Below, in pieces: positions 1 through 57,739 of a DNA stretch of 57,739 nucleotides. The position numbers and the translations under genes were made by a program. This DNA comes from Sphingomonas sp. (GTDB lineage Bacteria > Pseudomonadota > Alphaproteobacteria > Sphingomonadales > Sphingomonadaceae). Every line of letters starts with the position of its first letter. Position 1 is the stretch's first letter. The stretch lies in contig PNLG01000208.1 of assembly GCA_013822915.1 (NCBI GenBank), positions 1-57,739 on the forward strand. The letters are read 5' to 3'. The notes beneath the pieces are model-generated. The model did not search any database. It was given only the letters and a program-made list of their open reading frames with translations, and was not told the DNA's origin.

Positions 1-1
1 C

Positions 2-982
2 CCGGTTTCGACCTCGCTCGACTGGGCCAAAGCGGCGCTGGGGGAGCGCGCCGACGGAGTCGTCGCGTTTGAGAGTGCGGCCGCGCTTGCTGCTTCGGGG
101 CGCTGCGACGCCGTGATTGTCGCCAGCCCCAACCACACTCACCGCGATACACTGACGCCGCTGTTCGATGCGGGCCTGCACATCCTGTGCGAAAAGCCGC
201 TGGCAACGACGATTGCCGATGCGCGGTGGATCGTCGACCGCGCGGCACAGTCGCCGGGCGTGTTCTGGACCGCGATGGAATATCGCTTCATGCCGCCCGC
301 CGCCGAATTCATCGCCGATGTCCATGGCGGCGCGGTGGGCGCGCTCAAGATGCTGTCGATCCGCGAACACCGCTTCCCGTTTCTGGTGAAAGTGGGTGAC
401 TGGAACCGCTTTGCCGAGAATACCGGCGGCACGATGGTGGAGAAATGTTGCCATTTCTTTGACCTGATGCGGCTGATTACCCGCAGCGAGCCGGTGCGCG
501 TCTATTGTTCGGGCGCGATGGATGTCAACCATCTGGATGAGAATTATGGCGGGCGCCGACCCGATATTATCGACAACAGCTATACCACTGTCGATTTCGC
601 CAATGGCGTGCGCGCAATGCTCGACCTGTCGATGTTTGCCGAAGGCGCTGAAAATCAGGAAGAAATAACTGCGGTCGGCGATATGGCCCGGCTCGACGTG
701 TTCATTCCAGAAGGCGCCATCGTCAGGTCGCCCCGCGTCGGCTTCGGCAATCCAAAACGGGTCAGCCGCCGCGTCGTCGATGTCGATGCAGCAGCGCTGG
801 CGGCGGGCAGCCACCATGGATCGACCTTTTACGAGCATCAGCGCTTCATCGCCGCCGTGCGCGGCGAGAGCGCAGTGGAGGTAACCGCGCATGATGGGAT
901 GATGGCAGTCGCCATCGGGGTCGCCGCCGAGCTGAGCGCGCGCGAGCACCGTGTGGTAACGATGGCGGAGCTTGACCTATAG
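2..982 (+). CDS. Gfo/Idh/MocA family oxidoreductase (inositol/sugar dehydrogenase-like), 5'-truncated by window edge
   Basis: Frame is open from position 2; ASPNHTH, LCEKP and H-x-x-D (HFFD) motifs. Confidence 0.9.
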   Translation, partial: PVSTSLDWAKAALGERADGVVAFESAAALAASGRCDAVIVASPNHTHRDTLTPLFDAGLHILCEKPLATTIADARWIVDRAAQSPGVFWTAMEYRFMPPAAEFIADVHGGAVGALKMLSIREHRFPFLVKVGDWNRFAENTGGTMVEKCCHFFDLMRLITRSEPVRVYCSGAMDVNHLDENYGGRRPDIIDNSYTTVDFANGVRAMLDLSMFAEGAENQEEITAVGDMARLDVFIPEGAIVRSPRVGFGNPKRVSRRVVDVDAAALAAGSHHGSTFYEHQRFIAAVRGESAVEVTAHDGMMAVAIGVAAELSAREHRVVTMAELDL

Positions 983-1071
983 CGGATAGAAAAGGTTGAC
1001 GGGGCCAAAACCAAACCAATTTGCACCCGGCCAGGCGCAGATTAGATGACGAAAAAATGGGAGGGACTGAA

Positions 1072-3471
1072 ATGATGAAATCCGCATTGATGACGAGCGC
1101 AGCCGCGGTCGCCATAATCCTGTCGGTGCCAGCCGCCGCGCAACAGGCACCGGCCAAACCCGACTCCGCCGAGACCGCCGTTGACCCCAACGCCGCGCCC
1201 GAAGTGATCGTGACCGCGCAAAAGCGCAGCGAACGGTTGCAGGACGTGCCCGTCGCCGTGACCGTGGTGGGCGGCGATGCGCTCGGTTCGCTCAGCAAGG
1301 CCAATTTGGAAGCCGCGCAATATCTGGTGCCGTCGTTCACCGTGCTGAAATCGGGCACCACGCTCAACCAGTCGCTGTTCTTGCGCGGCGTCGGCACTGC
1401 CACTTTCTCGATCGCGGGCGAGCCGTCGGTTTCGACGGTCGTGGACGGTGTGGTCTATAGCCGGTCAGGCGAGGCGTTTAGCGAGCTGGTCGACATCGAC
1501 CAACTCGAAGTATTGCGCGGGCCGCAGGGGACGCTGTTCGGCAAAAACGCTTCTGCTGGCGTGATTTCGATCACGTCGAAGCGACCGACGAGCAAGTTCG
1601 GCGGCTATCTCGAAGCATCCTATTTCACTGACACCGAATATCGCGCGCGCGCCGCCATCAATGTGCCGATCGGCGAAGATATTCGTACCCGCCTGACCGG
1701 ATTTTATTCAAACTATGATGGTAATATCCGCAATGTGACCACCAACACGCTGGTCAACGGATGGGAGCATTATGGCGCGCGGTTTCAGGTGGAGGCCCGC
1801 CCTACATCAACGCTCACATTGTCCTTCATTGCTGATTATTATCAGAACAATGATGATTGCTGCGCCGAAATCATCGCCACGCCGCCGATCAACGGCGTGA
1901 CCGGCCTGCCCACCACCAACTTGTCGACCGCCGCGCTCCCGACACCGCTTGGCGCCAATACCCGCCAGATTGCCCAAAATCTGGTGACGGCGACCGAAGA
2001 GCGCGGCTATGGATTTTCGCTGACGGCGGACCTCGCTCTGGGTCTGTACACGCTGACGTCGATCACGTCGTATCGCGACTGGCGCAACACCGAAATCCGC
2101 GATGGCGACTGGCTCCCGCAATCGTTCATCGGCTTTAACCAGCTTCACGATTTCGGGCCGCAAACCGGCGATACCTTCACGCAGGAACTGCGCCTCGCAT
2201 CACCCGCAAAGCAATTCATCACCTATGTTGTCGGCGCTTTTTATTCGCAGGCGGATTCCGTGCGGACCTTCAGCCGCTTTGTCGAGCGTTGCGCGTCGGC
2301 CGTCACGCCTGCGCCCACGGTGCTCACCCCGTGCACGAGCCCGCTGGCGGCCCCGCGGACCTTCCCGGTCGGCACCGCAACCTTCGGGTCAACGTTCAAG
2401 AATTTTGCCTTGTTTGGCCAAGGCTCGGTCAACATCGCCGAATGGTTCCGCCTGATCGGCGGCATCCGCTATACGCATGATGATTTGAGCGTGTTTCACC
2501 AGCGCGTTTCGAGCAATCTTGACATCAGCGCCGCGACCGGGCTGCCGGTGGGCACAGCCGGCATCAATCCCAATTTCGATCAGGGCGTGTTTGATTCGCC
2601 CGGCATCAACGGCGTTGTCTCGGCCAGCAACGGCATTCCGTTCCGTGCCGCCACCGCCAGCGACAATGTGTCGGGCAAGGTAGGGATTCAGGCCGATCTT
2701 TCAAAGAACAGCACGGGCTATTTCACTTATTCGCGCGGCTATAAGGGCCCGGCGTTCAACGTGTTTTTCAACCTGTCGAAAAACGGCACGAATGTAATCG
2801 CGCCGGAAACGTCGAATGCCTATGAAATCGGGCTCAAGAACTCGCTGTTCAACGGGCGGCTGGTGTTCAACATTGCCGCGTTCCTCGCGCAATATGATAA
2901 TTTTCAGGCGAATAATCCCGACCTGATTGCGGGCGTCGTCGTCACCCGCTTTACCAATGCGGGCCGTGTTTCAACCCGCGGCGTCGAAGTTGACGCAACC
3001 TGGCGGCCGGTACGCGACTTGAATGTCAATGGCGGTTTTGCGTGGACCGACGCGCATGTCGATGCGTTCAACGCGCCGCTTGGCGCAACCGTGATCCCAT
3101 CGGGCACACCGCTTGCCTTTGCACCACGGTTCAAGGGCAATTTGAGCGCTGATTATCGCTGGCGCACTGGCGGTACGATCGACGCGTTTTTCGGCGTGCA
3201 GGGGTCGTATCAAAGCTCGCAATTGTCGCTGTTCGCCGCCGATGCCGTGCAGCGCCGACTGGGCACGATTGGCGCTTATGGCCTGGTCAATCTGTCCGCC
3301 GGGATTGTCGATGCGAAGGATCGGTATCGCATCACGTTCCAGGTGCGCAACGTGGCCGACCAAAGCTTTGCCGCCGCGATTGCCAATGGCGGGCCGGGCG
3401 GCGCGTACCGCTATCAAATCCCGCGCGACGCCGATCGCTATTTCGGGGTGACGGGGCGGTTCAACTTCTAA
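1072..3471 (+). CDS. TonB-dependent outer-membrane receptor
   Basis: Signal peptide; EVIVTAQKR TonB-box/plug; EVLRGPQGTLFGKN motif; C-terminal Phe; GGAGGG RBS before ATG 1072. Confidence 0.95.
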   Translation: MMKSALMTSAAAVAIILSVPAAAQQAPAKPDSAETAVDPNAAPEVIVTAQKRSERLQDVPVAVTVVGGDALGSLSKANLEAAQYLVPSFTVLKSGTTLNQSLFLRGVGTATFSIAGEPSVSTVVDGVVYSRSGEAFSELVDIDQLEVLRGPQGTLFGKNASAGVISITSKRPTSKFGGYLEASYFTDTEYRARAAINVPIGEDIRTRLTGFYSNYDGNIRNVTTNTLVNGWEHYGARFQVEARPTSTLTLSFIADYYQNNDDCCAEIIATPPINGVTGLPTTNLSTAALPTPLGANTRQIAQNLVTATEERGYGFSLTADLALGLYTLTSITSYRDWRNTEIRDGDWLPQSFIGFNQLHDFGPQTGDTFTQELRLASPAKQFITYVVGAFYSQADSVRTFSRFVERCASAVTPAPTVLTPCTSPLAAPRTFPVGTATFGSTFKNFALFGQGSVNIAEWFRLIGGIRYTHDDLSVFHQRVSSNLDISAATGLPVGTAGINPNFDQGVFDSPGINGVVSASNGIPFRAATASDNVSGKVGIQADLSKNSTGYFTYSRGYKGPAFNVFFNLSKNGTNVIAPETSNAYEIGLKNSLFNGRLVFNIAAFLAQYDNFQANNPDLIAGVVVTRFTNAGRVSTRGVEVDATWRPVRDLNVNGGFAWTDAHVDAFNAPLGATVIPSGTPLAFAPRFKGNLSADYRWRTGGTIDAFFGVQGSYQSSQLSLFAADAVQRRLGTIGAYGLVNLSAGIVDAKDRYRITFQVRNVADQSFAAAIANGGPGGAYRYQIPRDADRYFGVTGRFNF

Positions 3472-3491
3472 ACCTGCGTCAGCCGCAAATC

Positions 3492-3529
3492 ACGGCCCGG
3501 TGGACAACGATCCGCCGGGCCGTTTTTTT
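3492..3529 (+). terminator. Rho-independent terminator after the TonB-dependent receptor
   Basis: ACGGCCCGGTGGA/TCCGCCGGGCCGT stem followed by a T run. Confidence 0.85.
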
Positions 3530-3600
3530 GACTGGAGTTTGTTCTACTTACGTGGAAGCGGGCTGGTGCCGCACCTGTGTCAGTATAGCTGAAACAAACT

Positions 3601-4836
3601 CTAGTGCGCAAAGGCGGTGCCGCGCTCAGATTCGTCCACCGGCACAATCACTGGCACGAGCATTTGGATAAAGCCCAGCGCCAGCAAATACGATCCCGAA
3701 CAAATCGCCAGCAATGGGCCATAGCCCCAGCCGTTGGCGATCGAAACGGCCGCGAGCTGAATCAGCACGATCGACCACATATTGCCGCAAAACGCCGCCA
3801 TCCCGATTGCGGAACCCACCACGCGGGCCGGAAACACATCGGTCGCAAAGCCGAACAGGTTCGTCGAAAAGCCCTGATGCGCGAACAGGCCAAGGCCGAG
3901 CAACAGCGCTGCACTCCAAGGGCTCGACACCACCAGCACCAGGCTGACCGGCAAGATCAAAAGGGCGTAGATCAGCAGCGTCACTTTGCGCGCGCGGTCA
4001 ACACTCCACCCCATCGCCATCAACCGGGTCGGCAACCAGCCGCCGGTCAGCGCGCCTGCTGCTGCAAACACATAAACCAGCGCGACCGGCAGCCCGACGG
4101 TCCCTTGCGGCAAGCCGAACAGGCGGTGGAACAGATCGGGCAGCCAGCTCAACATGAAGAACCACACCTGATCCGACAGCACTTTGGCAATTGCGAGCGC
4201 GAGCACTTTGCGATCGCGCAGCAAGCTGCTCCAGGCGATTGGCGTGGGCTCCGGCCCGTCGGTAGCGACCGGCTGCACCCGGATCGCGAACCAGACCGCC
4301 ACCCAAACGAGACCCAGCCCGCCCGCGATCAGGAACGCGGCCTTCCACCCCAGCACAATCGCAAGCGCCGGGATAACCAGCGGGGTGACGATCGCGCCGA
4401 TATTGGGCGCGGTATTGCCCACCCCCAGCGCGATCGAGCGTTCCTCCTGCCGGAAATAGGTCGCCGCCGATTTGACCGCGGCCGGCGTCCCGATCGATTC
4501 AGCCGCCCCCAGCACGACCCGCGCAATCACAAAGCCCAGCACGCCGGTGGCAAAGGCATGCGCCATGCCCGCAATGCTCCACACCGCGACCCCAATCGCA
4601 AAGCCCAGCCGCAGCCCCACCCGGTCAATGAACCAGCCGGTGCCCAAAAACGCGACGGCGGCCGAAAACTGGAACGCCGACACCATGTTGGCATAGTCCT
4701 GATTGGACCACTGAAACTCCGCCTCCAGCGTGGGTTTGAGCAGCGCCAGAATCTGCCGGTCGACATAGTTCAGCATGATCGCGAAAAACACCATCGCGAC
4801 AATTGCCCAACGCGTTGCGCCCCCGGTTTTGCTCAC
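3601..4836 (-). CDS. MFS transporter (ExuT/hexuronate-like, ACS family)
   Basis: LNYVDRQ and GWFIDRVG motifs, about 12 TM helices; GTG 4836 preceded by GGGGAGAGGG RBS. Confidence 0.88.
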   Translation of the reverse strand: MSKTGGATRWAIVAMVFFAIMLNYVDRQILALLKPTLEAEFQWSNQDYANMVSAFQFSAAVAFLGTGWFIDRVGLRLGFAIGVAVWSIAGMAHAFATGVLGFVIARVVLGAAESIGTPAAVKSAATYFRQEERSIALGVGNTAPNIGAIVTPLVIPALAIVLGWKAAFLIAGGLGLVWVAVWFAIRVQPVATDGPEPTPIAWSSLLRDRKVLALAIAKVLSDQVWFFMLSWLPDLFHRLFGLPQGTVGLPVALVYVFAAAGALTGGWLPTRLMAMGWSVDRARKVTLLIYALLILPVSLVLVVSSPWSAALLLGLGLFAHQGFSTNLFGFATDVFPARVVGSAIGMAAFCGNMWSIVLIQLAAVSIANGWGYGPLLAICSGSYLLALGFIQMLVPVIVPVDESERGTAFAH

Positions 4837-4864
4837 GTCCCTCTCCCCGCCCACAATTTTTCCC

Positions 4865-4876
4865 GATAACGTTGTC
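4865..4876. promoter_or_regulatory. Candidate LacI-family operator GATAACGTTGTC
   Basis: Near-perfect palindrome centred on AACGTT between divergent MFS and yeiH genes; a LacI gene is nearby. Confidence 0.6.
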
Positions 4877-4931
4877 ATATCGGTGCCGAGAGCGCTAGTC
4901 CGGCATCGCAATTCCGATACAAAGGGGGCAA

Positions 4932-5987
4932 ATGGAGCCGATGCAAGCAAAACCCCGTCCGCTGCCAATGGCGGCCGATCTCTATGGCGATATCGAACCA
5001 AGCCCGAAAGCATCATGGCGTGGCTATATGCCTGGTCTGCTGGTGGTTGGCGCGGGCACGCTGGCGGCGGGATTCATCTCGGACCATTATGGCGCGCCGC
5101 TCACGCTGATGGCGCTGCTGATCGGCCTCGCGCTCAATTTTCTGAGCGATGACGCAAGGTTGAACGCAGGGCTGGGGCTGGCATCGCGGTCGTTGTTGCG
5201 GTGGGGGATTGTGCTGATCGGGGTGCGGGTCACCTTTGGCCAGATCGCCGCCCTTGGCCCGGTCGCGTTGGCCGCGATTGTGAGTATCGTCGCGCTGGTG
5301 ATCGCGGTCGGCGTGCTGGCGGCGCGGCGGCTGGGGTTTAGCGATGCCTTTGGCGTGCTGGCGGGCGGCGCCGTTGCCATCTGCGGCGCGTCAGCGGCGC
5401 TGGCGCTCGCGACGACGCTTGGCGAGCGGCGGATCAATCAGGGGCAGTTGACGCTGGTGCTGGTGGGCATTTCGGCGATGAGCGCGGCGGCGCTCGTCCT
5501 CTACCCCATCCTTGCGCACATGCTGGCGCTCAGCGATCTGAAGGCCGGGTTCATGCTCGGCGCGGCGATCCATGATGTGGCGCAGACGCTGGGCGCGGGC
5601 TATGCCTATTCGCCGGGCGCAGGCGAGATTGCAGCGATCGTGAAGCTGACGCGCGTGGCGTTGCTGGCGCCGGTGCTCGCCGTCGTGGCCCTGTTTTTCC
5701 GGCCCGACGGCACCGGCGCCAAGCGGCAGGGGGTGCCGTGGTTCGTAATCGGCTTTTTCGCGCTGGCCGGGGTCAATTCGCTCGGCGTAATCCCGGTGGT
5801 GGTGGCAGGCGTTGCCGAACAGCTCGCGACCGCCATGCTCGCCTGCGCGGTCACCGCAACCGCGATCCGATCGCCAATGCGGCAATTGACCGCGGGCGGG
5901 CCACAGCCGCTGCTGGTGATTTTGGCCGCAACGGTCGTGGCGCTCGCGCTGGCGACGAGCGGTGGTGTGTTCCTGATCGCGGGTTAG
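4932..5987 (+). CDS. YeiH/putative sulfate exporter family membrane protein
   Basis: GAVAICGASAA, GAAIHDVAQ and VKLTRV motifs; multi-TM. Confidence 0.88.
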   Translation: MEPMQAKPRPLPMAADLYGDIEPSPKASWRGYMPGLLVVGAGTLAAGFISDHYGAPLTLMALLIGLALNFLSDDARLNAGLGLASRSLLRWGIVLIGVRVTFGQIAALGPVALAAIVSIVALVIAVGVLAARRLGFSDAFGVLAGGAVAICGASAALALATTLGERRINQGQLTLVLVGISAMSAAALVLYPILAHMLALSDLKAGFMLGAAIHDVAQTLGAGYAYSPGAGEIAAIVKLTRVALLAPVLAVVALFFRPDGTGAKRQGVPWFVIGFFALAGVNSLGVIPVVVAGVAEQLATAMLACAVTATAIRSPMRQLTAGGPQPLLVILAATVVALALATSGGVFLIAG

Positions 5988-7012
5988 GCGCGCGGCACTG
6001 CGGTCGACCCGCGCACCATCAGCTCGAACCCCAGCTCGCGCTGCTGCACCCCGTCCCCGGCATCAGCGGCGAGGAGCAGGTCGGCCGCCTGATACGCGAT
6101 GCGCCGCGTCGGCTGGCGGATCGTGGTCAGCGGCGGCCAAACCATGGTGGCGATCGGTGTATCATCAAACCCGGCAATCGACAGCGCCTCGGGCACTTTC
6201 ACCCCGCGCTGATGCGCAACCGACAGCGCGCCCGCCGCCATCTCGTCGTTCGCGGCGAAGATCGCACTCGGCGGATCGGCAAGCGCGAGCAGCGCAGCAG
6301 CACCTGCCGCGCCCGAGGCAAAGCCGTAATCGCCCGGCTGGATCAGCGCATCGTCGACCGGGACATTCGCTGCCGTCAGCGCATCGCAATACCCGGCTAA
6401 CCGCTGCGCGCTGGTTGCAAAGCCGGGGTCGCCCGCGATAAAGCCGATCCGGCGATGGCCCAGCCCGATCAGATAGCGGGTCATATCATACGCGGCGCGG
6501 CGATTGTCGATGAAAGTCGATGGGCCTTGCTGCGCATCCTGTCCGGGCGACACGCGCACAAACGGCACGGCCCGCGCCGCGAGCAGCGCCAGCACCGCCG
6601 GATCATCGGACGCAGGCGGGGTCAGGATCAACCCGTCAATCTGGGTCGAATCGATCAGGCTTTCGATATCGGCCAGCAACCGCTGCGATTGGCGGTCATA
6701 GGGCTGGGCAATCATCCGAACCCCCGCTTCCTCGCACCGGTCGCGAATGCCCGATTGCATTTCATACACATAATAGGGCGAAGGATTGTCGCAGATGAGC
6801 GCGATCTGGAACGATCGCCGCCCCGCCAGCGCTCGCGCCGCACTACTGGGTCGAAAGTGCAACCGCTCGACCACGGCTGCAACCCGCGCGCGGGTTTCGG
6901 CGCCCACATATTTCTCATCGTTGAGCACGCGCGACACGGTCTTGATCGACACACCGGCTTCGCGAGAGACGTCCTTGATCGTTACCCGCAACGACACATC
7001 CTTTGGTGGCAC
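5984..7012 (-). CDS. LacI family transcriptional regulator
   Basis: TIKDVSREAGVSIKTVSRVLN HTH and sugar-binding domain (GFDD, PPLTTIRQP); start approximate (GTG 7012 or 6997). Confidence 0.93.
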   Translation of the reverse strand: MPPKDVSLRVTIKDVSREAGVSIKTVSRVLNDEKYVGAETRARVAAVVERLHFRPSSAARALAGRRSFQIALICDNPSPYYVYEMQSGIRDRCEEAGVRMIAQPYDRQSQRLLADIESLIDSTQIDGLILTPPASDDPAVLALLAARAVPFVRVSPGQDAQQGPSTFIDNRRAAYDMTRYLIGLGHRRIGFIAGDPGFATSAQRLAGYCDALTAANVPVDDALIQPGDYGFASGAAGAAALLALADPPSAIFAANDEMAAGALSVAHQRGVKVPEALSIAGFDDTPIATMVWPPLTTIRQPTRRIAYQAADLLLAADAGDGVQQRELGFELMVRGSTAVPRA

Positions 7013-7126
7013 TTCTGCGCGCTCGGTTTGCCGGATGGTTGCCGCACCGTCCAGCGGTTTGCGCGGGCGTGATGTAGTGACATAATACAGTTGGCGGAGC
7101 CTCCGCCCTGCGATAGGATGCCGCCA

Positions 7127-9244
7127 ATGCGCACTGGCTTTTTCGATCTGCATCCGCACCGGGCGCCGCTGGGCGATGCGCCGCTTGAGCTGGTTGATGG
7201 CTTGCTCCCGCCGACGCACGGGTTCGGTGACGATGACGATCACCCGCCCGCCGATGCGGCGCACACCGACGAAGCGGGCCCGCGCAAACCGGGCCGCTGG
7301 CGGTCGCGGCTGCGCTGGACGGTGCGCGGGGTGGCGGCGCTGATCCTGTTGTTTTTTGTGGCGGTGGGCTGGCTTGCGATCACTGCACCCCTGTCGAAAT
7401 CGCTGGAGCCGATTGCCCCGCCCAGCATTACCCTGCTCGCCAGCAACGGCGCCCCGATCGCCCGGCGCGGGGCGATCATCGGCAAGCCGGTCGCGGCGAC
7501 CGAGTTGCCCGATCATGTCGTGCAGGCGTTTATCGCGATCGAGGATCGCCGCTTTTACCAGCATTGGGGCGTTGACCCATGGGGCATCGCGCGCGCGGTG
7601 GCGAGCAACATTGCGGCGGGCGGGCTGCGCCAGGGCGGGAGCACGATCACTCAGCAGCTTGCGAAGAACGCTTTCCTCGATTCCGACCGCACTGCGGCGC
7701 GCAAGCTGCGCGAAGTGATGATCGCGTTCTGGCTGGAGACATGGCTGACCAAGGACGAGATCCTGTCGCGCTACCTCTCCAACGTTTATTTCGGCGACAA
7801 TGTTTACGGGCTGGATGCGGCGGCAAAACATTATTTCAGCACCACGCCGGCCCGGCTGAGCTTGGCGCAGGCGGCGATGCTCGCCGGGCTGGTCAAGGCG
7901 CCGTCGCGGCTCGCGCCGACGGGCAATCTGGCGGGCGCACGCGCGCGACAAAAGCTGGTGGTGGGCGCAATGCGCGATCACGGGTTCCTGTCGGCGGATG
8001 CCGCCGCCGCTGTGCGTCCCGCGCGGCTGCGGGTGGACCGGATCGCCCTGCTCCCCAATGGTTCCTATTTCGCCGATTGGGTGTTGCCCGCCGCGCGCGA
8101 CCGGACCGGCGCAATCACGACCGAGCAGCGCGTGATGACCACGCTCGACGCGCGACTGCAACGCGCGGCCGAGGGTGCGGTGCGACGCGCGGGGTTGAAA
8201 AAGGCGCAAGTGGCGATCGTCGCGATGCGCCCCGATGGCCGGGTCGTCGCGATGGTCGGCGGCAAATCCTATGGCGACAGCCCGTTCAACCGCGCGACGC
8301 AAGCCCGGCGTCAGGCGGGCTCTGCGTTCAAGCTGTTCGTCTATCTCGCGGCACTGCGCGCCGGGATGACCCCGGACTCGATCGTGTCCGACGAACCGGT
8401 CACGATCGCCAATTGGGCGCCCAAGAATAATGACGGTCGATATCTGGGCAACATCACGCTGCGCGAAGCATTTGCGCGGTCGTCAAACGTCGTCGCTGCA
8501 CGCCTGACGCAGCAGCACGGTGTCGCGCAAGTGATACGTGCGGCGCGCGATCTGGGGATTTCAACGCCGATCCCCGATGAGGCGACGATCGCGCTGGGCA
8601 CTGCCAACACCTCGCTCCTTGAACTGACCGCTGCCTATGCCGCGATCGCTGCGGGCAGCTATCCGGTGCGCCCGCACGGGCTGGACGAGGTTGGCGAGCG
8701 CAGTTGGCTTGAGTATCTGGGCACCCGCTCGCGCCGATTGAGCGGCACCACTCAGGCGCAGCTCATGGACCTGCTCAGCGCGTCGATCAACGACGGCACC
8801 GGGCGGCAGGCGGCGCTCGCCATCGACAGTTTCGGCAAAACGGGCACCAGCCAGGACAATCGCGACGCGCTGTTCATCGGCTTTGCCCGCAATCTGGTGG
8901 TGGGGGTGTGGGTCGGCAATGACGATAACTCGCCCAATGCCGGGCTGTCGGGTGGCGGGGTGCCCGCGCGAATCTGGCGCGACTTCATGGGGAGTGCCTT
9001 GGGCGTCGGCGCGAAGGAACGCCCGCCCGTCATCACCGAACCCGAACCCGCCGAACTGCCCGATGCGGTGGAGGGCGTGATCGACAACAGCCTTGACGGG
9101 ATCGAGGGTGAGCTGAGCGGCTTTGGCCTCAACCTAAAAATCGGGCGCGACGGCACCATCGACCTGAAGCCCGCGCCCGGCGACCGCCCGCGCAATCGCC
9201 GCCGCCCCGACGACCGCATCCCCCCCGACGAAGAACCGCAATAA
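7127..9244 (+). CDS. Class A penicillin-binding protein (PBP1A family transglycosylase/transpeptidase)
   Basis: EDRRFYQH, GGSTITQQL, SAFK (SxxK), SSN and KTG motifs; N-terminal TM helix. Confidence 0.93.
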   Translation: MRTGFFDLHPHRAPLGDAPLELVDGLLPPTHGFGDDDDHPPADAAHTDEAGPRKPGRWRSRLRWTVRGVAALILLFFVAVGWLAITAPLSKSLEPIAPPSITLLASNGAPIARRGAIIGKPVAATELPDHVVQAFIAIEDRRFYQHWGVDPWGIARAVASNIAAGGLRQGGSTITQQLAKNAFLDSDRTAARKLREVMIAFWLETWLTKDEILSRYLSNVYFGDNVYGLDAAAKHYFSTTPARLSLAQAAMLAGLVKAPSRLAPTGNLAGARARQKLVVGAMRDHGFLSADAAAAVRPARLRVDRIALLPNGSYFADWVLPAARDRTGAITTEQRVMTTLDARLQRAAEGAVRRAGLKKAQVAIVAMRPDGRVVAMVGGKSYGDSPFNRATQARRQAGSAFKLFVYLAALRAGMTPDSIVSDEPVTIANWAPKNNDGRYLGNITLREAFARSSNVVAARLTQQHGVAQVIRAARDLGISTPIPDEATIALGTANTSLLELTAAYAAIAAGSYPVRPHGLDEVGERSWLEYLGTRSRRLSGTTQAQLMDLLSASINDGTGRQAALAIDSFGKTGTSQDNRDALFIGFARNLVVGVWVGNDDNSPNAGLSGGGVPARIWRDFMGSALGVGAKERPPVITEPEPAELPDAVEGVIDNSLDGIEGELSGFGLNLKIGRDGTIDLKPAPGDRPRNRRRPDDRIPPDEEPQ

Positions 9245-9296
9245 CCAGCCAAAGGCCCGGTTGACGCCGCCCGTGCTGGCCCGCATGGGGCGGTCC

Positions 9297-10298
9297 ATGC
9301 GGTTTTTCTCCGACAATGCAGCGCCTGCCTGCCCCGAAGTGGTCGACGCGATCAGCGCGGCCAATGTCATGGACACCGCCTATGACGGGGATGCGTGGAG
9401 CAAGGCGCTCGACACCCGGCTGTCGGCGTTGTTCGAGGCACCGGTGCGGGCGCTGTGGGTGCCCTCGGGCACGGCGGCCAATTGCCTGGCGCTCGCCGCT
9501 TTGTGCCCGCCGCACGGGGCGGTGATCTGCCACCGCGACGCGCATATCCAGAATGACGAATGCGGCGCGCCCGAATTCTACACTCACGGCGCCAAATTGC
9601 TGCTCGCCGAGGGCGCGGGGGCCAAGCTGACGGTTGAGAGCATTCAGGCCGTGCTCGATGCGACCCGCCGCGACGTGCATCAGGTGCAGCCGCACGCCGT
9701 GTCGATCACCAACGCGACCGAATATGGGCGGGTCTATACCCCCGATGAGGTGGCGGCGATTGGCGCGCTGTGCCGCACCCGCGGGCTCGGGCTGCACATG
9801 GACGGCGCGCGTTTTGCCAATGCGGTTGCGTTTCTTAAGCGTGCGCCCGGCGATGTGACCTGGCGGGCGGGCGTCGATGCGCTCTCGTTCGGGTTCATCA
9901 AAAACGGCGGGATGATGGCCGAATTGCTGGTGTTTTTTCGCACGGCGCTCGCCGACGCGACGCTCTATCGCCGCAAGCGTGCCGGGATGCTGCTGTCAAA
10001 GGGGCGCTATCTGGCGGCGCAAGTGATCGCGATGCTCGATGGCGATGTCTGGCTGCGCAACGCCCGCAGCGCCAATGCGGGCGCGGCGATGCTGGCGGCA
10101 GCGGCAGGCGACCGGCTGATCCACCCGGTCGAGGCCAATGAAGTGTTTTTGAAGGTATCCGCCGACGAAGCAGCATCGCTTCGCCGCCTGGGTTTTGACT
10201 TTTACGATTGGGGACCGGGCGAGGCGCGGCTGGTCGTCTCCTGGCATCAAAGCGAAGCCGATATCCGTCCGCTCGCCAACGCGATTGCCGCCCTTTGA
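9297..10298 (+). CDS. ltaE: Low-specificity L-threonine aldolase
   Basis: FFSDN, GTAAN, LHMDGAR motifs and PLP Lys in GFIKNG. Confidence 0.88.
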   Translation: MRFFSDNAAPACPEVVDAISAANVMDTAYDGDAWSKALDTRLSALFEAPVRALWVPSGTAANCLALAALCPPHGAVICHRDAHIQNDECGAPEFYTHGAKLLLAEGAGAKLTVESIQAVLDATRRDVHQVQPHAVSITNATEYGRVYTPDEVAAIGALCRTRGLGLHMDGARFANAVAFLKRAPGDVTWRAGVDALSFGFIKNGGMMAELLVFFRTALADATLYRRKRAGMLLSKGRYLAAQVIAMLDGDVWLRNARSANAGAAMLAAAAGDRLIHPVEANEVFLKVSADEAASLRRLGFDFYDWGPGEARLVVSWHQSEADIRPLANAIAAL

Positions 10299-10308
10299 GC
10301 GCCCTGGC

Positions 10309-11229
10309 ATGACCGTGGCGAGCCCGCCCCCGCAATCGACACGGCTGGCGATCCTCATCCCGTTTGCCATCGTCACGCTCATCTGGGGATCGACATGGAT
10401 CATCATCCGCGATCAACTGGGCGTAGTGCCGCCAAGCTGGTCGGTGACGTATCGCTTTGCCGTCGCTGGCGTCGCGATGCTTGCCTATGCCGCCGTTCGG
10501 GGTGAGCGCATTACCATGGACCTGCGCGGATGGGGCTTTGCGGCGGCGCTCGCAGTGCTGCAATTCTGCTTCAACTTCAACTTTGTCTACCGGGCGGAGG
10601 GTTTCATCACCTCTGGCCTTGTCGCGGTCGTCTTTGCGCTGTTGCTGGTGCCCAATGCGCTGTTGGGGCGAATTTTCCTCGGCCAGCAGCTAGGACGGCA
10701 ATTGCTGATTGGTTCAGCGGTGGCGATGGCGGGCGTGACCTTGTTGTTCGTGCATGAAGCGCGCGCCGATCCGGAGGGACCAGGCATGTCGCTAACCGGC
10801 GTGGCGTGGACGCTGGCGGGCGTGCTGTCGGCGTCGATCGCCAATGTGCTGCAGGCAACCGACACCGCGCGGCGTTACCCGATGGTGCCGATGCTGGGGA
10901 TCGCCATGCTGCTCGGCGCGGGCATGGACGGTGCGATTGCCTGGGCGATTACCGGGCCGCCGGTGGTGGAATGGCGATCGGGCTATCTCATCGGCATTGC
11001 CTATCTGGGGGTGTTTGCCTCCGCGATTGCGTTTACGCTCTATTTCGGGGTGTTGCGCGTGATCGGCCCGGCCAAGGCGGCTTATTCGAGCGTGATCGTG
11101 CCTGTCATCGCCATGCTGTTGTCGACCGCGTTTGAGGGCTATCGCTGGTCGGGCCTTGCGGTGGGCGGATCGGCGCTGGCGATTGCAGGGCTGGTGATCG
11201 CGCTGAGAGCGAGCAGACCGGTACGGTAA
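10309..11229 (+). CDS. EamA/DMT family transporter
   Basis: IWGSTW motif; two EamA repeats, about 10 TM helices. Confidence 0.9.
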   Translation: MTVASPPPQSTRLAILIPFAIVTLIWGSTWIIIRDQLGVVPPSWSVTYRFAVAGVAMLAYAAVRGERITMDLRGWGFAAALAVLQFCFNFNFVYRAEGFITSGLVAVVFALLLVPNALLGRIFLGQQLGRQLLIGSAVAMAGVTLLFVHEARADPEGPGMSLTGVAWTLAGVLSASIANVLQATDTARRYPMVPMLGIAMLLGAGMDGAIAWAITGPPVVEWRSGYLIGIAYLGVFASAIAFTLYFGVLRVIGPAKAAYSSVIVPVIAMLLSTAFEGYRWSGLAVGGSALAIAGLVIALRASRPVR

Positions 11230-11978
11230 TCGGGATTGGCTGGCCGCCAGCCGAGCAACCGCTTCGCCTTGCCATTCGCTACCCGCCGGTTCTCTGAATA
11301 GAAACCGCGCGCCATCGCCGACAACCCCGCTTCGTCCATCGACTGAAGCGGCGGCGGCACCACCCCCAGCAGCGCGGCGGCGAACTCGATCACCGCATTC
11401 TGGCCACACGGTGCGTCATCGGCGAGGTTATAGGCACCCGGCGGCCCGCCCAGTGCGGCCGCCACGCCGCTTGCGATATCATCGACATGCACGCGGCTGA
11501 AAACCTGATCGGGCAAGTCGATCCGATGCGCGCGCCCCGCCGCCACCCGGTCGAGCGCCGAGCGGTCGGGACCGTAAATGCCGGGCAGCCGCAGCACCCG
11601 CGCGCCCATCGCCCCCCACGCCTGGTCGGCTGTCACCCGCTCAGCGCGGCGCCCGGCCAGCGGCGCGGCTTCATCCACCCACGCCCCGCCCGTGTCGCCA
11701 TAAACGCCCGTGGACGAGAGATAGCCAAGCCACGGCACCGCGCTGATCGCCGCGCCATAGCGCGCGAGCACCGGATCGCCATCCGCATCAGGCGGCACGG
11801 AGGAGAGCACTGCATCGGCCCCACCCAGCGCCGCCCGCACCGCCGCGTCATCATCAAAACCAATCGTCCCCGCACGCGCCGCCCGGCTGGTCCCGATCAC
11901 CGACCAACCCGCCGCGCGCAGCCGCTCGGCAATGTGGCCCGCCGAATATCCCATGCCGAAAATGAGCATTGCTGGCAT
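11139..11978 (-). CDS. NAD-dependent epimerase/dehydratase (atypical SDR)
   Basis: GMGYSA, YLSSTGVYG, RLPGIYGP and SRVHVDD motifs. Confidence 0.88.
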   Translation of the reverse strand: MPAMLIFGMGYSAGHIAERLRAAGWSVIGTSRAARAGTIGFDDDAAVRAALGGADAVLSSVPPDADGDPVLARYGAAISAVPWLGYLSSTGVYGDTGGAWVDEAAPLAGRRAERVTADQAWGAMGARVLRLPGIYGPDRSALDRVAAGRAHRIDLPDQVFSRVHVDDIASGVAAALGGPPGAYNLADDAPCGQNAVIEFAAALLGVVPPPLQSMDEAGLSAMARGFYSENRRVANGKAKRLLGWRPANPDYRTGLLALSAITSPAIASADPPTARPDQR

Positions 11979-12066
11979 TGACTGTCACCCCGACTGCCGT
12001 GGCCCCAAGCGCATAAGCGCTGCGATTTCATTGGCAAGCGCGGCGGCACTATTCTATCTGGGTGTC

Positions 12067-14673
12067 ATGCTCGACGCAAACACCACCCCGCCAATGATTA
12101 CCCGCCGCAATGCCTATCGCGCGCCCGAATGGCTGGTCCCCGCAATCACGCTCGATTTTGAGCTTGATCCGGCCGTTACCCGCGTGGCCGCCCGGCTTGA
12201 GGTGGTGCGCGCAAACGATGATGCTGGCCCCTTGCGGCTCGATGGTGACGGGCTGGTGCCGGTAAGCGTGCGCATCGACGGGATCGAGACTGATCGCTGG
12301 TCGCTGGAGCAGGGCACGCTGGTGATCCCGCTCGACGGCGGAGCCCATATCATCGACACCGAAGTCGATATCGCGCCCGAGCGGAACACGCAGCTGATGG
12401 GGCTTTATGCCTCGGGCGGGTTGCTCTGCACGCAGTGCGAGGCGGAAGGATTTCGCCGCATCACCTTTTTCCCCGACCGCCCCGACATTCTCAGCCGCTA
12501 CCGCGTGCGCATGACCGCGGACAAGGCGCGCTATCCGGTGCTGCTCGCCAACGGCGATCCGATGGCAGCGGGCGATCTGGCGGATGGGCGACACTGGGCC
12601 GAATGGCACGATCCCTTTCCCAAGCCCAGTTATCTGTTCGCGCTGGTCGCGGGTGATCTGACCGCGAACCGGGGGAGCTTTACCACGATGAGCGGGCGCG
12701 AGGTGGCGCTTGGCATTTGGGTGCGCGCGCGCGACCTGGCCAAGACCAACCATGCGCTTGCCGCGCTCAAGACGGCGATGAAATGGGATGAGAATGTTTA
12801 CGGCCGCGAATATGATCTGGACGTGTTCAACATCGTCGCCGTCGATGATTTCAATTTCGGCGCGATGGAGAATAAGGGGCTGAATATCTTCAACAGCCGC
12901 TACATCCTGGCCGATCCCGACACCGCGACCGATTATGATTTTGACGCGATTTCAGCGGTCGTCGCGCATGAATATTTTCACAATTGGTCCGGCAACCGGG
13001 TCACCTGCCGCGACTGGTTTCAATTGTCGCTGAAAGAAGGCTTTACCGTTTACCGCGACCAATGTTTTTCCGCCGATCAGGGCTCGGCCGCGGTCAAGCG
13101 GATCGAGGATGTGCGCAGCCTGCGCGCTGCGCAATTCCCGGAAGATGCCGGGCCACTCGCGCACCCGGTGCGCCCCGAAAGCTATATCGAAATCGCCAAT
13201 TTCTACACCGCAACCATTTATAACAAGGGCGCCGAAGTCATTCGGATGATGGCGACCATTTTGGGGGCGCAAAAATTCCGCGCCGGCACCGACCATTATT
13301 TCGCGCAATTCGATGGCACCGCCGCCACTTGCGAGGATTTTGTCGCCAGCATGGAGACAGCAAGCGGCATCGACCTTACCCAGTTCCGCCGCTGGTATAG
13401 TCAGGCGGGCACCCCGCGCGTCAGCGCCACAATCGTTCATGACCCCGCCACCCGCCGCGCAGTGCTGAAGCTCGCGCAAAAAATGCCCGAGACACCGGTT
13501 GAAGCGGGGGGCGGGGGCGAGCGGCTGCCGATGGTGCTGCCCATCCGGGTCAAGCTGTTCGGCGCGGACACCGGCCGCGCGCAAAGCGACGATCGGCTGG
13601 TGCTGGTGACTCAGGCGCACGACAGCGTGACATTTGAGGGCGTGGACGAGCCGCCGCTGCTGTCGATCAACCGCCAGTTTTCGGCGCCCGTCATTGTCGA
13701 GACCAATCGCACCGCGAGCGAACTGGCACGGTTGTCGGCGTGCGATGACGATCCCTTCGCCCGCTATGAAGCAATGCAGCAATTGATGCTCGACACGCTG
13801 GTCACGCGCATTGCCGGCGGCGATCCGGACCACGGCGCCGTCATCGCGGCCGTGCGCGAGACGTTGGACCATCGCGATCTCGACCCGGCGTTTATTGCAG
13901 AGGCAGTGCTGCTCCCGTCAGAAAGTTTCATCGGCGATCAACTGCCCGTGGTCGATCCCGATGCGGTGTTCGCCGCGCGTCAAGCGCTGCGCCATGATCT
14001 GGGCAAGGCGTTGGAGAACGCGTGGCGCGACGCCTATGCGCGGGCAACGGCAGTTGGTGCGTTCGAATATAACCCCGAGGCCAAGGGATTGCGGCGGCTG
14101 AAGTCCGTGGCGCTCGGTTATATCGCGGCGAGCGGCGCAAGCGACGCCGCCGACATCGCGTTCCGCCAGTTCGAGGCGGCCGACAATATGACCGACCGGC
14201 AAGGCGCGCTCAGCACGCTGGCGAGTGGCGCGTCAAACCCGCGGATTGCAGCACTCGACATTTTCTACAATCGCTATTCCGACAATGCGCTGGTGCTCGA
14301 CAAATGGTTTTCAACCCAGGCGCTGTCGAGCCGGGACGACACGCTCGACACCGTGATTGAACTGGCGCGCCACCGCGATTTCACGCTTGCCAATCCCAAT
14401 CGCGCCCGCGCGCTGGTGGGGGCGTTCAGCGTCAATCAGCGCACCTTTCACCGCCCGGACGGGGCTGGGTATCGCTTCGTCGCCGATCAGCTTATCGCGC
14501 TTGACCGGATTAATCCGCAGACGGCGGCCCGGTTGTTGCCCCCACTCGGCCAGTGGAACCGTTTTACGCGTGACCGCGCAGCGATGATGCGTGGCGAGCT
14601 GGAACGGATACTGGCGACCCCCGGCCTGTCGCGCGACAGTTTTGAACAGGCGTCAAAAAGCCTGATCGGTTAA
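12067..14673 (+). CDS. pepN: Aminopeptidase N (M1 family)
   Basis: GAMEN and HEYFH(x18)E motifs; TQCEAEGFRRIT. Confidence 0.96.
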   Translation: MLDANTTPPMITRRNAYRAPEWLVPAITLDFELDPAVTRVAARLEVVRANDDAGPLRLDGDGLVPVSVRIDGIETDRWSLEQGTLVIPLDGGAHIIDTEVDIAPERNTQLMGLYASGGLLCTQCEAEGFRRITFFPDRPDILSRYRVRMTADKARYPVLLANGDPMAAGDLADGRHWAEWHDPFPKPSYLFALVAGDLTANRGSFTTMSGREVALGIWVRARDLAKTNHALAALKTAMKWDENVYGREYDLDVFNIVAVDDFNFGAMENKGLNIFNSRYILADPDTATDYDFDAISAVVAHEYFHNWSGNRVTCRDWFQLSLKEGFTVYRDQCFSADQGSAAVKRIEDVRSLRAAQFPEDAGPLAHPVRPESYIEIANFYTATIYNKGAEVIRMMATILGAQKFRAGTDHYFAQFDGTAATCEDFVASMETASGIDLTQFRRWYSQAGTPRVSATIVHDPATRRAVLKLAQKMPETPVEAGGGGERLPMVLPIRVKLFGADTGRAQSDDRLVLVTQAHDSVTFEGVDEPPLLSINRQFSAPVIVETNRTASELARLSACDDDPFARYEAMQQLMLDTLVTRIAGGDPDHGAVIAAVRETLDHRDLDPAFIAEAVLLPSESFIGDQLPVVDPDAVFAARQALRHDLGKALENAWRDAYARATAVGAFEYNPEAKGLRRLKSVALGYIAASGASDAADIAFRQFEAADNMTDRQGALSTLASGASNPRIAALDIFYNRYSDNALVLDKWFSTQALSSRDDTLDTVIELARHRDFTLANPNRARALVGAFSVNQRTFHRPDGAGYRFVADQLIALDRINPQTAARLLPPLGQWNRFTRDRAAMMRGELERILATPGLSRDSFEQASKSLIG

Positions 14674-14687
14674 GCGCAAGCGGACAC

Positions 14688-15359
14688 TTAGAAATCAACG
14701 TCGTTATAATAGCTTGGTGGGGCGATGCCGTCCATCCGCTCGTTCAGCAACGGACGGAATGACGGTCGGCTCTTGAACCCGCGATACCAGCGCGCCGTCT
14801 GTTCATGCCCCTTCCAATCGATCCCGCCCAGGTAATCGGTGACCGAAATCTGGGCAGCGGCAGCAAGGTCCGCCAGCCCCAGCGTCGCCCCGCCAATCCA
14901 GGTGCGATGATCGAGCAGGAAATCAACATAATCCAGATGGCCGATCGCCGCTTTCATGGCATCGCGCAGCACCTTGGCATCTGGAGCAGCGCGGTGGACG
15001 ATGCGCTTTATCATTCGTTCGTGAAGGAGCGGCGCGGTAACATCTTGATAAAATTGATGGTCGAACCACGACATCAGCCGCCGCGTCTCCGCACGATTGG
15101 CGGCGGTGCCGTTAATCATCGCGGCCTGCTCAACGGTTTCTTCGAGATATTCGCAGATCGCGGTCGAATCCATCAGGCGCAGATTGCGTGACAGATCGAC
15201 CATCACGGGAGTCTGGCCCGCCGGATTCATGTCCATAAAGCCATCGCGCCGTTCCCAGGGCGATTCGCGCACCAGGTCGTAACCAACCCCCTTTTCGCCC
15301 AGCAGGAGCCGGACCTTGCGCGAAAACGGGCACAGCGGAAATTGATAAAGTTGCCACAT
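14688..15359 (-). CDS. fzlA: Glutathione S-transferase-like protein, FtsZ-binding FzlA type
   Basis: LCPFSRK start, NPAGQTP, KSRPSFRPLL and PPSYYNDVDF C-terminus. Confidence 0.75.
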   Translation of the reverse strand: MWQLYQFPLCPFSRKVRLLLGEKGVGYDLVRESPWERRDGFMDMNPAGQTPVMVDLSRNLRLMDSTAICEYLEETVEQAAMINGTAANRAETRRLMSWFDHQFYQDVTAPLLHERMIKRIVHRAAPDAKVLRDAMKAAIGHLDYVDFLLDHRTWIGGATLGLADLAAAAQISVTDYLGGIDWKGHEQTARWYRGFKSRPSFRPLLNERMDGIAPPSYYNDVDF

Positions 15360-15399
15360 GACGGATGGTCTAGGCCAAGCGGGCCGCCGCCGCAAAGTC

Positions 15400-18300
15400 C
15401 TATTCAGCGGCGACCATATTCGCTCGGTCATCAAGCGGTTGCGGCAGGCGGGCGAGCATTTCGCGGGGCACGATTTGCCAGAAATGCCCCGCCACCCGGT
15501 CCCATTCGTCGATCAGCGTCGCGGCCCATTTGCTGTCAGTCGCCTCGGCATGAGTGCGCACGAGGTTGAACAACACCCCCTCCCAATGCGAAGAAGCAAT
15601 GCGTTGCCAGATGATCGAATCGGGGTTGGCGCGGCGCGTAAAACTGCCCGTCGGGTCATAGACAAACGCCATCCCACCGCTCATCCCTGCGCCGAAATTG
15701 GCGCCCACTTCGCCCAGCACCACGGCTGTGCCGCCGGTCATATATTCGCACCCGTTCGCGCCGCATCCCTCCACCACGACATCGGCGCCCGAGTTACGCA
15801 CGGCAAAACGCTCCCCCGCCTGGCCAGCTGCGAATAATTTGCCCGCGGTTGCCCCATAGAGCACAGTGTTGCCGATGATCGTGTTTTCGTGGCTGACCAG
15901 CGGCGAGCTGACCACCGGGCGCACGACGATGATCCCGCCCGACAACCCCTTGCCAACATAATCATTCGCGTCGCCAAATACTTCGAGCGTGATTCCCTTG
16001 CACAAAAACGCGCCGAGCGATTGCCCCGCCGATCCGCGCAGCCGAACATGGACATGGCCGTCGGCAAGCTTGGCCATGCCGATCGTGCGGGTGATTTCAC
16101 TCGACAGGCGGGTGCCGACCGCGCGGTGGGTGTTGCGCACCGAATAGGTGAGCTGCATCTTCTCACCGCGCGAAAACACTGCGGCCGCATCGCGGATCAT
16201 CTGTGCGTCGAGGCTGTCGGGCACTTCGTTGCGCCAGGTGGTCAGCGAAAAGCGGCGCTGATCATCATCCGCATCGACTTTCGCCAAAATCGGATTGAGG
16301 TCGAGATCGTCGAGATGTTCGGCCCCCCGGCTGACTTGCCGGAGGAGCTCGGTGCGGCCAATCACTTCGTCGAGGCTGCGCACCCCCAGCCGCGCCAGAA
16401 TGTCGCGCACTTCCTCGGCAATGAACGTCATCAGGTTGATGACCTTTTCCGGGCTGCCGCCGAATTTCGCGCGCAAAGCCTCATCCTGCGTGCACACACC
16501 GACCGGGCAGGTGTTCGAATGGCATTGCCGCACCATGATGCACCCCATCGCGACCAGCGACAGCGTGCCGATGCCAAATTCCTCCGCCCCCAAAATCGCC
16601 GCCACCACAATGTCGCGGCCGGTGCGCAGGCCGCCATCGGTGCGCAACCGCACCCGGTGGCGCAGACCATTGAGGGTCAGCACCTGATTAACCTCCGACA
16701 GGCCCATTTCCCACGGCGTGCCGGCATATTTGATGCTGGTTTGCGGGGACGCGCCGGTCCCGCCGACATTGCCGGAGACCAGGATGACATCGGCATGCGC
16801 CTTTGCCACGCCCGCCGCGACTGTACCGATGCCCGCCGACGACACCAGCTTCACGCACACCCGCGCGCGCGGATTAATCTGTTTCAGGTCATAGATGAGC
16901 TGCGCCAGATCCTCGATCGAATAAATATCATGATGCGGCGGCGGCGAAATCAGCGTGACGCCGGGCGTTGCATGGCGCAGCTTGGCGATCAGGTCAGTGA
17001 CCTTAAACCCTGGCAATTGCCCGCCCTCACCGGGTTTTGCCCCTTGCGCGACCTTGATCTCAATCTCTTCGCAGGCATTGAGATATTCCGCCGTCACGCC
17101 AAAACGGCCGCTCGCGACTTGCTTGATCGACGAATTGGCGTTGTCGCCATTGTCATAGGGGGTGTAGCGGCTGCGGTCCTCGCCGCCCTCGCCCGACACC
17201 GCCTTTGCGCCGATGCGGTTCATCGCAATTGCGAGCGTCTCATGCGCTTCCGGGCTGAGCGCGCCGAGCGACATGCCCGGCGTCACGAAGCGTTTGCGGA
17301 TCTCGGTAATCGCCTCGACCTGATCGACCGGCACGCCCTCATCGGGAAAGTTGAACTGAAGCAGATCGCGCAAATACACTGGCGGCAAATCCGCCACCCC
17401 GCGCGAAAACTGAAGATAGGTCGAATAGCTGTCGCGCGCGACCGCGTTTTGCAGCAAATGCATTAGCGGCGCGGAATAGGCGTGCGTCTCACTCCCCAGC
17501 CTTTGCCGGTAATAGCCGCCAATCGGGAGCGTGGTGACCGGCGCGTCGAACGCCGCCTCATGCCGCATCCGCGCCGAGAGGTGGAGCGAGACATAGCCCT
17601 CGCCCGAAATCTTGGCCGGCATGCCGGGGAACAGATCATTGACCAGGCTGCGCGACAAGCCGACCGCTTCGAAATTATAGCCACCCCGATAGCTGGAAAT
17701 GACGGCAATCCCCATTTTCGACATGATCTTGAGCAGACCATCCTCAATCGAATTGCGGTGCCGCGCCAGGCAATCGGCGATCGACATATCGCCAAACAGC
17801 CCGCGTGCGTGCCGGTCTGCAATTGCGGCTTCGGCGAGATAGGCGTTCACCGTCGTCGCGCCGACACCGATCAGCACCGCATAATAATGCGTGTCTAGGC
17901 ATTCGGCGGTGCGGATGTTCACGCTGGCGTAAGCGCGCAGACCCTTGCGCACCAAATGGGTGTGGACAGCGGCGGCCGCGAGCACGCCGGCAATCGCAAT
18001 CCGCCCCGGCCCGGCGGCCTCATCGGTCAGGAACAGGTCGGTCCGCCCCTCGCGCACCGCCTGTTCGGCCTGCGCTCGGATGTTCTGGATCGCGGCCCGC
18101 AGCGTCTCCGGCCCGCCGCCGACTGCAAAGGTACAGTCGATTTCCGCCGCCTGTGGCCCGAAATAGGCGCGCAGCCGGTCCCAGTCCGCGCAGGTCAGCA
18201 CCGGCGAATCGAGCACCAGCACCCGGCTTTGCGAGCCCGCAGGGTCGAGGATATTCGCCAGATTGCCAAAGCGCGTTTTGAGCGTCATCACCCGGCGTTC

Positions 18301-19935
18301 GCGCAACGCGTCGATCGGCGGATTGGTGACTTGCGCGAAATTCTGGCGGAAAAACTGCGCAATCGAACGCGGGCGATCCGAAATCACCGCCAGCGGCGTG
18401 TCGTCGCCCATCGATCCGACCGCTTCCTTCCCCTCCACCACCAGCGGGGCAAGGATAAGCTCCATATCCTCCAGCGTCTGGCCCGCCGCAATCTGGCGCC
18501 GGATCAGCTCGGGCCGGTCATACCGGCGGACATCGGCTGCGATTTCGGGCAAAGCGTCGATTGTCAGATATTCGCCGATCATCGCGGCATAATCGGCCTC
18601 GCCCGCGATCCGGTCCTTAATCGCGCGGTCGCCGAACACCGCACCATTTTCCAGATCAACCGCGATCATCTGCCCCGGCCCCAGCCGCCCCTTGGCGATG
18701 ATCGACGCCTCTGGCACCACCACCATCCCGCTCTCACTGCCAACGATCAGCAAGCCGTCGCTGGTGCGGCTGTAGCGCAAGGGGCGCAGCGCATTGCGGT
18801 CCACCCCGGCGACCACCCACCGGCCATCGGTCATCGCCAGCGCCGCCGGGCCGTCCCACGGCTCCATCACGCTCGCCAGATATTGATACATCGCCCGGTG
18901 GTCGGCGGGCATGTCACCCTCCTCCTGCCAAGCCTCTGGCACCAGCATCAGCTTGGCGGTTGGCGCGTCGCGGCCAGAACGGCAAATCGCCTCGAACACA
19001 GCGTCAAGTGCTGCGGTATCGCTCGCACCCGCCGGAATCACGGGCTTGATGTCTTCGCTATGCTCGCCAAAGGCGAGGCTCGCCATCTTGATCTCGTGGC
19101 TGAGCATCCAGTTCTTGTTGCCGCGGATCGTGTTGATTTCGCCGTTATGGGCCAGGCACCGGAACGGCTGCGCCAGCCACCACTGCGGAAAGGTATTGGT
19201 CGAATAGCGCTGATGAAAAATCGCGACGCGACTTTCAAAACGCGGGTCACGCAAGTCAGGATAAAAAACCGACAGGCTCTGGGCGAGGAACAGTCCCTTG
19301 TAAATAATCGACCGGCACGACAGCGAGCAGATGTAAAAGCCCTGAATTTGGGCGGCGATGACCCGCTTTTCGATACGCCTGCGGATCAGATAGAGATTTT
19401 TTTCAAACTCATCGAGATTGCCTGCGGAAAGGCTGGGCCCCGCGATCATGATCTGTTCAATCTCGGGCCGCGTCGCCTGCGCCTTTTGGCCGATCACCGA
19501 CACATCGACCGGCACCTGGCGCCAGCCGTAAATCGTATAGCCTTCCTCGATGATCGCCGATTCAACGATGGTCCGGCACGCTTCCTGCGCTGACAAATCG
19601 GTGCGGGGGAGGAAAATCATCCCCACGCCGAGCCGATTGGGCAGCGGGCGGTGGCCCGACAGCGCAATCGCATCGTCGAAAAACGCGACCGGCAAGTCGA
19701 TGTGCAGACCAGCGCCATCGCCGGTCATGCCATCGGCGTCCACCGCACCCCGGTGCCACACCGCTCTCAACGCCTCGATCGCCGATTGGACCACACGGCG
19801 ATTGGGCTTGCCATCGGTCGCCGCGACGAGGCCGACGCCGCAGGCATCCGATTCCATGTCGGGGCGATACATGCCGTTGGCGGCGAGATGCTCGGCGGGA
19901 GTCATGGGGCGGGCGCGTTGATCGGTGATTGTCAT
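15400..19935 (-). CDS. gltB: Glutamate synthase large subunit
   Basis: DACGVG amidotransferase Cys, HQRYSTNT, QGAKPGEGG, 3Fe-4S CIMVRQCHSNTC and GXGXG domain. Confidence 0.98.
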   Translation of the reverse strand: MTITDQRARPMTPAEHLAANGMYRPDMESDACGVGLVAATDGKPNRRVVQSAIEALRAVWHRGAVDADGMTGDGAGLHIDLPVAFFDDAIALSGHRPLPNRLGVGMIFLPRTDLSAQEACRTIVESAIIEEGYTIYGWRQVPVDVSVIGQKAQATRPEIEQIMIAGPSLSAGNLDEFEKNLYLIRRRIEKRVIAAQIQGFYICSLSCRSIIYKGLFLAQSLSVFYPDLRDPRFESRVAIFHQRYSTNTFPQWWLAQPFRCLAHNGEINTIRGNKNWMLSHEIKMASLAFGEHSEDIKPVIPAGASDTAALDAVFEAICRSGRDAPTAKLMLVPEAWQEEGDMPADHRAMYQYLASVMEPWDGPAALAMTDGRWVVAGVDRNALRPLRYSRTSDGLLIVGSESGMVVVPEASIIAKGRLGPGQMIAVDLENGAVFGDRAIKDRIAGEADYAAMIGEYLTIDALPEIAADVRRYDRPELIRRQIAAGQTLEDMELILAPLVVEGKEAVGSMGDDTPLAVISDRPRSIAQFFRQNFAQVTNPPIDALRERRVMTLKTRFGNLANILDPAGSQSRVLVLDSPVLTCADWDRLRAYFGPQAAEIDCTFAVGGGPETLRAAIQNIRAQAEQAVREGRTDLFLTDEAAGPGRIAIAGVLAAAAVHTHLVRKGLRAYASVNIRTAECLDTHYYAVLIGVGATTVNAYLAEAAIADRHARGLFGDMSIADCLARHRNSIEDGLLKIMSKMGIAVISSYRGGYNFEAVGLSRSLVNDLFPGMPAKISGEGYVSLHLSARMRHEAAFDAPVTTLPIGGYYRQRLGSETHAYSAPLMHLLQNAVARDSYSTYLQFSRGVADLPPVYLRDLLQFNFPDEGVPVDQVEAITEIRKRFVTPGMSLGALSPEAHETLAIAMNRIGAKAVSGEGGEDRSRYTPYDNGDNANSSIKQVASGRFGVTAEYLNACEEIEIKVAQGAKPGEGGQLPGFKVTDLIAKLRHATPGVTLISPPPHHDIYSIEDLAQLIYDLKQINPRARVCVKLVSSAGIGTVAAGVAKAHADVILVSGNVGGTGASPQTSIKYAGTPWEMGLSEVNQVLTLNGLRHRVRLRTDGGLRTGRDIVVAAILGAEEFGIGTLSLVAMGCIMVRQCHSNTCPVGVCTQDEALRAKFGGSPEKVINLMTFIAEEVRDILARLGVRSLDEVIGRTELLRQVSRGAEHLDDLDLNPILAKVDADDDQRRFSLTTWRNEVPDSLDAQMIRDAAAVFSRGEKMQLTYSVRNTHRAVGTRLSSEITRTIGMAKLADGHVHVRLRGSAGQSLGAFLCKGITLEVFGDANDYVGKGLSGGIIVVRPVVSSPLVSHENTIIGNTVLYGATAGKLFAAGQAGERFAVRNSGADVVVEGCGANGCEYMTGGTAVVLGEVGANFGAGMSGGMAFVYDPTGSFTRRANPDSIIWQRIASSHWEGVLFNLVRTHAEATDSKWAATLIDEWDRVAGHFWQIVPREMLARLPQPLDDRANMVAAE

Positions 19936-20132
19936 GTCGTGGGCCGCTCCGTCGGCAAGAGGCTCTCCAACGTCCTGCGCATCGCCTCTTGGCCAACTTC
20001 AGCACCGGCCGCTGCGCCCAGGTTGAACAGCCGACCCTGCAATTCGGGCAACAGCTTCAGCGACTTCTGCCCGACGGGTGACGCATAAAAATCGCTTATC
20101 GCCAGAACAACCGCCATCACGAGCGAGATCAC
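19932..20132 (-). CDS. Short DUF2059-like protein or remnant between gltD and gltB
   Basis: FYASPVGQK motif; overlaps both neighbours by 4 bp; only 66 aa. Confidence 0.5.
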   Translation of the reverse strand: MISLVMAVVLAISDFYASPVGQKSLKLLPELQGRLFNLGAAAGAEVGQEAMRRTLESLLPTERPTT

Positions 20133-21568
20133 GCCGCCTTCCTCCCAACCTTGCCGAGATCGCGCAGATAACGCCCCATCTGCGCCGCCACGTCACGCCC
20201 ATCGCGCAGCGCCCACACCACCAGCGACGCGCCGCGCACGATGTCGCCTGCCGCAAACACACCGGGCAGGCTGGTTTGCATCGTGGCCGCATCAACCACC
20301 ACCGTGCCCCAGCGCGTCACGCGCAGGTCGGGCGCGTCGAACAGCACGGGCAGGGGTTCGGCGTCAAAGCCCAGCGCCTTGATGACCAGATCGGCGGGCA
20401 TCTCCTCCGCTGCCCCCGGATCGGGCTCGGGCGCGCGCCTGCCGCTCGCGTCAGGCGCGCCGAGCCGCATCCGCCCGACGCTGACCGACTGCACGGGGTC
20501 GCCCGCAAACCCCTCTGGCGCGGCGAGCCAGACGAACTCGACGCCCTCTTCTTCGGCATTGGCGACTTCGCGCTGGCTGCCGGGCATGTTCGCGCGATCG
20601 CGGCGGTAGAGGCATTTGACCGAGGCCGCGCCCTGGCGAACCGCCGTGCGCACGCAGTCCATCGCGGTGTCGCCGCCGCCGATCACCACGACATGCTTGC
20701 CCGCCGCGTTTAGTGCGCCTGAATCGAATTCGGGCACCGTATCGCCAAAACACTGGCGGTTCGACGCGATCAGATAGTCGAGCGCGTCGACCACCCCGCT
20801 CACCTCGACGCCAGAAACCTGAATGGCGCGCGGCTTGTAGACGCCGGTTGCGATCAGCACCCCATCATGGCGATCGCGCAGTTCATTGAGCGTGACGTCG
20901 CGACCGATTTCGACATTCTGGTGAAACTCAATGCCGCCCGCCGCCAGCCGGTCAATCCGGCGCATCACTACCGGCTTCTCCAGCTTGAAGCCGGGAATGC
21001 CATAGGTCAGCAGCCCGCCAGCGCGGTCGTGCCGGTCATAGACATGAACCGCATGCCCCAGGCCACACAGATGCTCGGCGGCGGCTAGCCCAGCGGGCCC
21101 CGCGCCGATAATCGCAACCGACCGGCCCGTTGGTGGACCGGCGAGGAGCGGCTCGACCCAGCCATTGTCCCAGGCGGTATCGGTAATGAATTTTTCGACG
21201 GCACCAATTGTCACCGCGCCATGCCCCGCGGTCTCGATCACGCAATTGCCCTCGCACAGCCGGTCCTGCGGACAGATGCGCCCGCAAATTTCGGGCATGG
21301 TCGAGGTGGCGTTGGACAGCTCATACGCCTCGCGCAGCCGCCCCTCCGCCGTCAGTCGCAGCCAGTCGGGGATGTGGTTGTGGAGCGGGCAATGGACCGA
21401 GCAATAAGGCACGCCACACTGCGAACAGCGCGCGGCCTGCGCTTCGCCTGCGAGATGGGCATAGCGATCGGCAATCTCTTGAAAATCACTGGCGCGCGAA
21501 TCTGCGGCGCGCTTTGCCGGATAGGCCTGCGCCGTGCCCACAAATTTCAGCATCGGTTCGTGCGCCAT
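20129..21568 (-). CDS. gltD: Glutamate synthase small subunit
   Basis: CSQCGVPYCSVHCP and GRICPQDRLCEGNC Fe-S motifs; GAGPAG; GGGDTAMD. Confidence 0.96.
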   Translation of the reverse strand: MAHEPMLKFVGTAQAYPAKRAADSRASDFQEIADRYAHLAGEAQAARCSQCGVPYCSVHCPLHNHIPDWLRLTAEGRLREAYELSNATSTMPEICGRICPQDRLCEGNCVIETAGHGAVTIGAVEKFITDTAWDNGWVEPLLAGPPTGRSVAIIGAGPAGLAAAEHLCGLGHAVHVYDRHDRAGGLLTYGIPGFKLEKPVVMRRIDRLAAGGIEFHQNVEIGRDVTLNELRDRHDGVLIATGVYKPRAIQVSGVEVSGVVDALDYLIASNRQCFGDTVPEFDSGALNAAGKHVVVIGGGDTAMDCVRTAVRQGAASVKCLYRRDRANMPGSQREVANAEEEGVEFVWLAAPEGFAGDPVQSVSVGRMRLGAPDASGRRAPEPDPGAAEEMPADLVIKALGFDAEPLPVLFDAPDLRVTRWGTVVVDAATMQTSLPGVFAAGDIVRGASLVVWALRDGRDVAAQMGRYLRDLGKVGRKAA

Positions 21569-21729
21569 GGTTCCCACCAATTCAGAAGGCGCGCAGCTTT
21601 ATTACAGAGCGACAATGGAGTCACGCATTAATGCCACTATAGGACAGTTGTTATGCCCTTATTTTTCCAATGCTCTCACCGCCGCCGCAGTTCAACCACG
21701 GGACATCGCATTTTAGTACCGTATCGGCC

Positions 21730-22539
21730 CTATCTGGCCATCAGCCAGATCAGCGCGACGCTGCCCACGACGATCCGATACCAGGCGAACGGCCCAAAAC
21801 CATGCTTGCCGACAATGCCAACGAACCAGCGCACCACCAGCAGCGCGACGACAAACGCCACCACAAAACCGAGCGCAATCCCGCCCCAGCCCACGCCATT
21901 GGCGGCGGCCAGCGTATCGCGGTGGCTGGCCAGTTCGACCACACTCGCGCCGAGCATGGTCGGAATCGCGAGGAAAAAGCTGAATTCGGCCGCTGTGCGC
22001 CGCTCCACCCCCAAGGTCAGCGCGCCCAATATCGTCGCCCCCGACCGGCTGACCCCGGGGATCATCGCCAGACATTGCAACACGCCAATCCCAAGCGCGG
22101 TGCGCGCCGGAATATCGGCAATGCCGCCTGGCTTGCCCGGCTTGACCACGCGCTCGATCACCAAAATCGCAACGCCGCCCGCGATCAGCGCCACCGCGAC
22201 CACCACCGGGTTGAGCAGCAACGCCTCAATCTGCTTGCGAAACGCCAGCCCGATGACGACAGCGGGCGTGAACGCGATCAGCAGATTGGCGACAAACCGC
22301 CCCGCCCCCGCCTCCCCGCGCAACAGCCCCTGCATCACAACCCAAAAAGTGCGCCAATAAAGCACGACCACGGCCAGAATAGCGCCAAGCTGAATAATGA
22401 TGTCGAACAATTGCCACTTGGCGTCGCTATAGCCCAGCAACGCGCCCGCGAGGATCAAATGCCCCGTCGATGACACGGGCAAGAACTCGGTAATCCCCTC
22501 GACAATGCCGAGCAGGATGATGGTCAAAACATCGCTCAC
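21730..22539 (-). CDS. uppP: Undecaprenyl-diphosphate phosphatase (BacA)
   Basis: EGITEFLPVSSTGH and PGVSRSG motifs. Confidence 0.95.
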   Translation of the reverse strand: MSDVLTIILLGIVEGITEFLPVSSTGHLILAGALLGYSDAKWQLFDIIIQLGAILAVVVLYWRTFWVVMQGLLRGEAGAGRFVANLLIAFTPAVVIGLAFRKQIEALLLNPVVVAVALIAGGVAILVIERVVKPGKPGGIADIPARTALGIGVLQCLAMIPGVSRSGATILGALTLGVERRTAAEFSFFLAIPTMLGASVVELASHRDTLAAANGVGWGGIALGFVVAFVVALLVVRWFVGIVGKHGFGPFAWYRIVVGSVALIWLMAR

Positions 22540-22585
22540 ACTTCCCCCGGATCCTCGAAATGACAGCGCAGGCCAACGGAGCCGT

Positions 22586-23515
22586 TCAGGCAGTCGCGGT
22601 AAAGCGGCCATTGCGGCGATATTGCACCAGCCAGCCCGGCGCAATCGCGTCCATCGGCGTCGGCACAATCCCAAACGCCGCCATGCCCATCGCATCGGGT
22701 GCGACGACATTATCGCTTTGCAACATCTTCCACTGATCGCGCGTAATCGGCGCGCCGGGCAAAAAGCCGAACGCTGCTATCATCGCCGACACGGCATCGG
22801 GCACATCGACCACCAAAGGCGATTGGCCGTTTTGTGCAGCGATCCACTCGATCAGGCCACGCATTGTTACAATGTCAGGCCCGCCCAACGCAAATGTCTG
22901 GCCGCCAAATCGCCCAGGCTCAGCAAGCGCGGCCACAATCGCGCGCGCGACATCGCCGACATAGACGGGCTGAAACCGGGCGCTGCCTCGCACTACGGGC
23001 ACGACGGGCGCGGCCGCGATCATCGCGGCAAAGCGGTTCACAAACTGATCCTCGCGGCCAAAAACGATCGACGGGCGCAAGATCGTCGCTGCCGGGAAAG
23101 CGGCGCGCACCATTGCTTCACCCTCGCCCTTGCTGCGGCCATAGGCCGATGGCGAGTGCGGGTCTGCGCCAATCGCCGATATCTGCACCAGCGCGCTGAC
23201 CCCGGCGCGCGCGGCAGCCGTTGCGACATTGCCCGCGCCCGCCGCCTGAAACGCGTGAAAATCGCCCTTTAATATACCGACAAGATTGACGACTGCGTCG
23301 CTCCCCTGCACCGCCCGCGCAATGCTATCGGGTCGGCGGATGTCGGCGGCCACAAATTGCGTTTGACCTAGATTGCCAAGCGGTTTCAGGAACAAAGCGG
23401 CTTTGGGATTGCGCTGTGCCACGCGCACCCGCGCGCCATGCGCCAGCAATTCCTGCGCGACATAGCGGCCAAGAAAACCGCCCCCGCCGATCAGCGTGAC
23501 CATCTTGTCCTTCAT
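22586..23515 (-). CDS. Complex I NDUFA9-family NAD-dependent epimerase
   Basis: GGGGFLGRY, YGRSKGEGE, RPSIVFG and QPVYVGD motifs. Confidence 0.9.
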   Translation of the reverse strand: MKDKMVTLIGGGGFLGRYVAQELLAHGARVRVAQRNPKAALFLKPLGNLGQTQFVAADIRRPDSIARAVQGSDAVVNLVGILKGDFHAFQAAGAGNVATAAARAGVSALVQISAIGADPHSPSAYGRSKGEGEAMVRAAFPAATILRPSIVFGREDQFVNRFAAMIAAAPVVPVVRGSARFQPVYVGDVARAIVAALAEPGRFGGQTFALGGPDIVTMRGLIEWIAAQNGQSPLVVDVPDAVSAMIAAFGFLPGAPITRDQWKMLQSDNVVAPDAMGMAAFGIVPTPMDAIAPGWLVQYRRNGRFTATA

Positions 23516-23600
23516 CTTGGTTCCTCTAGCGTCAATCCCGACGCGCGAGCCATGCCGCCCCGTTGCGCAAACGGCAAGCGCGAAGAGGTGCGATCGCGTG

Positions 23601-23630
23601 TTGACAAGCATGCGCCCCCTCCCCTAGAGC
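23601..23630 (+). promoter_or_regulatory. Probable sigma70 promoter of tRNA-Leu
   Basis: Perfect TTGACA at 23601-23606 with a weak -10 (TAGAGC), about 55 bp upstream of the tRNA. Confidence 0.55.
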
Positions 23631-23660
23631 GCGCCGCCTACCTGATGTGCAAACATCCGT

Positions 23661-23747
23661 GCCCAGATGGCGGAATTGGTAGACGCACCAGCTTCAGGTG
23701 CTGGCGCTCGCAAGGGCGTGGAGGTTCGAGTCCTCTTCTGGGCACCA
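23661..23747 (+). tRNA. tRNA-Leu (CAG)
   Basis: Acceptor stem GCCCAGA/TCTGGGC; anticodon arm CCAGC-TTCAGGT-GCTGG; long variable arm; GTTCGAG T-loop; encoded CCA. Confidence 0.98.
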
Positions 23748-25340
23748 CTTCCGGTCAAAACCGCGAACCGCGGGGCCGGCTTTCGTGTTGCCCTTGGTGG
23801 CAGCCGCTTCGAGCACCGCGGTGGAACCAGCGACGACGATATCGTTGTCGTTGACCGACACGCTGCCTACCAACATCCGCACATAGGAGCGCCGCAGGTC
23901 GGCGTTCTGTCCCATAATCTCCGCTCGCAGGATCGCGCCGAACCGCTCGATGGAAGCATCGTCGATAATGTGAGCACCAGCACCCAGTTGGTTCTGTAAG
24001 CTGTGCTCGGTTTCGGTCAGTGCCGCGATTGATGCGCGTCCTTCGGCAAGCTTCTCGCCGAAGATCGCATCGCGCGGACTCATCAGCCCTTCTTCGACGA
24101 GTTCGAGAAGACGACGCAGCCGAGTTTCGGCGGCGATCCGTTCGCGGCGAACGCGGTCAAGATCATCCTTGCGCCGCTTCTCGGCATCGTCCGACCGGTC
24201 AAGAACATCGGCGAGGAGAAGCTTTAGCCGCGAGGGTTCAAGGACGCGCTGCAGCAGGCCTGTGAGCACGATGCTGTCCAAAGCATCCTCTCGAATCGCC
24301 TTGCTAGGGCAGCTCGTGGCACCAGCTGTCGCCTTACGATTGCAAATATAATAGCGATAGGCACCACCCTTGCCACTTCTCAGAACCATGCCAGACCCGC
24401 ATTCGGGATGGCCGCACCTAGCAATTCCGGTCAAGAGCACTGGGGAATTAGTGATCCGCGGGGGTGTGACCCTCGGAGCAGCCTTGGCGCGTATCGCGGC
24501 GACGTTTGCGATGACGTCGGGCGCGATGATCTGCGGGCAAGACACGACGATCGCCTCCGCCTCGGTCGGCTTCACGCCCTTCGCGTCGGCTGTGCGATCG
24601 CGGTAAGCGCCGGCATAATGCTGGCGATTGAGGATTCCATCGACATTGCTGTGGAAGAAGGACTTGCCACGCAATGTATAACCATTGGCATTGAGGTGCT
24701 TCGCGATGGCGCGGGTGCCCATCGGCTGGCCGTTCAAACCGAAGGTGGCCAGCTTGTAGATGAAGCGGACAATCGCCGCTTCCTCCTCGACAATGACGAG
24801 CTTCTTTCGGCCCTTGCGCCCGTCAGTGACGACCACCCGTGATTCGTAGCCAAATGGAACCGGGCCCCCGTTCCAATAGCCCGCGTTCGCATTGCCCCGG
24901 CGGTCGCGGCAGGTGAAGATCGAGGCGTCGTTGGCGTATTTCTCGTTCATCACCGCGATCATCGAGCGCATCATCCGTCCGTTGGGATCGTCGGCGATGT
25001 CCTCGACAAGCGACACCAGCCGCACGCCCGCCTCTGACAGCCTGTGCTCGGCCGTGACCTGCGTCAGCAGACGGCGTGCGAAGCGGCTCAGCGCATACAC
25101 GACAATCAGATCCACCGGCCGGTCGGCAGCGGTCGCCTGGGCGATCATTCGATCGAATTCACGCCGATGGAGCTTGCGGCCGGAGACGTTCAGCTCCTCG
25201 AACTCTTCGGCTACAGTCCAGCCTTGCCGTTCGCAGTAGGAACGGCATGCAGCACGTTGAGCTGCCCCGGAAGCGTTGTTGCCGTCTTCGTCGTCGTTAC
25301 TAACTCGGGCATAGATATAGGCGCGGAGCGGCTGGGTCAT
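23694..25340 (-). CDS. Large serine recombinase (integrase); C-terminus runs antisense into the tRNA
   Basis: YARVS catalytic Ser, SRFAR, GGPVPFGY recombinase domain, Zn ribbon (CGHPEC...C...C) and coiled coil. Confidence 0.95.
   Translation of the reverse strand: MTQPLRAYIYARVSNDDEDGNNASGAAQRAACRSYCERQGWTVAEEFEELNVSGRKLHRREFDRMIAQATAADRPVDLIVVYALSRFARRLLTQVTAEHRLSEAGVRLVSLVEDIADDPNGRMMRSMIAVMNEKYANDASIFTCRDRRGNANAGYWNGGPVPFGYESRVVVTDGRKGRKKLVIVEEEAAIVRFIYKLATFGLNGQPMGTRAIAKHLNANGYTLRGKSFFHSNVDGILNRQHYAGAYRDRTADAKGVKPTEAEAIVVSCPQIIAPDVIANVAAIRAKAAPRVTPPRITNSPVLLTGIARCGHPECGSGMVLRSGKGGAYRYYICNRKATAGATSCPSKAIREDALDSIVLTGLLQRVLEPSRLKLLLADVLDRSDDAEKRRKDDLDRVRRERIAAETRLRRLLELVEEGLMSPRDAIFGEKLAEGRASIAALTETEHSLQNQLGAGAHIIDDASIERFGAILRAEIMGQNADLRRSYVRMLVGSVSVNDNDIVVAGSTAVLEAAATKGNTKAGPAVRGFDRKWCPEEDSNLHALASAST
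23730..23748 (+). repeat. attL, GTCCTCTTCTGGGCACCAC (tRNA 3' end)
   Basis: 17/19 identical to 55589-55607. Confidence 0.85.
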
Positions 25341-25358
25341 GTCAGGTCCTCAGATCGG

Positions 25359-25613
25359 TCAAACGGCCTTGTCGAACAGCGTCGCGAGCCGGTCGCGTAG
25401 ACAGTGGTATACGAGTGCCGCCTCACCAGGCAGCAGTTTATCAATCCGCTCGGGAACGTCGGTGCAGGCGATTTTCGCATCAGAATCGAGTGGACGTGCA
25501 GGGTCAACCCCCGCGGATGGACGATTCGCAGGAGTTGCGTCCAAAAACGAGTCACGCTCGGCGCCAGTCGCCTGGCACAGCGAAATGCAGGTGGGAGGAT
25601 GACGGTCGGCCAC
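25359..25613 (-). CDS. Small hypothetical protein upstream of the recombinase (possible directionality factor)
   Basis: Co-oriented, fills the parB-recombinase gap, ends 18 bp before the recombinase ATG; amphipathic C-terminal helix; start uncertain. Confidence 0.45.
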   Translation of the reverse strand: MADRHPPTCISLCQATGAERDSFLDATPANRPSAGVDPARPLDSDAKIACTDVPERIDKLLPGEAALVYHCLRDRLATLFDKAV

Positions 25614-25641
25614 GGCCGATGCCTCAAGTCAGCCGATCGCC

Positions 25642-27036
25642 TTAGTAGCCAAGCAACTTGTCGAGTGCCTCATGAAGGAGGTGGCGGACCTCCGCCTTCC
25701 GCCGGTCGTCCAGTGCGGTCGTGTCGACCAGGAGGCGAATGCTGGGGAATTGGTCAGCCGTCATTTCGACCATGGCGACGGCGTCGCCGCTCGAATCCTC
25801 CACGCAGTCGATGATCTCGAGCGCCTGGATTTCACCAAGGGCTTCGGCACCCTTTTCCGTCTCGGCAGTCGTCTTGGCCTTGCCCGGCTTGGCAAGGCCG
25901 AGCTTCGCCAGCGCCTCGGCCGTGGCGAACCGCTCGGGCTTTGCGAGCAGTGCCTCCAGCTTCGCGTTGAGCCGGGCGACTGCGCCCTTCTCGGGTGCAC
26001 GCTTCGGATGCGCTGTATCGTCATCGGCGGCAGCGTCGCGCCGCTGCTGAACCTTGTAGAGATAATCGATCGGCGGGTCCTCCGCCTTGATGTGGAGCTC
26101 GGCGAAGCGGGGCGCCTCCAAGTAGATTTCGGCGGCCGCCAGCTCCCGTGTGACCCGGCTCTCGGTCCAGCCGATCCGGGCGGCCAGCACCATCTGCGGC
26201 ACGTTCCAGGCGCGGTGGAACTGGAGAAGCAGGATCGACTTGTCGATCTTGCGTGACTTCAGCGTAAGGAACGTCGCGGCGAAGCGGTTGTAGAGATCGG
26301 CATTCTTTGCGCCGGTCCATTCGATTACGCGAACCAGGAGGTTCGCGGTGTTGCCGAACTGGAAGCGCATGGCCATGACGCGCGCCCATCCGTCGACGAC
26401 GTGCCAGTCATCGCTGACCTTCATCACAACGATCGGCGCGATATTGTCCGGCGTCTGCACGGCATGGAGCAGTGCCTCCCCCGCGCCGCTGTCAAAATCA
26501 TAGACGCCGCTTGGCGACTGGTCACCGATCAAGAGGTCGCACAGCGGCACCTTGAACTCGCCCGGCTCGAACGGTGCGGCGGGAAACTCTTTGAAAATGC
26601 CCCCATTCGTGTCGATCGCGGCCACCTCGGCCACCGGCGGGTCGACCGCATCAGCACTGTCAGTAGCGGCGCTCTCGCCATCACGATCACTCGCGTCGTC
26701 CGCCGCGCCCTCGCTTTGAGTTACGTCCGGCAATGCCGGGGCTGGGTCAAATAGTCCGACATCAGCATGGACGGCATTATCCGGTGTGGTGGTGTCCTCG
26801 GCGGCGGCGCGGCCTGCCACTTGGGCACTCGCGTCGCTGATGGTATCCTCCGACTGGGACACCGGCTCGGCCATGCCAGTGTCAGCGGCTTCCTGCGCCA
26901 GCATGTCAGGCGCGGCGTCCTCTTCGCGCTGAACGATATCGCCGCTGGTGTCCGCCTTTGTATCCGGCGCGGTCTCGGGCTTCACACTTGCCGCAAAGTC
27001 AGCGGCGATCTTGGAAAAATCAGTCTGTTTGGTCAC
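25642..27036 (-). CDS. ParB/Srx-like protein with HTH and long acidic N-terminal extension
   Basis: APIVV...HVVDGWAR (ParB DGxxR-like box) and QMVLAARIGWTESRVTREL HTH; GGGAGA RBS before GTG. Confidence 0.7.
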   Translation of the reverse strand: MTKQTDFSKIAADFAASVKPETAPDTKADTSGDIVQREEDAAPDMLAQEAADTGMAEPVSQSEDTISDASAQVAGRAAAEDTTTPDNAVHADVGLFDPAPALPDVTQSEGAADDASDRDGESAATDSADAVDPPVAEVAAIDTNGGIFKEFPAAPFEPGEFKVPLCDLLIGDQSPSGVYDFDSGAGEALLHAVQTPDNIAPIVVMKVSDDWHVVDGWARVMAMRFQFGNTANLLVRVIEWTGAKNADLYNRFAATFLTLKSRKIDKSILLLQFHRAWNVPQMVLAARIGWTESRVTRELAAAEIYLEAPRFAELHIKAEDPPIDYLYKVQQRRDAAADDDTAHPKRAPEKGAVARLNAKLEALLAKPERFATAEALAKLGLAKPGKAKTTAETEKGAEALGEIQALEIIDCVEDSSGDAVAMVEMTADQFPSIRLLVDTTALDDRRKAEVRHLLHEALDKLLGY

Positions 27037-27090
27037 GGTCTTTCTCCCGCTCGAGCGGCGGGATGCCGACGAGTGGGAGTTCAGTTATCG

Positions 27091-29046
27091 TCAATGGATC
27101 GTCTGATTTAGAGGACCCCCCTTGTTCGCCGCGATGAATCTTGCAAGCGATAGGCGCTCGTTCGCGGTCAGTGGTGCCGGCGGCGGCGTCGCAGAGTGAT
27201 TGCCGCCACGCCCACGGTTCGGCGAACGCACGCAATCGTGTTTACGGGCATGAGGGTCGCGCATCATATCGGTCGCAGAGACCTGGCCACGCGCTGCGGC
27301 TCTGAGGCAAAATTGGAGCTCATCCGCTGGGATCGAGCTGTCAAAGCAGCCGGGGAACGCAATCTCATGGTCAAGGCCAACATTGTCCCACGCCAGCCGC
27401 AGCATGTCGGTTTCACGATAGGGATCGAACCAGATCGCAGGCATGAAACAGATCGTATGTCCAATTGTCGTCGGATCGTTGGTGACGAACTGGCTGGGTT
27501 CGTGCCGCGCTTTAGCAACCATGCCCGCGAGAAAGTCGTCGCCAAACCACTTGGAACGGGCGGCAACCGAGCCGGCTGGCGCGCCATTGCCATGGAGCGT
27601 CTCCCATCGGCGAGGGTTGGCGACGACGTCGCCCAAGCTGACAGGAAAAGGCGGCGTTGCCGTAGCGGGATGCTTCTTTTTCCGAGCGCACGTCGTCGCA
27701 TCGACGGCTTCACGCAGAATCGACCACCCGGTTGCTGGGCAGATGCGGGCGATTGGGAGGAGCGCGAGACGACCGATCGCGCTGTCGGTCAAGATATCAA
27801 ACAACGGCGGCGACTGATTTTGCTTGCGGCCCTTGGACCATCCTAGCCAATCACGGACTTCGAGCAGAAACCGGATCGCCAACAAGCGAACATCGCGTCC
27901 TGCGAAGAACTGCGCTGGTTCTTCGCCCTGCACATCGCGCAATCGCGAGTCGAGCACGAAAGGTGGTGCGGTGCGCGCATTGAACCCTGCCAGGTCCAGC
28001 GCCGGTTCGCTGACACAACCTTCGATCTCGTCGGTCATGTTCGCGTCCCCACCAGGACCGAAAGACCAGTGGGGATGTCGGGGATTATGGCCCATCGCCA
28101 TCCCGTCGCCGAACAACAGCGCGAGCGCGCCGCGGTGGCACCACATGCTGCCGACGTAGCGACCCGTGGGACTGTCAGCTGCGACCGCGCCAGCCAGCAT
28201 CGACGTCGAGCCAAGCGCCGCCATCAACTTCGTCATCATGACGCGGCTTGGGCCGCCAATCGCAAACATCAGCTCAAAAAATCGCTCCGCCTCCCAGAAC
28301 AGCGCGACGACTGCCCGGAACTTGTCGCGGGGATCCTTGACGGCCCGCAGGAACTGCATGTCCGGCATCCGACGGTTTTCCCGCAGCAGCCTTTGCACAC
28401 GCCCTGCGTCGCGGCGCCAGACCGCGTCGAACATGGCCGGCCATCCGCCGAGCAGCGTTTCGAGGAGGCTGATCCAGTCGATCAGCGTGACGTCCAAGAC
28501 CTGGCGTAGCAATTCATCGGCGCAGTGGTCCGCGTCATACGCCTGTCCGGTATAGTCTGGGTCAGTGACCAGCCTTCCCTTGTGATCGCGGCATACTCGC
28601 TCGAGATAGACTTTGGGGTCACGGGACACCCGACCCAGATTGGCGTCAACGCCGAACCAATAGGGCCAGCGGTAGATCACTGCTTGGCAGAGGTCGGCAC
28701 TGTTAGCCGGTGACTGGAGGGCGGCCTCGCGTTGGGCCGTGACAGTGTCCTCATATTTGCGGGCCATGTTCATCATGCGATCCATCACGGGATGGAATTC
28801 ACCGACGATGTCGCGCAGGCCGGGCAGCCTGCCGTGGCGCCATCCGGCTGCGCGCGTTTCGCGGCCCAGTATGCGGATGTCCGCCATTGATGGAGGCAAC
28901 CAGTCCTTCGCCTTCTCAAGCACCGAAGTCGGCACGGCGTCGGGATTAGCCGCCATCTCTTCGGCGATAGCTGCGGCAACCCCAGCCATCATGGGGCTCG
29001 TTGGCTGACGCGGGTGCAGACTGCTGCTGCTATGTATTGCGGCCAT
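27091..29046 (-). CDS. Hypothetical protein (~650 aa)
   Basis: Long ORF in the leftward operon, GGAGAAG RBS before ATG 29046; no family recognised. Confidence 0.7.
   Translation of the reverse strand: MAAIHSSSSLHPRQPTSPMMAGVAAAIAEEMAANPDAVPTSVLEKAKDWLPPSMADIRILGRETRAAGWRHGRLPGLRDIVGEFHPVMDRMMNMARKYEDTVTAQREAALQSPANSADLCQAVIYRWPYWFGVDANLGRVSRDPKVYLERVCRDHKGRLVTDPDYTGQAYDADHCADELLRQVLDVTLIDWISLLETLLGGWPAMFDAVWRRDAGRVQRLLRENRRMPDMQFLRAVKDPRDKFRAVVALFWEAERFFELMFAIGGPSRVMMTKLMAALGSTSMLAGAVAADSPTGRYVGSMWCHRGALALLFGDGMAMGHNPRHPHWSFGPGGDANMTDEIEGCVSEPALDLAGFNARTAPPFVLDSRLRDVQGEEPAQFFAGRDVRLLAIRFLLEVRDWLGWSKGRKQNQSPPLFDILTDSAIGRLALLPIARICPATGWSILREAVDATTCARKKKHPATATPPFPVSLGDVVANPRRWETLHGNGAPAGSVAARSKWFGDDFLAGMVAKARHEPSQFVTNDPTTIGHTICFMPAIWFDPYRETDMLRLAWDNVGLDHEIAFPGCFDSSIPADELQFCLRAAARGQVSATDMMRDPHARKHDCVRSPNRGRGGNHSATPPPAPLTANERLSLARFIAANKGGPLNQTIH
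27108..27123. repeat. 16-bp direct repeat TTAGAGGACCCCCCTT, copy 1
   Basis: Exact copy at 30516-30531. Confidence 0.85.
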
Positions 29047-29821
29047 CGGACTTCTCCAAATCATCAAGGAACGCGACATCTTCTTCGCGGACGACGCCGA
29101 TCACATGCGCCGACCATCTGTTCATGGTGCGTTCTAGGACGGTCACCCGGTTAACCCCAACGTGTGCCAGCTGAAGGGCAGCCACATTGTCCCGGATCGG
29201 GACATCTGCTGCCAGCTTGGGCAGTAGCAGCGCAAGTTCGCGGGCCACCGCAACATATTCGCGCTCGATCTGACGTAGGTCGCGCACCTGGTGATAATGC
29301 CTGTCACGATCGGTCCATTCGAGCGCCGGCGCGCTGCTGTGCAACGGCGTTCGGCATGTCGCCGGGTTGGCGAGCAGGACCGCGTGCGCTTCGCCGAAAG
29401 TGGCGAGAATTGGCGTCGGCTTGCCGTCGTGGATCGCCTGCTGCTTGAGCACGTCAATCTGCTCAGAGCTTGGTGACGCGCACATTGCGGTATTGTCGTC
29501 GCGGCGCTGCGCATGCTGGTCGTAGCAGCGGTGCAACTGGCCGATGAAGCTCGCCTGCAAGTCGATCTTCGTGATCACCGCGATCGCGCGAGCCGCCTCG
29601 TGGCGAACAAATCGGGCCAGATCTTCCTGGAGGACGAAGAAGCGCGCCCGCAGCCTATCCATCCCTTCATGGATGGCAAGGAAGGCATCGTCGTCGGAGT
29701 GCGTGATGCTGTCGCGTAGCGCGAGCAGTTCGGCCCTGACCTGCTGGCGCTCCTGCTCGATGGCTTGGTGGTCAGTTAGTTCGTGAACGACGCCCGCGCG
29801 GTCGGTCCATTGGAACTTCAT
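29030..29821 (-). CDS. Hypothetical protein with internal duplication
   Basis: Two WTDR-x4-H-x3-D-x3-IE repeats; ATGA overlap with the upstream gene. Confidence 0.75.
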   Translation of the reverse strand: MKFQWTDRAGVVHELTDHQAIEQERQQVRAELLALRDSITHSDDDAFLAIHEGMDRLRARFFVLQEDLARFVRHEAARAIAVITKIDLQASFIGQLHRCYDQHAQRRDDNTAMCASPSSEQIDVLKQQAIHDGKPTPILATFGEAHAVLLANPATCRTPLHSSAPALEWTDRDRHYHQVRDLRQIEREYVAVARELALLLPKLAADVPIRDNVAALQLAHVGVNRVTVLERTMNRWSAHVIGVVREEDVAFLDDLEKSDGRNT

Positions 29822-30468
29822 GCACCGACCCCCCGGTAACGAAGATTCGCGCGCGAGGCATCAAGCCAATCGTGCGCGCTGCCGCGCATCAAATGACCCG
29901 GAAGGTCGATCTCGAGCAGCGCGCAGGTCGAACGGATGAGCTCCTGCTGGTCCATGGTCATGCGCAACTGGCGCCACCTGCCGGTCAAGCGCATGTCTTC
30001 GTCGGCAGCGAGCCAGTCGTCATGCTCGGCGAAATAGCGGTCGGCACGTCGGCGCCAGGCTTGAAACTCGCCCTTGGCCGCCAGCTCTGCAGCGGCCATG
30101 TCGATTGCGCGCACCAGCACCGCACCGGCATCGCCGTCGGGCAATTGACGTGCTGCGTGTGTGAGGCGCTGAACCAGTTCGGCGACGCTTTCACCAAGCA
30201 GGCCATCGAGCCGCCAACTGTCGGCAGCGACAAGGCCACGGTTGCGCAGGACAAAGCCGAGCGCGATGGCACCGGCAACATCCTTGGGGTCGCGCTTGAC
30301 CAGCGTCGCCCCCGCCGTAAGCAGCGCCCGCCGACGAAGGGCGTTCGCCGTGTGCCGCGCGATCAGCGATGCGTACGACGCATCGGGCGCTATTGCCGCG
30401 GCATCGCCCGCCATATCGATCGCACCGCCTGCGGTGCTCGTCGTTCCTTCTTTATCATCCATGGCCAT
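29818..30468 (-). CDS. Hypothetical protein, possible relaxosome accessory (TraD/MobC position)
   Basis: AAAGGAG RBS; divergent from the relaxase across the candidate oriT; function inferred mainly from position. Confidence 0.6.
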   Translation of the reverse strand: MAMDDKEGTTSTAGGAIDMAGDAAAIAPDASYASLIARHTANALRRRALLTAGATLVKRDPKDVAGAIALGFVLRNRGLVAADSWRLDGLLGESVAELVQRLTHAARQLPDGDAGAVLVRAIDMAAAELAAKGEFQAWRRRADRYFAEHDDWLAADEDMRLTGRWRQLRMTMDQQELIRSTCALLEIDLPGHLMRGSAHDWLDASRANLRYRGVGA

Positions 30469-30704
30469 GATTCGGCTCCTTTCGAGAGCCTTCGATCAGA
30501 TTCGACCAAAAAGAATTAGAGGACCCCCCTTCTTTGAGGGTGGCGTGGAAAAGCGATAGTATTGAGGTCAGAGTCGGCAGGTGGTAGTATTCAGAAGATT
30601 GGGGGGTGTTGGCGAAATAAATCTTTCAGCTTCTCTGAAAGAATCGCGTCGTCTTCCACGACTTGATTTTACACCCCCCTTTCTTCAATTGCGAGATCGG
30701 ACCA
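30469..30704. other. Candidate oriT / divergent promoter region with nested inverted repeats
   Basis: Outer inverted repeat 30594-30609/30671-30686 (14/16) and inner TCTTTCAG/CTGAAAGA hairpin; immediately upstream of the relaxase. Confidence 0.55.
30516..30531. repeat. 16-bp direct repeat TTAGAGGACCCCCCTT, copy 2
   Basis: Exact copy at 27108-27123. Confidence 0.85.
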
Positions 30705-33248
30705 GTGCAGTTTCAAATTTGCAACTCTGGCGAAGTCTGGGTTTCGGTTACTCCTGCTGAGGCTCACCGTATTGCGCGAAAGCGAACCGGTGCGCTTGCC
30801 GCAATTGTTCGGCAGCAGCGTAAGGATTTAAAGCAGGAGTCGCGCGAATATCGTCGCGCCGAGCGGGAGCTGCAAAACGATATACGGGAGGCAGACCGGT
30901 GCAACCGCGCGTTCTGGAAACGCATCCGCATCAAGCCGGAACTTCGTTCGATGACCGCCATCGAACGCAAGCCAGAGACGCACAAGCCAACGAAGACCGG
31001 CTGGCTCGCCGGTGGGTCGCTGATGCCTCGCTATTCCGGACAGATATTCGACCGAATGGGTCGCGCGGGCATCTTCTTTCGTGTGAGGTATTACGGACGC
31101 TCGACCAAGGTCGGCGTCGGCCGCCGATCGACACTCTATGTTTGGCAGGGCGCGCATCAGATGGACGACGGGCGCATTCTGTTTGCGTCCAATGTCGGCG
31201 AGACAGCCGAGGAAGCGATCGCCGCGCTTGAAGCCGTCGAACTGTTCAACCGCGAGGCCCAAACAGGCGCCAAGCTGCTGTTCCATGCCATTGCTACCGT
31301 GCCATACCAACTCGTCGAGATGGACGGCGGTATCGATCGCATGTTCGAAATCGGGCAGCGCTTCGCTGAGGAACAGTTTGGCAGCCGCGACCTGCCATTC
31401 GCGCTTGCGCTGCATCCGCCATCGGAAGAAGGCGACCAGCGCAACTGGCATATTCACCTGATTTTCTCGAGCCGCCCACTTGTCCTCACTGGCGACCATG
31501 AGTGGGACATCGGCCGCATGATGCGCCGCGAGATCGACAATCCGGAAGCGTTCGAAGAGATGCGACACCTCTATGCACGCATTCAGACCGAGGTCGTGCA
31601 GGAAGCTGGTCTCAATATCACCTACACCGCGCTTTCCAACGTCGAGCGCGGACTGCCTAATGCGCCCCAGAAGCATCTGGGGTCGGCCCGGACTGCGCGG
31701 GTGCGACGCGGCGAGGAGGACCAGGTCAACGAAAGCAACTGGGAGAAGATGCTGGCGGGCGAAGCCGCGCTGCTTGATGAACAGCTTCGCCATGGCCAGG
31801 AGCGGGCCGCCGCCGAACAGGCGCTGCTCGACAGCGTGCAGGAACGCGTGGCGGGGTTGATCGCGAGCGTGACGAATCGGCCCAGCCTCGCGATCCCGGC
31901 TCTTGCCGATCATGCCGAGCCGATCGCCAATCTGTCGCTCAGCGCTGCCACCCTTGGTGTCGATAAACCTGCCGATGCGCCGGCGCTGGTGGTGCCGGTT
32001 GCAAATTTGCAACCAGGCGACCGTGGGATCGCCGACGTCGCATCGCTGGCTTACCTGCCACCGTCCGAACACGACCGCGCACCCGGCACTTTGATCTCCG
32101 GTTCTGCCGTGCGCAGCATGGCGCGGCCGATCGACGTGCCGCGCGCGGTGGCGGGAATTGTCGACCGCGTGGTTGCCCTAGCAAGCGTGCCGAGCCTGCC
32201 GACCGCATTTGATACGAATTATCGAATCGCGGCTGTGCCGGTGACGTCCGCCGAGGGCGCACGCGCGGTCTTGCCGTCGCTTCCGCTCGGCAACATCAGC
32301 GCAATCGTGGGCCAGGCAGGGGCGGCGATCCGCAAGCCGCCGTCGATTGTCGAGATGGGAGCCGCCACCGATGGGATTGGCCTTTCGCTCGGCATTGGCG
32401 ACGGCCCGGCGCCGCGTCCACTCGATCTGCCGAAAGAGGCGGCGGCGCTCGCCAGCAGTATCATCGATCGCGACCTCGACGACCTTGACCGGCTATTCGC
32501 TGCCCGCCGTGACAGGATCGCCATCGACCGCGCCAAGGCCAAGCGGGCGGAAATGGAACAGGCGCAACAGCGTGAACGTGAGGATACCGAACGGCAGGAG
32601 CGCGAAACCGAACAGGCGCTGTTGCGCCAATCCGAGCAAGCCGCGCTCGATGCGATGCTGGCCACGATCGAGGCAGAGCGCATCCTGATCACGTTCGAAG
32701 ACGATGCGTGCGTTGTCGACGATGCAGTCCGCAAACGGTTCGGAGTTACGCCTGCACGTATTGCCGCAGCGATGACGCAGGAACGATTGGACGCCATTGC
32801 CGATCGCCAGCGTGCCGAGATCGAGCCGATGACGGTCTACGCTGCGGCAAACGGCGATCATATCGTGCACGGGGATCGCGGGTGGACGCTGTCGCTGGAC
32901 GCCCCGGATCATCTTCGTCGCGTTGCCGATGCCTGGGTGCACGAACCGATTCTACAACGTGCGTTCTCAGAAGCCATTGCGATTCATCGCGAGGCGCATG
33001 CGAAGGCACAGCTGACGCGTCGGACGGAGCAGTCCGGCACGATTGCTCTCCGACCAAGCCGACGAGAATTGCTTATCTTGGCGGCGCACCAGCGTGAGGC
33101 GATGACGGAGCGTTGGCGGCAGAAGCGGCGGTTCGACCAAGAACAGGACACGCGTGGCCACGATGCCGAAATCGGCGCGCTGCGCCCCTCGTCGCCAGTC
33201 CCAAGCCAGCCGCTACCAGCGCCTCTTGACCCGGGTCAGGATCGCTGA
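30705..33248 (+). CDS. MobA/MobL (MOBQ-like) relaxase with long C-terminal extension
   Basis: ALALHPP...DQRNWHIHLIFSSRP HUH motif and S...RGL...PQKHLG; start uncertain (30663-30951). Confidence 0.85.
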   Translation: MQFQICNSGEVWVSVTPAEAHRIARKRTGALAAIVRQQRKDLKQESREYRRAERELQNDIREADRCNRAFWKRIRIKPELRSMTAIERKPETHKPTKTGWLAGGSLMPRYSGQIFDRMGRAGIFFRVRYYGRSTKVGVGRRSTLYVWQGAHQMDDGRILFASNVGETAEEAIAALEAVELFNREAQTGAKLLFHAIATVPYQLVEMDGGIDRMFEIGQRFAEEQFGSRDLPFALALHPPSEEGDQRNWHIHLIFSSRPLVLTGDHEWDIGRMMRREIDNPEAFEEMRHLYARIQTEVVQEAGLNITYTALSNVERGLPNAPQKHLGSARTARVRRGEEDQVNESNWEKMLAGEAALLDEQLRHGQERAAAEQALLDSVQERVAGLIASVTNRPSLAIPALADHAEPIANLSLSAATLGVDKPADAPALVVPVANLQPGDRGIADVASLAYLPPSEHDRAPGTLISGSAVRSMARPIDVPRAVAGIVDRVVALASVPSLPTAFDTNYRIAAVPVTSAEGARAVLPSLPLGNISAIVGQAGAAIRKPPSIVEMGAATDGIGLSLGIGDGPAPRPLDLPKEAAALASSIIDRDLDDLDRLFAARRDRIAIDRAKAKRAEMEQAQQREREDTERQERETEQALLRQSEQAALDAMLATIEAERILITFEDDACVVDDAVRKRFGVTPARIAAAMTQERLDAIADRQRAEIEPMTVYAAANGDHIVHGDRGWTLSLDAPDHLRRVADAWVHEPILQRAFSEAIAIHREAHAKAQLTRRTEQSGTIALRPSRRELLILAAHQREAMTERWRQKRRFDQEQDTRGHDAEIGALRPSSPVPSQPLPAPLDPGQDR

Positions 33249-33541
33249 GGCCGAGCCTTCGGTAGCATCTTCGCGACTTCCTGCTCGCGCGCGTCGCAGA
33301 ACTCAACCGGCTGTTCGCCAGACCCCCAGGTCTTTTCATGCATCGCCGAGCAGAAGCAGAAGATCCGATCGGAACCCTTCCAATACCAGATCGCGGCCGG
33401 GCAATCGCGGCACGCTACTTCGTCGCCCGGCCCCGGCTCGCCGATGCTGTCCCCGCCCACATGCTCAAGGGTTGGACTGGAATGCGGGCTCTTCAGACGG
33501 CCGTTTTCCATAAAATCATCATCATCGGTGAATTCCTGCAT
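33236..33541 (-). CDS. traH: IncP TraH-like small Cys-rich relaxosome protein
   Basis: Acidic N-terminus, SPTL, CxxCP-xx-IW, CxCxxM-xxx-TW and CD pattern, matching RP4 TraH as recalled. Confidence 0.65.
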   Translation of the reverse strand: MQEFTDDDDFMENGRLKSPHSSPTLEHVGGDSIGEPGPGDEVACRDCPAAIWYWKGSDRIFCFCSAMHEKTWGSGEQPVEFCDAREQEVAKMLPKARPQRS

Positions 33542-33748
33542 CGATACATGATGCACCATGCAAGCTTAACATCAGGTTGGCATCCATGGGCAGATCCCAC
33601 CCGCTTGTAAGTAGCGTGGAAAAGGCCCGCTGGCTGCGGTGCTGATGATCAGAGTGATTGAGCGGAAAAGGGGCTTGGCGCACCGGACCGTCCAGGCGGC
33701 CTGATTGCATTTGCGGGCACCAGCCCGCTCTCATGATAAGGTGATCCT

Positions 33749-34564
33749 ATGCGCACATCCATGCGGCCACCGAGCCGCGCGTCCGCCGCAGGCTCGGTCC
33801 TGGCCTATGACATTGAAACCATCGCCCCGCAGACCGAGGATGGATCATTCCCGCCCTGGCCGCTTCACAAGCCGATCGCGATCGGCTTTGCAGCCGCACA
33901 ATGTCGCAATGGCGTCTGGGCCTTCGATATCGAGGCGCTGATCGCCACTGGCGATACTGAAGAAGCTGATCTGATCCGCGCGGCGGACCGGAAAATGGCG
34001 GCAGCGGATATCGTGACGGGCTATAACTCGGCCCAGTTCGATGCCCTGGTTCTACGGCTTGCGGCTCAGCGATGCAGGTTGTTCGACTTGAAGGCGCTCG
34101 CCGACCACGCTGCGGCCCATCGCTATGGCGGCAATCACCATGATCTGGCAGATCTATATGCCAGCTATGGCCGCAAGGTTTCGCTCGCGGCCATCGCCGA
34201 TCAGATCGGCATTCCCGTCAAAACGGACGTGTCGGGCGGAGACGTGGCCGCACTGTGGGCAGCGGGCGAGCACGAACGCATCCGCCGATATGTCATGGAA
34301 GATGCCGTGGCGACGCTATGCTTGTATCTGGCCTGGCAGGCCGCGCGATCCGCCGACGAAGCCGCGATCACCCGTCCCATGGCTGCACTCGCGCAGCACA
34401 TTGAGGCGACGCCTGGCCTTCAGCACTTGCGGACCTTTGTCGACTGCTCGCTGATGCGATGGTGCCGCCCACGCGCGCTGAAGGCTGAGATCGCCGCAGC
34501 GCTGAAGCGCGTCACGGCCCGGCTACGCCAGGAAGAGGATGAGCGCGCCTTCATGGCCCCCTGA
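33749..34564 (+). CDS. PolB-related DEDDy 3'-5' exonuclease (intact motifs)
   Basis: ExoI YDIET, ExoII GYNSAQFD, HDLAD and ExoIII YVMED. Confidence 0.85.
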   Translation: MRTSMRPPSRASAAGSVLAYDIETIAPQTEDGSFPPWPLHKPIAIGFAAAQCRNGVWAFDIEALIATGDTEEADLIRAADRKMAAADIVTGYNSAQFDALVLRLAAQRCRLFDLKALADHAAAHRYGGNHHDLADLYASYGRKVSLAAIADQIGIPVKTDVSGGDVAALWAAGEHERIRRYVMEDAVATLCLYLAWQAARSADEAAITRPMAALAQHIEATPGLQHLRTFVDCSLMRWCRPRALKAEIAAALKRVTARLRQEEDERAFMAP

Positions 34565-34643
34565 TCCTCGGGTCCATCATTAACGCCCAGTCGGCCCGGT
34601 CATCCTCGTGATGGCCGGGCCGCATTCATTTGGAGGAACTTCC

Positions 34644-35258
34644 ATGACCACCGATACCATCGTTCTCGCCACATCCTGGATCCAACAGTCCGCTTGGGGC
34701 GAATGCCCGGCACGCACCTTGCTGGTCGGCGCCGCGACCCTGACCTGTCGCTATCGCTTCGGCAGCGTCGGATTCGATCTGGGGGCGCACAGCACCACCG
34801 TCACCGACAATCCGGTCGAGACAATTTCATGGCTGGCCGACGCCTTCCACATTCCGCCCGCGCGACTGCTGCTGTGGCGTGCTGAGAACATTGTGGTGCC
34901 GTCGCTGATCGCCGCCGCCGAGACGGCGCGCGACGCCCTTGCCGCCGCGAAAATGTTGCGCGAGCTGGACCTCGCCTTCACCGGTGAGGTGATCGATGTC
35001 GCCGAGACCTATGGAGGCTCCAGCGCCAAATCCTTCGATGCGGTAGCGCACTGGGCGGACGTCCCATTCGTGCCAATGACGCGGGCCGATCTCGAAGAAG
35101 CCCACCGCACCGGCTGTCATGGTGCAATCCGCGAGCACCTTGCCGCCCGCGTGAAGGCAACCTGGCAATTGTGGCTCGCCAGTCGAAAGGACGCCGAATC
35201 TCTGGTCGGCGCGACCGAGGCCTGGCTGGCAACATCGGATTCGCAGGTGACGCTGTGA
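34644..35258 (+). CDS. Catalytically degenerate paralog of the PolB-type exonuclease
   Basis: IDVAETYG, SFDAVAHWADVP and IREHLAARVKATWQLWL align with the preceding exonuclease, but the DEDD acids are missing; GGAGG RBS. Confidence 0.6.
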   Translation: MTTDTIVLATSWIQQSAWGECPARTLLVGAATLTCRYRFGSVGFDLGAHSTTVTDNPVETISWLADAFHIPPARLLLWRAENIVVPSLIAAAETARDALAAAKMLRELDLAFTGEVIDVAETYGGSSAKSFDAVAHWADVPFVPMTRADLEEAHRTGCHGAIREHLAARVKATWQLWLASRKDAESLVGATEAWLATSDSQVTL

Positions 35259-36190
35259 TCGTCGTCGATGGCAAAGCCTATGTCCGCCCGTGCCGGTCAA
35301 TTGCAAAGGATGGGTTCGAGCAGAATGACTATGTTGCATCGATTTCTGAACTCTACGAACCTTTGACTACCCTTATGCCGCTCACTGGCAGCTCGATGCT
35401 GGCAAAACGTCGCCCCAGCGAAGAAACACGGCTTGCAGAAGCGCTCCGCGCCCAAGCGCCGTGGATGTCGTCGGCGATCGATCTGATTGCCGACCAGACC
35501 GCGTTTAGCGCCTGGTCAGGGCAGCCATGGCTGGCGCTGCGACCGATGCTGTTGGTCGGTCCGCCTGGTGGGGGAAAGACGCACTTTGCCCGGCTCGTTG
35601 GCGAACTGTCAGGCGCGGGCAATGCCGTTCTGTCGTTCGCCGGGATCAATTCGAACGCCGAGCTGGCAGGCAATCCACGCGGCTTCCGCAACCCGCTTCC
35701 CTGCTTCCCGGCGTGCGTGATGCAGCGGACGATGACCGCCAACCCCGTCGTCGTCATCGACGAAGTCGAGAAGACCAGCATCAGCAATATCGGCGATCCC
35801 GTCGCCACGCTGTTGACCTTGCTCGAACGCTCCAGCGCGGCCCGGTATTTTGACGGCTGCCTAGCCGCCGAAATCGACCTGTCGCACGTCAACTGGATGT
35901 TGACCGCGAACAGTGCCGCACGGCTGCCGACCCCGTTGCTTTCGCGGGTGCAGGTGGTCGAGGTGCGGGGTCCAGGTCCGGAGCATGCCGAACTGGTCTT
36001 GGCAATGCTCTGGCGCGACGTCGCCCGCGACGCAGGGCTGCCACCAGCCGCGCTGCCCCGGCTCGAGGCGGCAGCGGAGACCATGCTGCTGCGCCTTTTC
36101 CGGAACACCCGCTCGGTTCGCCGCCTGCGTCGCGCGATCGAGGCGTTGGTTGCCGTGTCGGCACGACACGCCCCCCGCGCGCTCAACTGA
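35255..36190 (+). CDS. Lon-like AAA+ ATPase without a protease domain
   Basis: LLVGPPGGGKT, NPVVVIDEVEK, IDLSHVNWMLTAN and PLLSR; GTGA overlap with the upstream gene. Confidence 0.85.
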   Translation: MIVVDGKAYVRPCRSIAKDGFEQNDYVASISELYEPLTTLMPLTGSSMLAKRRPSEETRLAEALRAQAPWMSSAIDLIADQTAFSAWSGQPWLALRPMLLVGPPGGGKTHFARLVGELSGAGNAVLSFAGINSNAELAGNPRGFRNPLPCFPACVMQRTMTANPVVVIDEVEKTSISNIGDPVATLLTLLERSSAARYFDGCLAAEIDLSHVNWMLTANSAARLPTPLLSRVQVVEVRGPGPEHAELVLAMLWRDVARDAGLPPAALPRLEAAAETMLLRLFRNTRSVRRLRRAIEALVAVSARHAPRALN

Positions 36191-36282
36191 AGGCAAGTCC
36201 CTTCGTGAAGTCACGGTTGGGCACCGTGGAAGAATGAAAAAATGGTTCCGGCCCGCAGACCGACAACAAAAGGAAATGATAG

Positions 36283-36822
36283 ATGAAAATGATGCCTCAC
36301 CATCAGAACACCATGCTCGCGGTTCGGCGGGAAATGGGCTGGCCAGGGTTCAAGCCGGCGAATGACTGCATCGGCTTCTGTTCCGGTCGTCCCATGGATT
36401 TCGAGGTCGGCATGGAAATCGCGCGTGTCGCGCAGATGATGGGCAAGGATGTCATCTATTCGGGCTGGGCCAGCACAGAGGCGACCGAGCCAACCGGCTT
36501 CACGGTCGCATATCGGGAAATGCTCAACATCGACATCGTCGACAACCTCGTTCCTTACGCCGCAAACGACGATGCGCCGCTCCTGCTTGTTAGCACCCTC
36601 GCGGACGAGTTTTTTGCCATTGATGGGCGCGGCAGCCTCGTCCGCATGCCCGGCAAGACGAAGGACATCCACAAGGGGCGCAAACTTGCGGTGAAGCGGA
36701 TCAAGGCGCGGGCCGCCGCGATGGATAACTCGCTGCTGGCGAACAACCGGTTCGTGCCGACCGGGCAGGACTGGATCGAGCCAGACCGCGCCCAAATCGA
36801 AACCGTCGTTCGCTTCGCCTGA
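36283..36822 (+). CDS. Hypothetical protein
   Basis: AAGGA RBS, gene-like codon usage, co-oriented within the cluster. Confidence 0.75.
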   Translation: MKMMPHHQNTMLAVRREMGWPGFKPANDCIGFCSGRPMDFEVGMEIARVAQMMGKDVIYSGWASTEATEPTGFTVAYREMLNIDIVDNLVPYAANDDAPLLLVSTLADEFFAIDGRGSLVRMPGKTKDIHKGRKLAVKRIKARAAAMDNSLLANNRFVPTGQDWIEPDRAQIETVVRFA

Positions 36823-36875
36823 CCCACCACGGCGGGCGCCATCCGGTGCCCGCCGATTCCTATTCGGAGACCATC

Positions 36876-37757
36876 ATGAACATCGACAACATCACCACGC
36901 CGCTTGCCCCGCGGTGCTGGATCGTGCTCGATATCGAATCCGCCGTGCTCGATGACACCGCCCACAAGCGCTATCAGCAAATGGAACGCTGGGTGCCGTC
37001 CGACGACCAACCGATACGCCGCAACTATTTGCGCTCTGAAGACCCGCTGAGCTGCCCGCGATGGATTTTTCAGACCGTGACCAGCGCGTCGGCCATGGTG
37101 CTTATCGAGCATATCGACGGTGGTGCTGACGTGCTCGCCTTCGAAACCTTCAGCGCGCCTGATTTGGATGAAAGAGGCGTGGTGGCAGGCCTGCTCAAGT
37201 TGCTTGGGGATGCACCACCGAACGCCGAACTCGCCTCATACGCGGGGTCCGCACACGACATTCCGATGCTCGTGTTGGCCGCTTGCCGCCTTGGACTGAC
37301 CATACCGCCGCGTTGGCGGTGGATGGCGTATAACTGCGGGGATCCCAAACGGCATTTCGATTTTGCGCGGCACGTGACCGGCGGCCTGCGGATGAACCTC
37401 GTCCACATGGCCGAGATCGCTGCCGCCCTAGATATCCCGGCCAAGATCAGCGTGCCAGCGGCGGCGGTGGCAAAGTTGATCAAGGCTGGTCGTTGGGGCG
37501 ATGTCGTGGAAGCCGTCGAGGGCGACGTCATCACATTGGCGCTGCTTCTCGCCCGTTGGCGGAAGCTGAGCGATATAGATGCCGACCCGGTGATTGTGGA
37601 GGATCGTATCCTGCGCCGAATCATCGAACTACGGCCCGGCCGCGGATATGTTGCGGCCCTGGAAATGCACCGCCATCGACGCTTCTCTGCGCAATATGCC
37701 ACCGCAGCCAACGACGCCAAAACGCTGGCACCATGGCTTGATCAGGACGCAGCTTGA
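36876..37757 (+). CDS. Another PolB-related 3'-5' exonuclease paralog (partly divergent active site)
   Basis: LDIES; SYAGSAHDIP; ExoIII AVEGDV lacks the Tyr; GGAGA RBS. Confidence 0.75.
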   Translation: MNIDNITTPLAPRCWIVLDIESAVLDDTAHKRYQQMERWVPSDDQPIRRNYLRSEDPLSCPRWIFQTVTSASAMVLIEHIDGGADVLAFETFSAPDLDERGVVAGLLKLLGDAPPNAELASYAGSAHDIPMLVLAACRLGLTIPPRWRWMAYNCGDPKRHFDFARHVTGGLRMNLVHMAEIAAALDIPAKISVPAAAVAKLIKAGRWGDVVEAVEGDVITLALLLARWRKLSDIDADPVIVEDRILRRIIELRPGRGYVAALEMHRHRRFSAQYATAANDAKTLAPWLDQDAA

Positions 37758-37947
37758 TCTTCAGCGTTGGTCACTTTGCGGCTGGCCTCGCGACTTTGCG
37801 TCGCTGGCCCCTCATTCGCGCAACAATCTGGCTGCGCGACCCACGCATAGACTGGCGCCTTACTTGTTGAAAACAGATGTCCTGTGAGTCTCGACATTGC
37901 CGCGCGATCACAATCGGCTATGCGTTTCTCTGGGGAGATTGACGCAC

Positions 37948-40900
37948 GTGCTGCAGGGTGGGTTGTTCACGAGAGATTGGCTGACGGAGGGCATTCATGA
38001 GAGTGCCCCATGGCGCGAACTCACCGAGCAATCCGTTGATCGTGCGCGCGAGCAGATTGGTGAACTGCTCACTTCACTCACCAAGCGCAAGGCCCCCGTT
38101 GAAGCCGAGACCGAGGAGAAGCTGGTCTATCCGGTGCTGCGCCTGCTGGGATGGGACCACATCTCGGTGCAGCAGCGAATGGATGCGCGCGGCCGCAACG
38201 ACGTGCCGGATGCCTTGCTGTTCCCGGATGGAGAAGCCGACGAGGCCGCCGCCGGGCTCGATCCGTGGCAGCGTTTCCGCCACGGGGCCGCGCTAGTTGA
38301 GGCCAAGCGTTGGAACCGACCGCTGGACCGCGCCGCGCAAGGCGATCAGGGTGTGCCGGCCGCACAACTGATGCATTACCTCAGCCGTGCCGACGTCATC
38401 ACGCAGGGCAAAATGCGCTGGGGCATCCTGACCAACGGCCGACATTGGCGGCTCTATTGGCAGGGTGCGCTTTCGGTTGCGGACGACTATCTCGAGATCG
38501 ATCTCGGCAAGGTGTTCGACCTCCCCGGTTGCACACCTGATCTGCTCGATACCGACGTCACCGCCGACCACGCACTGCGCCTGTTTCTGCTGCTGTTCGG
38601 TCGGGCGGCGTTCCTGCCTGCGGAACAGGGGCGCTCGTTCCATGACCAGGCGTTGGTCGATGCGCGGCAGTGGGAAGAGCGGGTCGCGCGCGATCTGTCC
38701 GACGTCGTCTTCGACCGCGTCTTCCCGTTGCTTGTGCGCGCGTTACCAAAACACGATCGCGCCCGCCCGGAAAGCGCTGGCGATGCCTATCTCGAAGAGG
38801 TGCGATCGGGCGCGCTCGTTTTGCTCTACCGGTTGCTGTTCATCCTCTACGCAGAGGATCGTAACCTGCTACCGGACGAGCGGGGCCCCTATGCCCGCTA
38901 CAGCCTGACCCGCATGCGCCTGGAAATCGCGGACGCGCGCGAGCAGGGCATCGCGCCCGCTGCACGCAGCACGGAATATTGGGGTCGGCTTGAGACAATC
39001 TTCGGCGCAATTGCCGAGGGTGACGACGAGCTTGGCATACCACCTTACAACGGTGGCCTATTCGATCCGGCGAACGCACCGCTGCTCGGTCGAGTGCGGC
39101 TGCCGGATGCCGTGACGAGCGAGGTGATTTTCCTGTTATCGCACAGGCCCGCCGCGCCGCCCGCCCATCCACGCCCGCGCTACATCAACTACCGCGACTT
39201 GTCGGTGCAGCAGCTCGGCTCGATCTACGAATCGATCCTCGAATATGCTGTCGAGGCGGACGGCGCGGGCGGTGTCCGGCCACGGGCGGACAACAGCGCC
39301 CGGCATCGTTCGGGTTCCTATTATACCCCGGAAGATCTCGTCGGGCTGATCATCGAGCGTGCGGTTGGCCCGCTGGTTGATGAAGTGACCAGCGCCTTCG
39401 CCAACGCCGTTGCCGCTGGCACCACCGGCGATGCGCTCGCGGCGCTCGACCCCGCGACGCGCATGCTCGACCTGAAGATCGTTGATCCGGCGATGGGTTC
39501 CGGCCACTTTCTCGTCAGCCTGGTCGACTGGCTGTCTGACAAGGTCTTCAAGGCAACCGAAGACGCGGCCATTGCCGCTGGCGGCGGCTATGTGTCGCCG
39601 TTGGTTGAACGCATCGCCGCACTGCGCGCCGACATCCTCGCGCGGGCAAGCGAGCATGGCTGGCCGATCGTCGCCGAACAGCTCGACGATCCGCACATCG
39701 TCCGCCGCATGGTGCTGAAGCGTTGTATCTACGGCGTCGACCTCAATCCCATGGCTGTCGAGCTCGCCAAGGTCGCGCTCTGGTTGCACAGCTTCACTGT
39801 CGGGGCACCGCTGTCGTTCCTTGATCACCATCTACGCTGCGGCAACAGCGTGCTCGGCGCTTGGGTGCGGCCGACCAGCCTGTGGCTCGCCAATCGCGGG
39901 TCGCTGATGGTCAACCGGCATCTCGCTATGATCGACAATGTTGCCGCAGCGATGGCGCAGATCGAAACGATCCCTGACAATGACATTGCCGAGGTCGAAC
40001 AGTCCAAGGCGCTGTTCGGCACGGTGGCCGAAGCCAGCGCGCCGATCGACGCCCTGCTGAGCATGGTAGAGGCGGACACGTTGATGGGCGTGTTCGACGA
40101 CGCCCCGGCGCGCATCCGCGAATCGGCCGAGCAGATTGCAACCGTCGGGCGCGCCACTGTTGCGCAGATGGCCGAGGGCGATGACAAAGAGCGCGCCGTG
40201 AAGGCCAAGGCGCTGGCCAAGGTCGAGAAGGCGCTGGCCAAGGCAGCAGAGGCCGAACGCCGTTATGCGCGAGCCGAAGCCTTCAAGATGGTCCTGGAGG
40301 GGAGCTTCGGTGACCCTGCGATGATCGCAACCGGTGCTATCGAGATTGCCGACCCGGCTCTGCGCGACGGGGCTATCGAGCCTTCGGCGCAAGCCAGCCT
40401 GCTGCCCTCGGCCCGTCCTGACGATCGTCGTCGATTGATGGCGGATGCTTTGGTGCGCGAGGCGCGCGCGTTGGCGGACGAGCACCGGTTCCTGAATTGG
40501 GAGATCGCCTTTCCCGGCGTCTGGCGCGACCTCGCGTCGCAGGGGCGCAGCGGCGGGTTCGATGCCGTGATCGGCAACCCGCCTTATGTGCGGCAGGAGA
40601 TGATCAGCTCGATCAAGCCCTCGCTGGAACGCGCCTATGGCAGCTTCGCCGGCACGGCTGACCTCTATGTGTATTTCTATGAGCAGGGGCTGAAGCTGCT
40701 GCGGCCGGGCGGACGCATGGCCTATGTTGTCACCAACAAGTGGTTGAAGGCGGGCTATGCCGAAGGGCTGCGGCGGCTGTTCGCCGAGGACGCCTGGGTC
40801 GAGTTCATGGCCGATTTCGGCCACGCCAAGCGCTTCTTCCCTGACGCCGACGTGTTCCCGTGCATCATCGCCGTGCGCAAGCCCGACGCCGGACCCGTGC

Positions 40901-42186
40901 CTGAAATGTTCGACTTGGCCGTCATCCCGCGCGACGATGTGCCGCGTAGCGGGCTGGCCGAAGCCGTGCAGGCGGCGACCTATCTGTCGCGCCGCGATAC
41001 GCTCACCGCCGATCCCTGGTCGCTCGAGCCGCCCGACGTTGCCGCGCTGCTGGCGAAGATCAGGGCGAACGGCGTGCCGCTGGTCGATTATGCGGGAGTG
41101 AAGCCGCTCTATGGCATCAAGACCGGCTTCAACGAAGCCTTCCTGATCGACACGGCAACCAAGGAACGCTTGATCGCCGAGGACGGCCGCGCGGCCGAGG
41201 TGATCAAGCCCTATTTGCGCGGGCAGGACATCGATCGTTGGCTGCCGGACTGGGCAGGCCTGTGGATGATCGTGATGAAGTCGAGCAGCGATTTTGCCTG
41301 GCCATGGGCGGGCGTGGCGACCGAACAGGCTGCTGAAGCGATCTTCGCCGATGCCTTTCCAAGCCTGCATCGACACTTCAAACTGTTCGAAAGTTTGCCG
41401 GACCCCAAGACCGGCAAGCGCAAGGGGTTACGCCATCGCGAGGACCACGGCCGCTTCTGGTGGGAGCTGCGACCGTGTGCTTATTATCACGCGTTTGCTG
41501 AGCCGCGCATTTTCTACAACGACATCACGTGGTCGTCCTCGTTCGGCATCGACGTTGCCGAGAGGCTCACCAACAATACCGGATATTTCATACCCTCCGG
41601 CGATCCCGTTCTCGCTGCGGTCCTCAATGCGCCTTTGGGCTGGTGGTATTCTTGGCGTCGCGCACAGCACGGCAAGGATGAAGCGCTGCGGTATTTCAGC
41701 TCGTTCGTCGAATCCTATCCGATTCCAGCCGCGATCGATAACGAGCGGTCTGCCGTTAGCGATACGGTCTCGCGCTTGGCGGCTGTGACGCGCACTATCC
41801 GCACGGCTGATCGTGCGCTCGCCGATTGGCTTCGACTGGAAATAGGCTTGGCAAAGCTGCCTGGATTGCTCGGTGAAGCCAGCCGCCTCGACAGCGACGG
41901 CTTCGTCGCGGCAGTGCGCGCCGCGTTGCCCAAGCGTCTGCCATTAACCGCATCGCGGCAGGCGCAATTGCGTGAGAACTTCGCCGAAACCGCAGAACCT
42001 GCCCGCACCGCCCGGGCCGCCGCTCTTGGCGACGAACGCACACTCTCCGATATCGTCAACCGCGCCTATGGCCTGACACCGGAAGACATCGCCCTCATGT
42101 GGCGAACCGCCCCCCCACGCATGCCGCTGGCGTCACCAATGCCGACCGAGCCGAGCTCAACGGATGCGGCTGCGGACCTGATCTAG
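37948..42186 (+). CDS. Type IIG (Eco57I-like) fused restriction endonuclease / N6-adenine methyltransferase
   Basis: PD...EAK nuclease, LTNGRHWRLY, PYNGGLF, GSYYTP, DPAMGSGHF, GNPPYV and a TaqI-C-like target recognition domain. Confidence 0.93.
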   Translation: MLQGGLFTRDWLTEGIHESAPWRELTEQSVDRAREQIGELLTSLTKRKAPVEAETEEKLVYPVLRLLGWDHISVQQRMDARGRNDVPDALLFPDGEADEAAAGLDPWQRFRHGAALVEAKRWNRPLDRAAQGDQGVPAAQLMHYLSRADVITQGKMRWGILTNGRHWRLYWQGALSVADDYLEIDLGKVFDLPGCTPDLLDTDVTADHALRLFLLLFGRAAFLPAEQGRSFHDQALVDARQWEERVARDLSDVVFDRVFPLLVRALPKHDRARPESAGDAYLEEVRSGALVLLYRLLFILYAEDRNLLPDERGPYARYSLTRMRLEIADAREQGIAPAARSTEYWGRLETIFGAIAEGDDELGIPPYNGGLFDPANAPLLGRVRLPDAVTSEVIFLLSHRPAAPPAHPRPRYINYRDLSVQQLGSIYESILEYAVEADGAGGVRPRADNSARHRSGSYYTPEDLVGLIIERAVGPLVDEVTSAFANAVAAGTTGDALAALDPATRMLDLKIVDPAMGSGHFLVSLVDWLSDKVFKATEDAAIAAGGGYVSPLVERIAALRADILARASEHGWPIVAEQLDDPHIVRRMVLKRCIYGVDLNPMAVELAKVALWLHSFTVGAPLSFLDHHLRCGNSVLGAWVRPTSLWLANRGSLMVNRHLAMIDNVAAAMAQIETIPDNDIAEVEQSKALFGTVAEASAPIDALLSMVEADTLMGVFDDAPARIRESAEQIATVGRATVAQMAEGDDKERAVKAKALAKVEKALAKAAEAERRYARAEAFKMVLEGSFGDPAMIATGAIEIADPALRDGAIEPSAQASLLPSARPDDRRRLMADALVREARALADEHRFLNWEIAFPGVWRDLASQGRSGGFDAVIGNPPYVRQEMISSIKPSLERAYGSFAGTADLYVYFYEQGLKLLRPGGRMAYVVTNKWLKAGYAEGLRRLFAEDAWVEFMADFGHAKRFFPDADVFPCIIAVRKPDAGPVPEMFDLAVIPRDDVPRSGLAEAVQAATYLSRRDTLTADPWSLEPPDVAALLAKIRANGVPLVDYAGVKPLYGIKTGFNEAFLIDTATKERLIAEDGRAAEVIKPYLRGQDIDRWLPDWAGLWMIVMKSSSDFAWPWAGVATEQAAEAIFADAFPSLHRHFKLFESLPDPKTGKRKGLRHREDHGRFWWELRPCAYYHAFAEPRIFYNDITWSSSFGIDVAERLTNNTGYFIPSGDPVLAAVLNAPLGWWYSWRRAQHGKDEALRYFSSFVESYPIPAAIDNERSAVSDTVSRLAAVTRTIRTADRALADWLRLEIGLAKLPGLLGEASRLDSDGFVAAVRAALPKRLPLTASRQAQLRENFAETAEPARTARAAALGDERTLSDIVNRAYGLTPEDIALMWRTAPPRMPLASPMPTEPSSTDAAADLI

Positions 42187-43146
42187 AAAGTTTTCCCAAA
42201 AGTATGTCGCCGCGCCATGGGCATCGAGCGGCCCGTCGGCATTGCGGCGTGACATCGTGTTGCTTGTGCCGAAGGCGAGACCCTGCTGCGTGTCCTCCAA
42301 GGGAAGCCAGTCGTTCATCGAATTCCGCGAGCTGGTCGCAGAATCATAGCTCAGGCAGAGTGCGTTCCGCCACATGTCGCTCCCGTGCCATATGCTGACT
42401 TGGCCGACACGCTTGCCGTCAAGATAGACGCTAGCCGCGAACGAGCGGCTGTCGATCCGTTCGAAGTCGGTATTGATGCGCGGGTCAGATGCGTTCAGCT
42501 CGGCAAGCTTTTGCTCGAACAACGCTGCAGTGGTGGCGAAACCACTGCGCAGAAAACGGTCACGATCCAGATCGGTCGGCTTCGCGACGATGCCAAGCGT
42601 ATTAGTCGAACGGACCGAGCGAGATATCGGGTCGGCCGCGGGAGCCGTCGGGACACGACCACGGGCCGCGAAGGCCGGTGAGCTGTTTCCGCCATCGGCT
42701 TTTAGCATTTCGCGTATTGCACCGGCGGCATTGTCGAATGCGGTGTCGGCGTCAGACCAGTTGATGACTGCCTTGCCATCCTTGGGCAGCGCTAAGAATT
42801 CCGACAGCGTCTCATTGTTGCCGATGGGAACGCCCTTCCATTGACAGGGGCGCAAAATGATCGGGATTACGCGAGCCCTGCCGTCCCGCTGGCGCGCGAA
42901 CGCCCGCAGCATCTCCTGCTCATAACAGTATTCCGAGGCGATGAAATCCGCCGACACCAGCAGGATCACGACGTTAGACGCCGCCAGGGCGGTCTGAACA
43001 GCCGGGTCGAGATGCTCGCCTGGCCGGAGCATTCCATCGTGCCACAAATCGATCAGGCCTTCGCGCCGCAGCGGGGCAAGATGCCGCACAAATTGCTCCT
43101 TCAGCGCGCTGTCGGCGTGGGTGTAGGAGATGAAACCGGTTGTCAT
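42157..43146 (-). CDS. TIR domain protein with uncharacterised C-terminal domain
   Basis: FISYTHAD, LVSADFIASEYC...E (catalytic Glu position) and IPIILRPC. Confidence 0.9.
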   Translation of the reverse strand: MTTGFISYTHADSALKEQFVRHLAPLRREGLIDLWHDGMLRPGEHLDPAVQTALAASNVVILLVSADFIASEYCYEQEMLRAFARQRDGRARVIPIILRPCQWKGVPIGNNETLSEFLALPKDGKAVINWSDADTAFDNAAGAIREMLKADGGNSSPAFAARGRVPTAPAADPISRSVRSTNTLGIVAKPTDLDRDRFLRSGFATTAALFEQKLAELNASDPRINTDFERIDSRSFAASVYLDGKRVGQVSIWHGSDMWRNALCLSYDSATSSRNSMNDWLPLEDTQQGLAFGTSNTMSRRNADGPLDAHGAATYFWENFLDQVRSRIR

Positions 43147-44300
43147 GACGGCCGACTTTTCGAAACGGCCATGGGCAATGACACGACATTGTCCGGAAGT
43201 GGATGAAGGGGCTGACCGGTCAACTGGGTAAACAACTCAGGAGCCATGCCGAGGCCGGCAAGCAGGCGATGCAGATCGATCCCGTCCCTTTTTGAAAGCC
43301 AAGCGACAGCCGAGCTCAACAATTCGGGTTCCTCGATCGCGATTCGGTCGTCGTGTCGCTCTGCCTTCGCCTGTCCAGTCTTTACCAGCTGGATGTTGGC
43401 AGTCCGATATTGCGCGGCATCGATAAGCCCAAGATCGAACGCGCGTCGTGCAATAGCGCGCACCGAAACCTTCCAGCGCAGCTTCATCGCGAACAGGGCG
43501 TTCCAGTCGAGCATTCGTCTTGTCCGCGGGAATTCCCGTGCAAAGGCGACTCGCGGAATCAGAAAAGCTCCGGCGAAGCGGTGCGCCTCACCTTCCGTCA
43601 CGCTATCGCCCGTGACAATGCCCTGATGCATGATTAGGTGAGCGGCCTCATGCGCGAGATCGAAGCGTAAACGAACACCCGCTGCCTTAGCGGTCGAACG
43701 GACGACGATCGGTCGGCGCCGTGCCATCGACAAAGCGTCAATGCGCTCGGTGAGATCGTCGAATTGAACAACCACTGCGCCCGCATTCTCCAAAACACGG
43801 GTCATGTTGGTGATCGGACCATCAAGGCCAAGCCCCCAATGTCGCCGAGCGTCCTCGGCAACACGCTCGATCGCATCGGAACCTTCCGGCCGTGCCGATT
43901 CCGGAAAGTCCACGTTCGGCAATCGCACTAGAGCTTCAAGCCCGTTCACCAGCGCTTCTAAGGCCGTCCCCCGCGCCACAGCCTGAGCAACTAATCCACG
44001 TGGAGCGCTGGCTAGCCGACGAAAATGGCAATCTTCCTCGCGCACGGGATTGATCGCTGGCGTCGAAAAGAACGCAGGCGTAACCTTCAGGACTGCGGCA
44101 AGAGCGTCCCGCATTTCGTCTGTCGGTTCCTTCGCGCCGGTTTCGAGTTGATGAACGAACTGACGGCTCGTCGCCACCGATCCCCCCAGTTCATCGAGCG
44201 AAAGACCACCGAGTAGCCTCGCCAGTCGCAGCTTATCGCCATGAAACGCCCGCGCACCATCGGCCAGACCGCGGTCCGGCGTGTTGCCCTTCGTTGGCAC
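43143..44300 (-). CDS. XRE HTH - ImmA/IrrE (M78) metallopeptidase fusion
   Basis: N-terminal HTH (LRLAR...LETG), RFDLAHEAAH (HExxH), EAHRFAGAFL and WKVS. Confidence 0.92.
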   Translation of the reverse strand: MPTKGNTPDRGLADGARAFHGDKLRLARLLGGLSLDELGGSVATSRQFVHQLETGAKEPTDEMRDALAAVLKVTPAFFSTPAINPVREEDCHFRRLASAPRGLVAQAVARGTALEALVNGLEALVRLPNVDFPESARPEGSDAIERVAEDARRHWGLGLDGPITNMTRVLENAGAVVVQFDDLTERIDALSMARRRPIVVRSTAKAAGVRLRFDLAHEAAHLIMHQGIVTGDSVTEGEAHRFAGAFLIPRVAFAREFPRTRRMLDWNALFAMKLRWKVSVRAIARRAFDLGLIDAAQYRTANIQLVKTGQAKAERHDDRIAIEEPELLSSAVAWLSKRDGIDLHRLLAGLGMAPELFTQLTGQPLHPLPDNVVSLPMAVSKSRPS

Positions 44301-44302
44301 GA

Positions 44303-44914
44303 TTAAGCTCCGTCAGGGCCGGACCCGGCCTCATCGTCGCGATAAATCTCGTCGTCCCCAAGGTCGCCGACAGACGGCGGAGGCAGATCGCGTCCTTCAG
44401 GCCGCTCATCGCCCAGCAACACTATCAGCGGCTCCGCTTCAGCGAGCGGCAATGGCCAAACCGTTTCCGGCTGATCGTTGCGCAGGGCAACGAAGCTCGC
44501 GCCCAAAAGAGCGCCGTCGATATCAGTTGTCACGCCGATGCGGAACAACATCCCTGCCGTCGGAACTCCGGGCTCCAGGTCGAGCAGCAATTGCTCGAAC
44601 GGGGTAGCGACCACGATTTTGGCCGTCGGCTCTGCCGGATCCCCACGCCAGAACCGCATCGGAACCCCGCCGACGCTGAACTGGAAGTGCTTGCCAGCGT
44701 CAATGACGCCTAACCACTCAAAGCCAGGCGTCCCCGCAGCCTGATTGATCCGGAAGCAGCCATAGTTGTATGCACATACACCCAAGGTCCAGTTGTCGTC
44801 ACCGATCGTGGGATCAAACCGGTCGACTGCGCTGCCACGCCCCACCGCAAGCAGCTGAGCAATTTTTACGAGTCGCTCTTCGGTGAGCTCCTGATGGTAA
44901 TCCCAAGGCCGCAT
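44303..44914 (-). CDS. Hypothetical protein, first gene of the XRE-ImmA/TIR operon
   Basis: GGGAGA RBS; stop 2 bp before the XRE-ImmA start; acidic tail. Confidence 0.8.
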   Translation of the reverse strand: MRPWDYHQELTEERLVKIAQLLAVGRGSAVDRFDPTIGDDNWTLGVCAYNYGCFRINQAAGTPGFEWLGVIDAGKHFQFSVGGVPMRFWRGDPAEPTAKIVVATPFEQLLLDLEPGVPTAGMLFRIGVTTDIDGALLGASFVALRNDQPETVWPLPLAEAEPLIVLLGDERPEGRDLPPPSVGDLGDDEIYRDDEAGSGPDGA

Positions 44915-44955
44915 CAAAGTGTCTCCCGGCCCGTCGGATCGGGCGTATGGACATC

Positions 44956-44983
44956 TTTGTCAACTAAGAACTGATTTGTCAAC
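44956..44983. promoter_or_regulatory. Tandem TTTGTCAAC repeats (GTTGACAAA on the minus strand), candidate operator/-35 elements
   Basis: Exact 9-mers at 44956-44964 and 44975-44983 in the divergent intergenic region. Confidence 0.55.
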
Positions 44984-45131
44984 CGCTAGCATGGTTCCTG
45001 GGAGCTATGGCTCGCAGAGCTGTGCTTTACCATCGTGATGGCACCATAGAGTCGACATAAGATTGCGGTGCGGCTTGTCATTACGCGCGTCCCCGCCGAT
45101 CGTGCGACAATTTCGGACGGAGGGGCTGGCG

Positions 45132-46166
45132 ATGACCGAAAGGATGGCGAAGCTCGATCGGTTGCTGGCGCTCGTCCACGCCCTTTCGGAAACAACCGAA
45201 GGGTTGACGCTCGACGAGATGGCCGAGCGGCTCGGCGTCAACCGCCGGACGGCCGAGCGGATGCGCGACATCATCGCTCGGCACTTCGATCTGGACGAGG
45301 TAGCCGACGATCGCCGCAAGCGCTTCCTGATCCGCGACAGCCTGCGGCGCGTCTACACGCGACCGACGCCGGCCGAAGTCGCCGCGCTGCAGGCCGAGGT
45401 CGATGGCCGACGGCTAGCTGGCCAGACCGCGCGCGCCGATCAGCTCGCCACGTTGCTCGCCAAGGTGAAGGGCGCGTTCGACGACCGCGAGAAGCGGCGG
45501 ATGGACCCAGACCTTGATGCGCTTGCGCGGTTGCAGCGGACGATCGTGACGGCGGGACCGGTGGCGACCGTCGCCCCGGAGACGATGACCCTCGTGCAAG
45601 GCGCCATCCTCGCTGGATGTTGCCTCGAATTTCACTATTCGACCGACGAGCGGTCGGAGCCGAAATGGCGACGCGTCGTCCCCTATGGGCTGGTCCACGG
45701 TCCGCTTGCCTATCTGATCGGCAAGATGCCGGGTCGTGATGACCAGCCAGTCTATTATCGGCTCGACCGAATGATCGACGTTCGAGTCAGCGAAAAGCTG
45801 GGCTGCGCGCCGGACGATTGGGACATCGACGCTTGGCTCACCGAAAGCTTCGGCGTGTGGCGCGACGAGAAGCAGGACGTGGTCCTGCGTGTGACGCCTG
45901 CCTCCGCCGACCGGGCGCGGGGGTGGCGTTTCCACCGATCGCAGTCGGTTGAGGAACTTGACGATGGCGGACTGCGCATCCGTTTCACGACTGGCGGGAT
46001 GCGTGAACTGGCTGAGCACCTGTTTATCTGGGGTGGGGAAATCGTCATTGAGGGGCCGGATGTGCTCGTCGAGGTCATGTTGGAACGGTTGGCAGCCGCC
46101 ATGACCATCGTGCCTCCAGAAGCGCGACCGAATCTGACACATCCAAGGTTGATGGATAGGTCATGA
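45132..46166 (+). CDS. HTH-WYL-WCX transcriptional regulator
   Basis: wHTH (GVNRRTAER), VVPYGL...AYL...YRLDR WYL domain and FHRSQ WCX domain. Confidence 0.92.
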   Translation: MTERMAKLDRLLALVHALSETTEGLTLDEMAERLGVNRRTAERMRDIIARHFDLDEVADDRRKRFLIRDSLRRVYTRPTPAEVAALQAEVDGRRLAGQTARADQLATLLAKVKGAFDDREKRRMDPDLDALARLQRTIVTAGPVATVAPETMTLVQGAILAGCCLEFHYSTDERSEPKWRRVVPYGLVHGPLAYLIGKMPGRDDQPVYYRLDRMIDVRVSEKLGCAPDDWDIDAWLTESFGVWRDEKQDVVLRVTPASADRARGWRFHRSQSVEELDDGGLRIRFTTGGMRELAEHLFIWGGEIVIEGPDVLVEVMLERLAAAMTIVPPEARPNLTHPRLMDRS

Positions 46167-46912
46167 TGATTCGCACCTCAAAATTCCTGCCCGGCGTGCC
46201 GGAAGATCGCATTCTGTCCTTGCTCGCTTCGGCTGGTGGAAACGAGCTTGAGAGCGGCAAACTCGACAGCCCAGAAAGCAGCGCGGCACTTGCGGTCAAT
46301 GCATTCGGTTGGTTTCTTGATCGCCCTGCCGATTTGCCGCCGTTTCCGCCGCTGGCCGATATCGACTGGCCCGCTCAACGTGTCGATATCGAGCGGCAAA
46401 TGCGCTTTCCTTGGCGTGGTGGTCGCCACCCATGGCTCGACGCCGCCGTCGAGACTCCGACACATTTGATTGGCATCGAATCGAAGCGGTTTGAGCCGTT
46501 CCGTGATGCCAAGACCGTGAACCTCTCCGACGCTTACGATCGTGACGTCTGGGGCGACGGGATGGCACCGTTTACCTTCATGCGGGATGCGCTCCGCCGC
46601 AGGGATGCCGTCTTTGCCTACCTTGATTCCGCCCAGCTCGTGAAGCACGCCTTCGGCCTCGTTACCGAGGGCAATCGGATCGGCAAGGCACCGGTGCTGC
46701 TCTATCTCTACGCCGAGCCTGACAAGCGCGAGACCAGCGCCATTAGCCCGGAGACGCTTGCGCGGCACCGCGCCGAGATCGCCAGCTTCGCTATCGACGT
46801 CGCAGGTGCGGCGGTGCGATTCGCCTCTTGTTCCTACCGCGAATGGTTCGACGGGTGGACAGGTGACGCGTGCCTTCATGCCGGTGCTATCATCGATCGA
46901 TTCCATCCCTGA
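46163..46912 (+). CDS. Putative PD-(D/E)XK restriction endonuclease-like protein (PGN_0703-like)
   Basis: SSAALAVNAF, LD...IESKRFE and QLVKH motifs; ATGA overlap with the WYL gene. Confidence 0.7.
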   Translation: MMIRTSKFLPGVPEDRILSLLASAGGNELESGKLDSPESSAALAVNAFGWFLDRPADLPPFPPLADIDWPAQRVDIERQMRFPWRGGRHPWLDAAVETPTHLIGIESKRFEPFRDAKTVNLSDAYDRDVWGDGMAPFTFMRDALRRRDAVFAYLDSAQLVKHAFGLVTEGNRIGKAPVLLYLYAEPDKRETSAISPETLARHRAEIASFAIDVAGAAVRFASCSYREWFDGWTGDACLHAGAIIDRFHP

Positions 46913-46926
46913 CTCGGACAAAACCC

Positions 46927-48414
46927 ATGACATACCAACCTCGCCGCTACGGCCTGTCCAAGTCGAAGATCACCGCCTTTGAGCAATGCCCAAAGCGCCT
47001 GTGGCTGTCGGTTCATCGCCGCGACCTGGCCGAGCAGGACGAAGGCGCCGAGACACGCTTCGCTACGGGGCATGAAGTCGGCGCCATCGCCTGCGCGTTG
47101 CTGCCGGATGGCGTGATGGTCGAGGCCGAGCCGGATTTGGCGGCAGCGCTCGCGACGACGCGCGCGCTTCTCGACGGCGGGCACGACCGGCCGATCTTCG
47201 AAGCGACGCTGGAACATGACGGCGTGCTAGTGCGCATCGATGTGCTGGAGCCAGACGGCGCTGGAGGTTGGCACATGGCTGAGGTGAAATCCTCGACTAA
47301 GGCGAAAGACCATCACGTAGGCGACCTGGCGACCCAGTTGTGGGTTGCGCGCAACGCCGGTTTGCCTGTTACCAGCGCGGCCATCCGACACATTGACAAT
47401 AGCTTCGTCCTCGAGCGCGAGGGTGACTGGAGCGGTCTGTTCGCCGACACCGATCTGGTGGCGTTCGCGGAGCCGATTATCGCGACGCGTGCCGATGTGG
47501 TCGCCGCAGCCCGCGCTACGCTAGAGGGTGCCGAGCCGGACACCGCGCCCGGCGGCCATTGCGAAACACCGTTCCCGTGCGAATTCGCCGGCTATTGTCA
47601 TGCAGCACTGCCTGCCGGACCTGACTGGCCTGTGACGGTGTTACCCAACGGCGGCGGCAAGCGGTGGATCGAGCGCAACGTCCTCGATCTGCTTGCGGTT
47701 GATCCATCCGAACTGACGAGCGCCGTGCACAAGCGGGTTCATCATGCAACCGTCACCGGCGAGATCTATCACGACATTGTCGGTGCCAGGGCGGTTATGG
47801 GCGGCTGGGCGTTCCCGCGCACGTGGCTGGACTTCGAGACGATTGCGTTCGCGGTCCCGCGCTGGATCGGAACGAAGCCATATGGCCAAGTGCCGTTCCA
47901 GTTCTCGGCGCATATCGAGGATGCGGACGGCACGATCGATCACCGCGAGTTCCTCAGCCTTGACGGGACAGATCCGCGACGCGGCTGTGCCGAAGCACTC
48001 GTGACGATGATCCCGGTCGATGGCGCGGTCATCGGCTACAACGCCAGCTTCGAGAAATCACGGATCGTTGAATTGGCTGCGGTCTTCCCGGACCTCGCAC
48101 CTGCGCTCTTAGGCGTTGCCGAGCGCGTCGTCGATCTGCTGCCGGTGACCCGCGCCAACTGGTATCACCGCGATCAGCGCGGCAGCTGGTCGATTAAGGC
48201 GGTGTTGCCGACGATTGCCGTAGAGATGGATTATGCCGGGCTCGAAGTAAAGGACGGCGGCAGCGCGCAGGAAGCCTATATCGAAGCGATCGCTTCGAAC
48301 ACCTCCGACGCTCGACGGATGGCGCTCGATGCTGCCCTGCGAGCTTACTGTGGACGCGATACCGAGGCGATGATCGTCCTCGCGCGCCGACTATCCGAAG
48401 GGTTGCAGTTGTGA
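46927..48414 (+). CDS. DUF2779 protein: RecB/Cas4-like nuclease plus DEDD/RNase H-like domain
   Basis: SKS...QCPKR, RIDVL...EVKSS, C-x4-PCEF...C; DFET...PYGQVPFQFS, YNASFE and YCGRD. Confidence 0.85.
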   Translation: MTYQPRRYGLSKSKITAFEQCPKRLWLSVHRRDLAEQDEGAETRFATGHEVGAIACALLPDGVMVEAEPDLAAALATTRALLDGGHDRPIFEATLEHDGVLVRIDVLEPDGAGGWHMAEVKSSTKAKDHHVGDLATQLWVARNAGLPVTSAAIRHIDNSFVLEREGDWSGLFADTDLVAFAEPIIATRADVVAAARATLEGAEPDTAPGGHCETPFPCEFAGYCHAALPAGPDWPVTVLPNGGGKRWIERNVLDLLAVDPSELTSAVHKRVHHATVTGEIYHDIVGARAVMGGWAFPRTWLDFETIAFAVPRWIGTKPYGQVPFQFSAHIEDADGTIDHREFLSLDGTDPRRGCAEALVTMIPVDGAVIGYNASFEKSRIVELAAVFPDLAPALLGVAERVVDLLPVTRANWYHRDQRGSWSIKAVLPTIAVEMDYAGLEVKDGGSAQEAYIEAIASNTSDARRMALDAALRAYCGRDTEAMIVLARRLSEGLQL

Positions 48415-49463
48415 AGGGCGAAATACTGACGCTAAGTCATGCGACGGAGCGTGATATCGATCTGCTGCTGGTCGAAGAGCTGCGCTGCTCGCACGTGTTT
48501 CGCGATCGCTTCATCGGCGAGTTATCGTTGATCAGCGGCGCCAATCTAAGCCACATCAACGGCAAGGTCTCCCATAGTCGGCGTCGCATGCATAGCCGGC
48601 GCGAGATTGACATCTTACTCGAAGTCGAAGCTCTCGAAGGAAAATATGCCGTCCTGATCGAGAACAAGCTCGACACAGCCGAACAGCCGCAGCAGGCAGA
48701 GTCTTACCGACTAGAAGCGAGCGCCCTCGCGACCGAGGGCTTCGACTTCGCGCTGACAGTGCTCGTCTGTCCTGAGGCGTATGTTGCAAAAGCCCCTATA
48801 TTCGCGGGAAAGTTCGACGCGGTGTTCACCTATGAGCAAATCCTTGCCTTGTTAAGGGAAAGGGCTGACGCCGAGACGGGCGAATTGATGTCAAGGCTAC
48901 GATACCGAGCAGACTTAGTGTCGCAAGCGATCGAAAAAGGGCGACGTGGTTACAAGGCAGTTCCGCTCGCTGCTGTCAGTAACTTTGCTCGTGCCTATGT
49001 GAGCATGCTTGATGAGCTTGGGATCGCGCTCCCCGCTGGACCGAGCATGCTCAAGGACGCGCCCGGCGAGAGTAAGACGATGATTTTCGCACCATCGGCA
49101 TTGCCGAGCTGGGAATTTCTACCACAAACCCGGTTGGTCCATCAGCTTCGTGAGGGCAACGCCAACATCTGTCTTTATGGCTGGGGTGACTATTTCTCTC
49201 ACCTCGCAGGCGAGATCGCGCCCGCGCTTGCGGGAACGGCCTATCGCCTTGTGCCGACCGTCAACAAAAGATCCAACGGCCGCGCCGGCCTTATGATTGT
49301 GGCGGACACGCCAATAATCGACAATCTGGCCGACTTCGATGGGCAGCGCCAGAAGATCGAAATTGGGATGCGCGTGACCAAGGCGCTCGCCGACTGGTTC
49401 GTAACCCAGCGAGCTGGATGCCGAGCGTGGTCCGACCGGGTTGCCGCGCTAAGCTCGAAATAA
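48411..49463 (+). CDS. PD-(D/E)XK nuclease family protein
   Basis: EIDILL...LIENK...Q...Y motif; GTGA overlap with the upstream gene. Confidence 0.8.
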   Translation: MKGEILTLSHATERDIDLLLVEELRCSHVFRDRFIGELSLISGANLSHINGKVSHSRRRMHSRREIDILLEVEALEGKYAVLIENKLDTAEQPQQAESYRLEASALATEGFDFALTVLVCPEAYVAKAPIFAGKFDAVFTYEQILALLRERADAETGELMSRLRYRADLVSQAIEKGRRGYKAVPLAAVSNFARAYVSMLDELGIALPAGPSMLKDAPGESKTMIFAPSALPSWEFLPQTRLVHQLREGNANICLYGWGDYFSHLAGEIAPALAGTAYRLVPTVNKRSNGRAGLMIVADTPIIDNLADFDGQRQKIEIGMRVTKALADWFVTQRAGCRAWSDRVAALSSK

Positions 49464-49475
49464 TGAGGGGGATAC

Positions 49476-52214
49476 ATGAAAGAAGCAGAATTCAAGGCGT
49501 GGATGGAAGCGGAGGGTTATTCCAAAGCCACCATCAACACACAGATGACCGACGTGCGGCGTCTTGATAAGGCGTATGGCGATCTTGATGCTCTGCCGGA
49601 TGGACAGACTATCGCTGATCTTCGAGATTTGCTCGCCTATTCAAAATCTGACCAGCGCGACGGTCGACCCAGCCCTGCCAAATTCGAAATTGACGGCGAC
49701 CTCTACAGCAACTTGGCTCATTTCCGAGCCGCGCTCAATTTCTATCGGCGGTTCCTTGATGCTCAAAAGGGAATGCAGAGTGGCGCAACTTACGGCTTGA
49801 CCCCGCAGAACATCCTCGACGCAATCGGGCGGTGCGATGCTGCGGGGTCTGTCGAGGCGTTCATTGCCAACCTGGATGGCTTAGGCACCCCTGCCAAGTT
49901 CTGGTTGCTCCATCGGGGCAAGCGGTATCCCAGCAAGGCGATCGTCCGCGATGCGCTTGCGCATGTCGGTAACGATGCGCTCCCAGGCGGGGCGCAGGCG
50001 AAGACAGCTCTCGATACGCTTGGCTTCGTCGTGATCGACTGGCAGGCATTCAAGCCATTGCGCGACAAATTTCTGTCGCGGATGTCGGACTTCCGTGACT
50101 TTCGGCAGCAGGACGGTGATTACTGGACGGTCGAGCGTCGCTACAAGGACAAGGCGATCGAAAAGGTCCGCGCGATCGCAGCATCGTCCGCCGACGACCG
50201 GATAGCCGGCGAGCAGATTTACCGCGCGCTGAGCGTCGAGGTGCAGGGATTGCCGCTCAGCTGGCGGACGCTTGATGAGGTCAGCAAGGCCGAGGGTCCC
50301 TTACGAGACCGCTTCTTCGAGATCGTCGCGTGGCTGGCGCGGAGTGACGATGATCCTATCAACACGATCACCAACGGCGCGCTGGCGCTGGAGACCTTGA
50401 AGGCCGAGGGCGTCGCCGGGTTGCGTCGTGGCGAGGTGCTGGCCATTGCCATCAGCGTCGTCGGCACCATGCATCCGGAGGCTGCCAGCTGGTTCAAAAT
50501 CACCCGCGTCGAGGCGATGGGGAAGCAGATGTTCGGGCGAAAGCTGTTCGGCACTGCCCAATATGACCCGGACGACCTGGACGAATTTCTCCAATTGATG
50601 CGAGCGCTGTTTGCGCTGTTTGCCACCGAGTTCGAATGGAACCCAACCGACCTCTTCGACGTGCAGGGCTTCGTCTGGGTAGCGCTTGAGGATAAGTGGG
50701 ACGGCGAAGAGGAGGCTCCGCCTTTGGAATTGCCAGCGGCCGACTCGCAAGCCGAAATTCTTCAGGAGGGCCCCTACTGGTTCGTTGGCGCATCTTTCGG
50801 GCGGACAAGTGACCAGTTCGATCGTTTCATCACAGAGGGCATCTGGGAAATTGATACGCCAAGCGACCGGCATCGCGAGCAGGTGCGGCGAATGCAGCCG
50901 GGCGAGCGGATCGCGATTAAGGCGACTTACGTCCGCAAGAATAGTCTGCCGTTCGATAATCGCGGTCGTCCAGCATCGGTGATGTCAATCAAGGCGATCG
51001 GCACGATCACAGTCAACGGGGGCGATGGCGAACGTGTTTCGGTCGCATGGGAATCGACGTCTGCGCCCCGCGAATGGTATCATTACACCTACCAGCCCAC
51101 CATTTGGGAAGTTTATCCAACCAACGAAATGGCGGAACGCCTGATCCGCTTCGCCTTCCACGGCGAAGCCCAAGATTACGAGTGGTTCCTGCAGAAATGG
51201 GGCCGCCTAGCAACGGAAGAGGATACGCCGGTAGATCCGGTCAAGCGCTCGCCGCTCAACCTGATCCTCTATGGCCCGCCTGGCACCGGAAAGACTTATC
51301 GGACGATGGCTGAGGCAGTGCGGTTGTGTCGCGGTCTTGCGGACGACGATTCGCTTTTGAACGATGCTGGACGGCGGCAGGAGCTGCGTCAGGCTTACGA
51401 GGAATTGAAGGGCCAAGGACAGGTCGGCTTTGTCACCTTCCACCAGAACTATGCTTATGAGGATTTCGTCGAAGGGTTGCGCCCACAGCCGCTCGCCGAT
51501 GGCGTCGGCTTCACCCTGAAGGCGCAACCGGGCATCCTGCGACAGATGGCGGAGGCAGCCGAGCTCAGTGCCGAGGAGCATGTTCTCGTGATCGATGAGA
51601 TCAACCGCGCCAATATCTCCAAGGTTTTCGGTGAACTCATCACCCTGATCGAGCCGGACAAGCGGCTCGGGATGGATGAAGGCATGCGGCTGACCTTACC
51701 ATACAGCGGTGCCCGGTTCGGCGTGCCCGCTAACCTGCACATCGTTGGGACAATGAATACGGCCGACCGTTCGATCGCTCTGCTCGACACCGCGCTCCGC
51801 CGCCGGTTCGAATTTCGCGAGCTTATGCCAGACGTGTCTCTTCTAAAGCCGGTTGATGGCATCAATCTTGCCGCGCTGCTCGCAACTATAAACGAACGGA
51901 TCGAATATCTCTTCGATCGCGAGCATCAGATCGGCCACGCCTATTTCATTCGCTGCGCAACCCGTGGTGACGTTGACGAGGTCATGCGGCACAAGGTGAT
52001 CCCGTTGCTCGCGGAATATTTCTACGAGGACTGGGCGAAGGTCGCCGCAGTGCTTGGCGATGGCGACGACGGTGAAAGTGATCGTGAAGGGCGGTTCATC
52101 GACCGTCGCCGATTGAAGGCGCCCAAGGGCTTGGGCGGCGACGAGGATGCCGCCCCACGGTATCGCTGGAGCGTTCGTGACACCTTCTCCTTTGACGGCT
52201 TCGCCTCGGCGTGA
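49476..52214 (+). CDS. mcrB: McrB-family AAA+ GTPase with extended multi-domain N-terminus
   Basis: GPPGTGKT, VTFHQNYAYEDFVEG, IDEINRAN, MNTADRS, ALRRRF and IGHAYF. Confidence 0.93.
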   Translation: MKEAEFKAWMEAEGYSKATINTQMTDVRRLDKAYGDLDALPDGQTIADLRDLLAYSKSDQRDGRPSPAKFEIDGDLYSNLAHFRAALNFYRRFLDAQKGMQSGATYGLTPQNILDAIGRCDAAGSVEAFIANLDGLGTPAKFWLLHRGKRYPSKAIVRDALAHVGNDALPGGAQAKTALDTLGFVVIDWQAFKPLRDKFLSRMSDFRDFRQQDGDYWTVERRYKDKAIEKVRAIAASSADDRIAGEQIYRALSVEVQGLPLSWRTLDEVSKAEGPLRDRFFEIVAWLARSDDDPINTITNGALALETLKAEGVAGLRRGEVLAIAISVVGTMHPEAASWFKITRVEAMGKQMFGRKLFGTAQYDPDDLDEFLQLMRALFALFATEFEWNPTDLFDVQGFVWVALEDKWDGEEEAPPLELPAADSQAEILQEGPYWFVGASFGRTSDQFDRFITEGIWEIDTPSDRHREQVRRMQPGERIAIKATYVRKNSLPFDNRGRPASVMSIKAIGTITVNGGDGERVSVAWESTSAPREWYHYTYQPTIWEVYPTNEMAERLIRFAFHGEAQDYEWFLQKWGRLATEEDTPVDPVKRSPLNLILYGPPGTGKTYRTMAEAVRLCRGLADDDSLLNDAGRRQELRQAYEELKGQGQVGFVTFHQNYAYEDFVEGLRPQPLADGVGFTLKAQPGILRQMAEAAELSAEEHVLVIDEINRANISKVFGELITLIEPDKRLGMDEGMRLTLPYSGARFGVPANLHIVGTMNTADRSIALLDTALRRRFEFRELMPDVSLLKPVDGINLAALLATINERIEYLFDREHQIGHAYFIRCATRGDVDEVMRHKVIPLLAEYFYEDWAKVAAVLGDGDDGESDREGRFIDRRRLKAPKGLGGDEDAAPRYRWSVRDTFSFDGFASA

Positions 52215-53503
52215 TCCGCCGGACCATCTTGGAATGGGAGGCGATCCGCTATGGGGACGCTGCGGACGAAATTCCGGCCAATGCTGCGGATCGGATCGCG
52301 GCGGTTGCAGCGGCCTCACCACTGGCGGGGCGGGGCGGTGGCGGCGTGCTGGAACATGGACGCAAAGCGCTTCGCGCGCGCGGTGTGGTTGGCGTCATCG
52401 CCGCCGACGGCACCGTGCTCGAGATCCTGCCCAAAATCGATATTCCGGGTGTGGAGGGCGACCATGCTACCGGCAGCATCCGTCGCCGGCTGGTCCACAT
52501 GCTCGCCGTCGCGCTCGACCTGAAAATCGACGCGGGGCAGGTAACCGCGCTCGACTGGCAGCGCGAGACACTGCTGGAGATCCTGATCCGTCTTTTCTCA
52601 GAGAAGCTGGTCGATGCTGTGCGGCAGGGAATGCCCCGCCGCTATGTCGAGCATGCCGACGACCTTCCCGCCCTGCGTGGGCGGCTGAATGTGACACGCC
52701 AGTTCACGACGTTGGCCGTTGAGCCATCGCGGCTTGCGTGTCGCTATGATGCGCTGACCCCGGACATCGCGCTCAATCGGATCATGAAGGCGGCGGTCAT
52801 GCGGCTCTCCCGCGTTGCCCGCACCACCGACAACCTGCGTCGCTTGCGCGAGTTGGCCTTCGCTTATGCCGATATCGCAGACGTGCCGGTCCCGGCGTTA
52901 CGGTGGGACGATGTAGTTTTGGATCGCACCAATGGGCGCTGGCGTGAACTGCTGAATCTCGCTCGCCTACTGCTGGGTGAACGGTTCCAGACGACCTCCG
53001 CCGGCGGCGGCGACGGCTTCTCGCTGCTGTTCGAAATGAACGTGCTTTTCGAGGAATACGTCGCGCGCGTGCTGAAGCGCGCGCTGGCCGACACCGACCT
53101 CCGGGTCGTCAGCCAGGGCGGGCGGCTCTATTGCCTCGAGACCGAGGACCGGCGGCAGGTGTTCCAGACCCGGCCGGATATCCTCATCAAGCGCGGTGGC
53201 GCAGTCCTGCAAGTGATAGATACGAAGTGGAAGCGGATCGTCGCGCGTATTGACGACCCCAAGCGCGGCGTGTCGCAGGCCGATGTGTATCAGATGATGG
53301 CCTATGGTCGGCTTTACCAGTGCGGCAAGCTGACCTTGCTCTATCCGCACCATCGCGAAGCTGGATGCGACGAAGGACTGATCGGCGAATATGCCGTCAA
53401 TTCCAGCGACGATTGCCTTGAGCTGTTCTCGGTCGATGTCGCTCGCGGTGACGATATCGGAGCGAGGCTGGCTCGCGCATGTCTCATGGACGCGAAGGTG
53501 TAG
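52211..53503 (+). CDS. mcrC: McrC-family restriction endonuclease subunit
   Basis: EILPKI, FEMNVLFEEYV, RPD...IDTKWK, DVYQMMAY and LLYP; coupled to mcrB. Confidence 0.93.
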   Translation: MIRRTILEWEAIRYGDAADEIPANAADRIAAVAAASPLAGRGGGGVLEHGRKALRARGVVGVIAADGTVLEILPKIDIPGVEGDHATGSIRRRLVHMLAVALDLKIDAGQVTALDWQRETLLEILIRLFSEKLVDAVRQGMPRRYVEHADDLPALRGRLNVTRQFTTLAVEPSRLACRYDALTPDIALNRIMKAAVMRLSRVARTTDNLRRLRELAFAYADIADVPVPALRWDDVVLDRTNGRWRELLNLARLLLGERFQTTSAGGGDGFSLLFEMNVLFEEYVARVLKRALADTDLRVVSQGGRLYCLETEDRRQVFQTRPDILIKRGGAVLQVIDTKWKRIVARIDDPKRGVSQADVYQMMAYGRLYQCGKLTLLYPHHREAGCDEGLIGEYAVNSSDDCLELFSVDVARGDDIGARLARACLMDAKV

Positions 53504-55401
53504 AGCCTGTGATCGTGGATCGCACCAATCCAGCGTCTCCTCCTCCAACGCGCCGTCCATGTGCCGCAGCAATCCTAAGGCCGCAGCCAACTGGCCAAGC
53601 ATATCTCAAAGTGCCCTTCGCTCGCTGCGGTGACGGCGTTGCGCGGCATGTTTCCTCTGTCGCGGATCCTCGGCAGGGGCCGTTCCGCTGCCTTGATTGC
53701 GAGGAGGTGCTCACGCTCAGGCAACCCCGCAACAAGCGCCAGCATTTCGCGCACCGACCGGATTCCCAGTGCACGGGAGAAACCGCGCTTCATCGCTACG
53801 CAAAAGAAATCCTCGCGACCAGCAAGACGCTGACACTGCCGAGCCTCATCCTTCACGATGAAGGCATCGAAGAAATGGTCTTTGTCGCTGGCATCTATCA
53901 GTTCGACGAAGTGCTCCCCGAGCACAAGGTCGATACGTTCCAGCCTGACGCACTCGTCCGGATTAATGGCAACGAACTTGCAGTTGAGTTCCTCGTCTCT
54001 CATGCGGTTGGGGATGAAAAGCGCACCAAGGTCCAAGGCCGTGACATTTCGATGGTCGAAATCGACTTGTCGGGCTTGAAGCCTGGAATAATGGATACCG
54101 CTGAGCTGGACGCGGCGATCCTACACCGCTCGCCGCGAAGCTGGATCCATCATCGCAAGGCCGCAGCCGCGAAGCGCAAGCTCGACGCTGCGGTTGCCAA
54201 GAAAAGGTCAGAGCGGGGCGAAAAGCTCAAGGGACATATTTTACGTGCGCGGCGCGGCAAGCCGCCGGCAGGTTGGATAGACGCGGCCACAGCTGCTGTC
54301 CGTCGGACCGGACTAGAAGCGCTTATCGACGTCCAGACCGATGGTGGACACTGGTTCACCGTGTCCGATCGTCTTTGGCAGGCGCAAGCGTTATATACCT
54401 ATGTAATCAAGCCTAGTGAGACTTACTCGCCTGGCGGCAGAGATCTTGAGATTAAGGGCGAATTTCCAAACGAGCGAGACCTGTCATCGCGGCTCCCTAG
54501 ATGGATGATCCGCACCGACCTTTCCAACTATCCGCTCAAGCGGCTGAACGAGGCCGGGTTTAGTAGCGAATCCTACGGAAGCCCGCACAGTTCGGTATGG
54601 GGCTATTTCGCCACGCTTTCCAGCATGGGGCGGGCCGTATTCTGGAGCCGGGAAGATCAGAAATTCTTCGTAGAAAAAGACCTTCAACATTTGCTCCATC
54701 GGCGTTTGGAGCTGCGTGGAATTGTTATGCAACTTCTGCGCGACGCAGAAGTCGAGGAGCACAAGGCTGCGTATCCCAGCTGGGCGAACAGCTATCGCAT
54801 CGATGGCGTGACGGCGGCGCAGCTGGTCGAGACCGGCGGCGATGCCTATCAGTTACTGGCGTCGCGCTTGTCCAAGCTCCAATCGATGGTGTCGGGCTAT
54901 CTGCCCAAGGTGGTCGATGATCTATGCGGCCTACCGCTTGAAGCGATCCGTCAGCGTAATATCGACCTGATCGCGGTCGCGGACGCGAAAAAGGCAGCCG
55001 CGCTGGAGAAGGCCAAAGCCGAGCGCATCGACTGGATACGGTCGCAGGCACGCGAAATCCTTCAGGATGAAGCTCCCGCCTGGTTGGAGCAGCGCGTCAA
55101 AGATACCGACATCAGCCTTCTCGACTTCGCGGGTGAGAGTGACGAGGGTATGCGACACTTCCAGAATCGGCTTGATCAAGATGGGAAGGCGCGTCGTCGC
55201 AGGATCACAGAGGAGCGTGATCTGGCGGAGGTGCGCAGTCGGCTTGAGGCCGCCGCGAAGGCGTCGTTCTCAAGCGAAGCGCTGGCAGACTTATTCTTGA
55301 GATCCGGTCATCCTCGGCTCGGGGGTGCCCGGCCGATGGAATACTGCCGAAGCCAACGCGACCTCTCGCTGATCGTAAGCCTGTTGCCGAAAAATCGGTA
55401 G
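53479..55401 (+). CDS. CoiA-like Zn-finger/PD-(D/E)XK nuclease with C-terminal MbcA/ParS (DUF2384)-like domain
   Basis: CLDC...HFAH...C.GETALH..AK; QPD...AVEFLVSH; C-terminal FLRSGHPRLGGARPMEY; start uncertain. Confidence 0.7.
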   Translation: MSHGREGVEPVIVDRTNPASPPPTRRPCAAAILRPQPTGQAYLKVPFARCGDGVARHVSSVADPRQGPFRCLDCEEVLTLRQPRNKRQHFAHRPDSQCTGETALHRYAKEILATSKTLTLPSLILHDEGIEEMVFVAGIYQFDEVLPEHKVDTFQPDALVRINGNELAVEFLVSHAVGDEKRTKVQGRDISMVEIDLSGLKPGIMDTAELDAAILHRSPRSWIHHRKAAAAKRKLDAAVAKKRSERGEKLKGHILRARRGKPPAGWIDAATAAVRRTGLEALIDVQTDGGHWFTVSDRLWQAQALYTYVIKPSETYSPGGRDLEIKGEFPNERDLSSRLPRWMIRTDLSNYPLKRLNEAGFSSESYGSPHSSVWGYFATLSSMGRAVFWSREDQKFFVEKDLQHLLHRRLELRGIVMQLLRDAEVEEHKAAYPSWANSYRIDGVTAAQLVETGGDAYQLLASRLSKLQSMVSGYLPKVVDDLCGLPLEAIRQRNIDLIAVADAKKAAALEKAKAERIDWIRSQAREILQDEAPAWLEQRVKDTDISLLDFAGESDEGMRHFQNRLDQDGKARRRRITEERDLAEVRSRLEAAAKASFSSEALADLFLRSGHPRLGGARPMEYCRSQRDLSLIVSLLPKNR

Positions 55402-55588
55402 CTTGTGGGCTTGCATTGAGTGCTTCAGCCGCATCGAACCAAAATTCTCAAATGATCGGTTATCGCTCAGTCGCCTGAATCTTGGGCCCGCTATTGTCGG
55501 ACGCAAATCCGATACTGAGACGTCAGTTGTCGGCCCAATTTCAGCCGCATGATCCGGAAATTATCCAATAAACTGAGCGCCCATCTTT

Positions 55589-55607
55589 GTCCTCTGCGGG
55601 GCACCAC
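55589..55607 (+). repeat. attR, GTCCTCTGCGGGGCACCAC
   Basis: 17/19 match to the tRNA 3' end, located right after the last cargo gene. Confidence 0.82.
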
Positions 55608-55608
55608 C

Positions 55609-56949
55609 TCATGTCGCACGAATATCGACCATGATAGCGAATTCGGTGTCGGTCGTTACGCTTGCAGTTCCATCATGGGCCGCTGCAATTGCAGACACCA
55701 TTGTCAGCCCCAGCCCGTGTCCGGTTGTAGAGCGGCTGCTGTCTGCCCTCGTGAAACGCTGAAATAAGATCGCTGCGGCTTCGGGTGACACGCCGGGACC
55801 GTCATCGGCGACCCTTAACCGCACGCTGGCGCCGGTCCGTTCGAGCGCGACCGTCACTTTGGTGCCGACGGGTGTGTGCGCAATCGCGTTGTCGAGCAAA
55901 TTGCTGAGCAGCCGCTGGAGCAATCGGCGGTCGCCTTGGACGACGATGCCCGGGGCAATGGCGGATTCCAATCGATGCCCGCTGGCTTCCATGGCCGGTC
56001 GATAGACTTCGATCAGGTCGGTTACGAGCGCGCTCAGCGACACGTCGGTGAAATGGGCGCGGGCGCTCATGCCCTCGACCTCGGCGATCCGCAGCAGCGC
56101 GGCGAAGATCTCCAGCAAGTCGCGTGCTTCGGCTGCCGCTGCCTCGATAGCCACAAGTTGAATAGCACGGTCGTCGCTCGCCAGCGCTTCGTCGAGGCGG
56201 TTATGCAGGCGCGTGAGCGGCGTGCGAAGGTCATGGGCGACGTCGCTCGATACCTGCCGCAGGTTGTCCATCAGCCCGCCGATCCGGTCGAGCATGCGGT
56301 TAAGCGTGGCGGCCACCCCGTCGAACTCATCGCCGCTGCCGGTGACCGGCACCCGCCGTGCGAGGTCGCCATCGATGATCGCCAAGGCGGTCCGGTCGAT
56401 CCGGGCCAGCCGCGCGCGCGTGACCGCGCCGACGATCCAGGCGGCAGCGATTCCCAGCAGCAGCATCGCCCCGAACGCACCGGCGAACAGCCGCAGCAAC
56501 GTGACATCTATCTCATCGATCACCGCGCGGTCGGCGGCAACGAGCAGTCGGTGCCCACTTGGCAAGATCGTGGTCAGCGACTGTGCAATACGGCGCTCGC
56601 CAGCCTCGGTGTAGGGCAGCAGTTCGACGTAGCCCGGCTTGGTCGGCACGGGCGCGTCGAGCCGCCCAGCGACCCGGCGACCGGCGGCATCGACCAGCAC
56701 ATAGGCAAGGCTCGCTGTGCTGCGCGCGGCCTCGCGGCGACGGATCGCCGCAGCGATGCCGGTCGGCCCGTCATCGCCCTCGTCGATCAATGCCTGCGTC
56801 TCGGCGGCGATGCGGTGGTCGAGCTGCTGTTCGAGCGCTTCATGCGTCGTCTCGAACGCGACCACGCCGATCGCCAAGGTCGCCAGGGCAAAACCAAAGG
56901 CAACTATTGCAACGAGCCCAAATGTGCCGCGCCACCAGCGCTTCATCAC
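55609..56949 (-). CDS. HAMP-domain sensor histidine kinase
   Basis: Two TM helices, HAMP, AHDLRTPL H-box, NLLDNA, DDGPG and GHGLGL. Confidence 0.95.
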   Translation of the reverse strand: MMKRWWRGTFGLVAIVAFGFALATLAIGVVAFETTHEALEQQLDHRIAAETQALIDEGDDGPTGIAAAIRRREAARSTASLAYVLVDAAGRRVAGRLDAPVPTKPGYVELLPYTEAGERRIAQSLTTILPSGHRLLVAADRAVIDEIDVTLLRLFAGAFGAMLLLGIAAAWIVGAVTRARLARIDRTALAIIDGDLARRVPVTGSGDEFDGVAATLNRMLDRIGGLMDNLRQVSSDVAHDLRTPLTRLHNRLDEALASDDRAIQLVAIEAAAAEARDLLEIFAALLRIAEVEGMSARAHFTDVSLSALVTDLIEVYRPAMEASGHRLESAIAPGIVVQGDRRLLQRLLSNLLDNAIAHTPVGTKVTVALERTGASVRLRVADDGPGVSPEAAAILFQRFTRADSSRSTTGHGLGLTMVSAIAAAHDGTASVTTDTEFAIMVDIRAT

Positions 56950-57620
56950 TCGCCCCGGATCATATAGCCAGCACCGCGCACCGTCTCGATCGGATCGGTA
57001 TCGAACCCGGCGTTGAGCTTTGACCGCAACCGGCTCAAATGCGTTTCGACGATATTGGTCTTCGGATCGAAATCGAAATCCCAGACGCGCTCCAGCAGCA
57101 TGGTGCGCGTCATCACCCGGCCAGGATTGCGCATCAGTTCGGCGAGCAGCACGAATTCGCGTGGCTGAAGCGCGACGCGCCGACCCGCGCGTGTCGCTGT
57201 GCGACGATCCAGGTCGAGGACGATATCGCCGACCTCAAGGCGTGCCGGCTGCACTGACGTCACCGGGCGACGACCCAGCGCCATGACCCGCGCGGCGAGT
57301 TCGCTAAACGCAAAGGGCTTGACCAGATAGTCATCAGCGCCGCCCTCTAATCCCTCGACCCGGTCGGCGATGCCATCGATCGCCGTGAGCATCAGCACGG
57401 GCGTGGTGTCGCCGGTAGCGCGCAGCGCCTTGACGAGGGATAGGCCGTCGAGGCCGGGGAGCATCCGATCGACCACCAGCGCATCGAACCCGCCCTCAGT
57501 CGCCTGGAACAGCCCGTCGCGGCCATCGGCGCTGGCGACGATCTGGTGCCCCAGTTCGGAAAGGCCGCGGGCGACGAAGCGGTTGGTGTCGGCGTCGTCT
57601 TCGACGATCAAGATGCGCAT
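56946..57620 (-). CDS. OmpR-family response regulator (CusR/CopR-like)
   Basis: VEDD, DRMLP, KPF and winged-helix TVRGAGY. Confidence 0.95.
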   Translation of the reverse strand: MRILIVEDDADTNRFVARGLSELGHQIVASADGRDGLFQATEGGFDALVVDRMLPGLDGLSLVKALRATGDTTPVLMLTAIDGIADRVEGLEGGADDYLVKPFAFSELAARVMALGRRPVTSVQPARLEVGDIVLDLDRRTATRAGRRVALQPREFVLLAELMRNPGRVMTRTMLLERVWDFDFDPKTNIVETHLSRLRSKLNAGFDTDPIETVRGAGYMIRGE

Positions 57621-57624
57621 CGCG

Positions 57625-57738
57625 TCATTCTAGCGGCGACGCAGCAGTGCGCCAGCCTCCGCCGAGCGCACGGAACAGCGCGACTTGCGCCTGTGCGATG
57701 GCAAGATCGGACTGGGCGACGGCGAGCGACGCCTGCGC
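57625..57738 (-). CDS. 3' end of a TolC/NodT-family outer-membrane efflux protein (partial)
   Basis: Own translation AQASLAVAQSDLAIAQAQVALFRALGGGWRTAASPLE*; LFRALGGGW is the OEP C-terminal signature. Confidence 0.8.
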   Translation of the reverse strand, partial: AQASLAVAQSDLAIAQAQVALFRALGGGWRTAASPLE

Positions 57739-57739
57739 C

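Follow-up and report, generated by a model that had tools for sequence, protein, structure and literature searches.

A modular cassette of predicted exonucleases and catalytically dead paralogues on a putative mobilisable island of Sphingomonas

Five co-oriented genes of Sphingomonas sp. belong to a modular, mix-and-match cassette with a fixed core, composed of a predicted exonuclease (Exo-A) and its probable catalytically dead paralogue (Exo-B), to which an AAA+ ATPase is optionally added. We tentatively propose, with a probability of roughly 0.4, that this cassette processes the single-stranded or 3'-ended DNA of its own island during excision, rolling-circle copying or mobilisation. The folds of the components are known and the novelty lies in their assembly. 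The window, i.e. the whole stretch of DNA analysed, comprises 57,739 nucleotides and its features are collected in Table 1. The cluster described by the original prediction is real and conserved elsewhere. Contigs of three public runs (X1, X8 and X11), which may be the source of this DNA, cover the five genes with zero letter differences; the cluster is therefore not an assembly artefact.

Table 1. Features of the island and of the cassette, by position in the window
Feature	Position	Strand	Remarks
tRNA-Leu(CAG), island integration site	23661..23747	+	ARAGORN, Rfam
Large serine recombinase, probable island integrase	23694..25340	-	Pfam Resolvase, Recombinase, Zn ribbon
Left att-like 19-bp direct repeat, tRNA 3' end	23730..23748	+	two matches in window, 0.01 expected by chance
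Candidate oriT	30600..30690	.	conserved G-rich/GCGMAAKAAAT motif then inverted repeat, within larger hairpin
MobA/MobL (MobQ-type) relaxase, start codon uncertain	30663..33248	+	PF03389 E 9e-7; TraA_Ti and MobQ below cut-offs
107-aa ORF	33236..33559	-	conserved in several elements, where it separates the relaxase from the cassette
Structured leader before Exo-A	33646..33733	+	GATC-closed irregular hairpin, GGAAAA bulge, then second hairpin
Exo-A gene	33749-34564	+	271 aa
Exo-B gene	34644-35258	+	204 aa from ATG
LonA-type AAA+ gene	35255-36190	+	311 aa from GTG
A-rich-loop hairpin leader before ORF4	36214..36263	+	GGAAAA upstream of 51/65 ORF4-family genes
ORF4 gene	36283-36822	+	179 aa
Exo-C gene	36876-37757	+	293 aa from ATG; GTG at 36846 a possible start
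Type IIG R-M gene, first defence cargo, outside cassette	37897..42186	+	Pfam, PADLOC
Right att-like copy, 2 mismatches	55589..55607	+	repeat search

Exo-A carries the intact DEDDy motifs announced by the original prediction, namely D21/E23 in ExoI, N93/D98 in ExoII and Y181/D185 in ExoIII. Its distinct homologues agree, ExoI and ExoII being kept in 33/33 and the YxxxD form of ExoIII in 31/33. The protein matches PF10108 (E 4e-22, 79.4 bits for a cut-off of 24). This PolB-exonuclease-related family, also designated COG3298, is listed as a 'predicted' 3'-5' exonuclease in the excerpt available of PMC3985635, and both Exo-A and Exo-C score above its Pfam cut-off. Exo-A is predicted to be a DEDDy 3'-5' exonuclease with an intact site.

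Exo-B has no Pfam match. Its AF2 model (pLDDT 93) resembles the exonuclease domains of family-B polymerases (VIA Z 15.8, rmsd 4.8, 170 aligned, for 5mdn_B), a likeness that Foldseek returned as well, and HHalign related Exo-B to Exo-A with a probability of 99.3. The acids are missing at ExoI, II and III, both in the HHalign alignment and across 58 family rows, and the sole invariant column among these 58 members is D118, a non-catalytic aspartate. As had been claimed, Exo-B is in all probability a catalytically dead paralogue retaining the scaffold, here an RNase H-like/PolB-exo fold. Its family counts 72 representatives at 50% identity; neither this family nor the pairing of Exo-A with Exo-B is present in any of the libraries searched.

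The two proteins are predicted to form a heterodimer through the C-terminal helix of Exo-A, in line with the active/pseudo-nuclease complex suspected from the outset. The A–B model reached an ipSAE of 0.89 against 0.01 for the best of three controls, a level met by 116/157 solved complexes and 2/215 mismatched pairs, figures to be taken as a rough guide with the alignment used here. Model runs had at least 96% of their contacts in common, with a partner pLDDT of at least 87. In the model, helix 212-262 of Exo-A lies on helices 80-127 of Exo-B, away from the active site of Exo-A. The tail of Exo-A beyond the ExoIII Asp measures 85-93 aa in 34 copies linked to Exo-B; it is shorter, at 67 aa, in two PF10108 genes that stand alone (L114 and L115) and that, unlike the cassette Exo-A, have no dead paralogue adjoining. 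Predicted interface residues are no more conserved than their neighbours (0.67 versus 0.67 in Exo-A, 0.62 versus 0.61 in Exo-B).

The reading frames of Exo-B and of the ATPase share a GTGA at 35255-35258, and this coupling had been recognised correctly, as had the Lon-type nature of the ATPase and its missing protease. The match to TIGR00763 is confined to the ATPase part (positions 356-559 of 795, E 6e-30, 104 bits versus a cut-off of 608), and Lon chains of the PDB (E 6e-22) align over their residues ~351-550. Walker A/B, sensor I, the Arg finger and the aromatic pore-loop residue are intact, and strict patterns are found in the family for Walker A (21/22), Walker B (18/22) and the Arg finger (21/22). 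Whereas the AAA module and its motifs are common to this protein and the LonA protease, the cassette protein lacks the Lon N domain and the protease domain: its chain has an N-terminal region of its own of ~95 aa and stops after the AAA module, and no protease gene occurs in the cassette. The 120 listed homologues span 189-342 aa, the search having covered lengths of 171-545 and fused forms falling outside that range. Judging by its sequence, this is a LonA-type module without protease, optional in the family. Other alphaproteobacteria carry similar protease-less AAA genes on plasmids (16 records), and the single plasmid locus inspected had no exonuclease or ORF4 neighbour. One distant AAA gave only Walker-A-sized PADLOC matches (IetA, TRIP13).

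ORF4 is a conserved protein outside the known families and folds searched. It had no match in Pfam, NCBIfam, PHROGs, PADLOC or the ESM Atlas, profile comparison with the PDB gave a best E of 0.12, and Foldseek returned none at E 0.001. With VIA-align, the best Z was 4.8 (CE-clan protease) and several restriction-endonuclease-like chains scored Z 2.6-3.9; a degenerate PD-(D/E)XK fold is a lead only.

Exo-C, the more distant PF10108 member (E 2.6e-9, 37.5 bits, cut-off 24), retains D19/E21/D128/D217 and has A123 in place of the ExoII Asn and A213 in place of the ExoIII Tyr. This combination, already noted for the window copy, holds family-wide, the catalytic acids being kept in 34, 34 and 33 of 34 homologues and the ExoII Asn motif or ExoIII Tyr in 0/34. 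A Tyr-to-Ala change left 4% activity in a family-A polymerase, according to the excerpt available of PMC9324360, which makes normal activity of Exo-C doubtful.

Exo-C is one of two occupants of the last slot of the cassette. Among 49 deduplicated loci, it fills this slot in 29 and a short MobA/HUH gene in 18, never both; neither is found in two, of which one is truncated at a contig boundary. Mapped on the Exo-B tree, the occupant switches six times, with three or more of these switches forced by starred branches, and a switch is also seen in the clade of the dead paralogues b1-b2. The short MobA keeps its Tyr and all three His in 13/13 aligned copies. This swap hints that an HUH relaxase domain can take the place of a DEDD-fold protein, and the reverse.

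The same loci illustrate the modularity of the cassette. The genes are found together elsewhere, and the full five-gene layout occurs in only 9/49 loci, counts that include kin and hence are not independent. Exo-B adjoins all 36/36 Exo-A genes, in a sample retrieved via Exo-B or ORF4 queries and in which A-only loci are consequently under-sampled. The AAA gene is absent from 29/49 loci and, where present, always accompanies A–B, while ORF4 and Exo-C are also found without Exo-A and Exo-B. Evolutionary distances of Exo-A and Exo-B correlate at 0.83 (26 loci) and those of Exo-C at -0.09 with Exo-A and 0.06 with Exo-B (10 loci). The original view of a single five-gene system remodelled by its ATPase is not supported by these patterns. 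Four loci (L027, L098, L099 and L109) have b1-b2 as their only paralogues, with no DEDD-acid exonuclease, and exonuclease activity is thus not universal to the cassette. A quick paralogue tree with long branches, for which no order of events is claimed, sets the acid-bearing A and C apart from the dead B, b1 and b2. Median dN/dS values (Exo-A 0.19, Exo-B 0.26, AAA 0.23, ORF4 0.37, Exo-C 0.25) indicate purifying selection on each of the five genes. Because every family keeps a single motif state and this selection is strong, the 'graded decay' initially read into the paralogues is unsupported.

The Exo-B family is patchily distributed. It occurs in 30/230 genomes of the genus, in 8/399 other genomes of the order, all from the window's own family, and in 0/400 genomes of the class, with seven candidates scored per genome in the order and class surveys. 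Two metagenome-assembled contigs named Pseudorhodoplanes and Rhizobiaceae, which may be mis-binned, bear the family too. A pattern scan of IMG/VR gave no Exo-B relative and PLSDB only four distant Exo-A matches (26-28%). None of the five window genes matched PADLOC-DB 2.0.0 (2023 library) at E 0.001, as originally expected. A description of the cassette was not found in the literature searched, whose coverage leaves out most subscription papers.

In the window, the cassette lies on an island of ~31.9 kb bounded by the att-like repeats. By its integrase, att repeats, relaxase and lack of a T4SS of its own, the host element would qualify as integrative and mobilisable; Pfam recognised no T4SS or coupling protein in the island, four backbone ORFs being without assignment. 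The MOBQ modules of integrative mobilisable elements likewise possess an integrase, a tRNA att site, a MobA/MobL relaxase and an oriT-like motif. A MOBQ module with exonuclease/pseudo-exonuclease accessories, or one whose exchangeable slot houses a second, minimal HUH gene, was not found in the literature searched. In 14 related loci the oriT-like motif is no more than 400 nt away from the start of the relaxase, the window copy being degenerate; read on the minus strand, the motif of the relatives is similar to the core of the oriT consensus for MOBQ quoted in PMC3832669. The cassette is retained while the integrase (serine or tyrosine), the tRNA site and the cargo (R-M, arsenic, copper, transporters) vary. 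The adjacent R-M gene is itself variable cargo: in a first comparison with 18 related loci, only L008 had a homologue adjoining the cassette; the window island also bears a TIR ThsB-like gene, RmrA/RmrT, McrBC and others. A MobA-type HUH gene occurs in or near the cassette in 32/49 loci, and 18 have a long, co-oriented relaxase gene less than 1 kb upstream; no relaxase was seen in the fetched flanks, several of them short, of 17/49. By manual reading, defence-type genes stand within a few genes of the cassette in ~19/49 loci (type I, II, IIG and III R-M, MmeI, SNF2 helicases, WYL/DUF2779, AbiEii), and in many loci the cargo is solely metal-resistance or transport.

According to the reading we prefer, Exo-A would trim DNA 3' ends and Exo-B would act as its scaffold or DNA-binding partner, a role suggested by the modelled docking of the Exo-A tail on Exo-B away from the active site. 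The AAA protein, translationally coupled to Exo-B, would be an optional ATP-driven remodeller, and whichever protein fills the last slot, Exo-C or a minimal HUH endonuclease acting on ssDNA, would serve as a second nuclease. The frequent relaxase link together with the swap between Exo-C and an HUH nuclease makes us lean towards transfer. On the opposite side stand the relaxase-free flanks, the defence neighbours, the swappable nuclease slot, an oriT that is a candidate only, the absence of a recognised T4SS or coupling protein, interface residues no more conserved than their neighbours and the four loci that lack a DEDD-acid exonuclease.

A close rival, which we regard as quite possible, is an anti-phage or anti-rival-element system where the ends of foreign DNA would be recognised or degraded by A–B, with the AAA protein as an optional activator and Exo-C/HUH as an exchangeable effector. 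Nucleases and ATPases are associated in defence systems such as BREX with BrxL, Lamassu and Iet, and defence systems typically have nuclease positions that can be swapped. The cassette is comparable to these three in its nuclease and AAA+ content, its effector-like slot and its defence-island neighbourhood, and its patchy spread in the genus and the defence-rich cargo of the window island also favour this explanation. The cassette has, however, no PADLOC match, any mobile island is expected to carry defence cargo, and many loci have metal-resistance or transport cargo alone. Moreover, one occupant of the slot is a relaxase-type domain, and adjacency to a relaxase recurs in unrelated islands.

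The leaders of the cassette call for a separate consideration. GGAAAA is found within 300 nt upstream of Exo-A (38/40), b1 (17/18), ORF4 (51/65) and ECF-sigma-like genes (9/13), and upstream of 0/35 Exo-B, 0/28 AAA and 1/38 Exo-C genes, for ~6% expected per 250 nt. Leader hairpins have z < -2 in 21/24 cases, values inflated because segments were picked by their closing arm, and the sense strand is the more stable in 22/24; the window Exo-A hairpin is weak (z -0.2). Rfam gave no leader match, RNAalifold found only four pairs on the leader alignment, and compensatory covariation among 11 close leaders was not above shuffles. A covariance model recovered the Exo-A leaders of six held-out loci at E < 0.03, two unrelated places equalling the weakest. 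Hairpin-forming leaders likewise precede genes of the leading-region anti-defence islands with Frpo ssDNA promoters, described for mobilisable elements in the excerpt available of PMC11541004, which puts the relaxase in the lagging region. Unlike these islands, the cassette follows directly behind the relaxase, its hairpins favour the sense strand and no promoter-like site is seen (0 sigma-70 hexamer pairs in 30400-38000 with an E. coli-type consensus). The dead paralogues or ORF4 might bind such leaders while the exonuclease turns over island RNAs, controlling the mobilisation genes. The GGAAAA enrichment, the z values and sense-strand stability and the four loci with dead paralogues only are all consistent with this regulatory role, which nevertheless appears unlikely given the covariation result, the inflation of z, the z of the window copy and the fact that the nearest folds belong to exonuclease domains of DNA polymerases.

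That the cassette assists the host or the island in DNA repair or proofreading, like the epsilon-type exonucleases of plasmids, is improbable. A DEDDh (PF00929) exonuclease replaces A–B in 5/49 loci and has relatives on 351 plasmid records, the DEDDh genes of L121 and L122 have SRAP as a neighbour, and L111 has an AlkB-type gene nearby; against this, the neighbouring genes that were scanned included no recognisable polymerase, and LexA-like boxes precede only 3/34 Exo-A genes. That the paralogues are decaying duplicates without joint function, as lost catalytic residues and frameshifted copies in a few loci (AAA in L013, Exo-C in L014, b1 in L104) might suggest, is very improbable and already largely refuted by dN/dS far below 1 in all five genes, motif states uniform within families and the predicted A–B complex.

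Returning to the processing of transfer DNA and its close rival, we tentatively suggest that the cassette may represent a nuclease machine of mobile elements that forms a class of its own. In it, an exonuclease would be clamped to its dead paralogue by a tail helix and completed by an optional Lon-derived motor, shared hairpin leaders and a plug-in slot where a non-canonical DEDD enzyme or a minimal relaxase domain would do the same ssDNA job, the whole finishing the element's own transfer intermediates or destroying those of phages and rivals. Common among its hosts, on islands with defence and metal-resistance cargo, the cassette is yet undescribed in the libraries and literature searched. 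PF10108, an uncharacterised exonuclease family, gains a testable partner and a context, and the model predicts a specific interface for a nuclease/pseudonuclease pair from bacteria. Either outcome, an accessory step of mobilisation or a defence system, would be new biology.

The five ORFs of the original prediction (Exo-A, Exo-B, a Lon-like AAA ATPase, the 179-aa ORF4 and Exo-C) are all present in the window as described, and contigs of three public runs, possibly the source of this DNA, cover them without differences. Exo-A and Exo-C belong to PF10108 in a Pfam search, a family named as 'predicted' in one paper (PMC3985635). The DEDDy site of Exo-A is intact (D21/E23, N93/D98 and Y181/D185), and its ExoI, ExoII and ExoIII motifs are kept in 33, 33 and 31 of 33 distinct proteins. 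Exo-C retains the acids D19/E21, D128 and D217, but Ala replaces both the Asn and the Tyr; the acids are kept in 34, 34 and 33 of 34 family proteins, and none of the 34 carries the ExoII Asn or the ExoIII Tyr. Exo-C is probably no ordinary exonuclease, since a Tyr-to-Ala change left 4% activity in a family-A polymerase (PMC9324360); its invariant acids suggest that it may still bind metal. The confident model of Exo-B (pLDDT 93) bears out the predicted fold, that of the family-B polymerase exonuclease domain (Z 15.8, rmsd 4.8, 170 aligned), with an HHalign probability of 99.3 against Exo-A, and the catalytic acids are indeed missing across 58 family members. Its gene overlaps the ATPase gene by GTGA, consistent with the proposed translational coupling. 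In profile searches the ATPase matches Lon in the ATPase module only, which separates it from Lon proteases; Exo-B and ORF4 have no match in Pfam, NCBIfam, PHROGs or PADLOC. Some loci encode b1 and b2, two catalytically dead paralogues, and b2 proteins (in L053 and others) show a conserved His plus a CxC...C stretch that may bind zinc.

The Exo-A/Exo-B complex scored 0.89, with 0.01 for the best control. Among solved complexes 116 of 157 reach this mark, among mismatched pairs 2 of 215; both figures are rough for the alignment used. Model runs agreed on at least 96% of contacts, with partner pLDDT of at least 87. Residues 212-262 of Exo-A are predicted to face residues 80-127 of Exo-B, clear of the Exo-A active site and mostly past the Pfam domain. 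Past the ExoIII Asp, the tail of 34 B-linked Exo-A copies is 85-93 residues long, against 67 for two PF10108 genes that stand alone. Of the suggested active/pseudo-nuclease heterocomplex, the model supports the binding itself, at the level of a prediction, but conservation at the interface, taken over all its residues, is no higher than in neighbouring ones. We know of no solved complex resembling this one.

Cassette layouts were compared over 49 loci. As loci were found through Exo-B or ORF4 queries, those with Exo-A only are under-sampled. Left out were near-identical or duplicate loci (L006, L013, L018, L020, L050, L059, L068-L071, L090, L100, L107, L120, L122), incomplete or weak ones (L056, L057, L112, L113, L124-L126), stand-alone or weak exonucleases (L114-L116), short or duplicate contigs without gene calls (L014, L019, L058, L062, L065-L067, L072, L073) and 12 distant ORF4-only loci (L127-L138). 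The latter lack the exonuclease cassette, carry ORF4-family genes sometimes in tandem and, in L127, beside a RepA-like gene. The expected five-gene synteny does recur in the same order, but in only 9 of the 49 loci, plus one with Exo-A off the contig. Other layouts are A-B-ORF4-short MobA (6/49), b1-b2-C-ORF4 without Exo-A (7/49, with a further one in which b1 is split), DEDDh-ORF4-C lacking both Exo-A and Exo-B (5/49), and b1-b2 with short MobA or alone (4/49). The ATPase occurs in 20 of 49 loci, always with Exo-B, and Exo-B adjoins Exo-A for 36 of 36 Exo-A genes in a larger set. Distances correlate for A-B (0.83, 26 loci) and B-AAA (0.74, 17 loci), and do not for A-C (-0.09) and B-C (0.06; 10 loci each), AAA-ORF4 (0.07, 14 loci) or ORF4-C (0.02, 16 loci).

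The last gene position is exchangeable. Exo-C fills it in 29 loci and a MobA/MobL protein of 200-300 aa (short MobA) in 18; no locus has both and 2 have neither. The Fisher value overstates the case because kin are not independent. On the Exo-B tree (26 rows) the occupant changes six times, at least three of them forced by starred branches, and the same exchange is seen within the b1-b2 clade. The Tyr and three His of short MobA are intact in 13 of 13 aligned sequences, and since it coexists with a long relaxase in six loci it is not simply a relaxase replacement. Of the 49 loci, 32 have a MobA-type gene inside or close to the cassette, and 18 of these show a long relaxase no more than 1 kb upstream. 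Several loci that lack the long relaxase have an unassigned gene of about 200 aa immediately 5' of Exo-A (L016, L005, L092, L097). Because an HUH domain is one of the occupants, we infer, with a probability of roughly 0.4, that the cassette would act on DNA that is single-stranded or 3'-ended, most likely DNA of the island itself.

In the window the cassette belongs to an island of about 31.9 kb. The island's genes run from a large serine recombinase through four minus-strand ORFs to a MobA/MobL relaxase; the cassette follows, and behind it lies defence cargo (type IIG R-M, TIR protein, RmrA/RmrT, WYL, REase-ARP, DUF2779, PD-(D/E)XK, McrBC and a CoiA-like gene). The recombinase ORF ends within the antisense strand of tRNA-Leu, so the integration target supplies its stop codon. 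The 11-mer GCGTGGAAAAG has exactly two copies in the window; it resembles a DnaA box read on the complementary strand, or a promoter element. No more than 400 nt from the start of the relaxase, in the window and 14 related loci, a G-rich GCGMAAKAAAT motif precedes an inverted repeat; on its reverse strand the motif looks like the core of the MOBQ oriT consensus in PMC3832669, making the pair a candidate oriT. A Pfam search recognised no secretion or coupling gene on the island. Integrases, tRNA sites and cargo vary around the cassette; a 620-680-aa protein with tyrosine-recombinase-like motifs and no Pfam match, probably a divergent integrase, adjoins tRNA-Pro or tRNA-Gln in L012, L017, L049 and L015.

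Features with coordinates in the window and in related loci
Feature	Location	Strand	Remarks
tRNA-Leu (its 3' end bounds the island)	window 23661-23747		island end
Serine recombinase ORF end	window 23694-23750		
Four ORFs (464, 662, 263, 216 aa) separating integrase from relaxase	window 25642-30468	-	no Pfam, NCBIfam, PHROGs or PADLOC match; same order in L011, L051, partly L009, L013, L053; candidate genes of island regulation or replication
GCGTGGAAAAG	window 30543 and 33614		upstream of relaxase and Exo-A
Five-gene cassette	window 33749-37757	+	
TIR protein (PADLOC ThsB1, E 5e-78), directly after RmrT/RmrA-like pair	window 42157-44917	-	ThsA not recognised with it; TIR gene and RmrA also neighbours in L008
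WYL, REase-ARP, DUF2779, PD-(D/E)XK, McrB, McrC, CoiA-N/Xre-C fusion	window 45063-55401		defence-like operon, same island
17/19 repeat	window 55589-55607		island end
Second A-B-AAA copy (L002)	contig C2:1-2133		cut by contig end
b2 paralogue	L053:9023-9679		
Recombinase-like protein	L012:14151-16016		
Gene 5' of Exo-A	L016:8418-9053		
ECF sigma-like protein, ~205 aa	L008:13288-13908		

A possible alternative, only slightly less probable than action on the island's own DNA, is that the cassette defends against phages or rival elements: by manual reading, defence-type neighbours occur in about 19 of 49 loci, and no relaxase was seen in the fetched flanks of 17. The cassette belongs to no PADLOC system, as had been expected.

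Regulation through the leaders, the hairpin-forming segments upstream of cassette genes, appears improbable. GGAAAA lies upstream of 38/40 Exo-A, 17/18 b1, 51/65 ORF4 and 9/13 ECF-sigma-like genes, and of 0/35 Exo-B, 0/28 ATPase and 1/38 Exo-C genes; this pattern suggests two transcription units, A-B-AAA and ORF4-C. In Exo-A leaders GGAAAA forms part of a bulge or a loop in an irregular hairpin with GATC closing arms, with z below -2 in 21 of 24 (two more lacked the anchor, and segment choice inflates z) and the sense strand the more stable one in 22 of 24. In the window the hairpin is weak, covariation does not exceed that of shuffles, and Rfam gave no match. The leaders do not fit the Frpo promoters as described in PMC11541004. 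The ECF sigma-like protein, recognised by eye, has no Pfam match above cut-off; its gene, located downstream of Exo-C at several loci, is preceded by a long, near-perfect hairpin leader of its own.

A role in repair is less probable still, and decay can practically be dismissed: the 'graded decay' once proposed for the active sites is contradicted by motif states fixed per family and by median dN/dS (Nei-Gojobori, pairs with dS 0.05-1.5) of 0.19 for Exo-A (139/171 pairs), 0.26 for Exo-B (170/171), 0.23 for the ATPase (152/153), 0.37 for ORF4 (maximum 1.0; 156/171) and 0.25 for Exo-C (74/105).

Named relatives are mainly Sphingomonas, which points to this genus as the host group. Of 230 genus genomes, 30 carry the Exo-B family and 43 the ORF4 family; with few candidates scored per genome, Exo-B was found in 8 of 399 genomes elsewhere in the order and 0 of 400 of the class. 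It was not found among viral contigs, and the plasmid matches of Exo-A are all distant. The second copy in the window's own genome is diverged (42, 29 and 41% identity for A, B and AAA) and has the same leader type. The literature searched, largely open-access, contained no description of the cassette. Its parts are known folds, and we rate the whole as a new kind of module of putative function.
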